A DNA stretch of 64,000 nucleotides from Stegostoma tigrinum. Its lineage: Eukaryota. The notes under the pieces were generated by a model. The model was not told the origin of the DNA. It worked only from the letters and a program-made list of their open reading frames with translations, and did no database searches. A program made the translations under genes and the position numbers. The stretch is taken from contig NC_081356.1 in the NCBI RefSeq assembly GCF_030684315.1, forward strand, positions 77,484,835-77,548,834, in the 5' to 3' direction. Each line of letters starts with the position of its first letter. The stretch's first letter is position 1. Shown piece by piece: positions 1-64,000 of the stretch.

Positions 1-367
1 CCCATGGCCACCCCCTTAGTCTGTAGGAAGTGGGAGGAGTCAAAAGAGAAGTTGTTGAGTGTGAGGACGAGTTCAGCTAGGCGGATGAGAGTGTCGGTGG
101 AGGGGGACTGGTCGGGCCTGCGGGACAGGAAGAAGCGGAGGGCCTTGAGGCCATCTCCATGCGGAATGCAGGTGTACAGGGACTGGGCGTCCATGGTGAA
201 TATGAGGTGTTGGGGGCCAGGGAATTGGAAGTCCTGGAGGAGGTGGAGGGCGTGGGTGGTGTCACGGACGTAGGTGGGGAGTTCCTGGACCAAAGGGGAG
301 AAAATGGAGTCCAGATAGGTGGAGATGAGTTCGGTGGGGCAGGAACAGACTGAGACGATGGGTTACC
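1..367 (-). mobile_element. Penelope-like retroelement, reverse-transcriptase fragment (cut by window edge)
   Basis: Minus frame reads ...SPLVQELPTYVRDTTHALHLLQDFQFPGPQHLIFTMDAQSLYTCIPH...LVLTLNNFSFDSSHFLQTKGVAMG, matching PLE RT motifs (D-x-x-SLYT, G-x-AMG). Confidence 0.8.
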
Positions 368-570
368 AGCTTTCTTTCAGCACTTTTATGGCTTCAGCTT
401 TTCTCCTTTAGATCTTTGGCATCCTTTTGTCTGCTCTTTACAGTTAGTACTTCTTCCATCTGCAGATTTTTCTATTCTTTCAATTTCTTACATATTGCTG
501 TGTGACAATCTTTACTCCTGGAACTGCCTGTGTGAACGATCATAGGCATCTACCAAGTGGTGGATCTATG

Positions 571-780
571 GAATTGTTTACTGCAGACAGCCATCAAGAT
601 TGTCTCATCAAGTATAATCAAGGCTGAGACAGACAGCTCTTTCTTCAGTAAGGGAATTAACGGTGATGGGAAAAGACGGGAAAGTAGAGATGAGGACTCT
701 CAAATCAGCCACAATCTTATTGAATGGCAGAACCGACTGTATGGGCTGAATGGCCTACCTTTTGCTCCTATGTCTTATGA
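571..780 (+). mobile_element. CR1 LINE 3' tail fragment
   Basis: gtggtggatctatggaattg...atgggctgaatggcctacctttgctcctatgtcttatga resembles the CR1 3' ends seen elsewhere in this window. Confidence 0.6.
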
Positions 781-2754
781 ATTAGAACTACATCAGCTTC
801 ACTGTCATTTTGGTCAAAATCTGGAACTCCTTTCTTAATGTCAATGTGAGTGCACCAGCACCAAATGGACCCCTGTGCTTCAAGAAGTCAGCTCATCACC
901 ACTTTCTCAAGGACACTTAGGAATGGCTAACAAGTTCTATCTTTGCAGTATGCTGGAATCACATAAAGGATTAGAAAAGTCCCGTCACGTCTGAGTTCAC
1001 TGACTTAAAGCAATGTTGTAATTTTAAAACTCTCATTCTTGTTTTTAGATCTTTCTACACCCTCTCCCTTCCACAGCTCTACAATCTTTTTCAGCCCCAC
1101 GTCATCCAAGATACCTATGCTTCTCATGTCCTTTCCAGCTTCCTTTATTTTAGCCTCTCAATAATTGATAGTCATGCCTCCAGCGATTTAAGGAATTCTA
1201 AAGTTTAGAGCTTAACTGAACTTTTCCAACTCTCCATCTCACTTCCCTCCTGTAAGATGCTCCTTAACATTTATCTCATTGACCAACATTTTGGCCATCC
1301 ACTCTAACATCATTCTACGTTGCTCTGTGTCAAATTTTGTTTTATAATTTTTCTGTGATGAAGCTTAGAACATTTTATCGCATTACTAACTAGTATGCAT
1401 GCATGTTGCTGTCAATAAAGTAAATCAAGCACTCCTTGTGATTGTTTTATGTCATAAGTTTACTGTCTACATATTTTGTTGGAAATGCTCTTGTCCACAA
1501 CTTACTGAGTATAAAATAAGTCCAGGGAATACAATTTGAACAGAAAATTTTAAGAAAGGACATAAAAGAACCATTAGACCCAGCAAATTTGACACATCTA
1601 CCAGGTTGACGTTATTTTTAGCAAAATGCTAACACTATTGTACCTGGTTGAGACTAAAAACCTGTAATCAGATGAGCGGCATTTTAAGACACAAACATTA
1701 GGAATTCCTTTCCATTTTCTTCAGCAAAATCTTTTCTCCAAGAAACTGCAGCTGTCTCTCGACCACCATGGATTATTGAAACAGGTTAACTTCAACTGCC
1801 TTTAGTTTGCTCTGGGGACTGGGATTAACTCCAAGAGACTGTGCTTTAGCTGCAGTTCACCCCTGGATACTAGTTACTTCCAGAAACTTAAGCTCCATAA
1901 TACTACGGATACCTCCAGGAGACCACACTTGGCTCAACACCATTGTAATTAGCTCCGAAAAAGGTAGGTTAAACATAGAATAGGGTGCATGAAGGCACTG
2001 TTAGCCACAGTTAATTGTGCTCCAGAAAGACCTGGTAGTCCCAAGAAGCTGAGATTTCTTTACCCAGGAGTTTGTGGTTAGTTTGGGAGAATCACCTAAC
2101 TCCAGAATTAGCAGTAAATATTGCATGAGCCATCGTTTTCCTTTCATATCAAAATCTTGATTATTTATAGTGAGAAGATGAATGAGATCTATAGCAAATG
2201 AACTCCATTGAAATATGACTTGCACAATTTGACTGAACATGAATCAATAAATAACAATCATATGCATGGCTTCCTGCAAAAGGTCTCGGCACGATGAATA
2301 GAAATGTTGTCAAGTAAGTCATTTTGAACAAGTGTGTGAATCACGACAAAGTAATTTTAAGGCTATTTTACATAATGTTGCATGAGGCCTTGAGCTGAAT
2401 CATAAGAGATAATGGGTAATTACATGCTTCTGCAAAGCTTTTGCACTTATGTGAACCCACAGATCCACTTAACACAAGGCTAACAAGCTAGCATATTATT
2501 TATTACTGCGTTGTAGGCAGTAATAGTTTTCTAACTGACTCTTTACATTTTAAAACCATATAGTGGTATGAAGGTTGTACTTCTAGATTTTATTCTGTTG
2601 AACAACATTGTTTTCTCAGTTTATGGAATAGGCCTTCCTGGGCACTGTAACACTTCTGTGATTGTCTCTAATAAGTGAAATATTAATAAGAGATCATGCG
2701 CTAATGGAGCTGGACTGTGTGAACTAGTCAGGGAGACAGCGAAGTGGCCTAGAT

Positions 2755-3075
2755 GTCATAGAATGATAGCATCCCTACTGTGCAGAAAGAGGCCCTTTGG
2801 CCTGTCGAGTTTTCACCAACCCTCCAAAGAGCATCCTATCCAAACCTAGCCCCCTACCCTTTAACCCCACATTACTATGGCTAATCCACCTAGTCTGCAC
2901 ACCTATAGACACTATTGACAACTTAACATGGCCAATCCACCTAACCTGCATATTTTTGGAATGTAGGAGGAAATAAGAGAACCCATACACGAAGAATATG
3001 CATCTGTCCAAGAATAGAATTAAATCTGGGCCCCAAGCACTGCAAGGCAGCTGTGTTAACAACTAAGCCACTCGG
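2755..3075 (-). mobile_element. tRNA-derived SINE (HE1/V-SINE-like)
   Basis: Reverse complement starts gtggcttagttgttaacacagctgcc (A-box-like) and ends in a CR1-like tail; similar to copies at 20377 and 26315. Confidence 0.7.
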
Positions 3076-5429
3076 AATGACTTGAGTCAACTTCTTGTTT
3101 AGGTTTATTTAGGTATTCACTGTTGTAACCAGGGGAGCACCAATAGATCCAAGAGCAATTGCAGCAGCAGACAAAGTGAAAGGCAATATTAGAGAGTTCA
3201 CACACCCTTCGACACTTGACCAAGGTTTAACATCATGTCAAGCCTTCAGAAGGTGAGTAATTGGAGGAAAGGCTTTCTCCCTCTATTTACCATATGTGGA
3301 GCCAAAACCCAACACTAAAACACTTGACTTACAGGAAACAGTAGGAATGGGGTGCAGAGCAAGGAAATTGATTGGGAATGGATTGGGAATTCAGGAGATA
3401 CCTCCTCCCCTGCCAGCATTTACAGGTGATTGGCAGGGATGGAATGACCAGTGGTATATTTAAGATCAAACAAAGCCAACAAAATATACCAAATAATTCC
3501 CTGGTGAGGAAGTACAATGTTTCACTTTTTAACCTTTTTTGTTTTAACACGAACCAGAGTCAATGTCACTTAAACATTTAACTAAAACATCACTGTTGAG
3601 ATGAACTATAAACTAAATGCGAAATAACATGTACCATTCTTGCATCCATTCTTGCAGCTTCAGGTTCTTTGAAGCTTGGATCTTCCCAGGCAGATTTGCA
3701 ACTTCTTTCCTTCAAGAACTTAGTCAATGTCTTCACAGGCAGCAGCATCCATGTAACCTGGGACCTTCCTGTATCATCTTGCAAACAGCAACACACTCAT
3801 TTATGGATCCTTCTCAAATCTAAGCTCTGTTTGATACTGTATCATGGGACTGATGTTAACTTCATACAGTATGGTTGGTTATGTGCATCTCTCTAGCTTT
3901 TTCATCTTCTGTGTTCTTCGGTGCCACATGGGCTTCCTCACTTTAATTTCTTTCCAGTTACCTGTACTTCCAGATGAATGTTGCTGGACCCACATTTCTT
4001 ATTGTCCAAGTATTATAATGGATTCCTTTACAAGTGATGCAAACTCATGAACTCATTAAAAAAAACTCATAAAATACAAATGTTTCAAAACAGGTACAAA
4101 ATTTCCAAATGCTTCAAAATAATTAAACATTTCCTTAATACGATTTCTTCTGAATCAAGGCCATAACGCCTTTGATGATTTCAGTTAAAATAGTAGAGCA
4201 AAATTATATGCCACCATAATGAAAAATTGTTACATTTCATACATGAAAACCTGTCTCAGAAAGGCAAGAAGAGAAAGCCAAAATAAATGGCAATAAATTA
4301 AATCTACCAAAATAATTTTAATAGAATTGGGCGTACAGACACAACACTACATTGTTTATTTATGATTAATTCCCTTAATGTCCTTTCATACAATAACTGC
4401 AGCACCTTGGGTACATTTCCTCTTTGAAGCTCAGGAACCAAAGTGAGCCGTTCAGCCCCGCAATTCTACTCCATCATTCAGATTATGGCTCAATACCTCA
4501 ACAGCATGTTCCTCTACTATCCCTTGATAGCATTAATAACTAGAATTAGTTGCAGAATTTGAAGAAATCCCTCATGTTTTCCAATCATTATCCATTCCAT
4601 CCTCTGCTTGTTTGGTCCTCATCTTCTCTCTGATTAATCCACAAGCTGTTCTTCTGGACCTTTAGCTGAAGGGTTTTGCACTTTGCATCACCAAATTAGA
4701 TAGATGCATCTGTAGATGGAGTGGTACCAGCTTCTTGAAAATTAATTGCAAAGTGGCCAAAATGGCGCAATAAGACTTATTGTTTGTTGTTTAATTGTTT
4801 ATTGTTTAACAGTTCAGCACAGCACAGGCCCTTCGGCAATGTTGTGCCGAGCTTTTACCCTAAACCTAAGGTCTATCTCACCTCCACCGATACTTTATAC
4901 AATCATCCATATGCCTATCTAACAGCTGCTTAAATGCCCCTATTGAGGCTGACTCCACTACTCTCTCTGGCAATGCATTCCATGCCCTGACCACCCTCTG
5001 AATAAAGAACCTAAATGAGATGAGGCTTAATGAGATGTCTTTCTATTGCCATGCCATTTTGTCAGTGGTGGGAATCTGAACAATTGGCTGCCCACTAGGA
5101 AGCTAATTGAGCCAGTTGAGGCCAATGAATCGCCTCTTGACACTTGCATGTGTATTTTGTTGGCTTCACGGAGGGTTTACCATTAAATGGGGAGACTGTC
5201 CAGTGAAAGCTGATGGAATCCCAGTGAGATCCAGGGGCCAGGGCCCCCAAACGTCAATGGTCATGGAATCTTTGAAGGGGAGAAAGTGAGGTTAGGCAAC
5301 CGGAAGGCTAGGGAACCGGAAGGCTAGGGATCATGATGGGGGTTTCAGTGTGCCCAATACCACCCCTTCATGGCCACGGTCTGCCCAGGTTTGAGGGTCC
5401 TGGCCTCCAGAACTGTCCAGGAACTTTCT

Positions 5430-5710
5430 TTTAATTTGCTCATGGGACAAGGGTGTTACTGGTTAGGCCAACATTTGTCCATTCCTAATTGTCCAGAGGC
5501 TAGTTAGAAGTCAGCCACAATGCTGTGGGTCTGGAGTCACATGTAGGCCAGACCAGGTAAGTCCGGCAGTTTCTTTCCCTAAAGGACGTTAGTGAACCAG
5601 ATGGGTTTTTATGACAATCAACAATGGTTTTGTGGTCAGCAGTAGACTCTTAATTCCATATTTTTATTGAATTCAACTTCCACCATCTGCAGTAGCAGGA
5701 TACCACGAGG
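5430..5710 (-). mobile_element. Deu-domain SINE (SacSINE1-like)
   Basis: Contains the reverse complement of ttacctggtctggcctacatgtgactccagacccacagca, shared with copies at 32280 and 54860. Confidence 0.65.
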
Positions 5711-7369
5711 CTTTACTGGACAGTCTCCCCATACAGCACCATACCCTCCGTGATGTGAGGCAGCTGTCTATGTACGTGTGGGTATGAACCTTTTCCTGTT
5801 GTCGATCTGCCCTGGCATCTTCAAGTACCTGTCCATTCTCATCTTTTACTAAGAAAAGATCTGCCTTGAAGAGAGCTTTTACCAAGGCGGGGGGAGGTTT
5901 ATACCACCTCCTACCCTCTATCCTAGGTATTCCCATTAATTATTTTCTCACACAGTGTATGTCCACTTCAGCAATAAAACAAATGCCCTTTAAACTTATT
6001 CTGCTTTTGGCAGGGCAAATCCGATCACCTTCGTCACAAGGGGAAACACTCATTTCCTGGCACTAACTGAGGTACATGATGCAGAAGATAATTCTCCACC
6101 ACATTTTTATTTTGTGTCATTATCATACTATTTAAATTGTCCCGCTAAATTTGGTCGGGAAGTGCTTAACCTAGCCTGAAACATGCCTAAAAATCTGTGC
6201 TTCTGGCCAGTTTTCCCCTCAGCATTTTGCCCCAGGCACAAACAAAAGGATTATTCATATTATGGTTGTTTCACTTGCTGATCTCCCCATCATGACTTCT
6301 TTAGAAAGTACTATTTCAGTCATGAAATACTATAGAAAACCATGGGAATGAAACCAAGTAAGAAATGTGCTTTGGAATTCTATTGCTTAATATAAAGCAG
6401 AGTCTGTTTAATTATTTTGAGATGGTCAATACCTTACAGATGTTTTCATTTATTTAATATTAGTCGCTGGGAACAAAGCAGAGCAATTGCATGCCTGAAG
6501 TACCTTCAACATCATGGTTAAACCTTCAGCCAGTCTCACAAAGCAAATACTGTTGACAGCTAATTAATATGATCCGAGATCAGAAACTACAGTCCAACAA
6601 CAGACTAAAAATACCACCTTAAGATAATTTGTTATTTAACATTTCCACAGCAAATATTTGTTTATTTCAGCAATGCATGTATTTTATAGATTGAGCTGTA
6701 GTTATATGAATTATTTTAAATACTTAATCTTTTTAACAGTTCAGAAAACCAAACGTCTTACAATTGCAAAATGCTACTTCCACGAGACTTTTGAGGAATT
6801 GGTTTGTTCAGAGGCTAAATCTGAATATAATTTTAACTCAGTGGTATTTGTGGACAATGCCAACTGCACTTATCTAATCTGAATACATTACAATAATCTT
6901 TCCAGTTCGATGCTATTTTGCCAATATATCCAATTGTTACCTGATTTTGTATGAGGATCTGCTACCTGTATAAACTTCATATGGATTTGTTTGTATAAAG
7001 TAACCAATTTAACTTTACACCTTATTTAACTATCATAGTGGTTAACTTTTATGATTTTTTGATACAGTGCCTCACAGGAGGCTACTGAGCAAGGTGAGGG
7101 CCCATGGTGTTTGAGGTGAGCTACTGGCTTGGATTGAGGATTGGCTGTCTGACAGAGGCAGAGAGTTGGGATAAAAGGCTCTTTTTCGGAATGGCAACCA
7201 GTGACGAGTGGTGTCCCACAGGGTTCAGCGGAGTGGACTTGATGGGCCAAATGGCCTTAATTCCACTCCTATGTCTTATGGTCTTATGGTCTTAATTGGT
7301 ACTTGCATTATTATCAAAACTGTAGCCATGAATACATCTGAGTGCTCCATCTAGTGTACAGTTACATTA

Positions 7370-7620
7370 ATGCAGTTCTGACGAAGGGTAAATGGATTTG
7401 AAAGCTTAAATCAACTTTTTTTCTCTCTGCAGACACTAACACCTGAAGAAGGAATGAGGTTCTGAAATTTGTGTTTTCAAATAAACCTGTTGGATTATAA
7501 ACTGGTGTCATGTAATTTCTGACTTAGTCCACCCCAGTCCAACACTGGCACGTCCACATCACCCACAGGTACAGCCAGACCTGCTGAGTTTCTCCAGCAC
7601 TTTCCATTTTTATTTTACAT
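7370..7620 (+). mobile_element. Two nested Penelope-like element termini with decayed hammerhead cores
   Basis: ctgacga...gaaa near 7378 and ctgaaga-a-ggaat-gag-gttct-gaaa at 7443-7467; flanking sequence (agacctgctgagtttctccagca) matches the PLE terminus at 47270-47330. Confidence 0.6.
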
Positions 7621-9667
7621 TAAAGCAGTAGTGATTTGCCTTTTTCATGGAAACTCTGGCTATCCACCTTCATTTTGAGTTGTATAGTAATACAATGACT
7701 ATTATACTAATTACTAACCTAAACAGCCTGATTTCAAACACCACCATGCAAAATTAAATAATTTGTGACTTAATGCAAGGTAATTGACATGAAATTTGCC
7801 ATGCTGTCACAAAAATGCAATGGATTTCTTAATGCGCTTCAAGGCAGGAAACCCACTGATCCTGGCCTGTATAACCTACTTCTCCAATCTGTGTGCATTT
7901 TCTGCTCATTCTTAGTGGCCAAACCAGAGACTTATTTTTTAATAAATACCCATAAGATGAAGGACTACCTTCTGCTTCAAGCAACACAGAATGGGCAATA
8001 CACTCACCACAAATACAATAAATGGGATTTCTAGGTTATTTTTGAGTCCATGTAATGTGGTAAAATTAGCATGGATATTAATTCTAATGACATTAATACT
8101 GAAATCGTCTTTGGTGCAAATTAAAATTTGCAGCCTGACTTTCTAAAATTAGCATTTTGCCTGTTTTCCAACTTAAGTGCACAGATACATACAATTCAGA
8201 ATGATGGCAGTATTATTCCTCCACTTGGAAATCCTGTTCGTGAATGGTGAAGCTGAAAACTAACTTTAGCATTTAAGTGAAACCAATCTGTACTCAGCTA
8301 TTTGAAAAGCTCTTTTTCCTGTTTATAAGCACAAGTGTAAGCAGGAAGGGAGGGGCCAGGCATATAATTGAATGTGATGGGATAGGGTGGAGAGTCGTTA
8401 CATTCCCAGTTTCCTGCACCCACGTCACTCCCACTCATTCCACATCAGCTGCCACCACCACGCCCCTGATTGATTAACGTCCTTAATTTGCCAATTAAGG
8501 GCCACATCCCTATGCTGCTGCTATTTTACCAGATGTGAGGGGAGGTGCATCTGCCATGGCAGTAGGCCGTCAAGTAGGCTGTTGGTCTCCCTTCAGACTC
8601 GGGTGGGATTGCCTTCCTGATTGGGCACCCTAAGGACCCTTAAGGTGTGCCCCCCTGAAAGAGCATCCTCTTCCTTCCACAATGACCCTGCCTCAATTCC
8701 CCCGCCCCCCCCCAACAACCTCAGTCAGGCCTGCCTGCCCGCCCAGCTATAGAAAACCAGGCCCACCTCCAGAGACTCTGCCAAGGCTGTTTCTCTGGAG
8801 ACCAGCTGCAGTTGACAAGTACATGGAAAGGGAAGGTTCAGAGGGATATAGGCCATTTGCAGGCAAATGGGATGAATTCAGTTTAGGAAACCTCGCTGGC
8901 ATGGGTGAAGTATTTGTTTCTGTGCTGTCTGACTCTAGTTCCAACAGTGATTGCTGCTCCCAATGCTAATGCAACAAGTGTCCAACTGCTAGCTTCCTGT
9001 GTGGTTGACAGCTCTGGGAGGCCAGCTTTTCACCTTTATAGGCACATGCACACTTCCATGGCAGGTGTGACTGCCTGGATCAATGCTTAACACCAATAGT
9101 GCTCCCAGTAATTGCTACAGTAGGCTTGACACTGGCTTTCCAGTCAGTAGATAGTGCGCTTCCCTGGCATTAAATTCCATCAAAAGGGATTGTGTCACCT
9201 CTCATACCTCAAAGTATTTCCACCGCTTACATGGTAACAGTCAGAAGTGGAAAGAGACATTCCTAGGTTCTTTTGAATGTGTACAGCTGCAGTGACACAG
9301 AAGTAAACTTGAAGTGGTCTTTATAGGAAAATCTCGGTCATACGTGACATAGGGGTCAATGGCAAGAGAATTATTTATTGGTCATCTCCAGTCACTTTGA
9401 GAATGTGTTGGTGAATATCATTCTGAACCGTTCACCTCATGTAGTGAAGATACTTCCAGGGTGCTGTTGGGGATGGAGTTCCTGAAGGTTGATCTAGAGA
9501 CCATGAAGGAATGGCAATCCGTTTCCTATTCAGGCTAGTATGTGATTTGGAGAAAACACGTCTGCATTTGGTGCCTTGACATTCTAGACATTAGACACCA
9601 ACAGTTTAAAAGATTTGAGAATCCTTAATGGTTTGCTGTCGAGTATCTTATGTACAGAGTGCTTACC

Positions 9668-10985
9668 TAAGATACTGAGGTATAGGATCTATTCCCATTT
9701 GGAAGAAAATGGGCTTATCAGTGATAGGCAACATGGTTTTGTACAGGGAAGGTCATGTCTTACCAACTTAATAGAATTCTTTGAGGACGTGACAAAGTTG
9801 ATTGATGAGGGAAAGGCTGTAGATGTCATATACATGGACTTCAGTCAGGCGTTTGAGAAGGTTCCCCATGGCAAGCTAATGGAGAAAATGAAGTTACATG
9901 GGGTCCAGGGTGTGCTAGCTAGATGGATAAAAAACTGGCTCGGCACAGGAGACAGAGAGTAGTAGTAGAAGGAGGTTTCTCAAATAAGGAGACCTGTAAC
10001 CAGTGGTGTTCCACAGGGATCTGTGCTGGGACCACTGTTGTTTGTGGTATATGTAAATGATCTGGAGGTAGGTGTAGGTGGTCTGATCAGCAAGTTTGCT
10101 GATAACACTAAGATTGGTGGAGTAGCTGATAGTGAAGGGGACTGTCAGAGATTACAGCAGAATATAGATAGACTGGAGAGTTGGGCAGATAAATGGCAGA
10201 TGGAGTTCAATCCGGGCAAATGCGAGGTGATGCATTTTGGAAGATCAAATTCAAGGGGGAACTATACAGTAAATGGAAACGTCCTAGGGAAAATTGATGA
10301 ACAGAGAGATCTGGGTGTTCAGGTCCATTGTTCCCTAAAGGTGACAAAGCAGGTCAATAGGGTCGTCAAGAAGGCATACGGCATGCTTTCCTTCATCGGA
10401 CGGGGTATTGAGTACAAGAGTTGGCAGGACATGTTGCAGTTGTATAGGACTTTGGTTCGGCCACATTTGGAGTACTGTGTACAGTTCTGGTCGCCACATT
10501 ACCAAAAGGATGTGGATGCTTTGGAGAGGGTGCAGAGGAGGTTCACCAGGATGTTGCCTGGTATGGAGGGTGCTAGCTATGAAGAGAGGTTGAATAGATT
10601 AGGATTATTTTCATTAGAAAGACGGAGATTGAGGGGGGGGGGCCTGATTGAGGTCTACTAAATCATGAGGGGTATTGACAGGGTGAATAGCAAAAAGCTT
10701 TTTCCCAGAGTGGGGGACTCAATGACTAGGGGTCATGAGTTCAAAGTGAGAGGAGGAAAGTTTAAGGGAGATATGCGTGGAAAGTTCTTTACACAGAGGG
10801 TGGTTGATGCCTGGAGACATGTTAGCGTCTTTTAAGATATATTTGGTCAGGTACATGGATGAGCAGGGAGCAAAAGGACACAGATGGTTAGAAAATTGAT
10901 GACAGGTTAGACAGAGAATCTCGATCGGCACAGGCTTGGAGGGCCGAAGGGCCTGTTCCTGTGCTGTAATTTTCTTTGTTCTTTG
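9668..10985 (+). mobile_element. CR1 LINE, 5'-truncated ORF2 (RT plus C-terminus) with 3' tail
   Basis: ORFs 9615-9962 and 10023-10661 give QHGFVQGRSCLTNL, YMDFSQAF, SKFADNTK and RPHLEYCVQFWSP; frameshifted. Confidence 0.92.
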
Positions 10986-10989
10986 AGAT

Positions 10990-11400
10990 CACCCCTCATT
11001 TGTTTAAACTCTCAACAAAGGCCTAACCTTATTAGATGTTCTTGATAAGTCAACTACTTCATCCCAGGAGTCATCTAGTGAATCTCTTTGAATAGCCTCC
11101 AATATCAATACATCCTTCCTTAAAGTGCTGTCATAACAAGACTCTCTATTTTTAAACTCCCAGCACCCCAGCGACCAAAATCCCATTGGTCTTTTAACTT
11201 ACTTGTTGCACCTGTATACTAATACCCAAGAACACCCAGATTTCTCTGCACTGTATTTTTAGTGTTTCTCTCCATTTAAATAATAGTCTGTCTTTCATTC
11301 GTCCTACCAAAGTGAATCACCTCAAATTTTCCTACATTAAACTCCATCTGCCAAGTTTTAGCCCACTCGTTCAATCTATCTTTATCCCCTTACAGATTCC
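10990..11400 (-). mobile_element. Degenerate CR1 ORF2 fragment
   Basis: Minus ORF LRKDVLILEAIQR... plus residual WQMEFNV-like sequence. Confidence 0.6.
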
Positions 11401-14301
11401 TATACCCTTGCTCCTTTGTTTACTACGTTGCACCACTGTTACACAATGTATGGTGTGGAGAGGTATTTACAGGAGAATATTGTTGACCTGCTCATGTCTA
11501 TGAAGAAGCAAAACTTGGCTTAAAACGCACATAAACAGTAGTAATCTCCTTGTAAATTACAGCACAATTTACAGTTCAAAAACACAGTTTTAATTGAAGA
11601 TTGTAGCAACAGGCTGAAACAGAAAAGTAGAAACATATTGTTGGCTCAGTCAGCTTGAAAGCATGTCACATAGCTGTTTTCTGCCATTTTCTAAGAATAT
11701 CTAACACAGAATGGCCATAGAAGGAATAAAGGCACAAAATAGTCAGTTAAAATAAATGTAGCAAGTTTGGAAGAGGTAGAGAATTGAATTCCCAGTTAAG
11801 GTCATATTGGGCTCAAAACACAAACAAACTCCGCTTCTCTCTCACAGTTGTTGCCAGAACTAAAACTTTCTGTTCCTATTTCAGATCTCCAACATCCACA
11901 GTACTTTGCTTTGTTTAAGACAGGAGAACTGCTTTGTTTCCATGGAACTGAGGTGGATAACAAGGTTCCTCATGCGAAGAAAAGGCACTGGCACTGGGCT
12001 GATTTTCTTCCTACCAAGTGCATAACCTCCCACTTTGCTACATTAAACTCCATCTACCAAATTTATGGACATTCACTCGATCAATGTATATCCCCTTGCA
12101 GATTCCTTGCATCTTCAATCCAATTGCTGGAAAATATTTGATGAATTGAACAAGGTAATAAGGCACCACCCTACCATTTCTTCTATGGGCAGCAACAAAT
12201 TTCTCACTCTGAAATTAACAGCTAGGCTTTAAATGAGTCTTCAAAGTGCTAACTGTTTAATGGGGTCTTGACTGGGGAACTCACATCCCTGTAGCTTCTT
12301 TCTCATTTGAACAGTGCAACCCTCTGCATGCTAATACCCACTGAGCATTTGGTCAACCATTAGTCTCATTAAAGTGTACTCATGTCCCTTTTAATGACAA
12401 ATGGAAAATGGGCATGCAATATTGAATCAGGCAAAAACTGAATCTTGACCTCTTCTCTGTGAGGCCTGGACAATTTCAACTTCCAAACCTTATCTGCTTG
12501 TGAGTTGGCAATTGTTTGTCTCAGTGGCTGGAGGGTGGGACCAAAAAATGGTTTGTGCTGTCATGGGAGATAGTGAGAAAAGTTCTGTGAAGGTGGAGGG
12601 GAGAGAAGATTAAATTCTACTGATGTCAGAGTCACAGGACTGCAAGGTAAGTAAAATAAAAATTCAATCCAATCTTTCCTACCTCTTGATTCCTTTTTTA
12701 TTCATTGGCGAGATGTCTTATGAGATCTTGATTATAAAGGCTTCAAAAACAATGTTGGAGCAATTAAAGTAATTTTTTGAATAGCACAGTTTGGAGGAAA
12801 TGCCACAAAGCCTAACCCCACTCTGCCCATACCAGATACTGATTTCCAGAAAGGGATTCCAACTTCAGAAGCGTGTTAATGTTACCTGCTCAGGAGAAAT
12901 GTTTAAAATAGATTAGTCACTTAGGAGGTCCTCTGCTGCTTCTTCACAGATTATCAGATTGAAAAGTACATTGCTGATGCCTGAGTTACTGGTTGAACAA
13001 CCCTCAGTGTGACTTCCCTGTGAAACACCGTAGAACCACAACCTTCCAGCTCTTACACTTCAATTAAGGGTTTTACCAATTGATTGGTAATACTTGACCC
13101 CTTTTGAAAGGATCACCGCAAATAAACTGTAAGGAAACCTAACAAATTAAACTAAAATGGCATTTCTGAGGGCATTTACTTAATGGCATTTACTTAATCT
13201 ACATTTCCTCTCGTGTCCTTTAGTCATACACAGGCCCACACATACTGTAAGATACTGCAATTGTGTAGTTCCTGTTTGGGGATACTGGGAAATGGATGGA
13301 CGCAGAATGAGCCCCTCAACCATTCATTAGCTGCCTCAAGCTTCTATCCCATGCTTAGCTACTAACTTCTTTCCTGCAGACTGATCACCAATGGGCTAAG
13401 GTACGCATGGAGACACATTTGGAAAAAGATAGTGATGAAGACAGCAGGAGGAATACAGACATTACCATCTTCTTGTGGACAACGATGATGAGAGACAAAG
13501 GAGAATGATGATGAAGGGGGTGAGGCAGGAGATCAATTTGGATCTGAAACAATCCATGAGTTCCTGCACAAATCTCTTCTCTCATTATTCTGTTCCTTCT
13601 CCGGCTCAAACTCCTTGCTTAATTCAGATTGTTTCATCCGAAGGAATTAGAAAAGGCCAGCGAGGAAGTCATATCAGGTGGTTCACACAACACGAGGCAG
13701 CTGGAAGAGTGGGGATTGAAAGAGGATGTGCCATCTTCCTACTGACTGCTGAGGAGAAGGTTGCTGCCCAGAACTTCAAAGAGTTGAGCAGCTCAAACAC
13801 AGGGCTGCATGCTACAGCATTCACTTTCAGTAACATTCGAGAAGTTTTTTTCTTTGTTGCAGGAATAGAGACACAGGCCACATCTTTGGGAGATAAATGT
13901 TGGCCTGCCCAGTGACACCCATGTCATATGAGCAAATTTAGAAAGAGAAGAACTAAGCAGTGCCATCGCTCTTCATAACTACCTATTGCTAATCCTATCA
14001 TCCAATAATGTCATGAGTGCTACCTAGAAGAACTGAAGATAGCACAAATACAAACTAAGCTTTTACGATCTCAAGATTAATTTTTCCTGTCATACAGACT
14101 TGGCACAATGTTGCTGTATACCAAATTCTTTAAAAAAGGTTGAAACAAAACTAATAAATGATGTTATATTTTGGGACATACATAGAAAAAGAAAGCAAAA
14201 CATCACATTGGATTCAAAAATATAACAAAATATTTAAAAATATACATTAAAGATTTAAACATCTTCATTTGAGATATTGTAGTCTATGTCAGACTTCTTC
14301 C

Positions 14302-14987
14302 TCAGACTAATCGTCTTTTCTTTTCAGGGGTCCTGGACTTCCTCCTTCTTAATGCAAAACAAAGTGCTTCAGGTTGCTGCACTGTGGAAGGTCCTAGACT
14401 CTGAGACTGAGGAGGGTGTGTGGGAGAGTGGTCTTCTGAACTTGTTTTGTGGATTGGCTCTTCAAGCACAGACCTCATGAGCCTTGATAGTTCAGGAGAT
14501 GTTTGAGGGAAATGCCGCTGCAAGGATAGATGCATCTCTGAGACGTTTTGTGCCATTTCCCGGGTGTGAAGGAGTAACTGTTGGTTTTGTAGCACCAATT
14601 CTCTGGTGTTGTCAGCCACTCCCTTGGTCTGCTGGGCCACCTGATGGGTATGCTCAGCAACTAAGTGGGTTTCATGAGCTAACTCCCGGGTTGCTTGTAT
14701 GAGATCCCGCATAAGGGGCTGGAATTCTACCCAAAAATCTCTCAAGAATGCAGTCTGCTGGTTTTGAGATTCAAGCAGTTGCCTATCAAATTCATTCACT
14801 AATTTGGCATTGGAAGGTGGGCATGGGCCCCTTTTGGGAAAGTATGTCTCTGATAGTGAGGGTGGCATATTAGGAGTAGGGGGAGATTCTGAGGCTGGTG
14901 TCCAACTTCTTGCTCCATCCTCATTGCAAATGAGTTGTCCTCTCGAGGGACCAGCTTTCTCTGCATAGGATCTTCCTTCTTCCTTTA
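14302..14987 (-). CDS. Uncharacterised Myb/SANT-like (Harbinger-derived) protein, coding exon 2: heptad coiled coil and basic NLS-like tail
   Basis: Lies in a 233-codon uninterrupted ORF outside recognisable repeats. Acceptor ttttttccag|TA AAG GAA at 14988/14987 is phase 1, matching the exon-1 donor. Contains heptads TRELAHE/THLVAEH/THQVAQQ/TKGVADN/TRELVLQ and ends RRRKSRTPEKKRRLV*. Confidence 0.72.
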
Positions 14988-16599
14988 CTGGAAAAAAATA
15001 CAATGAGAGGTTACTCTATTAAATCACAGAACCGAAGAGTACCTAGATTTTAACACATCACACTGTCTTACATCAGTAGGTTCCCTGTAATGTGTTTTAA
15101 AAATTCAAATCTTCTAATCATTTAAAATGGAGCCAAAATTTGAAATATTCTGCATTGTGGTTAGTTTTGAGCAGATAAAATGAATTGAACAGCCATGAAA
15201 TATTCATAGTGTTTGTTTTTAAAAAAAAATTATTGAACCAACAATTCAAATAAAAAAAACACTTCCTTGGCCTCAGGTACAACTGGCAACATATTGTAAC
15301 AGTGCAATTTTTGATATGGACAATGGAAAGTATTGAGAAAAATCAACAGTCTCCAGCAACGTTGTCCTTTTAAAGATCATAAGCAAATAGTCAAATAAAC
15401 ACCTTTTTGTTCAAATCATATCAATTTTGAAGCCTTATCTTTGTGGTATTTTCCTAGATGATGACTCCATGTATCTTGCAGAATTTGCCACCTCTACCAA
15501 CTGTGTATGGGTCGTTTGGAATAAGTCAGGGTTGTTTGGAATAAGTTACTGACACCAACTCTCATTTGCCTTTGTTTTACCTTGGGCTTATCTGGCAATT
15601 ACTAAAGAGTATCCACAAGACAGGTCCTGTTCTCAGATAACAAAAAGGCTTATTGCATAATTACGAGGACCATTGCGAGCCGGCACAGCTATGTCTTGTC
15701 CCTTTGAAAGCCTGAGTTGAACTCCCTGTCTTCATCTACATTGTGGCATCAGTAGCACGGGTGGGACCACTGTAATATGAACATTAACTCCTTACCATTA
15801 CCATCTACAACAGTGTAACAGGCTTATTGGCTCCATGATTTATGAAATGTAAAAGTGAACATATATCAATCCCTTTGAACCATTAAAAACAAAACCACCT
15901 TCCAAGTCCACTGCAGAAGACAATTAGGATGAGTAAAACATACCAGTTGTGAGAAAAAAAACAGAAAATATTTAATAGTGCAAAAAGTATGAATATGCTA
16001 TTTTGTCAGGGGAAAAATGCGCGAAGCACCTCCACGAACAAAATGCGACATGTAACCTTCATTTTGTTCAAAAAGATGTGAAACCTCCCAAGAAGAAACA
16101 AAGAAAGGATTCCTTTGTTCTGACTGCTAAAATAAGAATGCATGTAATAACATGTCTAAGAAATGTATTTAAGAGAATATACAACTTTTAAAACATACTG
16201 AAGAATTTTAAAAGCTTTATCTGAAAAATATTGCCACTTTGCAAAGTTTTAAATTTCAAACAATTTAAAAATACACGAGCTTTGCAAGAAAAGGAAGATT
16301 TAAAAGCTAGAACAGCAAATCACTACAGAACAACCAGTAAGCGCAATTTCAAGCTTTGTTAGTAGAATTTGATACAGTTCAACCATGATACAGAGTTAGC
16401 AAAGACTGGTTAATAAAGAACACAGTGCAACATCAATAGCAAAGTTTACAGTAACTTAAAATAAACTGGATTCCTGAATATAAGACGACAAGCAGATAGA
16501 ATATTTGATTTTAATAAAATTGTAATTATAAAGATTTGCATACCTTTAAAGTCAGAATATTGATCAATCCATTAAGGAGGAATTGAAAGATAATATTTC

Positions 16600-17930
16600 C
16601 TAGCAGATTCAAAATCAGAGAGTCCTTGCAAAACACAGGATTGGACTTTATGGAGGAAACAGTTCCTAAGATAAAGAACTACTTCAAAGTTGAATGCTAA
16701 ATCAGAAGCAGAACAAGTTACTACACCATTATATTTAATAGGTCCTATAGCTAATGTTATTAGAAATCACCAGAAGATAAAGGAAGGTAGAGACACGTTT
16801 AATGATGTTCTAAATATTTAGACAATACTTTAACTTGAAAATGAAGTCTTGAACAGGCAAAATGGATTTTGGAGACAATTTCATAAATGACCACTTCAAA
16901 TTAGTTGAAACCTGTATACATGGAGCCTTGCAATCAAAGTTCATAAACATCAGAATTCATGGAAGAACACTTGATCAGACCCATCACAGACTAAAGGAGA
17001 TTCTACTGTGAAAAACACACATACACTGAAGCAGACACTCGGAAATATCACAAACAAATCCTCAGAGGAAAAGAACAACCTTATGACAGAGCCTATTAAC
17101 TTCATACGCGCACTCTAAATAGATAATGTGACAAGTCAACAAAAAGAGGCATGAGATCAGATACTTAGAGTCAGTGTCAGTGCTATGGAACAGAAAAAAC
17201 TTCATAGGCTAAAAGCAGTATTCAGCTGTGATAGAAGTGTATTGCATCTGTTAAGAAAATGGTAATTTCCAAAGGACGTGCAGGATTTGAAACAGGTTCC
17301 AGAACAGTGGACATACTAACAGGCACACACATAAACAGCTTAATGCAGTGGATCAGCATCTCCATTAAAAGAAAAGCCCACATTTCAAGATATGCCTCCA
17401 CTGGAAGAGATACCTAAAGCATTCCTAAAGCAAATAGGAGATCCATCATTACTGATAAGACTGAATTTACTTATGTCACTGAATATCGTACTCAATTTAA
17501 GCCTCAGAAAAGGCTAGGTATGACTGTACTATCGGAATAAATACCATGGTTACAAAAACAGAAGTTATAACCTACAAATCAAGAGTTGCAATTAATCTTA
17601 CAACATAAAGGATATCAGATAGTAGAGAAAGCATCAATCGTTGAGATTAAGGAAACCAGACTATTAAGCAAGAAAGCATATTGTGTCCTCAACCTCCTTC
17701 AAAAAGGCTGAAGAACTACATTAGCATATGGAGAAAAGTTTCTTTGAGATGGAATACTCAAGATTGTTCACAGAATCAGGCAAACTCAATAATGAATAAC
17801 AGTATAACGTTAGGAAAGATTCTAAGTCATGATTCTGCCACATACCCTTCGTGAATCAAATTTAGAAACAGCTTCAGGAAATGACAAGAACCGGTGTCAT
17901 TTTGTGGGCAGCCAAACTAAATGAATAGTG
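16600..17930 (+). mobile_element. Highly decayed Ty3/Gypsy gag-pol relic inside the Myb-gene intron
   Basis: Hand translation gives DWTLWRKQFLR*RTTSKLNAKSEAEQVTTPLYLIG and DNFINDHFKLVETCIHGALQSKFINIRIHG (gag-like), then LLSKKAYCVLNLL, EYSRLFTESGKL and QLQEMTRTGVI (protease-RT linker-like); many stops. Confidence 0.65.
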
Positions 17931-19839
17931 CTTGTGCATGTTTACTGTCGTCAATAGCTTACTGATCTTTAGTGTCTCTACCTATCATTATCTTCTGCTG
18001 ATTTCTAACATAATCAGCTAATAGGACCTATTAAATATAGTGGTTTAGTGACTTGTTCAGCTTCTAATTTAGTATTCTGCTTTGAAGCAGTTCTTTATCT
18101 TAGGGGAACTGTTTCCTCCATAAAGTCTAATTGTGTGTCTAGTCAGGACATCTCCGATTTTGAATCTGTGAGGAAGTATTATTTTTCAATTTCTCCTTAA
18201 TGGGTTGGTCAATATTCTAATTTTAAAAGTACTGTCTTCCCCTTCTATCACTCACACTTCAAATGTAATTTAATGCACAACAGTTTGGGATGACTTGAAG
18301 ATAATAGACTAAAGGCACTATAACAATATATGATCAACCTGAGAAGGTGATAGACTTGCCAATTTTAAATCAATATTACCACATCTATATGATATTTGAA
18401 TTAATTTGGCACCCCAATTAAATTAAAACAATCCATATAAGTTCACTACTCTTTAGAAGTGTTACTTATGTAAACATAACAGCTGCTATGTGCCAAATAT
18501 CCCAAGTGAGATAAATGATAATGACATTAATTTGAATGTTGAATAAAAATGTTCGAATGATCTTGACCATCCACATGAACCATCAGGACTATGGTTCAAC
18601 ATTTTATCAAAAGACCAGTAGCTCTAAGTGTAGCAGTGCCTCAGTGCTGCCCTGGAATCCTAGCCTGGAATTGTGTGACCAAGTCTTGATGTGGCACTTG
18701 CCTGCCAAATCTTTTTACGCAGCAGCAAGATAAGACTGGCAATCCAATAACAACAACTACTAACATGAATAAGCTCCAAAACATGCTCCAAATCCGAACT
18801 GATCTACTGCACCTAATTCTGATTCACACAACGAATATGTAAGACCAGAAACCTCATTTAGATATGGATGCAGCTCTACATAAATCAAGACAAAACAATA
18901 CGTGAGGTCGAGGGTCAGTGTATAGTGAAATCATGAGTCAAATTCGGATAACCTGAAACTCCAGCAGAATGAGAAATTCAGTAGAAGGATATGAATTGTT
19001 CAGGCTGGTAGCTCCAGGCTAATCAAATCCATGTAGTCTCGGCATATAACCATACGAGCCAATCGGAATGGCTGTACTAGCTGGAGTAGAGAACATTCCC
19101 AACCCTGAACAATTCTGCAGGTATTGGGAATAACCGTGGTAAAGAGCCTGGGCTATAAGAGTACAGTTGCAGCAACGGACAGCTGGACCAATTCAAAGCA
19201 AGGTAATGGCATTGCAGTGAGGGTGTGGAATTAGACCCTGAAGAGACTGATGAATACCCATCTGCCAGTTTTCTGAGCTGAAGCCGTAAAGGATGTAGAA
19301 ATGCTCAAGATTTGATACTGCAGCAGGAAAGCACAGAAGTTTTAACTGCATTGATGACATGGCAGACTGTATTGTTCTTGACAGAAAACAAAATAACAAA
19401 GGAAGATTGAGTTTTTCCACTGCTAACTTCCAACTTCTTTTTCAGTGCTGTTTAGGCTATAATAAGTTATTGACAAATTGAAAAATAAATATTTTTTTCA
19501 CATATTTACTATATTTCTGTATTTCCATTCTTTTTTTTTGACACAGAATACATTTATAGGCAAACCAGGTTACATGGTGGATTCCTCAGCTACTCAAAGC
19601 TCCACTTAAACATGAATTTGTGGGAGGGCCCCCTGCAATTTGATTTTTCATTTCCCAAGCCTATGTTTTACTCCAGCCTAGATGGATGTGTTGGGAGTGT
19701 CTCCATCCTCATAATTATAAGGATCACATGAGAAGTGAGCTTTGAAGCTTTAATTCAAGGGAAATTCATGATCCAAGTATAGTGTTGCACTCATTGGGAA
19801 AATAAAACAGTGATTTGAGATGCATGTAGGACATGCCCC

Positions 19840-20805
19840 TGTCGGTATCAATGCTGCTGAGGTGGAGGTGGTCAAGAGCTTCAAGTTCCAAGGAGTGAAT
19901 ATCACCAACAATCTGTACAGGTCCATCCACATTGATGCTACAGGCAAGAAAGCACACCAGCACTTCTACGTCTTCACGAGGTTAAGAAAATTTGGCATGT
20001 CCACAATGGCTCTTACCGATTTTTATAGAAGCACCATAGAAAGCACCCGATTCAGACGTATCACAATTTGGTACGCAACTGCTCTGCCCCAGACCGCAAG
20101 AAATTAGGGAGAGCTGCGATCGCAGCTCAGTTGATCATGAGAACGAGTCTTCCTTCCATTGACTCTGTCTACACTTCTCGCTGCCTTGGGAAAGCAGCCA
20201 GCGTAATCAAAGATCCTTCCCACCCCAGTTATTCTATCTTCCACCCTCTTCCATCAGGCAGAAGATACAGAATTTTGATAAATACATATGAACAGATTCA
20301 AGAACAAGTTCTTCCCCACTGTTATCAGACTTCTGAACATATATTATAGTTGATCTTTCTCCATGTCTTCTTAAGGGATAGTATGGTGGCTCAGTGGTTA
20401 GCACTGCTGCCTCACTGCACCAGGGATCCAGGTTCAATGTTATCCCTGAGTGACTGTCTATGTGGAGTTTGCACATTTTTCCTGTGTCCACATGGTCCAC
20501 TTTTCTCCCACAATCTAGAGATATGTAGGCTCGGTGGATTAGCCATGGGAAATGCAGAGTTACAGGGGTAGGGTGGTGGAGTGGTGCTGGGTGAAGTGCT
20601 CTTCAGATATTTGGGTCAACGTAATGGGCTGAATGGCCTGCTTCCATGCTGTGGGGATTCACTGATTCTCTATAGTTACAACACTATATTCTGTATTCTG
20701 TTCTATTATTCTGATGTACTTATGTCTTATTTGTCTGGTTAAACATAAAACAATACTTTTCACTGTATTTTGGTACATGTGACAATAATAAATCAAATCA
20801 AAAAT
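19840..20805 (+). mobile_element. Rex1/Babar-type LINE 3' fragment, interrupted by a SINE
   Basis: VEVVKSFKFQGVNITNNL...LRKFGMS...FYRSTIES and ...IKDPSHP...LPSGRRYR; tail acaataataaatcaaatcaaa near 20800. Confidence 0.75.
20377..20660 (+). mobile_element. tRNA-derived SINE (HE1/V-SINE-like)
   Basis: ggtggctcagtggttagcactgctgcctcac (A box), ggttcaat (B box-like), tgtggagtttgcacatt core and a CR1-like tail. Confidence 0.8.
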
Positions 20806-21689
20806 CATAAGATAAGGCCTTGAAACAAACTGTTGGCAATTGAACTTTTCTTGATAAACTCATTGAGGAGCCATTTGGATGTCTGATATGCAAAGTGAGA
20901 TCACTCACATTCATAGAGTGAGCCTTACTCCCCTCAGATTAAGATGAAAGCCTGCTGCTTGGGGAGAGGGCAGTGAGCATGAGCTTTTAGCCTGCATCAA
21001 ATCATGCTGAAGCCGATTGGGCAACAGTTGAAAAAATTAGAGGTTCTCCAAATGCGGGAAAACATGTTCTTTTCCGTTGCACCGAAAATTCTGACTTCAA
21101 CAAGAAGACAAATGACCAAGAAACTGAAAGGAGAGAGGAAGCAGGAAATGGATCCATTTCCTTCAGGTTGACTGGGCTGGGCGAAGCTCTTCTTCGAATA
21201 ACAAGCGGCTAGAGAGGCAGATGGTTACTTTTCATATAATGTCTAAAAATATCTGACAGAAGTAGTTTATTTTAACTCAATGTGTTTTTTAAAAATCTTT
21301 CAAACCAGGTGACAGTGTGGATTCTGACCCCCTTTTAATTAATCATACCAGTTGGGGTGGTATTATTTTTTCTAGTTTTATATTTGAAATTCTTTGAACA
21401 GTTTAGACTCAGTCAATTCATATCTGAACATTGACCCAAATAAGTTACAATATGGAAGTGGGTCACTTGGCCCAGCCTAGACATGAATTTCTAGACTATG
21501 AATTCAGAAAACACTTTTACTTGTGTAAAGTATTTGTATGAGCTCAGGACATCCCAAAACACTCTACAGACAGTGAAATCCTTTCTGAAAAGTAATCATT
21601 ACCGTAATATAGGAAAAGAAAACACGTACTTTATAACTATCTCCCAGTGAGGTTCTTTATACATAAAGTAACTTAACAGTCCCAACATA

Positions 21690-22190
21690 CTTGCTTTTTT
21701 TGTTTATTCATGGAATATGGGTATCGTTGACTAGGCTAGCATTTATTGCCCATTCCTACTTGTCCTTGAGGACGTGTTGGTGCATTGCCTTCTTGAACTA
21801 TTGCAGTCCATGGTGTTGGGGACACTGTTGTTATAAAATCAGAAAATTCCTACAGTGTAGGAAGAAGCGGATCTACACCACACAAGGAGAGAGTTTTCAT
21901 TTTTTTTTGGATGTTGGAGTGGTCTGATACAATTGAACAGCATAGGCCATTTCAGAAGGCAGTTAAGAGCCAAACACACTGTTCTGGGTCCAGAATCACA
22001 TGTAAGCCAGCCCAGGTACAATGGAAGATTTTCTAACCTTAAGGACATTAGTGAACCAGATGGGTTTTACAATAATTGACAGTGGTTTTCCTGATCATCA
22101 TCAATCTGGCTTTTAATCCAGGTTTTATTGAATTCAAATTTCACCATACGTCTGGTGTGATTCAAAGCCATATCTCCAGAACAATAGCCT
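21690..22190 (-). mobile_element. Deu-domain SINE, degenerate
   Basis: Reverse-complement match to the 32280-32603 copy (agcatttattgcccat; gacattagtgaaccagatgggt; ttattgaattcaaatt). Confidence 0.6.
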
Positions 22191-22224
22191 AAGTTTCTGT
22201 TTTCTGAATTTGGTGATATTTAGT

Positions 22225-22335
22225 GATGATGCAGAGGTAGTGTCCATATCTCTGAGCCAGGACGTCCGATTCAAATCCTACTTGCTCCAAAGGTATGTAA
22301 TAACATCTCTGAACATGTTGGTTAGAAAATATCCC
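22225..22335 (+). mobile_element. Short tRNA-derived SINE
   Basis: gcagaggtagtgtcc...ttcaaatcc...aacatctctgaac...gttagaaaa; similar copies at about 51627-51745 (+) and 59770-59890 (-). Confidence 0.55.
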
Positions 22336-22462
22336 ACAGCACCTCCCAAAATATTGCCTCAGATGATAATTTAATCTCTCTGTAATGTCCATTAGTTACA
22401 AATAGAATGCAAATTAGATGATATTTAGAATCACGACAAGTTCATCGAAGGGAAACACTTAC

Positions 22463-22868
22463 TTGCCCTCCAGTATGGAAAGTCTGCAGGATCCAGTCCA
22501 CCCATCCACAGTATTGACTGAGGGTGCATGATCTGATGGACTCTCCATTCCTCTGGGATCAGATCTTCTGCTCCACAAGGTTCTACTTGAATTTGACGTG
22601 CCTCTCGGGCCAAATGGGCGACCTCTTTAGTGCGCCGCATAAGGTCATCCCAACGGGTCTTGATGGCCTTTACAGACCGTTTGACCTGTGAGACTGCATT
22701 GACTTTGGCAGTGATATTTTGCCATATCTTATCACGCTCTCCCTGCGACAGTCTGTGGGCACGACCGAAAAGTTGATCCCTATGTGCGGTCACCTCAGCA
22801 ATCAGTACTTCCAGCTCATCTGAGCTGAATTTGGGCAGTCTCTGTCTCCTCTGCTGCTGCTCTGCCAT
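22463..22868 (-). CDS. Uncharacterised Myb/SANT-like (Harbinger-derived) protein, coding exon 1: DNA-binding domain
   Basis: MAEQQQRRQRLPKFSSDELEVLIAEV...LFG...KIWQNITAKVNAVSQVKRSVKAIKTRWDDLMRRTK fits the Myb_DNA-bind_5 pattern of NAIF1/MSANTD and Harbinger Myb proteins. Start context aaaATGG; donor GCA A|gtaagt at 22463/22462 (phase 1; 406 nt). Confidence 0.85.
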
Positions 22869-23503
22869 TTTACTGAAATCTGCAAACTCCTTGCACCACG
22901 TGGCTAACTCCCAACAGAATATTCATTTGCAAGTTGTCAACATGCCCAAACGCTTATTTTGCAGAATCAACAGTCCTAACTGCCCTAATACCTCCTTATC
23001 AGTTATGCCTAAAGTTAATAAATTAGTGGACGTTCCACAAATTTTCCGCAACACAGCAACTTCGTTTGCGTAAAACTTGCACAAAATCTGCTTATGTCTG
23101 CGTGCAGAAAGAGAGGAAGGAGTTTGGTGAGTAGGCGGGGGTCGACAGCAATTTACAGCAGGATTAGTGCTAGCTTGCAATGAGCTGCCGGCAGTATACT
23201 TGCTCTGCAAAGCTGTTTTTTTGCTGTGGTGTTGGAGCCTTTGCCGCAATCCCAGCGACGACTAGCGGACAAAGTGTTTCAACCCGCGTATTCACTCCTC
23301 TCAATAAATCTGGGTACCGGTCTGCGTCTGCGCACACCTGGGGCCGGTGGATCATTCGGCAGCGGCTCACACTAGGGCCACCGGTGTGTCATTCTGCGTC
23401 TGCGCACACCAGGGCACCCGGCGTGGCATTCTGCGTCTGCGCACACCAGGGCTCCCGGTGTGTCGTTCAGCGGCTGCGCACACTCAACGTTTTATTAACG
23501 AAG
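22869..23503. promoter_or_regulatory. CpG-rich bidirectional promoter between the Myb-like gene (-) and CCDC112 (+)
   Basis: 635 bp between divergent ATGs; CpG-dense from about 23100 to 23860 against a CpG-poor background; repeated TGCGTCTGCGCA (NRF1-like); YY1-like AAGATGGC at the CCDC112 start. Confidence 0.75.
23317..23484. repeat. 37-bp minisatellite, about 4.5 copies
   Basis: Units start with CCGG at 23344, 23381, 23418 and 23455 (exact 37-bp spacing), plus a shortened unit at 23317; consensus ccggtgtgtcattctgcgtctgcgcacaccagggcnc. Confidence 0.9.
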
Positions 23504-23530
23504 ATGGCAACCATAGTAACAGGGATGGAG
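23504..23530 (+). CDS. CCDC112: CCDC112 coding exon 1 (MATIVTGME)
   Basis: aagATGG Kozak context; donor GAG|gtgagg; phase 0 fits exon 2. Confidence 0.7.
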
Positions 23531-23620
23531 GTGAGGAGTGATTCTTTCTACTGTTTGTATTTGGTGTGAAGTTTCTCTTTTCGGCGGGGGGCTATGATTA
23601 AATTCTCTCTGTATAAACAG

Positions 23621-23745
23621 GCTGGCGATTGCGGTCGGAAGCCGGACTTAGTGTCGAGGCAGCGGTTGCAGGTTCCCATTCCCGGGCGCAGGGAGTCGGG
23701 CGGGAAGGCCGCCTTCAGCCGGGAGCTCCGCAAACTGTGGCTCCA
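23621..23745 (+). CDS. CCDC112: CCDC112 coding exon 2
   Basis: Acceptor aaacag|GCT, donor CA|gtgagt; 125 nt, phase 0 to 2, completing Gln with exon 3. KAAFSRELRKLWLQ aligns to recalled human KAEFVRTAEKFKNQ. Confidence 0.75.
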
Positions 23746-24516
23746 GTGAGTATAAGTAGCTGTTCCACCTCCACCTCCACCTCAGAGTGAATTTGCAGCC
23801 GCGGTCAGGTGGAATATGCTGTTCCAAAACCACGACCGTAAAGAGAGCCTTACGGTCCGTCGTGTATCTGCTGGCTCAAAGCTGTCTTTCTAATTTCACT
23901 TTTCATGAAACGAATGAGAATAAGTAGGAAATTCATTGAGATCATGGCTGATCTGATAATCCGACGTTCTATTTGCCTACCTTTTCCTCATAGTTCTTGA
24001 TTCCTTTACTGATTAAAAATCTATCTTTGCCTTGAATGTACTTACTGACCCAACTTCAACTACTGTCTGTGATAAAGAAACCTAGGACTCACTACCATCT
24101 GGGGGAAGAAATTCCTTCTTATCTTTTTCTTAAATGTGTGAACCTTATTCTGAGATTTTCCCTGCTCGTCCTAGACTTCCCAAGAAGGGGAACAACTTCT
24201 CAGGATCTACCCTGAGGATGTCCTCTAAAAGTATTGAATGTTTAACTGAAGTTATTTCATTCTAACTACACTGGGTACAGGCTTAACCTCTCCTTATAAA
24301 ACAGTCCCTCCATACCCAACGTTGACTTAGTAAACCTGCTCTGAAGTGCCTGTAATGCCAGTATATATCTCCTGAGATAAGGGGACCGAAACTATACCAG
24401 TATTCCAGCTGTAGTTAGTATAGTGTCTTGTAAGTTTTAGCAAAACCTCCTCACGTTTATACTCTATTCCCTTTCAAATGAAGGCCAACACTCCACTTGC
24501 CTCCCCTGTTATCTGT

Positions 24517-25720
24517 CATCATCAAGCTAGTGGACCTATGCCTTACCACCCACTTCACTTTCAATAACAAAACCTTCAGACAAACCAACGGTACACCCAT
24601 GGGATCTCCGATATCAGGGTTCTTAGCAGAGGCAGTAATGTAGAGACTCGAACAAACAGCTCTGCCAACCATCCAACCCAAACTTTGGGTCTGCTATGTG
24701 GATGACACCTTTGTCATCACTAAACAAAACAAATTAGAGGAAACCTTCAAGACCATCAATAATACCATTACTGGCATAAAATTCACAAAAGAGGAGGAAA
24801 ACAACAACAAACTGCCATTCCTAGATGTCACAGTAGAGCGAACAGCCAATGGGGAAACAACACATACGGACCAAATACTGAACTACAGAAGCAACCATCC
24901 CAACATCCACAAACGAAGCTGCATTAGAACATTATTTCAACGAGCCACCACACACTGCAGCATAGAGGAACTACGAAGAGCAGAAGAAAATCACCTACAC
25001 AGCGTATTCAAAAAGAACGGGTACCCAATGAACACAGTCCGATTTCTCAGCAACAAACCCAAACAAACAGACAAAACGGGCCCAGAAACCATAACCACTC
25101 TCCCCTACATCAAAGACATCTCGGAAATGACTGCCAGACTACTTGGACCTCTTGGCATCATGGTAGCCCACAAACCCACCAACACACTGAAACAGCAGCT
25201 AATGAACTTAAAAGACCCTATACAGACAACAAGCAAAACGAACGTCATTTACAAAATACCTTGCAAGAACTGTGACAAACACTACATTGGACAAACAGGC
25301 AGAAAGCTAGCCACCAGGATACATGAACATCAACGAACCGCAAAAAGACATGACCCACTATCACTATATTGTTACGTACAGATGAGGAAGGACACCACTT
25401 TGACTGGGACAACACATCCATCCTAGGACAAGCCAAACAGAGACACGCACAAGAATTCCTAGAAGCATGGCATTCCAACTGGAACTCCATCAACAAACAC
25501 ATTGATTTGGAGCCCATCTACCACCCTCTGAGAAAAAGAACAGGAAATGACACCAACACATGAAATGACATCACCAACCCAAGGAAACCTAAACACAAAT
25601 AGAAAGTGGGACATAACACCAGCGCTTCATCGGAGGCTCACTGATGATGTTACCTCGAATGGTGACGAAATGTCTGAAAATGAACCTTCCAGCTCAGCGA
25701 GCAAACTTACATCCAGAACT
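24517..25720 (+). mobile_element. Penelope-like element: RT C-terminal part, GIY-YIG endonuclease and terminal repeat
   Basis: GTPMGSPISG, YVDDTF, HPNIHKRSCIRTLFQRA and VIYKIPCKNCDKHYIGQTGR; an in-frame stop and a frameshift are present. Confidence 0.9.
25636..25680 (+). ncRNA. Minimal hammerhead ribozyme motif (PLE-associated)
   Basis: tca-CTGATGA-t-GTTACC-tcgaat-GGTGAC-GAAA-tGTC-tga: conserved core, 6-bp stem II and UCA/UGA stem I. Confidence 0.7.
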
Positions 25721-26314
25721 GTCTGCAGTCTTTCTCCATTTAAAAATATTTAGCACCTTTGTCCTGCCAATATACTTAGCCTCACATTTTCCATGTTATA
25801 TTCTATTTGCTAAGTTTTTTGCCCACTTGCTTTATTTGTCCATATCCCCCTGCAGACTGAGTCATACACAGCACTTGCCTTCCCAATTATGTTTGTTATC
25901 TGCACACGTGGCTGTAATACATTCAATTTCCTCATTCTAGTTACTGTCTAATGTGTATTGTAATAATTGTGGCCCTGACACTGAGCATGTTGGCACTCCT
26001 AGTTAGATTGTCATTCTGAAAATATACTCCTCCATCCTCCACACCCCAATTCTGTCTTCTATTAGTTAGCCAGTCCACTGATCCACGGTAATATACTTCC
26101 AACACTATAGACTTTAGTTAAATAGCCTAATGTGTACTTTATCAAATGCCTTTTAGATATTTCACATCTACTACTTCCCCGTTGACTGTCTTGCTTGTTC
26201 CTTCCTCAAAGAATTGTTTGTCAGACAGAATTTTCCCTTAGTGAAGCAAGGCTGACTCTGCTTGTTCAGATTGTATATTTCAAAATGCTGTGCTGTTTGT
26301 CTTCTACAAAATAA

Positions 26315-26630
26315 TAGAAACCCTATGGTGTAGGAAGAGGCCATTTGGCCTATCGAACCTACACCAACACGCAGGAGAGCATCCCACCCTAGCCCAAAAG
26401 CCATTTATTTACAGCACTAATCCACCTAGCCTGTACGTTCCTGTACGCTATAAGACAATGTAGTGTGGGCTACGTGCACATCTTTGGATTGTTGGAGGCG
26501 CTGGAGCACCCGACGGAAACCCACACAGATACAGGGAGAATGTGTAAACTTCACACAGAATTAGCTAAGTCTGTAATCAAGCCTGGGTCCCTGGTGCTGT
26601 GAGGGAGCAGTGCTAACCATTGTGCCTTTA
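26315..26630 (-). mobile_element. tRNA-derived SINE (HE1/V-SINE-like)
   Basis: Reverse complement of ggcacaatggttagcactgctccctcacagcaccagggaccc... Confidence 0.75.
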
Positions 26631-26999
26631 TAAATAAACTCTAACATCATTCCAATAACAGAAGTTAAACTGACTGCCCTATAGTTACCAAATTTATGTC
26701 TCCTCTTTTTAAATAAAAATGTTAATTTGGCAATTTTCTTTCTTATGGGAGTTTTACAGAATCTAAGGATTTCTGGAAGATTACTCCCAATGTGGCCACT
26801 ATCTCTTTAGCTTCTTCCTTAAAAATCCCAGAATGAGTCAGGATCTTATCAGTCTTCTGCGCCATTAGTTTTTCTTTTTTTTTGGTCCAGTGATAGTTTT
26901 TGATTCTATCCTCATCTCCTTCCACCACTATCCTCTTTCCACAACACCTTCAGTTCCTTGATTATTTTATAGTTTTGGAGCCATGAAGACTGATAAAGT

Positions 27000-27660
27000 G
27001 GATGTGAGTTTACTCGCTGAGCTGGAAGGTTAGTTTTCAGATGTTTTGTCACCATTCTAGGTAACATCATCAGTGAGCCTCCGGTGAAGCGCTGGTGTTG
27101 AGTCCCGCTTTCTATTTATCTGTTTAGGTTTCCTTGGTTTGGTGATGTCATTTCCTGCGTTGGTGATGAACATCAACTAGCCACAAAAAGACATGACCCA
27201 CTATCACTAGTATCCTTACACACAGATGAGGAAGGACACCACTTTGATTGGGACAACACATCCATCCTAGGACAAGCCAAATAGAGACATGCACGAGAAT
27301 TCCTAGAAGCACGGCATTCCAACCGGATCTCCATCAACAAAAACATTGATTTGGAGCCTATCTACCATCCTCTGAGAAAAAGAACAGGAGTTTTGAAAAG
27401 ATTTGTAGCTCAGGTTGAGTTTCTGGATGTGAGTTTGCTCGCTGAGCTGGAATGTTAGTTTTCAGACGTTTCATCACCATTCGAGGTAACAATGACCTAA
27501 GGAAACCTAAACAGACAAATAGAAAGCGGGACAAAACACCACAGCGCTTCACCGGAGGCTCACTGATGTTACCTAGAATGGTGACGAAACGTCTGAAAAT
27601 TAACCTTTCAGCTCAGCGAGCAAACTCTCATCCAGAAACTCAACCTGAGCTATAAATCTT
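27000..27660. mobile_element. Cluster of four Penelope terminal fragments in alternating orientation
   Basis: About 27000-27167 (-), 27168-27388 (+, copy of 25326-25543), 27389-27492 (-) and 27493-27660 (+); same family as 24517-25720. Confidence 0.8.
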
Positions 27661-27934
27661 GCCATTACTTACTATGTAGACTTGAAATTTAAAAAAATCA
27701 GGTAATATGTGTATATAATGTTCTGATGAATTTCTGTAGAAATATTGTAGAAGTTCAGAAAGATCCTTAGACCGCACCATTCAAATTCATGAGCATTACC
27801 ACCTGGGAGAAGAAGCAGCCGATGCGTGAGAACGCTGCCACCTGCGAGACCCCATCTGAGCGACTCACTGTCCTGACTTGGAAATATATTGCTGTACTTT
27901 TATTGTTGTTGAGTCAAATTCTTGGAATTCCCTC

Positions 27935-28586
27935 CCTGTGTACAGGATAGTTAAAAAGGCAGATGGGACACTTGCTTTCATCAGTTGTGGCATCAAGTAA
28001 TACAACAAGAAGTTAACGTTGGGAGTTGTACAATTGGTCAGGCCACAGATGGCGTACTGTGTGCAGTTCTCACCACCTCACTACAGGAAGGATGTGACAG
28101 GACTAGACAGGGTACAGAGGAGGCTCACCAGGATGTCGCCAGGAATGGAAAAATTGAGTCATAAGGAGAGGTTTGGATTTTTTTTTTTAGAGATACGAAG
28201 ACTGAAGAGAGACTTGATTGAGGTGTATAAAGTTATGAGCTGTATGGGCGGAGTGAATAGAGAGCAGCTGTTCCGCTTGGGGTCAACAGGGCATAGCTTT
28301 ATGATAAGGCGCGGGAGATTGAGGGGATTTGGGATAGTGGGAATCTGAATATACTGCCTGGGAAGGTAGTGGAGGCTGGAAAACTTACAACTTAAAAAAA
28401 ATTCTTGGATGAGCACTTCAAATATCATAATATTCAAGGAGAGGGACAAGTGTAGGAAATTGAGATTAGCGGACCTTTAGTGCTGTTTATTGTCAGTGCA
28501 GGACACTCTTCCCTGAGCGTATGGAAAAAGAGCTGCTCCCCACTGACTGTACATAGCCAGCTGTAGGGAATCTAATCTAATCTAAT
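27935..28586 (+). mobile_element. CR1 3' fragment nested in an L2-like 3' end
   Basis: LVRPQMAYCVQFSPPHYRKDV; ends in (aatct)n. The host element reads ...ggaattccctccc on the left and continues ccctcacagcatt... on the right. Confidence 0.7.
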
Positions 28587-30208
28587 CCCTCACAGCATTA
28601 TGGATCGACCTACAGCACATGGATTGCAGTGGTTCATGAAGGCAGTTGTCAAGAGCAACCGAAAACAGACAATAAATGCTGGCCCAGCCAGCAATGCCCA
28701 CATTCCATTAGTGAATTAAATAAAATGGAAGCAAAATATTGCATATGTGGAAAGCTGAAAATAGGCACTTATGAATTAGCAGCAGGAATAGGCTACTGGG
28801 TCTCAAGCTTGCTCTGTCACTCAGTAATATGTTTCTGATCTGATTACTCCAATTGCTTGCGTAGCTTTGGTAACTTTTCATCTGTTCTTTATTAAGAACC
28901 TTGCTACATCTCCTTTCGAAAATAAGCAAGAGCTGTCCTCCCACCACTTTTTAAGAAAGATGGTTCCAAAGACCTTTTGGGGGAAAAAAAATTCTGATCT
29001 TTTTCTTAAGTGGGCAACCCCGTTATTTTTAAACAGACCCCCAAATACTTGTTTCTGTTACAAGAGGAAACATCCTTGTCTATATCCACCTCATCAAAAT
29101 CCCTCAGGATCAAACCTAGTTTGTCCAACTTTTCCTGAAATGGGCAAGTTGTCTTAAGAGGTATTGGTTTGCTAAACCATGTCGGAAGTGCTTCCAATGT
29201 ATTTCCAGCACACACGTGTGTGAAATAGGAGCAGAAGTAGACCACTTGGCTCCTCAGTCCTGCCCTTCCATTCAGTGAAGTAATGGCTGATCTGTTTATG
29301 TTTCAAATTTCCTATTCCTGTCTACTTCCCTCATGACCCTTGAATCCCCTGTTTATCCACTTAGGAAACATCCTTTCCACATTCACCTTGGCAAGACCAC
29401 GCAGGATCATATCCCCTTCATCTTTCATTCTTCTAAATTCCAGTGAAAGCAAGGCTAGCCTGTCCAAATATCCTGAAGCCAACTCAACTTTAGAGATATT
29501 AATCTGGGAAACCTCCTCTGAACCACGTCCAATGCGTTTACATCTTTTCTTCAATAAGAAAACCAAAACTGCATCCAATATTTGTATGTGATTTAACTAA
29601 TGTTCTGTATAACTGAAAGTTAACATACATACTTATTTTGTACTCAAGGATAGTATTCCATTAACTTACTTGATTATGTGCTGCATGCTTATGTGACTCT
29701 ACCCTCTGCGCCTCAGATTTCTGCAGTTTTTATCTAAGTAATATTCTACATTTTTTGTTCTTCTGGCCAAAGTGAACAACTTCACATTAAATCACATTAT
29801 ACTGTACCTGTTAGATTTTTGTTCACTCTCTGGGCCTATCTGTTGTCTGTCTGCAACTTCATTTTGTCTTCTTTACAGTATATCTTTTTATGTTTCTCCA
29901 GTATTTAAATACCATGGCTTCTCTCCCCTCATCTAAATCATTGATGTAAATTGTAAAATGTTAGGTCTCCAGCACACATCCTGCTGGACACCACTTGTCA
30001 CATCCTTTCAAATCAGTCCTATTTATACATGTTCTACCTTCTGTCAGCCAGCTATTCTCCCCTAAATTATGATATGGTATCACCCTCAAATCGTCAGCTT
30101 TTATTTCCTGCAATCTTCTTCAATTTAGCAGCTTATTAAATCATACAGGGACCCAATTATTCACAGCAGAATGTTCCTTCAAAAAAGTCCAGTCCAGTAA
30201 ATTGATTA

Positions 30209-30399
30209 CAGTAGGTCCCTGACTTACGAACATTGACTTATGAACGCCTTTGTTCACAAATATGATCAGGTTGTAATTTTAAAGACCAAACATTTCCGGT
30301 ACTTAAAAATGGCTGCTTTACATTGTGTTCCAACTTATGTACAAATTGACTTCGGAACAGACTGTAAAACGGACCCTATCGTAACCTGCAGACTGGCTG
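30209..30399. mobile_element. Tc1/mariner (Tigger/pogo-like) MITE
   Basis: TA|CAGTAGGTCCCTGACTTACGA ... TCGTAACCTGCAGACTGGCTG|TA: imperfect 21-bp TIRs (12/21 matches) flanked by TA on both sides. Confidence 0.6.
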
Positions 30400-31788
30400 T
30401 AAACATGATTTTCCTTTAGTAAAACTATACACACTCTTTCTGGGGTTGCCTTGAGTTTAAGTGCAGCTACAATTTCTTTAGTAGTCAATTCTAAATGACG
30501 TGTGAATCTAACTGGCCTGAACTTTCTCTTTTCTGCCTTCCTCCCTTCTTGAATAGATTAATTATAATCAATATTTAAAGTCTGTTGGATCCTTTCCTGA
30601 ATGTAGGGAACTTGAAAAATTAACACCAATGCAACTGCTAACCTCTTACCATCCTAGAATGAACTTCATTCTAGAACCTGGAGGCTTGTCAAGCCGCAGC
30701 TCCATTGATTTGCTTATTAGTTCTTCCTTTCAGATAATTTTGCTAAGTTTCTCTCTCCCTTCCATCTCCTGACTTACAGCTGTAACTGGATATTTTTGTA
30801 TCCTCTAACAAAGACAAGCATAGATTTTATTTACTTCATCCTGTCGTTTCCTTATCATCTACTATTCTCCCCATTCTCTCCAGAGGACCAACACCCAACT
30901 TGCTTTTTTTTAAAGTCCTGTTGAAACTTTTGCTTTTGGTTTTTACATTTCTAGCTATCTCGCATACTCTAAATTCTTCTTCCTGATTAACCTTTTTGTC
31001 ATTATCTGTTAATCGTAATTGTATCAATTGTCTGATCTATGTTCAGATTTAAAAATAGAATAGACCATAACCACTTATTAGAGACTCACCAACAGCTAGC
31101 TCGTTTCTATGATAGCAAAAACTAATTCCAGTCAACTGTAATGAATCCAGCTCTCTGATTGCCTGTCTTGAAATTATAACCTTGCCTCCTCCTTTCAATG
31201 ATATTGACTACCTGACTTTCCTTGCCTGTTCTTGGTGATGCCCACTGTCTTGGTGTCCTCACCTTCCTTCCTTTTCACTGCTCCTTAACTACCAGGGTCT
31301 CGGCCCAAAACGTCAGCTTTTGTGCTCCTGAGATGCTGCTTGGCCTGCTGTGTTCATCCAGCTTCACACTTTATTATCCTAAACCAGAACTGTGTATTGT
31401 GCTCCAGATGTGAGTGCATCAACACACTGTCTGACTGAAGTATAATCTTGTAATTGTTGTTTCAATTTCCCACCAATAGATTACTTCCTACTAACTTGTG
31501 TAATCACTTGCTTGCACTTGCATTCAAGCCTTTTACAATTCATGTACCGGTAGAACAGCAGGTCAAGCAAGATTTTGGGAGAAAAACAGTTAACATTTCA
31601 GATCGTGATAATATCCTTCTTACATTGCATATGGATATTATCAAGTTGATTATAACTGCAGAATAAATAAGTTTAGCTGTTTGAAAACTGACTACAGTCA
31701 TGTCTGTCATTGGTTACTTTAGTAGGAAATCTTTGCAAATAACGTATTTGAATTTTAAACACTTTGATTATTTTTTTCCCCAATCCAG

Positions 31789-31910
31789 AATAGCTAATTT
31801 AGAAAAGGACAAAAATGCTAATCTTTTCAACAAAAGGAATGAGTTTAGAGCTGAATACAGCATTCTTGAAGAATTGGAGCTGAAACTAACAAACAACAGG
31901 AAAACAGAAA
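31789..31910 (+). CDS. CCDC112: CCDC112 coding exon 3
   Basis: ccag|A ATA GCT AAT TTA GAA; IANLEKDKNANLFNKRNEFRAEYSILEELELKLTNNRKTE; donor A|gtaaga. Confidence 0.93.
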
Positions 31911-32279
31911 GTAAGAATTATGAATTTTTGGGGCTATTTTGCTTGTAGCTCTCAATTTTCTTTTTGCTGTCATAGTCACCTTTGTTTTTTTCCCCTGTGT
32001 AATAATAAAGAGAACACATTTTGAATATTACTGAAGAAAAGAAATGTTAAAGTTTTTGTCTTGTACTCATCAGGACAAATGAAAAATATCAAATTTCAAA
32101 CTATCACAATTCATGCATCAGGTTAGAAGGTTGACTCTAACTGACCATGGTGTATAGGACTGGGACAGGTAGAGGGGAGAGGAGAGGCAAGTGGGTTTGG
32201 GAGGGAAAGATCAGGAGTGGAGGGCTCTGCCCCTCTCCCTGCACTGTGCAAGGGGAGGTTATGGCCAAGTGCTATGATC

Positions 32280-32603
32280 TCTGGATGGTTAATCCAGAGA
32301 TCCAGATAACGTCTGGGGGCCTAGTTTGATTCCCGCCACAGCAAATGGTGGAATTTGAATTCAATAAATATCTGGAATTAAGAATCTAATGATGACCATG
32401 AATCCATTGTCAATTGTTGCAAAAACTCATGGTTCACTAATATGCTTCAGGGAAGGAAACTGCCATCCTTACCTGGTCTGGTCTACACGTGACTCCAGAT
32501 CCACAGTAATGTGATTGACTGTTAACTGCCCTCTGGGCAATTAGGGATGGGCAATAAATGCTGGCCTGCCCAGTAACACCCATATCCCATGAATGAATAA
32601 AGA
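32280..32603 (+). mobile_element. Deu-domain SINE (SacSINE1-like)
   Basis: ggtggaatttgaattcaataa...ccttacctggtctggtctacacgtgactccag...gggatgggcaataaatgctggcc...atgaatgaataaa; multiple copies in the window. Confidence 0.75.
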
Positions 32604-32902
32604 AACTCTTCCCCCTACATTCTTGACCCCTTTAATCCTCCCTGACTCTTCTCTGCTCTTGCTTACCAGAGCAAACTAAAAATGCATTTTGCATTCCGTA
32701 TAGTTTGCTTATTACTACTATATTTTTATACCTTGTGTCAGGTGGAACTTCTCTTCTAAGACAAAGCGCTTTGGATTTAAGCTTTCCTACTTTCCAATAT
32801 CTGACTTTGTTTCAAACTTTGCTTTTTAACATTCCTCTGAAGTGTGTTACCAAAACATGCATCTTAATTCATAATTTCTTGTTTTAATATTTCTTATAAC
32901 AG

Positions 32903-32992
32903 GTATGAAGGTTCAACAGCAACTTGCAAAATTACGTCACAATGTGAAGAGATTCCAGAGCCAGCTTATGGATGTTAAGCCCACTCCAGAAT
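32903..32992 (+). CDS. CCDC112: CCDC112 coding exon 4
   Basis: MKVQQQLAKLRHNVKRFQSQLMDVKPTPE; 90 nt, phase 1/1; acceptor aacag|, donor |gtatgt. Confidence 0.93.
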
Positions 32993-34963
32993 GTATGTAC
33001 GACATGCAAACAAAAATGTACGTGTATCAATGATTCTGATGTACTATATAACATACTATCAAAAGCTATGCAGAAATTCTTTAAGTCCTTAGTACAAGGA
33101 GAATGGTTGGATGTTTCTATAGAATAAAAATACTGGCATGGACCAGTTTAGCCAAGTTTTATTTTCAGCTGCCACTTCTTTAACGAGAAAGTGTTGCAAC
33201 ATTCTGGAAAACTGACCAGGATCGAGTGCTGTTTTGGTAGTGATAACTTCTTGCTTTGTTTCATTCTCAGTAAGAATTGCACTTCTGTTGTCAACTACCA
33301 AATTAGATTGAACCAGAGTGTCCTGCTTCTATCCAGTACTTCATCTCATCATGAGAACTGAGAAGTTTGAATGTTAATTCACATTTCTCTTTTTTTTTTG
33401 GGAGGTTTCACCCAAGTTCGGCTTTTGCAGTGCTGTAATATTGCAGGATCATTTTGGTCATTTCTACAGAAAAACTTCTGAACAATAACAGCACAGAAGG
33501 TGGCCATCTGGCCTGTACCTGGATCAATCAACAAAAGTCTGACTGCACTAATCCCCACTTTCTAGTTTTTAGCTTGTAGCCCTGGAGTGAATATCTAAAT
33601 GCTGTTCAAATGATTTGAGTTTCTGACTCAATCAAGCAATGAGTTCCAAAATCTTAACATCCTCTGGGGGAAAGATTTCTCAACTGCACTCATAATGTTC
33701 TACCTCTTACTTTAAACCTATATTGTCCTTTTATTGATCTCTGCACTAATGGAAAAAATATCTTTCTATCCACCCCCTTCATGTCCCTTAATCTTATCCC
33801 CTCAATCTTCGCTACTCTGCAGAAAACAACCCTTGCATATACAATCTTTCCTTTATAGCTCAGGCCCTCCAGATCCAGGCAGCAGCCTGGTAAATCTCAC
33901 TTTCTGCACCTTTTCTAGTGAAATCACATCGTTCCTATAATGTGTTCACCAGAACTATGCCCAGTACTCCAGGTGTGGCCAAACCAACATTTTATACAGT
34001 TCCAACCTCCCTCGTTGAAGTTAAATTCTTAATTACTTTCGATATTTCTTTCATGAAAAGAAAATACATTGAATATTTTTCCCATAGGTGTTTAGCAAAC
34101 CTTGATAAATGTTGGATTCTTCAGACATCAAAGAATAAGCAACTTGTTGACTTTTCTCAGTAATCAAAGACCTTATTGTTATGTTAATCTATCTGTGAAA
34201 AAAGGGTAGTCATGTATTTGGCAGTAGAAACGTTGCAAGGTTGGGCGGGCCCTGAACAGCAGGCTCGGATGAGGTCAGGAACCACGAGGGGAAAGGGATC
34301 CCCTGATGTCTGGATTAGAATTCAGAGAGACAACTACTTACAGTTGAGAAACAACTGACTGACTTGAACAACTTTGTATGATGTGAAGTAAAGCAATTCA
34401 ACAGTCCATATCCATCTTGATTTTGCTAAATGTTCACCTTGTCTGCTGACAACGAATTTGAAGAATTAATTGTGTGTAAAGTTTTAAGCCATGTCACAGT
34501 GGAAATACGCTGTTGCACACCAATATAAAATCAACTGCTTTAAATGTCTAAACCTCAAACTTCTTCATGGAATGACTAATACTTCTGAAACCAATTTATC
34601 ATCTCTAGTAGACCTGAATTTCTAACTAATGTATGTCAGGTTTGACTATGAAGTTCTGTGAAATTTAAGTTTTAATTATTCTGTTATTATGGTCCCGAAA
34701 CTTCCTTTGTAGCTTTTTAGGTGGTGAGTGATAGTGACCTTGTGATGATTCTTCATCGTATCCCTTTCTGATTTGAAGGTGGACAGTTTCATTTTAATAT
34801 TACTGATTTCATAGCAGTTAAAATGGCATATTTCCTCTATTGTTTATTTGTTTAAAAAGGTTTAAATGAATCACTGTTACAATTATTTGATTTATACAGT
34901 AATGAGAATAATGGCATTGGCCAACATATATTTACTAATGTATAATAAATGTGATGCTCTTAG

Positions 34964-35039
34964 TTGTAGAAAAGTTGAAAGAAATCATGGAAGAGGTAGA
35001 AAATGCAATCACTACCTTTAAAGAAGAACAAAGGCAGAT
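34964..35039 (+). CDS. CCDC112: CCDC112 coding exon 5
   Basis: FVEKLKEIMEEVENAITTFKEEQRQ; acceptor cttag|, donor AT|gtaagt. Confidence 0.93.
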
Positions 35040-36245
35040 GTAAGTTCTTGTATATCTGCACTTATCAGCACCATGACAATTCAGACCTTGAGTTGAATTA
35101 TATGTGTTAATGTTATGGCTGAAAATTAAAACTGAATCTTTGAAGCTGAGGTTTTAAACTTGAATTGACTGTAAATTTGTTATTAATCTCGATACACACT
35201 TCCAGTCTGTGAACTTATTTTTCAACATCTGCACAGAACAAATTTAAATTTATGAGCATAAAAATGAATTCTGTGTCCACACTGAGCTTTGGTGCTACTT
35301 TAACACTTATTGGGATGTAAGAGTTTAGGAAAGAGTGGCTGTGGCAGAAATTAACTATCTGAACCCTTTATTGTCATTGCCATAATTCAGCGAAAATAAG
35401 CAAAACAGTCAGTGGCAGAATTAGAAATGATAAATTTAGGTTGTTACTAGAGAACAATTTATAAAGTTATGATTAAATATGTTAGTAATTTGAAATGTCA
35501 AGCTGGGAGCAATTTGAAATGTTAAAGGGACCATCTCGACTGTCATCCTCCTGTTACTGAGTCATATAAAGTTTACCTAGGAGGAAATTTGAATTCTCCC
35601 ACATGCTCCATTTCACCACTGTTTTAATACCTTCATTCTCTGCTGGGGTAGTTTAATGGAATACTGCTAAAGAAATTTGCATTAGCATCTGCTGCCTTCC
35701 ACATGCATGACGTTAATGGGTGTGATGTTAATACATGGTGCTTCTAGTGCATTAAACTATCTGTTAGAATATAAACTTAGATAGTCAATAAATTTCAGTT
35801 AGCTGGGAAATAACAGCATGTGGAACTATTCTTATATTTTATGAAAAATTAGAATAAGCACTATTGTCCTCTCTTCCTACTGTTTCCTTTGTAGCATTTG
35901 TTCAAGAGTGAATTTCATAGCACATAGCAGGATATCAGAGAATCTAGTTTCTTTCACTTTAAGATGCATGACCTGGCAGCACTAGTATTGAATTATAAAG
36001 GGATCTACGAATGACATGATACACCAGGACGTTTGAATTAGTTGAATTTTGTCTAGAATAAGGTTGGATTTATCAGTTAGGAATGGATTCAGGCTGAGGG
36101 TATGCAAACCATATAAAAACAACTGTTGTTTTGATCCAAAACAGTTTGTACTTGTACATACCCATTTTTAAAACCTGCATCGTTAGATTTGTACCAGAGA
36201 GCACCTTTGCAAATATAATAGTGTTTCCACTCATTTTTAACAAAG

Positions 36246-36630
36246 GTATGAAGAACTCCTGAAGGAGGAAAAAACTACTACTCAGGAAATTTTGGCTGTG
36301 GAAAAAAAAATAGAAGTATGGGCCCAGATTCCAACAGAAGCAGTGATACGCAAGCCCATTGTAGCAAAAGGAGTATCCACTAACTCTGGTCCAGAGAATG
36401 TGTTAGTTGAAATTACGGAATTTGATAAGTTCCTTCAGCAGACTGGATGCCAAGGTGGTTGGGATGATTTTGATCATCAGGACTTTCTCAAAGTCTGGAC
36501 AAAACACAAAGGAAAAGCATCATTTATTGAGGAAGCTCTGCAACATTTGATTGGGAGGACCCGTGAGGATATAATGCAACATGTGCAATGGTATCAAGAG
36601 TTTCTCTTCCTAGAAGAGAGGCAGAAGGAG
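36246..36630 (+). CDS. CCDC112: CCDC112 coding exon 6
   Basis: YEELLKEEKTT...FLQQTGCQGGWDDFDHQDFLKVWTKHKGK...WYQEFLFLEERQKE; donor GAG|gtagga. Confidence 0.95.
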
Positions 36631-36656
36631 GTAGGAATTTGACGAAATATTTGTTT

Positions 36657-39600
36657 AGAACATAGAACATACAGAACATAGAACATAGAACAATACAGCA
36701 CAGAACAGGTCCTACGGCCCTCAATGTTGTGCCGACCTGTGAACTAATCTAAGCCCCTTCCCCTGCACTATCCCATCATCATCCATATGCTTATCCAAAG
36801 ACTATTTAAATGCCCCTAATGTGGCTGAGTTAACTACATTGGCAGGCAGGGCGTTCCACACCCTTACCACTCTCTGAGTAAAGAACCTGCCTCCGACATC
36901 TGTCTTAAATCTGTCACCCCTCAATTTGTAGCTATGCCCCCTTGTACAAGCTGAAGTCATCATCCTCGGAAAAAGACTGTCACTGTCCACCCTATCTAAT
37001 CGTCTGATCATCTTGTAGGTCTCTATTAAATCCCCTCTTAGCCTCCTTCCCTCCAATGAGAACAGACCCAAGTCCCTTAGCCTTTCTTCATAGGGCCTGC
37101 ACCCCAGACCAGGCAACATCCTGGTAAATCTCCTCTGCACCTTTTCCAATGCTTCCACATCCTTCCTGTAAAGGGGCGACCAGAACTGCACACAGTATTC
37201 CAAATGAGGCTGCACTAGTGTTTTGTACAGTTGCAGCATGACATCAATGCTCTGGAACGCAATCCCTGTACCAATAAAACCTAACACACCATAAGCCTTT
37301 TTAACAGCACTGTTAACCTGGGTGGCAACTTTCAGAGATCTACGTACATGGACGCCAAGATCCCTCTGCACATCCACACTACCAAGAATTTTTCCATTGA
37401 CCCTGTATTCTGCCTTCCTAGTATTCTTCCCAAAGTGAATCACCTCACGTTTATCCGCATTGAATTCCATTTGCCACCTTTCAGCCCAATTCTGCAGTTT
37501 ATCCAAGTCTCCCTGCAACATTTTTCCACACTGTCCACCACTCCACCGACTTGTGTCATCTGCAAACTTACTAACCCATCCACCTATGCCTGCGTCCAAG
37601 TCATCTAAAAAAATGACAAACAGCAGTGGTCCCAAAACAGATCCTTGAGGCACACCACTAGTGACCTGACTCCAGGCTGAATATTTTCCATCAACCACCA
37701 CTCGTTGCCTCCTGACAGAAAGCAGTTTGGATTAGAAACTGGCTAAATCTCCCTCAATCCCGTGCCTCTGTATTTTCGCCAATAGCCTACCATGTGGAAC
37801 TTTATCAAAGGCTTTACTGAAGTCCATGTACACCATGTCAACTGCCCTGCTCTACCCTCATCCACATGCTTGGTCACCTTCTCAAAAAACTCAATAAGGT
37901 TTGTGAGACACGACCTGCCCTTAACGAATCCATTGCTGACTATCTCCAATCAAATTTTTGCTTGCTAGATGATTATAAATCCAATTTCTTATAATCCTTT
38001 CCAAAACTTTTCCTACAACAGACGTAAGGCTCACAGGTCTACAATTACCTGTGTCATCCCTACTGCCCTTCTTGAACAAGGGCACAACATTTGCAATCCT
38101 CCAGTCCTCTGTCTACAGGTTTAGTACCAATGAGGACTCAAAGATCAAGGCCAAAGGCTCAGCAACCACCTCCCTAGCTTCCCAGAGAATCTTCGGGAAA
38201 AATCCCATCTGGCCCAGGGGATTTATCTACCTTCACACCTTCTAGAATTGATAACACCTCCTCCTTACTAACCTCAATCCTTTCAATTCTAGTAGCCCAT
38301 AACTCAGTCGTTTCCTCTACAATATTCTCCTGTTCCTCAGTGAAAACAGATGAGAAATAATCATTTAGCACCTCTCCAACCTCCACAGGGTCCATGCGCA
38401 ACTTCCCATTTCTGCCTTTGACTGGCCCTGTTCCTACCCTAGTCATCCTCTTATTCCACACGTACCTATAGAAAGCTTCAGGGTGCTCCTTTATTCTACC
38501 TGCTAATGTCTGCTCATGTCCCCTCCGTGTTCTTAACTCTCTCCTTAAATCCTTCCTAGCTAATCTGTAACTCTCCATCGCTTCATCTGAACCACCTCGC
38601 CCCATCGTCACATAAGCCTCCCTCATCTGCTTAACAAGAGATACAATTTCTTTGGTAAACCATGGTTCCCTTGCCTTTATCGCTTCCTGCCTACCTGACA
38701 GGGACATACCTATCAAGGACATGCGATATCTGTTCCTTGAATTAGGTCCACATTTCGATTGTCCCCATCCCCTGCATTTTGCTAACCCATTCTATGCCTC
38801 CTAAGTCTTGCCTAATAGCATTATAATTGCCCTTGCCCCATCTATAACTCTTGCCCTGTGGCATGTTCCTATCCTTTTCCATCGCTAAACTAAACATAAC
38901 TGAATTATGGTCATTCTCTCCAAAGTGCTCACTTACCACTAAATCAAACACCTGGCCTGGTTCATTACCACGTACCAGATCCAGTGTGGCCTCCCCTCTT
39001 GTGGGCCCTTTGACATACTGTGTCAGGAAACCGTCCTGCACACGTTGGACAAAAACTGATCCATCCGACGTACTAGAGTTATAGCATTTCCAGTCAATGT
39101 TAGGGACGGGAAAGTCTCCCATAATGACCACCCTGTTCCTTTCACTCCTGCCCAGAATCGTTTTGCCAATCCTCCCCTCCACATTCCTGGAGCTTTGTGG
39201 AGGCCTATTTTTAAAAAAAAAACTCCCAGCAGTGTTACCTCTCCTCTCTTGTTTCTGACCTCAGCCCATACCACCTCAGTAGACGAATCCACATCAAAAG
39301 TTCTTTCAGCCACCGTGTATACTGTCCTTGACTAACGGAGTCACACCTACCCCTCTCTTACCACCTTCCCTGATCTTAATGAAAGATCTAAATCCTGGAA
39401 CCTGCAACATCCATTCCTGAGCCTGCTCTAGCCATGTCTCCGAAATGGCCACAACATCGAAGTCCCAGGTACCTCTCCATGCTGCAAGCTCACCTACCTT
39501 ATTCCAGATATTCCTGGCGTTGAAGTAGACACACTTCAATCCAGCTTGCTGTCTGCCAGCACACTCCTGTGACGGTGAGATCCTGTCCATGTCCTCCCTA

Positions 39601-40925
39601 CTCTCATCCTCCTGTGTACTGGAACTATACCTCAGTTTCCCATGCCCCTTCTGAGCTAGTTTAAATCCACTCGAATAGCACTAGCAAATTTCCCACCCAG
39701 GATATTAGTGCCCCTCTGGTTCAAGTGGAGACCGTCCTGTTTGTAGAGGTCCCTCCTTCCCCAGAATGGGCCCCACTTGTCCATGTACCTGAAGCCCTCC
39801 CTCCTGCACCATCCCTGCAGCCACATGTTCAGCTGAAATCTCTCCCTGTTCTTTGCCTTGCTATCTCATGGCACGGGTAACAAACCAGAAATAACCACTG
39901 TTTGTTCTAGCTCTCAGTTTCCACCCTAGCTCCCTGAAATCCTGCCTGACAAGCCTATCCCTCTTTCTGCCTATGTCGTTGGTGCCTATGTGGGCCATGA
40001 CTTGGGGCTGGTCACCCTCTCCCTTCAGGACCCCAAAGACATGATCGAGACATCACGGACCCTGGCACCTGGGAGGCAACACACCAACCGTGAGTCTTTT
40101 TCGTTCCCGACAAACCTTCTATCAGTCCCTCTAACTATTGAGTCCCCAATGACCTACACTCTCTTCCTATCCCCCGCCCTTCCCTTCTGTGTAAGAGGGG
40201 CAGACTGTGTGCCAGAGATCTGCACCCCAGTGCATGCCCCTGGTAAGTCATCTACCCCCCCCCCCCCCCCCCCCCGCAAACAGTATCCAAAACGGTATAC
40301 TTGTTTTTCAGGGAAACGACCACAGGGGATCCCTGCACTGACTGCCTTTCCCCCTTCTAACAGTTACCCAGCTTTCTTCATGCTTAGGAGTAACTATTTC
40401 CCTGTAACTCTTCTCCAGCACTGACTCTGCCTCCCGAATGATCTGAAGTTCGTCCAACTTCCGCTCCAGTCCCCTAATGCGGTCTTGGAGGAGCAAAAGT
40501 TGGGTGCACTTCCTGCAGGTGTATTTGGATGGGACACTAATGGCGTCCCTCACCTCAATACATCATGCAGGAGGAACATTCCTCCACTTGCACTGCCATC
40601 CCTGCTAGTTCCCTTATCAGAAAGGTTTTAAAAAAAAAAGCTTACCTGATTTGTCCCTGGTGTGTAAGGTTAGACGAGGTAGATGGGTGGGAGGCCTTTT
40701 GTCTCGGGTTTAGTCAACAATCACTTATATAGCTGAGGATGAAAAAAAAGCGTCCCTCCCTTCCCAGAAACCTCTGCTGTGAGGTGCAGCTGCTGCAACC
40801 AGAAATGGAAGGCTCCGACGCTCGAGATAAGCTTTTAGAGTTTTAAAATATTGACTCACCGGCTTCCCAACAAGCCCCTGGTCCAATCTCCCGCTCGTGC
40901 TGCTGCTGCAACCAGAAATGGAACC
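36657..40925 (-). mobile_element. Near-full-length CR1 LINE (ORF1 zinc finger/SGNH esterase, ORF2 APE endonuclease-RT), inactivated
   Basis: ORF1 YTCRKC..., CCLPGARV, HIGTNDIG; ORF2 CVYFNARNI, VAISETW, MGDF, KSPGPDGI, VPQGSVLGP, KFADDT, YCVQFWSP; 3' (AGAACAT)n repeat; several frameshifts. Confidence 0.95.
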
Positions 40926-41438
40926 AGAACATTTTAAAGTTCTGGGTAGGATGTAACTTAGGAGCATGATGTTTTTGTTTCACCAGCAATCTATATTATT
41001 CTTCCTCGTTAAATTTACTACATGTTAGAACATGTTGCATTTCTGCAGAAATAGCTATAATTCCTAATCAATTGCCAAATGACTTTTATATACTGTTTAT
41101 TGCTTGATTTTGTAAGTAAATACAATGAATAAAATTATGATTACATCCTATACAATTCAGGAGTGTAGCAAGTAGAGATTCAGTAAGTGAGAATATTCTT
41201 TAGGTTCACACTCTCAATTTCCATTAAAAAACATGGTGATGAATTGTTTCCGTAGAAACTCAAAATCAGAGTCAGTACTGTACTGCTTATGTGCAGATCC
41301 TAGCATTTTGAGATTAAATTATTTGTTATCATATAATTAACCCCTAAATCTTCAAAGTTTGTCTGTTTGTCTGTTTGTCCAGGTACTGATTCAATGTCAT
41401 AACAGTTAATAAGGATCTCTGATGAATTTACCTTGCAG

Positions 41439-41855
41439 GCTATTCAGAAATGGAAAACAAAGAAGCAACATGAGAAAATGGAGCTCCTGAGGATGCAAGC
41501 AGAAGCAGAAGAGAAGACTGATGCAGAACACCTAGCAAGAGAAAAAGCAAAACAGCTTAGGCTTGAGAAGGAAAGAAAAGAGCGAGAAGCTCAGTTGCAG
41601 TTGTGGAAAAAACAGAAAGAACTGGAACTTGCTCTTGAGAAAGAACGACAAATGAAAGAAGAGGCAGAGAAAATGAAAAGACAAAGGAAAGAAAATCAAA
41701 AACGACTTGAAATTAAAAGAATGCTCAAAGATTCTGCTGAACAAAAGAAGGAGAAAGAAGAGTTTCTACGATTGGAAGCACAAATGAGAGAGGAAGCTGA
41801 AAGAGAAGAAAGGCAGTGGCTTGTGGCAAGAGAAATCTCCAGATTTCAAAAGCGG
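41439..41855 (+). CDS. CCDC112: CCDC112 coding exon 7 (E/K/R-rich coiled coil)
   Basis: ttgcag|GCT ATT CAG AAA TGG...EEFLRLE...EISRFQKR|gtgggt; 417 nt. Confidence 0.95.
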
Positions 41856-42149
41856 GTGGGTCTTTTATAAAGTAATTTGTACATGAAATTGCTAAATGAG
41901 AAAATTTCTTTTAGTTCATTTTTTAAATAGTTAAATACGTAAAAATGCTCCTTTTATTTTCTTGATGTTTAATAAAAAATGTTGCATTTTAAAGAAAAAT
42001 TTTAAGGTGTAATCCTAAAGTATGTCACCACCTTACATTTTACAGTCATGCATTTAACTACATGGTGCTTCCACTTGCAATTTCTACATGAAGGTAACAT
42101 AAAAGGTACTCATATTGCAATTGCTGAAGTTTTTTTTCATACCATTCAG

Positions 42150-42245
42150 GATTTTCAAAAGTTGGAAAGCAAGTTAGCAGAAAAACGAATGAAGCAAGAG
42201 CAGGAGGATGAGCGAGAGAAGAGATTGGCCAAGCTTAAAGAGAAG
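42150..42245 (+). CDS. CCDC112: CCDC112 coding exon 8
   Basis: ttcag|DFQKLESKLAEKRMKQEQEDEREKRLAKLKEK|gtttgg; 96 nt. Confidence 0.93.
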
Positions 42246-45004
42246 GTTTGGCAAATACTAAGTTTAATAGGAGTTGAAAACTCATGTTGGTTGGAAAACA
42301 CTGATTTAACCCCACTTGTTAATGTGAACTTTCTAAAGGACAGTGCTTCAGGTGGTTTAGACTGCTACTTATTAACAGGCTGGTGAATAAGCTAAAACTA
42401 TCTACATTCAGGTATATTTGTAGCTAGTAATCAAAATGCATTCTCATGGATGTCTGCTGTTTTGGTTCTTCCAGTAAAGAACAGTCACTATTGGCTCTTA
42501 AAAGCCTGATCTAGTTTTCAGTGTTCAAGTTCAATAATTTTTAAAGATTAGTTTTGAAGATATGAACTTTAAGACAGAGAATTGTCTGTAATTGTAGTTG
42601 CCCAGATTCGAGCCATTGCAAGCGTTAACCATATGATAGTGAATCTCTACAGAGTTTCAGTTGGCAATGTCTATGTTTTTGTGGATAGTGCTTGCAAAGT
42701 GATGAATCGTCTTAAAAGTAGTTGGTATTTTAAAGGGCTTGAGTGGAAAAAGGATGAATAGTTGATTAAACATTAAGCAGCAGTACATGTTGGAAATCCT
42801 GTAATGATAGAAACATAGCATTAGAAACTCTCATAACGATTTGTGCTGAACACTCTCTATCCATCAAATTGACTGTTGCATAACTTTGCATTAACTTTCA
42901 TACTGCAATTTTAGAGCTAACGGTATTGGAGTCTAACTTTGGGCAGAAGTTCATCTATGTCTAAATGTCTGACCCTTTTTAAAATTTACATTGGCTGTCA
43001 GTTCCACCAACTGACTGAAAATTCTGCAACTCTTACTAAAATCTGTTGACTAACGTTTTGGTGTTTCTTTGATGCCCATAACTTCAAGTTGATTGCTCTC
43101 CAGTGAAATTGCATATTTCTCATTGCACAGACTAAATTTAGCTGCATTTGTCCTGATATATTTTCGCTAAAATCTAGTGTAACATTTTAATCCCCCATGA
43201 TTTATGTCAAACCTCTTTCTAAAACATTTCAACAATCTGCTTTCTCGACTGCACATTAGTTGGTATCTGTGATCACTTGGTACAAGGCGTGTCAATCAGT
43301 ATTGTTAGAACATACAACATATTTTTGGAATATTCAGATAATCAGATCATTTACAAGCTTACTTATTCAAGTTAATTAGAATCTATAGAATTTGGAAGAT
43401 GATCATTGGTCCATTGACTATCTATATAGCCACCCCCTTCAACAGTCTGGTATGTCAGATCCTGGGGAATTATCAACTTTCAACCCCATTAAATTCTCCA
43501 GTACAATCATTTACTAATTTTCTTTAGGGCTTAGTTCTCCCTAGCTACATGGATCACAAGTTCTGGGAGATTTCTTATATCTTCCTCAGTGAAAATAGAT
43601 CTGAAGTTAGCATTGAGATTCTCTACCATTTCTCTATCCCCGAATAATAAATTTTTTCTGACTTTGCCTGTAAAGGACCCGAATTTTGTTTTATCTAAAT
43701 GTTTCCTTTTTATATAGCTATAGAAGCTTTACAGTCTACTTTTGCTGGATTACATTCATGTTCTATTGTCCTTGTTCTTTCAGTTTCTTGGGCCTCCTTT
43801 GCTATATTCCTAAAAGCTCCCAATCCTCACTTTTACTGTGATTTCTGGCAACATTACAGCCCACATCTTTCAATCTTTTGTAATCCTGAACTTCCTTTGC
43901 TAGCTATGGTTAACTGACTTTCAAAGTTTTTGCTCTTTGAAGGATTGTTCAGAACTTGAAAACCATGTAATGTTTATTTAAAGACTTAATAGCCTTTTTA
44001 ATATCATGCCTGTAAATCTCTTTTCTCAATCCATCTCAGCTAATTTGCGCCTTATGCTGTCATTAATTTCCCTAATTTAAGTTTAACATCTTGCTTCAGA
44101 TTTATCTTCTAATTTTGTGGCAGATGCCGCAGCTGTGAGGATTCTAATAGTTTATTAATCCTATTTGCTTTACTTGCTTTAGCATATGATATGCATAACA
44201 AGCGGATCAAGGCAAATGGAATTTTCCCTGCACCTCTTGTCTGTCCCAGGGGTTCTTTTTAAGTAATATTGTAAACAATATAATGAGAACGTTGTGCAAT
44301 TTACATTTATTCAGCAAGAAATATGAGTAAATCACATTATGATTTTTGAGGTAATATCGCTGGGCAAGTAATCCAGAGGCCAAGACAGGCAACAGCAATT
44401 CAGATTTCACCATGTTCTTTGATGCAGTTTAAATTCAATTACTAGATCTGATATTTAAAACTATCCTCAGTTATGATGTCCATCAAACTATCAACAATTA
44501 TCATAGAAGCTCCTCTGATTGCCTAGTGCCTTTTAGGCAATTTAAACCTGCCATTGCCACCTGGTCTGCCATTTATGAATCAACAACCATATAGTTTTAA
44601 ACTGCCTCTTTCAAGCTATTTAGTTCAAAGGCATAAAGATCTGCTATAAATCCCAATTTTGATGGTGGGTTTAGTAATCAGCATCTTAGAAGTTATGTTC
44701 ACATTAAATTAACGGAAAAAATCTTCAGTAGTGGTTAGAAAACTTAAATTGGCAGGATTTGATCTCGATGGCTCTTTGTGTTTTTTAAATGCTGCCATAT
44801 TCATAGAATCCCTATAGTGTGGAAACACGCCATTAGGCCTAACAAGTCCACACTGACACTCCAAAGAGTATCCCACCATTATCCTGGTAACGCTGCATTT
44901 CCCATTGCCTAATTCGCCTAATCCCTGGACACTATGGGCAATTTAGCATGACCAATCCACCTAGCCTGCTCATCTTTGGACTGTGGGAGGAAACCAGAGC
45001 AGGA

Positions 45005-45235
45005 GGGAGTATGGGTCAGTTTGCTCAGTTGACTGATGGTCGGTTTGCACCGCAGAGTCATGCCAACAGAATGCATTAAATTCCTGCACCAGCTGAGGTT
45101 ATGATGAAGAACTCTTTCTCAACCTCTCCCCTCCCCAAAGCATGGTAATCTGCAGGTTAAACTGCCACTAGTTCTTGTTCTAGCGTGAAAGAGCAGTCCT
45201 GTTGGGCCCTGGGACTATGGCAACTTCACCTTTAT
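45005..45235 (+). mobile_element. tRNA-derived SINE of a further family
   Basis: gggtcagtttgctcagttg (A-box-like), a decayed B box, and tail gggactatggcaacttcaccttta. Confidence 0.45.
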
Positions 45236-45589
45236 GGAAGTGGTAGTTGTGATTACATGGAGAGAATTGGCTTGAAGTTAAATTTGAGCTGGTGAACAAA
45301 ATGAAGGTGAATGTCTCCGTTTTCCCAAAAGAACAGAATTCTGAAATCCACCTACTTTATCCTGATACCATGTAACTCGCTGAAAATCCTTCTAAATAGT
45401 GCAGTAGGAAAATACCCATTCAGCTGGTTTTTGAACATACTTTATTTTTATACAAGATTATCATTGAGCCTCTGACAAAATGAATCTTAATGTGGTGTTG
45501 TTCCATACAGGCTAAAGATAGGCTTAGGTTCAACCACGGTCCTGAGTGAATTGATATTCAGGAGGGATAATATTAGATTTTTGTTCCTG

Positions 45590-47355
45590 AAAAACAACAA
45601 AGTCGTTGGAAAAGCTCAGCAGGTCTGGCAGCATCTGTGGAGGAGAAAACAGTTAACGTTTTGTGTCCGGTGACCCTTCCTCAGAACTGATGGTGGCTGG
45701 GAAAATGTCAGTTTATATGCAGAAAATAGGGAGGTGGGTGGGATAGGGAGTAAACAATAGGATAGAGCCCAAAGAGAGAGAAAGACAATTGGACAGGCAA
45801 AGGAGTTGCTCATGATCAGACTGGGAGGGCCTGGTGTGTGGGGTGAGGGGCTGAGACATGGGAGAGTTTAGGCCCTAAAATGATTGAACTCAATTGAGTC
45901 TGGAGGGTTGTAGGGTTCCCAAGAGGAAAAGGAGGTGTTGTTCCTCCAGCTTGCATTGGGCTTCACTGGAACACTGTAGCAAGCCAGAGACACAGATATT
46001 GGCCAGGGAACAGGGTGGTACATTGAAGTGGCAGGCAACAGGTAGTTCAGCGTCTTTTTTGCGAGCAGAACGTAGATGTTCTGCGACACGGTTGCCAAGT
46101 CTATGCTTCATTTCCCTGATGTAGAGGAGACCACATTGTGAGCAGCAAATGCAGTAGACTAGTTTCTTGGAAGTACAGGTGAAGTGTTGCTTCATCTGGA
46201 AGGTATGTTTGGGTCCTTGGATTCTGGGGAGGGAGGAGGTAAATGCGCAGGTTTTGGAACTTCGCTGGTTACAGGGGAAGGTGCCATAGGGCTGTGGAGT
46301 GGTGTTGGGGGTGAACAAAGTATGGACCAGAGTGCCGTGGAGGGAACGGTCCCTGCGGAAGGCAGACCAGGGAGGGAGGGGAATATGTGTCTGCTGGTGG
46401 CGGAAATGGTGTCAGATGATCTTTTGAATATGGATGTTGGTGGGATGGTCGGTGAGCATAAGAGGTACCCTATCGCTGTTGTGGGAGCGGAGAGAAGGGG
46501 TGAGGGCAGAAGTGCAGGAGATGAGTTGGACCCGATTTGAGGGCCTTGTCAACAACAGAGCTGGGGAATCCCCAGTTGAGGAAGAATGTGGACATTTCGG
46601 AGGCTCCTTTGCCAAAACTGGCCTCATGTAAACATATGCGATGAAGAGGGAGGAGCTGAGAGAATGGGATGGAGTCTTTACAGGAAGTGGGTTGTGAGGA
46701 TGTATAATCCAGGTAGCTGTGGGGGTCGGGGTTTGTAATGAATATTAGGGGCCAGTCTATCCTCAGAAATGGAAACAGAAATGTTGAGGAAGGAAAAGGA
46801 GGAGTCAGAGATAGACCAGGTGAAAGTGAGGACAGGGTGGAAATTGGAGGCAAAATTGAAGTTTTCCAATTCTAGATGAGAGAGAGAAGCAGCACCAATG
46901 CTATCGATGTTTCGGAGAAAGAGTTGTGGGTGGACTCAGTGTTGAGTTCAATCATTTTTAGGGCCTAAACTCTCCCATGTCTCAGCCCCTCACCCCACAC
47001 ACCAGGCCTTGTTACCACTATGCCTCCCACTACACACCCCCTGTTGTTAGTCACTAACAGTCCCCATTAACAACTATTCACCCTCGCAGCCTGATCATTA
47101 GCAACTCCTTTGTCTGTCCAACTGCCTTTCTCTCTCTTTGAGCTCTATCCTGTCATTTACTCCCTACCCCACCCACCTTCCTATTTTCTGCATATAAACT
47201 GACGTTTTCCCAGCCATCACCAGTTCTGAGGAAGGGTCACCAGACTCGAAACGTTAATCTGTTTTCTCCACAGATGCTGTCAGACCTGCTGAGCTTTTCC
47301 AGCAACTTTATTTTTGTTCCTGATTTACAGCATCCACAGTTCTTATGGTTTTTAT
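45590..47355 (-). mobile_element. Penelope-like element (RT C-terminus plus GIY-YIG) with an inverted copy of its terminal repeat
   Basis: HSYLDYTSSQPTSCKDSIPFSQ and FTCTSKKLVYCICCSQCGLLYIRE; 45590-45900 is the reverse complement of 46933-47330 apart from an internal deletion. Confidence 0.9.
47221..47262 (+). ncRNA. Minimal hammerhead ribozyme motif (PLE-associated)
   Basis: cagtt-CTGAGGA-a-GGGTC-acca-GACTC-GAAAC-gtta: intact core, 5-bp stem II and palindromic AACGTT in stem III. Confidence 0.7.
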
Positions 47356-47553
47356 TAGATTGTTTTTGTTTTCAGTTACTACTGAGTATCATCATGATGA
47401 CAAGCTTAGATTTGCTACTGCTCAGCTTCATTTACAAACAAAGCCATTACACTCAAGTTAAGTGTCAATAAAGCCCGTAGCTTAATATCAATGGTCACCA
47501 TTTGGAGAGGGGAAGACAACTGCTTCAGAATTATTTCTGTCTTTTCCATTCAG

Positions 47554-47672
47554 ATTGATGCTCAGATACAACGAGATCCATCAAGACTACTAAAACCCAC
47601 CAAAGGTTGGGAGGAACACACAAAAGAGATGGGACCGAATAGTGGTGGTCCTATGCTGTTTCTTCCCCATCG
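47554..47672 (+). CDS. CCDC112: CCDC112 coding exon 9
   Basis: IDAQIQRDPSRLLKPTKGWEEHTKEMGPNSGGPMLFLPHR, the conserved CCDC112 C-terminal motif; donor CG|gtaagt. Confidence 0.95.
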
Positions 47673-47784
47673 GTAAGTGTTTATCATGAGAACAAATCTC
47701 TTAATACTAAAAAGATAAACACACTTAAATTTGCTTTGCTATGTCTCCATGTATAACCATTTTATTTCCTGTGTTGTTTTTCAG

Positions 47785-47815
47785 GGCTATTCCATCTTGG
47801 AGGCAAGGGATATAA
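47785..47815 (+). CDS. CCDC112: CCDC112 coding exon 10 (AIPSWRQGI*)
   Basis: ttttcag|G GCT ATT CCA TCT TGG AGG CAA GGG ATA TAA. Confidence 0.93.
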
Positions 47816-47880
47816 CAATATTATTCCATGAATATTGAAGAATTGTACTGATTAGTTGAAGTGTATATTGTCTATTATTA

Positions 47881-47886
47881 AATAAA
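47881..47886 (+). terminator. Candidate CCDC112 polyadenylation signal AATAAA
   Basis: First AATAAA after the stop codon, 65 nt downstream. Confidence 0.5.
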
Positions 47887-48199
47887 TTATGACAAACTTT
47901 AAAAATAATTCAATAGTTTGAGTTAGTTAAAGTTGTCAAAAGGCAAAAATATATTTCTAAAAATTAGGAAAGGGAATAAGTGTGTATGATTTGGGGGAAA
48001 AAGGAATTGAGAAATGTGAATGTGCAAAGCAATCAACATAGAATTGGAAGGAGAGCTGGAAATATTAGTAACTGGAACAGCATGATAATGCAAGCTAGGG
48101 CTCGGACAGACACAAACAAAGTGCTGGATAGATTCAGCTGGTCTGGCAGCATCTGTGGAGAGAGAACGTTAACATTGAGTTCAGTGAGCCTTCTTCAGA

Positions 48200-51100
48200 C
48201 CCAATTTCTTGGGTTTAGACAGCAGTGGGAATTTAATATTCCAGGTCATTACAGTTTGAGTTAATATAAAGGGAAATGAGGGTATGGTACCACTGCTGGT
48301 AAAGACTAACATCATATCACTCAAGCACAAAAATATCCTGAGGACAACATTATGACATTGGTTAGAGCGAAGAATAAACGTAAGTTCTATAAATGTACAT
48401 ACTGTAAATGACCATCAGTTGATATGAGGGAAGAGTGGAAATTGAGGTGGCTTGGCAGAGATACAGGGTAATAAACAGCAAAATTGCTGTTAATTTGCTC
48501 ACTTGTCACCCTTACCTTGAGCTGTGATAGCTATTGATCCAATTTAAAATTTTTATCTATTTATGAACCCATTTGCAGCATTGCGGTTTCTACCTCTAAC
48601 TTAATTTAGTCCTACAACACTATTCCTCTAATTCCTTCTTGAACTATAACAGAAATAGAGCTGGGATTACAGGGCATAATTTTAGCATTTTTAGACGACA
48701 GTATTTTCAAATTGTGAACTGTGAGGAGGATAGTGATAAGCTGCAAGACGACATGGACGTGCTGACAAGTTGGGCAGGATCTTGGCGGAGAATCCAGAAG
48801 TATTTTGGGAGGGGGGAAAAGGGAGGCAACATAAACTGAAGGGTGCAGTTGTAAAAGTGGGTGCAACAGAAATAAAGATACCTGAGTTTATATAGGCACC
48901 AATAATTGAAGATGGCAGGGCAAGGTGAAAACTTCTTTTAAAAGTGCATCCTTAGCTTTCTAAATAAGGAAACAACATAAGACAGTTCTGTGGCATCAAC
49001 TGAATTATTAATTGTATCCAATTCTGTTAACTAAATTTTAGGAAGGATGTGAAGGCTTTTGACAGGATATACAAAACATTCACAAGAACTATTTGGATTT
49101 AGGAACATCTGTTATATGGATATGTAGCGGAAGTTGGGTTGTTTTCCTCAGAAGAGGAGATTGATCAAAAAAAATATTCAACATAAGTTTTCAAACCTTG
49201 AGGCTTGAGAACCAGCAGTAATACTCAAAGCTTGTGGGTGGGGGGAAGTGGGAACAAGAGTCGAAAAGCAAATGACTGAAGCAAAGAATGAGAAACTACT
49301 AGAGGCTAACAAAGGGAACTCTCAGCCATCTTGGACATTTAAACAGTAAGAGTATGGTTAAAGGAGGACAAGGACTGAGCAGCAAGGAAAAGAGGGGATT
49401 TGCACATGGAACAGTGGCATGGTAGAAGTGTTAAATGAATACTTTGAATCTGACTTTACAAAAAATGTTGCTGCCCAGTCCATGGTAGCAGAGGAAGAAA
49501 CTCTGTCTGCAGAATGGTTCAAAATTAATAAGGAAGAAACCTTGACTAGATAATTATCACCTAAAGCTGACAAGGTTGTGGGACTAGATAAGATAATCAG
49601 TCATACAGCATGGAAACAGACCCTTTAGTCCAACCTGTAAACATCATCCAGACATGCCAGTTTGACTTAGTGCCATGTGCCAGTATTTGGCCCATTATCA
49701 CTCTCAACCCTACCTAGTCATATACCCATCTAGATGTCTTTTAAATGTTGTAGTTGTAATCACCTGCTCCACTTCCTATGGTAGCGCATTCTGTGTGCAC
49801 CACCCTCTGCATGAAAAAGTTATCTCAGGTTTGTTTTAAATCTTTTCACTCTCGCCTTAAACTGCTCTCTAGTTTTGAACTCCCCCCCCCCCCCCTAAGA
49901 AAAAGACCTTAGCTATTCACCCTATCCATGCCCCTCATGATTTTATAAACCAGGATAGGTCACCCCTCGGCCTCTGACACTCTGGGGGGGAAAATAGCCC
50001 CGGCCTATTCAGCCTCTTCCTACAACTCAAACCTCCAGTCCCAGCAATGTTTGTAATTCTTTTCTGAACCCTCTCAAGTTTAACAATTCTTCTATAGAGG
50101 AGTAACCAGAATTGTATGCAGTATTTCAAAAGTGGCCATACCAATGTCCTGTACAGCCATAGTATGATGTCTAAACTCCCAACTTCTGATCAATGAAGAC
50201 AAGCATGCCATCCAAGCAGTAGACCCATGACCAACCCATGTGGCTTACCGCTGGTCACAGACCTCCAATGTGAAAAGCAACCCTCTACCACCATCTGCTG
50301 TCCTCTCCCTTCAAACCAATTTTGTATCTTATTGGCTAGCTCCCATGGGATTTGCTTTCTACTTCAGCCCCAAGCTGGTGAGCATCCAAAGCTTTAACAG
50401 AACAAGTAAGTGATTGAATTGTTAAAATGTTAGTGCTCTAAAACATGGGCAGTAGTTAAAACCGGTATTGTTGTTACATTACATGTATGGCTACACTGGT
50501 TAAACTGCTCGGTATAACTGTCAACAAAACTTTAGTGTTTCTGAATGCAACTTAATTAGGTATCTTATAGATAAGATGGCAGAGTAGTTAGTATGTTCCA
50601 TCTGTCTCACATGAAGACTGGTCAAGACTTGAGAGACTCCCAAAGGCAGCCAGATCTGTAGTGTGTCCCTTCAGTTTAAGGAACTTCAGCTCCAAGTTGA
50701 TGAACTGAAGTTTGAGCTTTGTAAAATTTGGGAAGGTATTCACACCTCTTAGCTCGGTCTGTACTCGGGGACGTGAGGAAAACGGGTATGGGAATCTAAA
50801 TATAGCAATGCAGGAACTTCAGGACCTATAGTTGCTCACTGGTTTGAGTTTCCTACAACTTTCATGGACAGCACTTTAGGGCTGCAGAGTAGATGGCCAG
50901 ACTACCTTCAAAATGCTGTGGCAGGGAGCCATTCAAGTGAAATAGGATGGGGTAAAAAGTAAAATAATTGTACCAGTGACATAATAGTTATGGGAATAAA
51001 TATTGGTCACTGTAGCTGCAAGTCTGGTTCTGAAGATTGCCAAGTTCCAGGATTGAGAGCTTTTTATCAAGGCTGGAGTGGAATTTGGAGAGATGTATAC

Positions 51101-52460
51101 AGTTGTCACAGTCCATATGGGTACCAACAACTAAGAGGAGTTTTATAATGAAGTATAAACAGCTAGGGGCTAAATTAAACAATGGTAATCATGTCTGGAT
51201 TAATACCTGAACATATTGGCATAGGGTAAATAAAATCAGTTGAATGGAAGACTCCGATTGCTATGGGTGAAATGTTATTTCGTTCAGGGAACTCAGCACC
51301 AGGGGAAAAAGAGGACTGTTAGTACAGTCTTCACCTGAACCACGCTGGGACCTGTGGACTGACAAATTGTATAACTAGGGCTGTAGATTGAGTTTAAAAT
51401 AGTGGGTGGAGGGAAGAGTTCATGAGTGGAGATTTGGAAATTCAGAGAGGATGAGTCAGTCATGCAGATTAGCAACGCAGGTAATGACGCGTAAAGGGAT
51501 GGTGTGTGCAGACAATGTGTCAGCAAATAAGCTTAGCAGTTAAAAAGAATGCATTAAAGGTTCTTTATCTGCATTATGCAGTGTAATGATGGATAAATTA
51601 ATTGCACCAATATAAATAGGTGAGGAGGGGCTCTTGTGGAGCAGTGGTAGTGTCCTTACCCCTGGACTGGGAGACCTGAGTTCAAATGTCACCTGCTCTA
51701 GAGATGTGTTAAAAACATCTCTTTGAATAGGGTGATTAGAAAAATTGCTTATATACGTAAGAGTATGACTGGGACTGGGACCTAATGTTCAAGTGTATTT
51801 GACAGATCAGGGGGGAAAAAAGTAAGAAAGTAAAAGGAGGCAGAGTGATTCAGCTTCTAAAGGACAGTATCAGTACAATAATGAAAAATGACAGTTCAGT
51901 GAATCAAAATGTAGAACCCATTCTTTTGTGGAGATAAACAGTAAAGCAAATAAGTCACTTTAGGAGTGGTATGTAAGCCCACTGACAAATAGGTACACTA
52001 ATTAATTATTGCAATTAATGTTTATTGTATTATCTTATGGGAGATTTTTTCAAAAAATGATTTGGATGAATCAAACTGACAAAAATATCCAGGATAGGTT
52101 AATTAACCTGTGAATTGTGGGGATTATGGGACAGAAGCAGCAAAGTGATGTTATTGGGATAATCAAAGCCATCGTGATTTTGCAGGATGACAGACCAGGC
52201 TCAGTGAGCCAAATGGCTGACTTGTTATTGTGACCTATCCACATTTTTCAGTACTTGTGAAGCACAGAATCATAGAACTATGCAAGAGGAGGACGTTTGG
52301 TCCTGTGTTCAACAGCTCTTTGATCATGATTATTTGGTCCCATTCTCCTGCCCTTTGACGCTGCACGTTGTTTCTATCTAAACAACAATCTAATACCATG
52401 TTGAATGTCTCAATCGAACCTGGATTCACACTTCTATGTAGTGCACTCCATACCCAAGTC
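48200..52460. mobile_element. Intergenic patchwork of degenerate CR1 fragments (both strands) with small SINEs
   Basis: WEFNIPG, VNCEEDSDKLQDD, LKYCIQFW, and an ORF1-like VHMGTN remnant near 51110. Confidence 0.6.
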
Positions 52461-52869
52461 AATCGTTTAAAAACGCTGCCTCAATGTGAACCTTCACCGT
52501 AGGGATAACTAAAACACGTTGGGTCGGTTTTGAAGCTAAAGGCTTTGTCCCATCAGAACGAGACAAGCTTGAAGTGCCCTGTGTTAATTTCGCTATTGCT
52601 TTAACGCAACCTAACGTTGGTTGAAGTTATTGAAGAACAGCGTATAAATTCCAAATTTTGTTCAAATAATGGGAAATTCGGAGGGGAAAAAAAGGAAGAT
52701 ATCAGATAGGTTTTTTTTGACGAAACTGTTGAGGTTTGATTGAACCACTATTGCATCTTTCAAAGTATGTAATTTCACCTCCACAGAGAGAAACGTGACG
52801 CTGTTTTAGAACTTTTTAATTGTTCGCATTTAACCCACCAGATGAATTTTGTTGCAGGATGTAAAGGCT

Positions 52870-53257
<388 letters not shown>

Positions 53258-54859
53258 TAAACTCGGCCCGACCCATCAGCCCTACCGGGGGAGTGGGGTG
53301 GTGGGTGAACTGGGAACCCGTCCCGGGGAGGGGACAACATCCTCTCCGCTACTCCTGGGGTAGGAACAGGGTCTTCAACTGACAGTTCCTGGCGCCTTTA
53401 GCAGGCGTGCGGAGTTTTCGGAGGTTGCAAGTTGGGTGGGGCAATCGAGATGGTAACTGGAAACTGCTTAGTGTATGGGAACGCTTCGCGTTGATTCTCG
53501 TAATTTACAAGTTGTGAAGCACGAAAAGAGGCTGCATCTTTCATCAAACATGACTTCATCGTGAAAGGTGATTTGTGGTGCTTATTTTCTCGAAGGCCTT
53601 TACTGCTCAGTGAGGTTGTTGAACAGTTTTGAGATGTGTTGTAATTACCCGTGCAAGCCCAGGTTTGTACATCACTCCTGAGACACCCCTAAATCATTAA
53701 CTTTATAATTAGATCTACTTAAATAGAGTGGTACACACTTGCCTTGGTACTTCAGGTTTTTATGAATCACCATGAGGGAATTTTGTGACGCAGTATACAG
53801 TACTGAACGCGACCCTTTGTCCCCGTGCTCATCACACTCTTGCTGTTTCTGCGCATTCCTGTAAACGTTTCCCTTTAAGAATTTATCCAATTTATTTCTT
53901 TATGCTCACTGAATCTGTTTTCAGTTGCTCTTCCTGGCAATGCCTTTCAGTTCATAAAGCACTTTACTACATAAAAGTGAGGAAATTATGCCAAATATTT
54001 ATACAGCAATATAATAAAGATTGCTGCGGTGCAGAAGAGCTCCATTAAAATGGTGTAACAAAACCAAAGGAAACTACTGGTGTTGAATGTTTACCAGCAG
54101 ATCGTTTTCAGAAGTGTGAAATTTCCACTCTGTCAACGTTTACGAAGTACGCAAAGTAACCATGAAGGTATGGCAAGCAAATAAGTTAAATGGCATTTTG
54201 GCTTTGTGCGAGAGAGCGATCAGAGCAGAGAACATAGAGAAAGGACTCGTGCTGTATTACAAAGAGCGCCTCGCAAGTAAAAATACAACATAGTGAAATC
54301 GTAAGACAATTGGGGAGAATTTTGATGACACCATATCTGGAGTACCGTGCACACTTTGGTCTCCACGTTTTAAAAAAAATGTACTTGTATTAGGAGCGTT
54401 GTTGAGACTCAGTGGGATAGTACTATGGAAATCAAGCCCTGCTAAACTCAGTCACAAAATTTGAAGATTTTATAGAAGTACAAAAAACTCTGCAATTTAA
54501 CTGATTTTTCAAACCCAGTTTGACAAAAGCATGAACTAGATTTCCATACCTAACAAAAATTGCCATTATGTATAAATGGACTCTAGCTTCATGTAAACAA
54601 TTATAAATCATTAGCATCTAATCCTATTGGTTAAACTCTAACTGCATTATAAACTCTGTCATCGACAGAAGTGTGTTGACAGGAAACAAACATGGATGGA
54701 GGGCAAACTGGGAAAGCGGTTCACTTTTATTACCACAGAATATACTGAGGTGGTTTGTGTTGATCAGAATGCTGCTTTTCATGTTTTCCTTCTGATCCTT
54801 GCATTCGTTTACATGAGACGTGAGGTAGGACCAAGATGTAGAATTAAACTCCGCAAAAT

Positions 54860-55102
54860 ATGGCAGATAGTGGAATTTGAATTCAGCAAATATCTGGAAT
54901 TATGCATGTAATGATAACCATGATTGTATTAATTTGTTATTGAAATGTCCCTTAGGGTAGGAAACTGCCATCCTCACCTGGTCTGGCCTACACGTGACTC
55001 CAGCCCCACAGCAATGTGATTGACTTTTCACTGCCCTCTAGACAATTAGGGATGGGCATTAAATGCTACCCAGACAGAGACGCACTCGCACCATGAATGA
55101 AT
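54860..55102 (+). mobile_element. Deu-domain SINE
   Basis: cctggtctggcctacacgtgactccagccccacagcaatgtg; matches the 32280 copy. Confidence 0.7.
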
Positions 55103-55269
55103 TTTAGAAAACAGTAAAGAAAAGATGCTGCTTGGCCTGCTGTGTTCGTCCAGCTCTAAACCTTGTTATCTCAGATTCTCCAGCATCTGCAGTTCCTATT
55201 ATCTCTGTTACAAAGAAAATAATCCCCTGGTGCAAGTTGTAGTCCAAGACATAGTATAAACCAGGTATT

Positions 55270-57390
55270 ATTGTGACAATAATCATAGGTGATAGGCATA
55301 TAGACTGGATTAATCAAATTTGGCAATGTTAACCTTGGAGAGTTCAAAGTCTATTAGAGATTGCTGTAAGAAACAGTATGTTGGGGAGCCAATCAGGGAG
55401 CATTTTCTTTTGTATTTCGTATTGTGTAACGAGATAGGATTGATTAATCTTGTAGTAAAAGATCGTCCTAGGGAAAAGTGATAATAGCATGCTGAAATTT
55501 CAAATTCAGTTTGAGGAAGAGAAATTTAAGTTCCATATTAGTGTTCCGGAGTTAAAGATAATTACATTTGCACGAAGACAAATTCTGCCTCAGTGGACAG
55601 GGCAGAAAGACTGAAAAAGAAAATGATTGATGAACAGCAGAAAACATTTGAAGGAGATATTTCCGTTCCTTCGACTAAAATATATTCCAGGAGGAGGAAA
55701 GTTCGTAAAAAGAGGAAAAGCATCCATGGTTAAGCATGGACATTAAAGAGAACATGAGGGCAAAAAGTAATGTGCACCATATTGCAAAGGATAGTGGCTG
55801 GCTGGAGGATTCAAAGCTTTTAAAGACCAACAAAAGGTTACTTTAAAAAATAATAAAAAGGTTAATTGTGAAAGACTCGTGCAAAATATCGAGATGGATA
55901 GCAAAAGCTTCAATGAATATTTAAAAAGGAAGAGAGTTGCTAAAGTGAATGTTGATTCCTTGGAGGATGTGGGAGTTAGAAATTGGGAACATGAAATGTC
56001 GTAGACAGAAAATCATTACTTTGCCTCAGTTTTCATTGTAAAAGACACTGAAACCCCATCCAAATAATAAGAGTAGAGATTAGAAAAAAGGAGGAACTTA
56101 AAATAATTACCATCACTAGGAAAATGTGCTGAGCAACCTACTGGGATTAAAAGCAGGCAAGATCTCAAGACCTGATGGCCTACATCCTAGGGCCTTAAAG
56201 AGTCAGCAGAGATGATGGATCCATTGGTTATAATATTCCAGTATTCCTATGGGTAGGTTCCGGTGATTTGGGAAAAATGCTAATATAATGCTCTTAGTCA
56301 GAAAATGAGGGAGGCAGAAATTAGAAACTGTAGACCAGTGGTTTAGCGTCTGTTGGGAAATTGTTGGAATCCATTATCAAGGAGGTAGCAACAAGACCAT
56401 TTGGAAAGTCAAATTACAGTATGTTAGAGTCAGCATGATTCCATCTAAGCTAAATCATTTTTGACTATTTCACTGGAGTCCTTCGAAGATGTAACAAGCA
56501 AAGTAGATAACAGGGCCTGTAATAGTTTATACAGACTACTTGGAGACATTTGATCAGGTTCTGCACAAAAGGTTAATGCAAAAGGTAAGATGACGTGGTT
56601 ACGGGTAATATGTTAGCTTGGATAGTGGAGTGGCTAACCAACAAAAAGCAGCGAGTCGGCATAGGCGCATCTCTTTCTGGTTGGCATGCTCGTTTGCCAC
56701 AGAGTTCAGTCCTGGGTTTCCAACTGTTTACAATCTATATTCATGACTCGGATGCAGGGATAGGATTGCTGTAGCCAAATTTGCAGAAGATGCTAAAGTA
56801 GGTCTGACAGTTAGTTACAATAAAGAAGTAAGAACCTTATAAGTAGATTGGGTGAATAGACCAAAATTTCGCATTAGAGTTTAATGTGGATAAGTGTAAG
56901 GTTATCCACTTTGGTCAGAAGAATAAAAAGACAACTTATCTAAATAGATAGAAATTTCAAAATTCTTCCTGCAGAGGAATCTGGATGCCTTTGTGTATGA
57001 ATTACAGAAAACTAATATGTAGATAGAGCAAGTAATAGGGAGGTGGGGGGATGGGGTGGCAAATGGAATTTTGCCATTTATTCCGAAAGAAATGAAGTAC
57101 AAAAGCAGGGAAGCTTTGTCATAATGGTACAAAGTATTGGTGAGAGTACAGTTTGAGTTTTGCATATAGTTTTGGTCCCCTTCCTTGAGGAATGTAATTG
57201 CATTGAAGGCAATTCAGATAACGTTCACTAGACTAACTCCAGAGATGAGAGATTTGTCCTGTGAGGAGAAATTGAGCAGTTTGAGGTTGTACTCTCGGAT
57301 GAGAGGAGTTCTACTTGAGATATACAGCCATAGTTTTAGACACTCGGGTAAGCAGCTTTAAAACTGAGACAAGGAGAAATTGCATCTCTG
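55270..57390 (+). mobile_element. Long, heavily decayed CR1 ORF2
   Basis: Collinear remnants of endonuclease-to-RT sequence (PDGLHPRALK, AKFAEDAK) with many stops. Confidence 0.7.
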
Positions 57391-58069
57391 AACCAGATGG
57401 GTTTTTCTGACAGTTGTAATGGTAAAATTGACTGGTCAGTTGTGATGGTAATCATTAAACTCTTAATTCCCAGATCTTCTGTCTTTTAGGGATGGAAACT
57501 GCCGTCTTTACCTGGTCTGGCTTACTTGTGACTCCGGACCCATAACTGCCTTTTGCGCAATGAGGGATAGGCAGTAAATAGCTGCCCAGGTAGTGACTTC
57601 CTAATCTTGGGAATGAATAAAAAAAAATGCTTCTGGACCTTTTAAAACTAAATTCCTTAGACTGAGAGAACCTATGTCTTAACAGTTTAGGAGCAGGTGT
57701 CTTTTTACCACAGCTTCAGCTAACGCTTCTACAAACTGCTACACTCAAAAGCCTTTCTTCAAGCAATGGGTGACTTCCATAAGCCCAAAAACAATTTGAG
57801 TATTTGAACTGAAACCTCCACTAATCACTATTTATTCTGTTCACTCGTAAAGCTCTGTCAATGTAAACAAGATCCCAGTACTCTGCAGGATATCTTTCTC
57901 TCTGGCAACAGAAATACTTGCAAATACTTTAATGAATAAAACCCTTTCAAAGACACATCCAAGCCATGTGCCACTAGTTCAAAATCTTGAATACTTGATA
58001 TTAAAAGACATTTATTTTCTTTACATATAAAAATAAAGAATAGGTCCTATGATAGGTTGAGTAAATTGT

Positions 58070-61000
58070 ATATGCCTTACATGGAGTTAAGAATGAGAAC
58101 TGATTTCATTGAAGTGAACAAGATTCTGAAGGACCTAGGGTAGACACTGTGAGATTATTCCCTCTGGCCCAAGAGTCCAAAACAGTCACAGTCTTGAGAT
58201 AAAAACCCAATCATTCAAGATGAGACATTTCTTCACTTGAGCAGTTGTACATCTTTGGAATTCTCTACCCGGGAGGGTTGCGGAATCTTTCATTGAATGC
58301 TGACGTTGGCAGATCTTACTTTGCTTCAGAGACTGCATTTTGTATTACGAGTGACATGATCTATAACAATTTTATTCTGTCACCTTGGATTCTTTTGTCA
58401 GTCGTCTAAATTTGTTCTCTGGTTACCCACTTTTCTTCTACTGTAAGCAGCTTTCCTTTATTTCAACTGCAAGTCATTAGATTTCCTCTTAAACCTAATC
58501 TTTGAGGAGAGCAATCTTGATTTCTCCAGTCTATCCACATAGTTAAAGTCCTTCACCTCTGACACATAATCTCTTCTGTGATTTTAGGCCTGTTTTAAGG
58601 CACTGCAAAAGTCCAATGCTGAGAGTTGAATGCCACACTCCAACATTAATAAATATTTAGCATAAATCCTTTCCTTTTGTTCACAGTTTTAAAGCTAACA
58701 ATTCTAAATGCTTCTTTTTCACCAGCCCTTATTTTTGTTTCTGACTGTTTAAACATACCTCCAAATCTCTCTCGCTTTAGAATTGTACCATTTAGTTCAT
58801 ATTGTCTTGTCTCTTAATCTCCCCACCAAAGTGTTTCACCTCACATTGCTCTCTCATCTGTCATGCGCATCACCTTTTTCATCCGTCTGTGTTATGGTGT
58901 CTTGAAATTATGTTCTGTCCTTATTGTTTACATTTCAAAGTTTTATATCACCTGTGAACTTTGAAATAATGCCTTCTAACTGAGCCATTATTAGGAGTTG
59001 GAGCAGCAATCCTAGTGGTGCCCCAGGCAGAATACCATTTCTTTTCATTCTAGAGGGAAATGTTCATCTGTCCATGTGTTCTTCTCGTCTATTAGCCCTT
59101 GAATCCCTTGAATTTCAATATTGCTGACCAGTCCATTGTGGGTTCTCTGCCTTTTTAAAAAGTCAGTATATGTAGCATCAACAATCATACAGCCATCATC
59201 CCTCTGTTGCTTCATCATGACATGTTGTTTGAGCACATTGTGTCTTTAATAAATCATTTGTTTATTATCCCATTTTGTTTTCAAATTGCAATCCTACATC
59301 TTCCTGATCATTGTTTGTAAAAATTTGCCTGCTAATGACATAAGGCTGACTGGCCTCTAGTGACCAGGTTTGTCCCTTTTTCTTTTTGAATAAACTGTTA
59401 AGTTGAGTCCACTATCTGTCACACCAATCCTGTGCCCAAGGATTGTAAGATTATGGTTTGATACTCTGCAATTTTCACCTTATCTATCGGTAATCAAGGT
59501 TGCTTCACCTCTGGACCAGATGAGTTTCTGCTTTGAGGCTGGCCAGCCTTTAACCTTTTAATCCTCGATGTATTTTTATCCTGTTCAGTGTCACAGCTGC
59601 TTCCTCTTATTGCTACTTAGTAGACTTCTCAATACTAGCAAAGTCAAATATCAAGTACTCATTTAGTAACTCAGCTACACTTCTGCATCCACAGGAAGAT
59701 TTTCTTGGTGCCTGACCCACCCTTCCTCGACTGCCCTTAAATTTTGCTAAAAAAGAGTCACCTTGTCTAGATATTTACAAATCAACCTCTTCCAACTTTA
59801 TGACTGACTCACTTCTGGTGCAGATGGGGCTCAAAACCAGGCTTCTGGCTCTCCAGTCGTGAAACTACCACTGTACCACAAGAGTTCTGAGTTACCTTGC
59901 TATTGTTACTCTCATTAACACATTACGTAGAGTGATACTTGCCAGTCAGTTGGTGAATAATCTCTTTAGATGGTGCAAGCATATTACTTTGGGATGCTGC
60001 GTAGAATTCCTTAGTATTTCTGAAATTAAAATTGGTTTTGGCTTATGATCCAGTGTGCCAAACACTATAGTTGGATGTAGGCATTCAGTGGGAACCTCAA
60101 AAAATGTCCATTTTGTTTCAGAAAGGCAACTCTGAAAACTCACCACTAATTCTATTGAAAACCTCATTCACTACATGCAGTACAGACTGCAAAATTAATA
60201 AAGTATGGTCAGGTTTTCTGTTGTCAGCTTGAAGTTGTGATATATTATTTGAGTTGTAGAGATTCTATGCTTTATTAATAGAAACAGTATTAATTTGCAC
60301 GCTATAGCTGCTTGTTAAATCTACTAGGTTTTGCAAAATACTGTGTTTGCTGGGAATGCAAAATTAATAACGAAAAATGTTGGAAATCCTCAATGGAGAC
60401 CATACACATTGAGTTAAAGAAATGCTGTCTTAGTACTGGAAGTCTTTTTCTAGAGTCTTTAAACAATCAGAAGGAGATAGAAGAGCAGGTTATGGGGGGA
60501 TATTTCTGAAAAATGGAGCAACACCAGAACAGTAACGAATTACTTTTAACTACTTCAATTTTAACTGGTATAGTTATAGGAATGGCAGGAACTTTTTTGG
60601 CCAGTATATAGTCAATGCAACAAGAGAGGGTACAGTTCTGGGCATCATTAAAGAAGGTGTAAGGGTAAAATAAAAAAAGGAATTTAGGAAAGCAAAGAGA
60701 ATATGAAAGAATATCTGCAAGAAAGATCAAGGCGACCCCCAAGGTGTTTAGTTAATTCATTGTGTAAGAGGAAATTAAGAGTACCTATTTTTTTTTTTAA
60801 AAAGTAACCTGTCGAGGTGGAAGATGAGAGTATGGCTTTGAATGAATACTTTGTGTTGTTCTCTTCATAATTAATCGCTTCTCACTGCGGTGTAGATCCT
60901 CACTGTGTGCCATAGGATTGGAGGACTGGAATTATTGCACCTTTGTGCAAAAATGGCACAGGGCATAGGCTGTCTGGCCTGTAATTATTTAGTCTAACCT

Positions 61001-63300
61001 TTTGGGATAGGTAAATCGTTGAAATCGATTCTGAAATACAGAATAAACTGTCAGTTAAGAAGACCCAGACTAATCAAGGAGAGCATGGATTTCAGGAAGG
61101 GTAGTGTCTAACTTTATTAACTTCAAAAAAATTCAATTAAGAGGATTGATGAGAGTAGTGTATGTGATACAGTCTACATGTACTTGTGCAGGGCTAATGA
61201 CAAGACTGCAAGTGGCAGACAAAAAGATCCTTTTGGGATGCAAGACATTGCAGTAAGACGGATTCAAAATTGGCCTGCTGGCAGGAAACAAAGGTTAACT
61301 ATTTGGGTGTTGTTGTATCTGAGAGGCTATATCCAGTGATGTTCCACAGGGCTCAGTCCTACATCCGTTGTGTTTGTGGTATATATAAATGACTCAAATG
61401 AAATGCAGGGACCATGATCAAGAAGTTTTAAGGTGGCACAAAAATTGACTAAATTGTGCAGGTAGATATAAATGGGTATAACATAATTTTTGATTGCGGA
61501 GACGTGGCTGCAGGGTGACCAGGGTATTCAGTACTTAGGAAGGACAGGCAAAAATGAAAAGTTGGTGAAGTGGTATTGCTGGTTAACGAGGAAATTCTCA
61601 CAGTGGTAAGAAAGGATATTAGCTCTGATAATTTGGAGCCTGTATGGGTAGAGTTGAGCAATATCAAGGGGCCGAAAACATTTGTGGGTGTCATATATAG
61701 ACCCCCAAGCTGTAGTGTTGTTGAGAATGGCATTAAACAGGAAATTAGTGATGCATGTGATAAGGAAATATTGGTGAACATGGGTGATTTTAATGTGCAC
61801 GTAGATTGTGGCTAATTTGATCTGCCCAGAGCTGTAAAGGAGGAATTCCTGGATCATATATTGGTCAACAAAACCTTCCCATATGTGGAAAACCAACTAG
61901 AGAGCAGGCCGTCTCAGACTGGGTACTGTGTAATGAGAAGGGAAGTGTTGCCTGTCTAGTTGTGCAAGACCCCTTGGGGATGAGAGACCATAATGTGTTT
62001 GGATTTTTTATCAAGATCTAGAATGAGTTAGTTGATTCAAAGTAAAAACCAAAAGAGCTGCAGATGCTGTAAATCAAGTACAAAAACAAAGTTGCTGGAA
62101 AAGCTCAGCAGGTCAGGCAGCATCTGTGAAGGAGAAAACAGTTGATGTTTCAGGTCCGGTGACCCTTCCTCACAAGTCAGTTCATAAAACGTCCATAAAA
62201 CCCTCAAAGTTGCCATCCAAGTTGATAAGTTTGTTAAGGTGTATGGTGGGTTGATTGGCAGGGGAATTGAGTTTAAGAGCCACGAGGTTATGCTACAGCT
62301 CTGTAAAACCCTGGTTAGACCGTATTTAGAATATTGTGTTCAGTTGTGGTTGCCTCACTATAGGAAGGATGTGGAAGCTTTAGAGATGGTGTGGAGGAGA
62401 TTTACCAGGATGCTGCCTGGACTGGAGGCAGGTCTTATGAGCAAAGGTTGAGGGAGCTAGGACTTTTCTCATTGGAGCGAAGAAGGATGAGAATTGACTC
62501 GATAGAGGTGTACAAGATGATGAGAGGCACAGATAGTGTTAGCTGGAGACTTTTTCCCAAGATGGAAATGACTATCGCGAAGGGGCATAATTTTAAGGTG
62601 ATTGAAGAAAGGTATGGGGGAGATGTGTTGCTGGCATTGGCAGTGGAGTCGCATATGTTTGGGACATTTTAGCAACTCTTCGATAGGCACATGGATGAAA
62701 GTAAATGTAGGGTTTGCAGGGTAATTTGACCTTGGATTAGCATAATAGGTTGGCACAACATTGTGGGCCAAAGGGCTGGTGCTATTCCATGTTCTAAGTC
62801 AAAGGTAATGTTTTTGGGGAAGTCAAAGGCAAAGGACAATACAGTTAATTGGCAGCAGAGAGGTTTTGAGGCTGTCAGGGACCTTGGAGACAACGTGCAC
62901 AGGCCCCTGAAGATAGGATGTGTTGATGAGGCGATTAAAAGGGTATATGAAATACTTTATCTTTTGTTTCAGCTGATAAGAGAGAGGAACACTGAAGCTA
63001 TATAAAGCATTAATTAGTCACAGGCTGTCTACTGCATGCAGCAATGGCCCCCTCAATACAGAAAGGATGTAATGACACTGATCTAGCAACCGGGGAATGC
63101 AGCTAGAACAAGAAAGCCACAGCCATGAGGAAAAACTCAGTAGTTTGGGGTTATTTTCTTGGAACACAGAAAGCTGATGAGAGATTTGATTTCACAAGGC
63201 TATGAAGGACCTGGGTAGAGTGGATGGAAAGCACCTATTTGCATGGACTTTTAAGGGATTAGTAACAGAATTATAGATGAGATGAGGAAAAACATTTCTA
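58070..63300. mobile_element. Multiple degenerate CR1 fragments in PGGT1B intron 1
   Basis: VGVIYRPP...MGDFN (61570-61815), LVRPYLEYCVQLWLPHYRKDV (62239-62451), and reverse remnants at 58380-59700. Confidence 0.7.
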
Positions 63301-63404
63301 CCTAGAAAGTGATAATGGGAACTGCAGATGCTGGAGAATCCAAGATAACAAAGTGTGGAGCTGGATGAACACAGCAGGCCAAGCAGCATCTCAGGGGCAC
63401 AAAA

Positions 63405-63438
63405 GCTGACGTTTCAGGCCTAGACCCTTCATCAGAGA
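63405..63438 (-). ncRNA. Minimal hammerhead ribozyme motif (PLE-associated)
   Basis: Minus strand reads ct-CTGATGA-agggtctaggcct-GAAAC-GTC-ag: intact core with a GUC cleavage triplet. Confidence 0.7.
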
Positions 63439-63681
63439 GGGGGATGGGGAGAGGGAACTGGAATAAATTGGGAGAGAGGGGGAGGCAGTCCGAAGACAGA
63501 GAAAAGAAGATAGGTGGAGAGGAGAGTAGAGGTGAAAAGGTAGGGAGGGGATAGGTCAGTCCAAGGAAGATGGGCAGGTCAAGGAGGCGGGATGAGGTGG
63601 TAGGTAGGAAATGGAGGTGCGGCTTGAGGTAGGAGGAAGGGATGGGTGAGAGGAAGAACAGGCTAGGGAAGCAGAGACAGG

Positions 63682-63795
63682 CTGGGCTGGTTTTGGGATG
63701 CAGTGGGGGGAGGGGATGAGCTGGGCTGGTTTTGTGATGCAGGGGGGGGAGGGGAAGAACTGGGCTGGTTTTGGGATGCAGTGGGGGAAGGGGAG
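63682..63795. repeat. 39-bp G-rich tandem repeat, 3 copies
   Basis: ctgggctggttttg(g/t)gatgcag... units begin at 63682, 63721 and 63760. Confidence 0.85.
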
Positions 63796-64000
63796 ATTTT
63801 GAAGCTGGTGAAGTCCACATTGATACCATTGGGCTGCAGGGTTCCCAAGCGGAATATGAGTTGCTGTTCCTGCAACCTTCAGGTGGCATCATTGTGGCAC
63901 TGCAGGAGGCCCACGATGGACATGTCGTCTGAGGAATGGGAGGGGTAGTTGAAATGGTTCGCCACTGGGAGGTGCAGTTGTTTGTTGCGAACCGAGCGGA

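Follow-up and report, generated by a model that had tools for sequence, protein, structure and literature searches.

A two-exon Myb/SANT gene on the minus strand of a 64,000-nt stretch of Stegostoma tigrinum DNA (GCF_030684315.1, NC_081356.1, 77,484,835-77,548,834, forward strand; hereafter the window, to whose numbering all positions refer) raises the question of whether it is a host gene or a transposon copy, and, if a host gene, from what it arose and which other vertebrates have it. Coding exon 1 (22463..22868, 406 nt) ends in phase 1 at a GTAAGT donor at 22462, and coding exon 2 (14302..14987, 686 nt) is preceded by a polypyrimidine tract and a CAG acceptor, the two being separated by a phase-1 intron of 7475 nt (14988..22462). 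Joined, the exons encode 363 aa without a stop, and the translation is identical, letter for letter, to RefSeq XP_048383942.1. The splice signals and this identity confirm the original prediction that two open reading frames join in frame, in phase 1, to a protein of about 363 aa, with neither stop nor frameshift in either exon. Since XP_048383942.1 may rest on the same DNA, independent support comes from proteins of other species, in which the junction is read through as [AS]IKEE in ten out of ten cases. The probability of an open frame, as calculated from base composition, is 1.6e-5 for exon 2 and 1.3e-3 for exon 1.

Further hints come from assembled reads. Contig X1-6, from a run that is only guessed to be RNA and whose organism is given in coded form, aligns to 22661-22463 and ends precisely at the donor, leaving 10 letters over, and X1 and X2 contigs (the same caveat applies to X1) overlap exon 2 at 14333-14600 and 14757-14936; the 22463/14987 joint was absent among the 15 joints listed of 1378. 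A probable 3' UTR (12679..14301, minus strand) is weakly indicated by an X1 contig at 12679-12847 and by an AATAAA at 12702, the only one within 12500-14301. The 5' UTR/promoter region (22869..23490, minus strand) contains a 37-bp unit repeated about 4.4 times at 23321-23488, and a tblastn search with the N-terminal extension of the protein P0016 leaves room for a possible further non-coding exon upstream of coding exon 1. Contrary to its initial description as unnamed, the gene carries the RefSeq label si:ch211-261d7.3 in 2 species and is called MYPOP-like or uncharacterized in the rest; it is nevertheless unstudied, and our literature search found no paper naming it.

The domain search proposed for the protein, run with HMMs, returned PF13873 at residues 10-82 (E 2.5e-18). 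Exon 1 encodes a Myb/SANT-like trihelix (aa 10-93) with an aromatic core of F14, W49, and W73, followed by a Harbinger-type 'L-T-x-E-E ... G-x-x-D' extension. Exon 2 continues with IKEE, which is formed at the splice junction and fits the SUMO consensus (predicted site Lys137), a Pro/Ser linker, an FDRQLL motif with a heptad coiled coil (aa 200-292), in which 7 of 8 heptads have T/N at one core position, and a C-terminal basic KKRRLV. The full-length AlphaFold model predicts, at low confidence, a single long helix at 195-294; since this model was poor (pLDDT 49, 10 sequences, trihelix merged into one helix), it was kept out of the fold search, for which an exon-1 model was used instead (88 sequences, pLDDT 66). 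The best matches of the latter were the Zeste DBD-DNA complex 5CQQ (Z 8.4, rmsd 2.9, 70 aligned) and GT-1 2JMW (Z 8.1, rmsd 4.4, 79 aligned), and a Foldseek search with the same model returned nothing at E <= 0.001. The N-terminus therefore models as a Zeste/GT-1-like trihelix, with 16-22% identity to the DNA-binding domains of Drosophila Zeste (5CQQ) and Arabidopsis GT-1 (2JMW/2EBI) denoting likeness of fold only. The C-terminal half is predicted to be a coiled coil with a terminal basic motif, an arrangement that presumably resembles the layout of Zeste, with its DNA-binding N-terminus and C-terminal oligomerising helix. In sequence searches, the PDB yielded no more than a pair of designed coiled coils (6YAZ, E 0.005), reflecting heptad likeness only, and the ESM Atlas yielded PF13873 clusters only.

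Could the locus still be a transposon copy, or a frame open by chance? Beyond membership of the family, nothing speaks for this. The only high-identity match of each exon in the genome is the exon itself, so that, as a host gene should, it is single-copy without dispersed near-identical copies in S. tigrinum, and the depth of the DNA run X3 is 20-40x over the exons (the single-copy level) compared to up to 655,400x over SINEs. Scanning of the window together with the adjoining 200 kb on its left and 150 kb on its right gave no match to transposase profiles, and no TIRs were found flanking the gene, in agreement with the earlier statement that neither is visible. That is, the transposase gene, the TIRs, and the multiple copies that characterize an autonomous Harbinger transposon are all lacking at this locus. 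The ORF at 13439-13915 (plus strand), which is convergent with the gene, was considered as a decayed transposase and rejected, having no match in Pfam, to seven shark transposase queries, or to their profile.

Full-length orthologues are found in 15 cartilaginous fishes, including a chimaera, to whose protein the overall identity is 62%; by part, the trihelix reaches 79% and the coiled coil 78%, compared with 42% for the linker and 32% for the tail. This conservation to chimaera with domain-wise constraint, together with the single copy and the lack of transposase and TIRs, refutes a transposon copy or chance frame, to which we assign next to no probability. The gene is real, single-copy, and kept intact across sharks, rays, and chimaeras, and the long residence originally proposed is thus well founded.

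In the S. tigrinum genome, the gene lies in a FEM1C-CCDC112-PGGT1B-TRIM36 block, head-to-head with a plus-strand neighbour with its ATG at 23504, which we take to be CCDC112; the two ATGs are 636 nt apart and a CpG island (23001..24000) is common to both genes. Contig 7 of X1, a run guessed to be RNA, breaks at the CCDC112 exon-2 acceptor (23620/23621). The intron had been described as holding a Gypsy element, a Rex LINE, and SINEs. A LINE 3' fragment is present at approximately 19814..20346 (plus strand; PF09004 match, which we assume to be linked to Rex1-type RTs), as are very high-copy SINE-like pieces at about 20380-20800 and 21700-22330. The Gypsy element did not hold up, as none of the 22 intron ORF fragments scanned matched an LTR-element family. 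An old dispersed repeat (15660..18231) contains an inverted pair (16541-16796 / 17972-18231) of 85% identity, and its pieces at about 15660-17500 and 19230-19650 share 64-81% identity with other loci; Pfam gave no class for it.

As to the origin of the gene, Harbinger Myb-like proteins are described as binding TIR DNA and importing the transposase (PMC9392472, PMC9710019). The Harbinger3_DR-type Myb-like protein belongs to the same Pfam family and shares the F14/W49/W73 core, the L-T-x-E-E and G..D extension, the intron position, and the C-terminal heptads, whereas the gene differs from such elements in being single-copy without transposase or TIRs. Intron position (seen or inferred) and C-terminal motif are likewise common to the gene and its transposon-like relatives, a label that for most unnamed relatives is itself inferred. 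The C-terminal half had been regarded as unrecognisable; however, its opening motif is shared with these relatives (at a score attained by none of 200 shuffles) and with a Myb protein encoded at the PRDM11 locus, against which a profile of the C-terminal part alone scores E 5e-9. A TGGG motif present in 53 of 149 matches is lost in this gene. Elsewhere in the S. tigrinum genome, at locus L055, a PF13873 family gene is convergent with a decayed transposase. The profile of the gene's own family matched nothing in the transposase loci scanned (30 short, 20 wider), which revealed no transposon of exactly this Myb subfamily, and the Harbinger origin therefore rests on family likeness. From this sequence comparison, the Myb-like helper of a Harbinger transposon is the likely ancestor of the gene.

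Known genes of this kind, namely NAIF1, MSANTD1-4, MYPOP, and TSNARE1, are likewise single-copy trihelix genes; they have fixed positions and an origin near the jawed-vertebrate base (PMC9392472), but differ by locus, and MYPOP and TSNARE1 form separate supported clades. That the gene is none of NAIF1, MSANTD1-4, or MYPOP follows from position or from trees, which left out bony-vertebrate NAIF1 and MSANTD1-3 and of which the 99-row tree was a quick search. MYPOP orthology, suggested by the label on several shark records, was rejected, MYPOP forming a separate clade at a support of 100; the trihelix identity between the two is 39-42%.

The highest-scoring matches outside the cartilaginous fishes are Myb proteins of the PRDM11 locus in birds and a marsupial, with a coelacanth form annotated with LIN37. 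They have the same architecture, an FDRQLL..Q.QQT motif, and the intron 67 codons after the W, but differ in a 36-residue spacing, a shorter coiled coil, and another locus. This full-length colinearity, including the FDRQLL motif, could be read as a sign that the gene and its PRDM11-locus counterpart are duplicates, through gene or genome duplication, of a single Myb gene domesticated earlier, and an 18-row clade (82/78) does unite shark, ray-finned, PRDM11, lungfish, TSNARE1-3', VRK3, and sturgeon proteins. However, an exclusive clade of shark and PRDM11 proteins was marginally rejected (p-AU 0.031, in a test that held shark and PRDM11 rows only), the occurrence of the C-terminal motif in transposon-like proteins makes a shared host ancestor unneeded, and no paralogon is known to us that would link the flanking genes. 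We consider such a duplication unlikely. The PRDM11-locus Myb shares a clade (95/90) with lungfish P0049 and the TSNARE1 3' Myb.

Whether the gene is confined to cartilaginous fishes depends on its relation to the uncharacterised zebrafish gene si:ch211-261d7.3 and the orthologues of the latter in ray-finned fishes (P0244, P0048). These share the PF13873 trihelix, a one-residue loop deletion, a W-x-P-x-S linker motif, a predicted C-terminal helix, and a basic C-terminus, and their phase-1 intron follows the trihelix W after 62-66 codons (63 in shark); they differ in an additional coding exon at the N-terminus (about 90-120 aa), a lack of the FDRQLL wording, and a Gln-rich tail. The F-to-W spacing of 35 that results from the deletion occurs in all 17 shark rows, 133 of 134 ray-finned rows, and 2 of 184 other rows (335 of 369 rows parsed). 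Furthermore, the best match of a teleost query in the S. tigrinum genome is this gene, as it is for a PRDM11-type query.

Other results fit an independent domestication confined to cartilaginous fishes, with the same Harbinger family separately giving rise to si:ch211-261d7.3 and to the lobe-finned genes at the PRDM11, LIN37, and TSNARE1 loci; the way in which the protein would work is the same under this reading. Shark and ray-finned trihelices are 51-53% identical, less than steady evolution of orthologues would give (bichir and zebrafish, 89%; shark and chimaera, 80%), and the distances among all these lineage-specific genes are nearly equal (46-56%), in a star-like tree. In their annotation, relatives appear as fusions with different neighbours (PRDM11, LIN37, VRK3, TSNARE1), as would be expected of separate insertions, and the zebrafish name stands on the records of only 2 species. 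An exclusive clade of shark and ray-finned proteins was not recovered, but not rejected either (p-AU 0.535 and 0.173), and a free full-length tree placed the ray-finned gene with a bichir VRK3-linked Myb (80/89), away from the shark gene. The whole profile scores the PRDM11-locus Myb better than the ray-finned gene (E 2e-30 vs. E 2e-21), and the gene's C-terminal profile reaches 2.0 bits on the zebrafish protein (2 of 200 shuffles) and -3.0 on that of bichir (61 of 200). On the only one of two short teleost contigs with a neighbour (L093), a same-strand gene lies 1.2 kb downstream that is not FEM1C. Against independent domestication stand the RefSeq label si:ch211-261d7.3, a weak colinear similarity to the ray-finned gene over linker and helix (E 0.003), and the rare shared deletion, although a shared parent transposon could have given the latter. 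Because this deletion links the two, the gene is probably, if not firmly, an orthologue of ray-finned si:ch211-261d7.3 and so not shark-restricted. The lineage restriction proposed earlier is accordingly doubtful, retaining the low identity and the unrecovered clade in its favour, with label, deletion, and best match against it; we regard an independent domestication as the less probable course of events, though one to be taken seriously. The gene seems to be missing from the human locus.

Taken together, we consider it quite likely that this is a single-copy host gene conserved in Chondrichthyes, likely derived from a Harbinger Myb helper in an early jawed vertebrate, probably also present in ray-finned fishes, and encoding a predicted nuclear, oligomeric, sequence-specific DNA-binding regulator. 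A Harbinger element would have inserted between FEM1C and CCDC112, where its Myb gene may have been captured by the CCDC112 CpG-island promoter; the transposase and element ends, neither of which was detected, would have decayed past recognition, while the Myb gene retained trihelix, intron, and C-terminal coiled coil. The basic C-terminus would direct nuclear entry, the trihelix would bind DNA, and the coiled coil would mediate self-association or partner binding, with recruitment of chromatin cofactors possibly via SUMO on Lys137. The same gene would probably survive in ray-finned fish as si:ch211-261d7.3.

Compatible with this host-gene explanation, the protein might, by analogy to NAIF1-HARBI1 and ALP2-ALP1, chiefly serve a domesticated Harbinger transposase, encoded elsewhere and catalytically dead, as its adaptor and its carrier into the nucleus. 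In this genome, an open DDE domain is seen in 7 transposase-like ORFs, of which 6 lack at least one putative catalytic residue; pairs of this kind have arisen repeatedly and need not be linked (PMC9710019). However, no partner gene is nearby, at least 11 other intact Myb exons are available to those proteins instead, and nothing ties this protein to any of the 7 ORFs; such a role appears improbable.

These findings leave the known mechanism of domestication unchanged. The gene belongs to a known class, in which it has so far gone unstudied. It also indicates that such genes can owe their intron and C-terminal coiled coil to the transposon rather than to the host. If the zebrafish gene is the orthologue, knockout offers an immediate test of function. 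The published count of vertebrate Harbinger-Myb domestications stems from searches with human proteins (PMC9392472), and genes absent from humans are therefore missed. Cartilaginous fishes have retained the present gene throughout their history, as, probably, have ray-finned fishes. A more far-reaching reading, which we put forward as speculative and rather unlikely, is that one early family seeded at least 5 host genes (this locus/si:ch211-261d7.3, PRDM11, LIN37, VRK3, and TSNARE1) and that sharks may run a network of about a dozen Myb genes paired with about six catalytically dead transposases as chromatin-targeting modules resembling plant ALP1/ALP2, with this protein as one DNA-targeting subunit. 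If so, human-centred surveys miss a set of overlooked Harbinger-derived regulators, this gene among them.

The minus-strand gene is intact, present in a single copy and conserved, and it encodes a trihelix-family domain. As the original prediction had it, exon 1 (22868-22463, 406 nt, ending at a GTAAGT donor) and exon 2 (14987-14302, 686 nt, preceded by a polypyrimidine tract and CAG) join in phase 1 across an intron of 7475 nt and encode 363 aa with 0 stops. RefSeq lists exactly this protein as XP_048383942.1, 'uncharacterized protein si:ch211-261d7.3 [Stegostoma tigrinum]'; the match is not independent support, since the record may derive from the same DNA. The Myb-type domain expected of the joined protein was recovered as a PF13873 match at residues 10-82 (E 2.5e-18). 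Within the genome, exon 2 matched itself only (34/34 candidates scored), and exon 1 matched itself and one 51% paralogue on contig C27 (47/47 scored); depth in DNA run X3 was 20-40 in exon bins versus up to 655,400 over SINEs. Splicing of the gene is consistent with contigs from runs X1 and X2: a 209-nt contig of X1 (a run guessed to be RNA, with an organism code other than the window's) aligns to 22661-22463 and ends precisely at the donor, with 10 of its letters outside the alignment, and further X1/X2 pieces cover exon 2 and the AATAAA region at 12702. That X1 contains spliced RNA is suggested by another of its contigs, whose alignment breaks at the acceptor of CCDC112 exon 2.

Fifteen cartilaginous fish species, spanning sharks, rays, and chimaera, have a full-length orthologue (359-371 aa, with one model of 420 aa). 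Identity between the shark and chimaera proteins is 62% overall; it reaches 79% in the trihelix and 78% in the coiled-coil block and drops to 42% across the linker and 32% across the tail, and 46 of 73 trihelix and 58 of 93 coiled-coil positions are invariant among 10 sequences. At the protein level, this pattern suggests purifying selection, in line with the proposed long-resident host gene. A skate isoform (P0020, Amblyraja radiata isoform X2) combines a different first exon with exon 2 and thereby encodes the C-terminal half with the coiled coil but no DNA-binding domain; if real, it could be a dominant-negative form.

The predicted model of exon 1 (88 sequences, pLDDT 66) contains helices at residues 16-28, 42-59, and 66-93. 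Among known structures it comes closest to the DNA-bound Zeste DNA-binding domain (5CQQ; Z 8.4, rmsd 2.9 over 70 aligned residues) and to GT-1 (2JMW; Z 8.1, rmsd 4.4 over 79), with Z-scores that are modest for a helical domain. Heptads span residues 228-290; in 7 of the 8 repeats, one core position is occupied by T or N. A low-confidence full-length model predicts a single helix at 195-294. The exon junction encodes IKEE, which fits the SUMO consensus, in 10/10 aligned orthologues; the same 10 end in KKR[RK]L[VD], likely a nuclear localisation signal.

Leftmost at this locus is FEM1C (+, L021/L020), some 180 kb to the left, followed by the gene (-), CCDC112 (+, exons at 23504-42386), PGGT1B (+, exons at 52919-53260 in the window), and TRIM36 (+, right of the window, L107-L113); we assigned these neighbour names from their translations, and PGGT1B has an additional weak PF00432 match. 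The gene and CCDC112 lie head-to-head with 636 nt between their ATGs and have a CpG island at 23001-24000 in common (observed/expected 0.82-0.94). This promoter carries about 4.4 copies of a 37-bp unit (23321-23488), each with a GCG-rich core resembling an NRF1 site, and a YY1-like AAGATGGC lies across the CCDC112 start. A published list of 33 genes from human 5q22.1-q23.1 includes all four neighbours, and no Myb/MSANTD gene was recognised among those listed (PMC10379344).

Searches with seven open shark transposase frames and with their profile detected no transposase in the window or its flanks (200 kb on the left, 150 kb on the right), and no TIR-like pair flanks the gene among the 25 longest of 92 inverted repeat pairs, bearing out the claimed absence of both. 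Of the Gypsy, Rex LINE, and SINEs claimed for the intron, a LINE 3' fragment (PF09004 match) and very high copy SINE-like pieces were confirmed, but Gypsy was not, as 0/22 intron fragments matched an LTR-element family. The repeat given that label is an old dispersed one (64-81% identity to other loci), within which lies an inverted pair (16541-16796 and 17972-18231; ~257 bp, 85% identical, 1175 nt apart).

When the profile was run against 1.84 billion representatives, 732 matches reached E <= 0.001. Among the 150 of these listed, the closest outside cartilaginous fishes were a bird Myb protein at the PRDM11 locus, whose marsupial relative carries a MYPOP-like label, and a LIN37-annotated form from coelacanth. 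The relatives also include a protein of lungfish, a VRK3-annotated form from bichir, the 3' Myb of amphibian TSNARE1, and the ray-finned group with zebrafish si:ch211-261d7.3. In P0029, P0030, P0041, and P0058, related Myb exons are annotated as fusions to LIN37 (coelacanth), PRDM11 (birds), TSNARE1 (tailed frog), and VRK3 (bichir); we read this as unrelated neighbours having captured such exons repeatedly, or as read-through from those neighbours. The C-terminal half, which the original prediction did not recognise from any named MSANTD gene, is not unique: its opening motif FDRQLL..Q.QQT matches PRDM11-locus proteins (E 5e-9), and 9 of 15 relatives tested, including transposon-like P0062, P0099, and P0107, scored above all 200 shuffles, while the ray-finned, MYPOP, and C27 proteins fell short of this.

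We lean somewhat towards the shark gene being the orthologue of ray-finned si:ch211-261d7.3. RefSeq gives this label in 2 species, a one-residue deletion (F-to-W spacing 35) occurs in 17/17 shark and 133/134 ray-finned versus 2/184 other rows (335 of 369 rows parsed), best-hit status agrees, and a shark and ray-finned clade is not rejected (p-AU 0.535 and 0.173), while one with PRDM11 is, marginally (p-AU 0.031). However, trihelix identity between shark and ray-finned proteins is 51-53%, compared to 89% for bichir-zebrafish and 80% for shark-chimaera; profile similarity is higher to the PRDM11 type, which also has the shark gene as best match; none of the free trees joins the two; and shared synteny was not found on two short teleost contigs. 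The suggested lineage-restricted domestication is weakened by the label and the deletion but retains the low identity and the free trees in its favour.

The shark intron (phase 1) lies 63 codons past the trihelix Trp, and teleost contig L093 has a phase-1 intron at the matching place. The corresponding distances, deduced from read-through translations save for shark and L093, are 62-66 codons (teleost rows), 67 (PRDM11-locus rows), and 63-67 (three transposon-like rows). Since the intron position and the C-terminal similarity both extend to transposon-like relatives, the intron and the coiled coil were likely inherited with the transposon gene.

Contig C27 encodes a second two-exon Myb and coiled-coil gene of about 366 aa (L002/L034, G000:C27:43654138-43658247, +), kept in several sharks (P0011, P0021-P0026, P0069) as a separate clade, and its second exon likewise starts with a V-K-x-E motif. 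The genome has 14 PF13873 matches (L044-L057), of which 13 are stop-free and eight group as a distinct clade; at the fossil locus L055, Myb and transposase are convergent. An open DDE domain is present in seven ORFs resembling Harbinger transposases (L058-L064, on C1, C19, C44 twice, C38, C10, and C50), which are candidate domesticated dead transposases: in six, one or more of the putative catalytic residues are missing, L063 has a frame change upstream of the domain, and a 5-kb scan around six of the seven showed no Myb match. Given these seven domains, the protein is possibly the partner of a dead transposase. At least 148 PF13359 matches (150 of 1171 candidates scored) include many decayed Harbinger transposase fossils, mostly with stops, in contrast to the elephant shark, in which a study detected no Harbinger and called for a check of other cartilaginous fishes (PMC9179366).

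The gene is real and previously unstudied, and its class is already established: a survey that began from human proteins names NAIF1 and MSANTD1-4, with MYPOP, ZSCAN20, PRDM11, and TSNARE1 as putative members (PMC9392472; for TSNARE1 see also 10.1101/2021.02.09.430442). The term 'ch211-261d7.3' was not found in the main texts of the open-access literature searched. Published accounts describe a Myb-like Harbinger protein that binds TIRs and imports the transposase (PMC9392472; PMC9710019), a teleost Harbinger-derived MADF protein reported to regulate an adjacent gene via KAT2B (PMC11893794), and human MYPOP among factors whose motifs track chromatin accessibility (PMC11601247). As for the origin of the gene, a Harbinger element probably landed beside the CCDC112 CpG promoter and lost its transposase, and its Myb gene would have become a nuclear DNA-binding regulator that may oligomerise via its coiled coil and recruit cofactors.

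Follow-up and report, generated by a model that had tools for sequence, protein, structure and literature searches.

The analysed stretch (the window) comprises 64,000 nt of Stegostoma tigrinum NC_081356.1 (77,484,835-77,548,834). Two genes diverge within it from a CpG-rich gap, a Myb-like gene on the minus strand and CCDC112 on the plus strand, and PGGT1B comes after CCDC112, from 53066 (Table 1). The preliminary description, made from the letters of the window, had placed the two start codons head-to-head at 22868 and 23504 with 635 bp between them, had named the genes as Myb-like and CCDC112, and had called the gap CpG-rich, and all of this was borne out. The minus-strand ORF matched Myb_DNA-bind_5 (PF13873, E 3e-18), the CCDC112 exon was 100% identical to a named zebra-shark record and the exons of the gene were mapped, and the gap showed a GC content of 0.506 with 35 CpG and a CpG o/e of 0.86, compared with 0.29 for the window.

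Table 1. Features of the Myb/CCDC112 locus, in window coordinates.
Feature	Position	Strand	Remarks
Myb coding exon 1	22463-22868	-	aa 1-135; PF13873 tri-helix domain aa 10-82; GT donor at 22462
Myb intron, single	14988-22462	-	7.5 kb; holds high-copy repeats
Myb coding exon 2	14302-14987	-	aa 136-363, then stop
Myb 5' UTR	22869-23179	-	contiguous with coding exon 1; minimum extent, from related species
Myb 3' UTR, probable, minimum extent	14077-14301	-	run X1 contig 14077-14280; X1 is RNA only by guess
YY1-like site	22864-22871	-	over Myb start codon
YY1-like site	23501-23508		at CCDC112 start
37-bp tandem repeat	23321-23483	+	3 copies and a partial one; four GCGnnTGCGCA sites
Shared promoter interval, inferred	23180-23503	.	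GC 0.58, o/e 0.95; must also hold CCDC112 5' UTR
CpG island	23063-23919	.	857 bp, GC 0.54, o/e 0.88; Gardiner-Garden criteria
CCDC112 coding span	23504-47815	+	
CCDC112 coding exon 1	23504-23530	+	
CCDC112 coding exon 2	23621-23745	+	also in run X3 contig
PGGT1B CpG island	52809-53547	.	separate; PGGT1B ATG 53066; within-window control

Joining 22868-22463 to 14987-14302 reproduced the 363-aa protein XP_048383942.1 letter for letter, with GT/AG ends at the intron. The exon 1 ORF and the ORF at 14305-14988 were both 100% identical to this Stegostoma tigrinum record, which NCBI names 'uncharacterized protein si:ch211-261d7.3'. A middle exon near 21000-21220 was ruled out, as both the contig described below and the protein record splice 22463 straight to 14987. 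The product of exon 2 comprises a low-complexity linker, a conserved long helix (about aa 195-294) and a basic C-terminus. No AATAAA/ATTAAA polyadenylation signal was found on the minus strand of 13300-14301. The intron also contains a long inverted repeat (arms about 16541-16796 and 17972-18231, 84-89% complementary), which resembles a decayed DNA transposon and has ORF fragments without a Pfam match above threshold.

Structure prediction for aa 1-98 gave three helices (pLDDT 67), and the best fold match of this model among 48,161 chains was the GT-1 trihelix (Z 8.8, rmsd 2.4, 75 aligned), followed by Zeste bound to DNA (Z 8.4, rmsd 3.6, 70 aligned), with Z scores that exceed only slightly the background which the tool gives for small helical folds. 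Residues F14, W49 and W73 were conserved in at least 90% of 64 aligned rows. The protein has the tri-helix Myb/SANT domain with conserved aromatics that is expected of the Harbinger Myb-like class. The full-length model was poor (pLDDT 51), yet the long C-terminal helix was visible in it, and two designed coiled-coil peptides were the sole matches of a PDB sequence search. Past the third helix (window 22700-22720, aa 82-83), a lysine of the family consensus has no counterpart in the shark proteins, which are shorter there by one residue and are also without the glycine-rich motif that comes next.

The CpG content of the gap was compared with that of every 635-bp stretch of the window, for which the median was 6. 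At least 35 CpG were counted in 963 of 63,366 stretches, all of them at the Myb/CCDC112 island or the PGGT1B island. The Myb/CCDC112 island overlaps the Myb 5' UTR (23063-23179) and CCDC112 exons 1-2, i.e., the first exons of both genes, and is off-centre in the gap, leaning to the CCDC112 side; the 232 bases adjoining the Myb ATG are AT-rich (GC 0.40). A bidirectional pair is expected to have starts less than 1 kb apart and a CpG island over both first exons, and both features were found here, with Myb exon 1 running unbroken to 23179. An own-species DNA contig of 1669 nt (run X4, 22291-23959, 1 mismatch) spans both ATGs, indicating that the adjacency of the two genes is not an assembly error, although run X4 is possibly not independent of the source of the assembly. 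The PGGT1B island lies 5 kb past the CCDC112 stop and carries CCAAT, GC-box and YY1-like sites. Within CCDC112, an exon at 34964-35040 is present in the records of relatives and is skipped in the zebra-shark protein isoform X2. Intron 2 of this gene holds a Penelope-like retroelement remnant (24530-25720) with a weak GIY-YIG match (E 0.002), and a rearranged partial copy of the remnant lies downstream (27020-27640).

Transcription was assessed with runs X1, X2 and X3, which are from related species and were taken as RNA by guess, mapped on 13300-24400; together with run X4 they make up the four runs used of the seven listed. A 1418-nt contig of run X2 aligned to 23179-22463 and then to 14987-14301, i.e., as a spliced transcript, indicating that the Myb gene is expressed in a related species. 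The first exon of this contig continues unbroken for 311 bases beyond the Myb ATG, into the island, and the 5' end reached 23092 in run X3 and 22979 in run X1. No sign of a separate distant promoter was seen. Two short upstream ORFs are present in the Myb 5' UTR (ATG 22943, 6 aa; ATG 22926, 18 aa). At its 5' extremity, the X2 contig has 35 nt that could not be aligned to the window, for which divergence is a likelier cause than an upstream exon, because no polypyrimidine acceptor lies there in the window.

CCDC112 exon 2 was covered in runs X2 and X3, the runs that cover Myb exon 1 as well. None of the RNA pieces listed lay over 23180-23619, which includes CCDC112 exon 1 and its 5' UTR, and this was given no weight. 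Contig depth over CCDC112 exon 2 versus Myb was 71 versus 8.5 in run X2 and 7.2 versus 5.0 in run X3, values that cannot rank the genes. As the contigs show no start, strand or level, both starts are bounded only to about 23180-23503, and most likely both fall within these 324 bp. The preliminary description had assigned one 635-bp promoter to the pair. A shared CpG-island promoter is still the probable reading, and its size had to be revised, since 22869-23179, about half of the gap, is Myb 5' UTR and the putative shared promoter therefore measures at most about 324 bp.

Four matches to GCGnnTGCGCA were found in the whole window, all in the 37-bp repeat, compared with 0.03 expected; the copies of this repeat are 77-95% alike, and we take its sites to be NRF1-like by their consensus. 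NRF1-like sites gave 7 matches on both strands at 4 places, with as many in 1 of 200 shuffles, a result inflated by the tandem repeat, and the 2 YY1-like sites each overlap an ATG, with as many in 3 of 200 shuffles. The YY1-like site at the Myb start is not specific, because similar sites cover the CCDC112 and PGGT1B starts. ETS, CCAAT and ZNF143 patterns had 0 matches at the Myb/CCDC112 promoter. Enrichment of NRF1, GABPA, YY1, NF-Y and ZNF143 at divergent promoters has been reported (PMC3082894).

A close orthologue of the Myb protein was detected in each of 16 cartilaginous fishes, the chimaera among them, and all were intact with 359-371 aa. Between zebra shark and chimaera, 60/75 residues (80%) of the Myb domain and 73/93 of the helix were identical, as were 21/51 of the linker, 23/71 of the tail and 299/474 of CCDC112. 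Both domains of the Myb protein were more conserved than CCDC112 (78-80%, versus 32-41% for linker and tail). Judged from these protein comparisons, such domain-wise conservation of an intact ORF is the pattern of purifying selection. In the orthologue tree, the chimaera stood apart, batoids (100/100) and carpet sharks (100/100) formed groups, and two squalomorphs were unplaced. In the skate Amblyraja, a short alternative first exon replaces the Myb exon in one annotated isoform, which keeps the helical half alone. A second, distinct Myb/SANT gene is present in Heterodontus and Pristiophorus, where it forms its own tree branch and is a candidate domesticated gene; in Heterodontus it sits on another chromosome.

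Linkage to CCDC112 was followed through sequence records. The Myb and CCDC112 records were on chromosomes or scaffolds of equal length in 12/12 other assemblies with both. Their accessions differed by at most 2 in 5/10 assemblies and by at most 17 in 8/10 (Callorhinchus 1, Chiloscyllium punctatum draft locus tags 1, Heptranchias 1, Mobula hypostoma 1, Hypanus 2, Hemiscyllium 12, Hemitrygon 16, C. plagiosum 17, Carcharodon 306, C. punctatum RefSeq 7665), where accession order is a proxy for neighbourhood that gives neither strand nor distance. Accessions were looked up for 4 of the 12 CCDC112 clusters from outside the zebra shark, and that of the chimaera was taken from the record name. By this proxy, the genomic position of the Myb gene is the same in two sharks, two rays and the chimaera. 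The C. punctatum draft has the two genes as adjacent models, whose over-extended N-termini match the promoter-repeat motif, one on each strand; the match on the Myb side is weak (the top three window matches fall there, and 2/100 shuffles scored as high). For two Scyliorhinus species, Narcine, Mobula birostris and Cetorhinus, all with a CCDC112 record, no Myb record was among the matches. The preliminary description was to be taken as refuted should the arrangement be already annotated across vertebrates; this applies in part, as the neighbours are annotated across cartilaginous fish and the same configuration has been published for NAIF1 and HARBI1 in human.

When 1.84 billion representatives were searched with a profile, a single cluster scored E 1e-195 and the runner-up 4e-33; there were 749 matches at E 0.001, of which the best 150 were considered and 14 were looked up. 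The best relatives outside cartilaginous fishes among the matches listed were a LIN37-fused Myb of the coelacanth (E 4e-33) and a PRDM11-linked Myb of birds (E 6e-29), the latter annotated alone or as PRDM11 isoforms and joined by a wombat protein of the same group. Newt, sturgeon, bichir and teleost proteins were also looked up, and those bearing names were either host genes or uncharacterised proteins. No bony-vertebrate orthologue of the shark gene was resolved by the profile search and trees. In a 34-row tree of the Myb domain, the shark group (100/100) stood beside several other well-supported groups, all radiating from an unresolved centre.

A Pfam scan of 48 long matches detected SNARE, PR, KRAB, zinc-ribbon, Rpc34, CARD and ankyrin partners, and none of these 48 relatives had a transposase fused to the Myb domain. 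In many relatives, the annotation joins a Myb/SANT exon to a host N-terminus, as with LIN37 in the coelacanth and PRDM11 in birds, and further annotated fusions involve t-SNARE, zinc ribbon (presumably VRK3-like), Rpc34 and KRAB. Some of these fusions may be annotation read-throughs; as a set, they suggest that host 5' exons were captured repeatedly.

At the locus itself, 96 ORF fragments taken from 11000-14300 and 15000-19800 gave no Pfam match to a transposase family, the other side being CCDC112. Of 80 inverted repeats in 9000-26000, the 25 longest include none that flanks the Myb gene on both sides. A plus-strand ORF at 13439-13915, which by eye had been read as a transposase C-terminus pointing towards the Myb gene, was rejected as it had no Pfam match. 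The hallmarks of an autonomous Harbinger element, a DDE transposase ORF and 25-50-bp terminal inverted repeats with multiple copies, were not found here. As neither a transposase nor bracketing repeats were detected in these scans, the Myb gene is no live element, and with no transposase remnant and no Myb-plus-transposase protein, its transposon ancestry rests on family membership. NAIF1 and MSANTD1-4 are described as derived from Harbinger Myb-like genes, with PRDM11, TSNARE1 and MYPOP as further putative members, and repeated independent domestications are reported (PMC9392472); the same derivation is given for TSNARE1 elsewhere (bioRxiv 2021.02.09.430442). The PMC9392472 survey began from human proteins, and it would therefore miss a gene absent from human.

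The reading that we favour, and hold to be rather probable, is that a Myb-like ORF became established in antisense orientation at the CCDC112 island before chimaeras and elasmobranchs diverged, is divergently transcribed and has been kept as a nuclear DNA-binding adaptor. The ORF would have landed antisense just upstream of CCDC112, where an unmethylated island with NRF1-like sites would have given it divergent transcription and protected it from silencing. Transposase and element ends would have been lost afterwards, and selection would have retained the DNA-binding domain and the long C-terminal helix. By analogy with NAIF1, MSANTD3 and plant ALP2/HDP2, which serve as models for the adaptor role, the protein would most likely oligomerise or recruit chromatin complexes through this helix. 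CCDC112 and the Myb gene probably share a common on or open state with differing output, more than any tight co-regulation. Against the reading as a whole stands the background rate of head-to-head placement, about 10% of genes in human (PMC2777200). Capture of the promoter nevertheless seems the likeliest way in which the gene arose. The preliminary description had proposed exactly this, a transposon gene domesticated by capturing the antisense output of an existing promoter. A spliced, conserved Harbinger Myb-like gene with its first exon in the island agrees with that proposal; direct insertion did not find the same footing, as no transposase or element ends were detected at the locus and an already domesticated paralogue could have moved in.

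The latter course, in which the promoter is shared today and the gene is a duplicated or relocated domesticated Myb of the PRDM11/LIN37-linked group, is unlikely, while deserving serious consideration. It would account for the lack of a transposon relic at the locus and for the finding that the best outside relatives among the matches listed are host genes (LIN37- and PRDM11-linked). The Mybs linked to these genes align over about 250 aa at 31%, and the start of the C-terminal helix is common to them (E 6e-8, 2e-7; 151 proteins). The helix motif is also present, more weakly, in several other lineages, however, and may therefore stem from the transposon protein itself. The shark (100/100) and PRDM11/LIN37 (95/92) groups are moreover separate in the 34-row tree, with no supported branch joining the two, and repeated independent domestications are on record (PMC9392472), all of which argue against relocation.

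An origin in the jawed-vertebrate ancestor, followed by loss in tetrapods and retention beside ccdc112 in ray-finned fish, where the gene would be si:ch211-261d7.3, appears improbable. NCBI names of this type generally come from an orthology call, and the zebra-shark and whale-shark proteins both bear this one; it is, however, found on 2/16 species only, and the profile drops from E 1e-195 to 4e-33 outside the shark cluster. No bichir, sturgeon or teleost protein grouped with the shark clade in a 180-row quick tree or the 34-row tree. In Huso and Atractosteus, the accession of PGGT1B directly adjoins that of CCDC112. A sturgeon two-Myb gene shares the CCDC112 chromosome but is 80 accessions away in Huso. 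Literature searches returned no paper naming zebrafish si:ch211-261d7.3, and the Atlas gave no such name for XP_048383942.1 or one teleost candidate. An ancestral gene of this kind is compatible with promoter capture; it would change the age and novelty of the pair, which would then be one that has long been annotated in vertebrates.

It is very unlikely that the promoter is itself partly a transposon end, with the 37-bp repeats as relic subterminal sites through which the Myb protein regulates itself and CCDC112. The repeats do lie just past the Myb 5' end, Harbinger Myb-like proteins are reported to bind their own transposon DNA (PMC9392472), and a Harbinger-derived protein has been described as acting in cis on genes in its neighbourhood (PMC11893794). 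The 77-95% likeness of the copies, however, suits a recent tandem expansion better than a relic from before the chimaera split, the repeats match the NRF1-like consensus, and the inverted repeats surveyed do not bracket the gene. That the Myb gene beside CCDC112 is a young or still mobile transposon copy, or a product of misassembly, can practically be dismissed: the domain family is transposon-associated and the window repeat-rich, but the 1669-nt DNA contig crosses both ATGs, each species has one close orthologue in a species-like tree, the domains are conserved above the level of CCDC112, and DNA run depth over the Myb exons (about 21-32) is that of unique sequence, with repeats reaching thousands.

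The shark gene adds to the Harbinger-derived family an apparently undescribed, very old and lineage-restricted candidate transcription factor. In the openly accessible literature, no paper was found that links CCDC112 with a bidirectional promoter, and none on the shark Myb gene or the Myb/CCDC112 pair by title or abstract start. CCDC112 is present in bony vertebrates, apparently without a Myb partner, so the locus offers a before/after comparison and raises the question of whether the unpaired CCDC112 island was already firing antisense. A broader and rather doubtful extension would be that Harbinger Myb-like ORFs of a single ancient lineage were fixed repeatedly at host 5' ends in early jawed vertebrates, with promoter borrowing as a general gate, and that the shark gene was so born and is tied to CCDC112 expression. 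The antisense cases would be CCDC112 here and SLC25A25 for NAIF1, on CpG islands, and the spliced cases PRDM11, LIN37, the t-SNARE gene, the zinc-ribbon protein and the Rpc34 N-terminus. If true, the genes seen today would be lineage-specific survivors, and the shark gene a transcription factor peculiar to cartilaginous fish.

Hijacking of CpG-island promoters by domesticated genes was proposed by Kalitsis and Saffery in 2009 (PMC2777200), who report head-to-head arrangement on an island for 23/63 human and 12/45 mouse domesticated genes, compared with about 10% genome-wide. The shark pair resembles their model in that an island covers both first exons and the starts are less than 1 kb apart. 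Their survey was of human and mouse, and the present case, older than the chimaera/elasmobranch split, extends the model to cartilaginous fish; the mechanism itself is not new and is already published for the Harbinger family, because NAIF1 and HARBI1 are both listed (PMC2777200). In the supplement of that paper, NAIF1/SLC25A25 is bidirectional on a CpG island with starts 880 bp apart in human and 782 in mouse, and HARBI1/KIAA0652 shares a CpG-island promoter with starts 350 bp apart. NAIF1 is like the shark gene in its PF13873 class and its head-to-head CpG-island setting, and when Atlas clusters are ranked by features for the shark protein, the third bears the name NAIF1 (0.93). It differs in partner (SLC25A25) and locus, it is reported across jawed vertebrates (PMC9392472) whereas the shark gene was resolved in cartilaginous fish only, and its binding to HARBI1 has been reported. 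HARBI1 is likewise Harbinger-derived and on a shared island, but unlike the shark gene it descends from the transposase, not from the Myb-like gene. The nearest relatives by profile are the PRDM11-linked, LIN37-linked and TSNARE1 Myb/SANT exons, MSANTD1-4 and MYPOP; the annotation fuses those of PRDM11, LIN37 and TSNARE1 with host exons, whereas the shark gene is free-standing, antisense to its host and on a separate branch.
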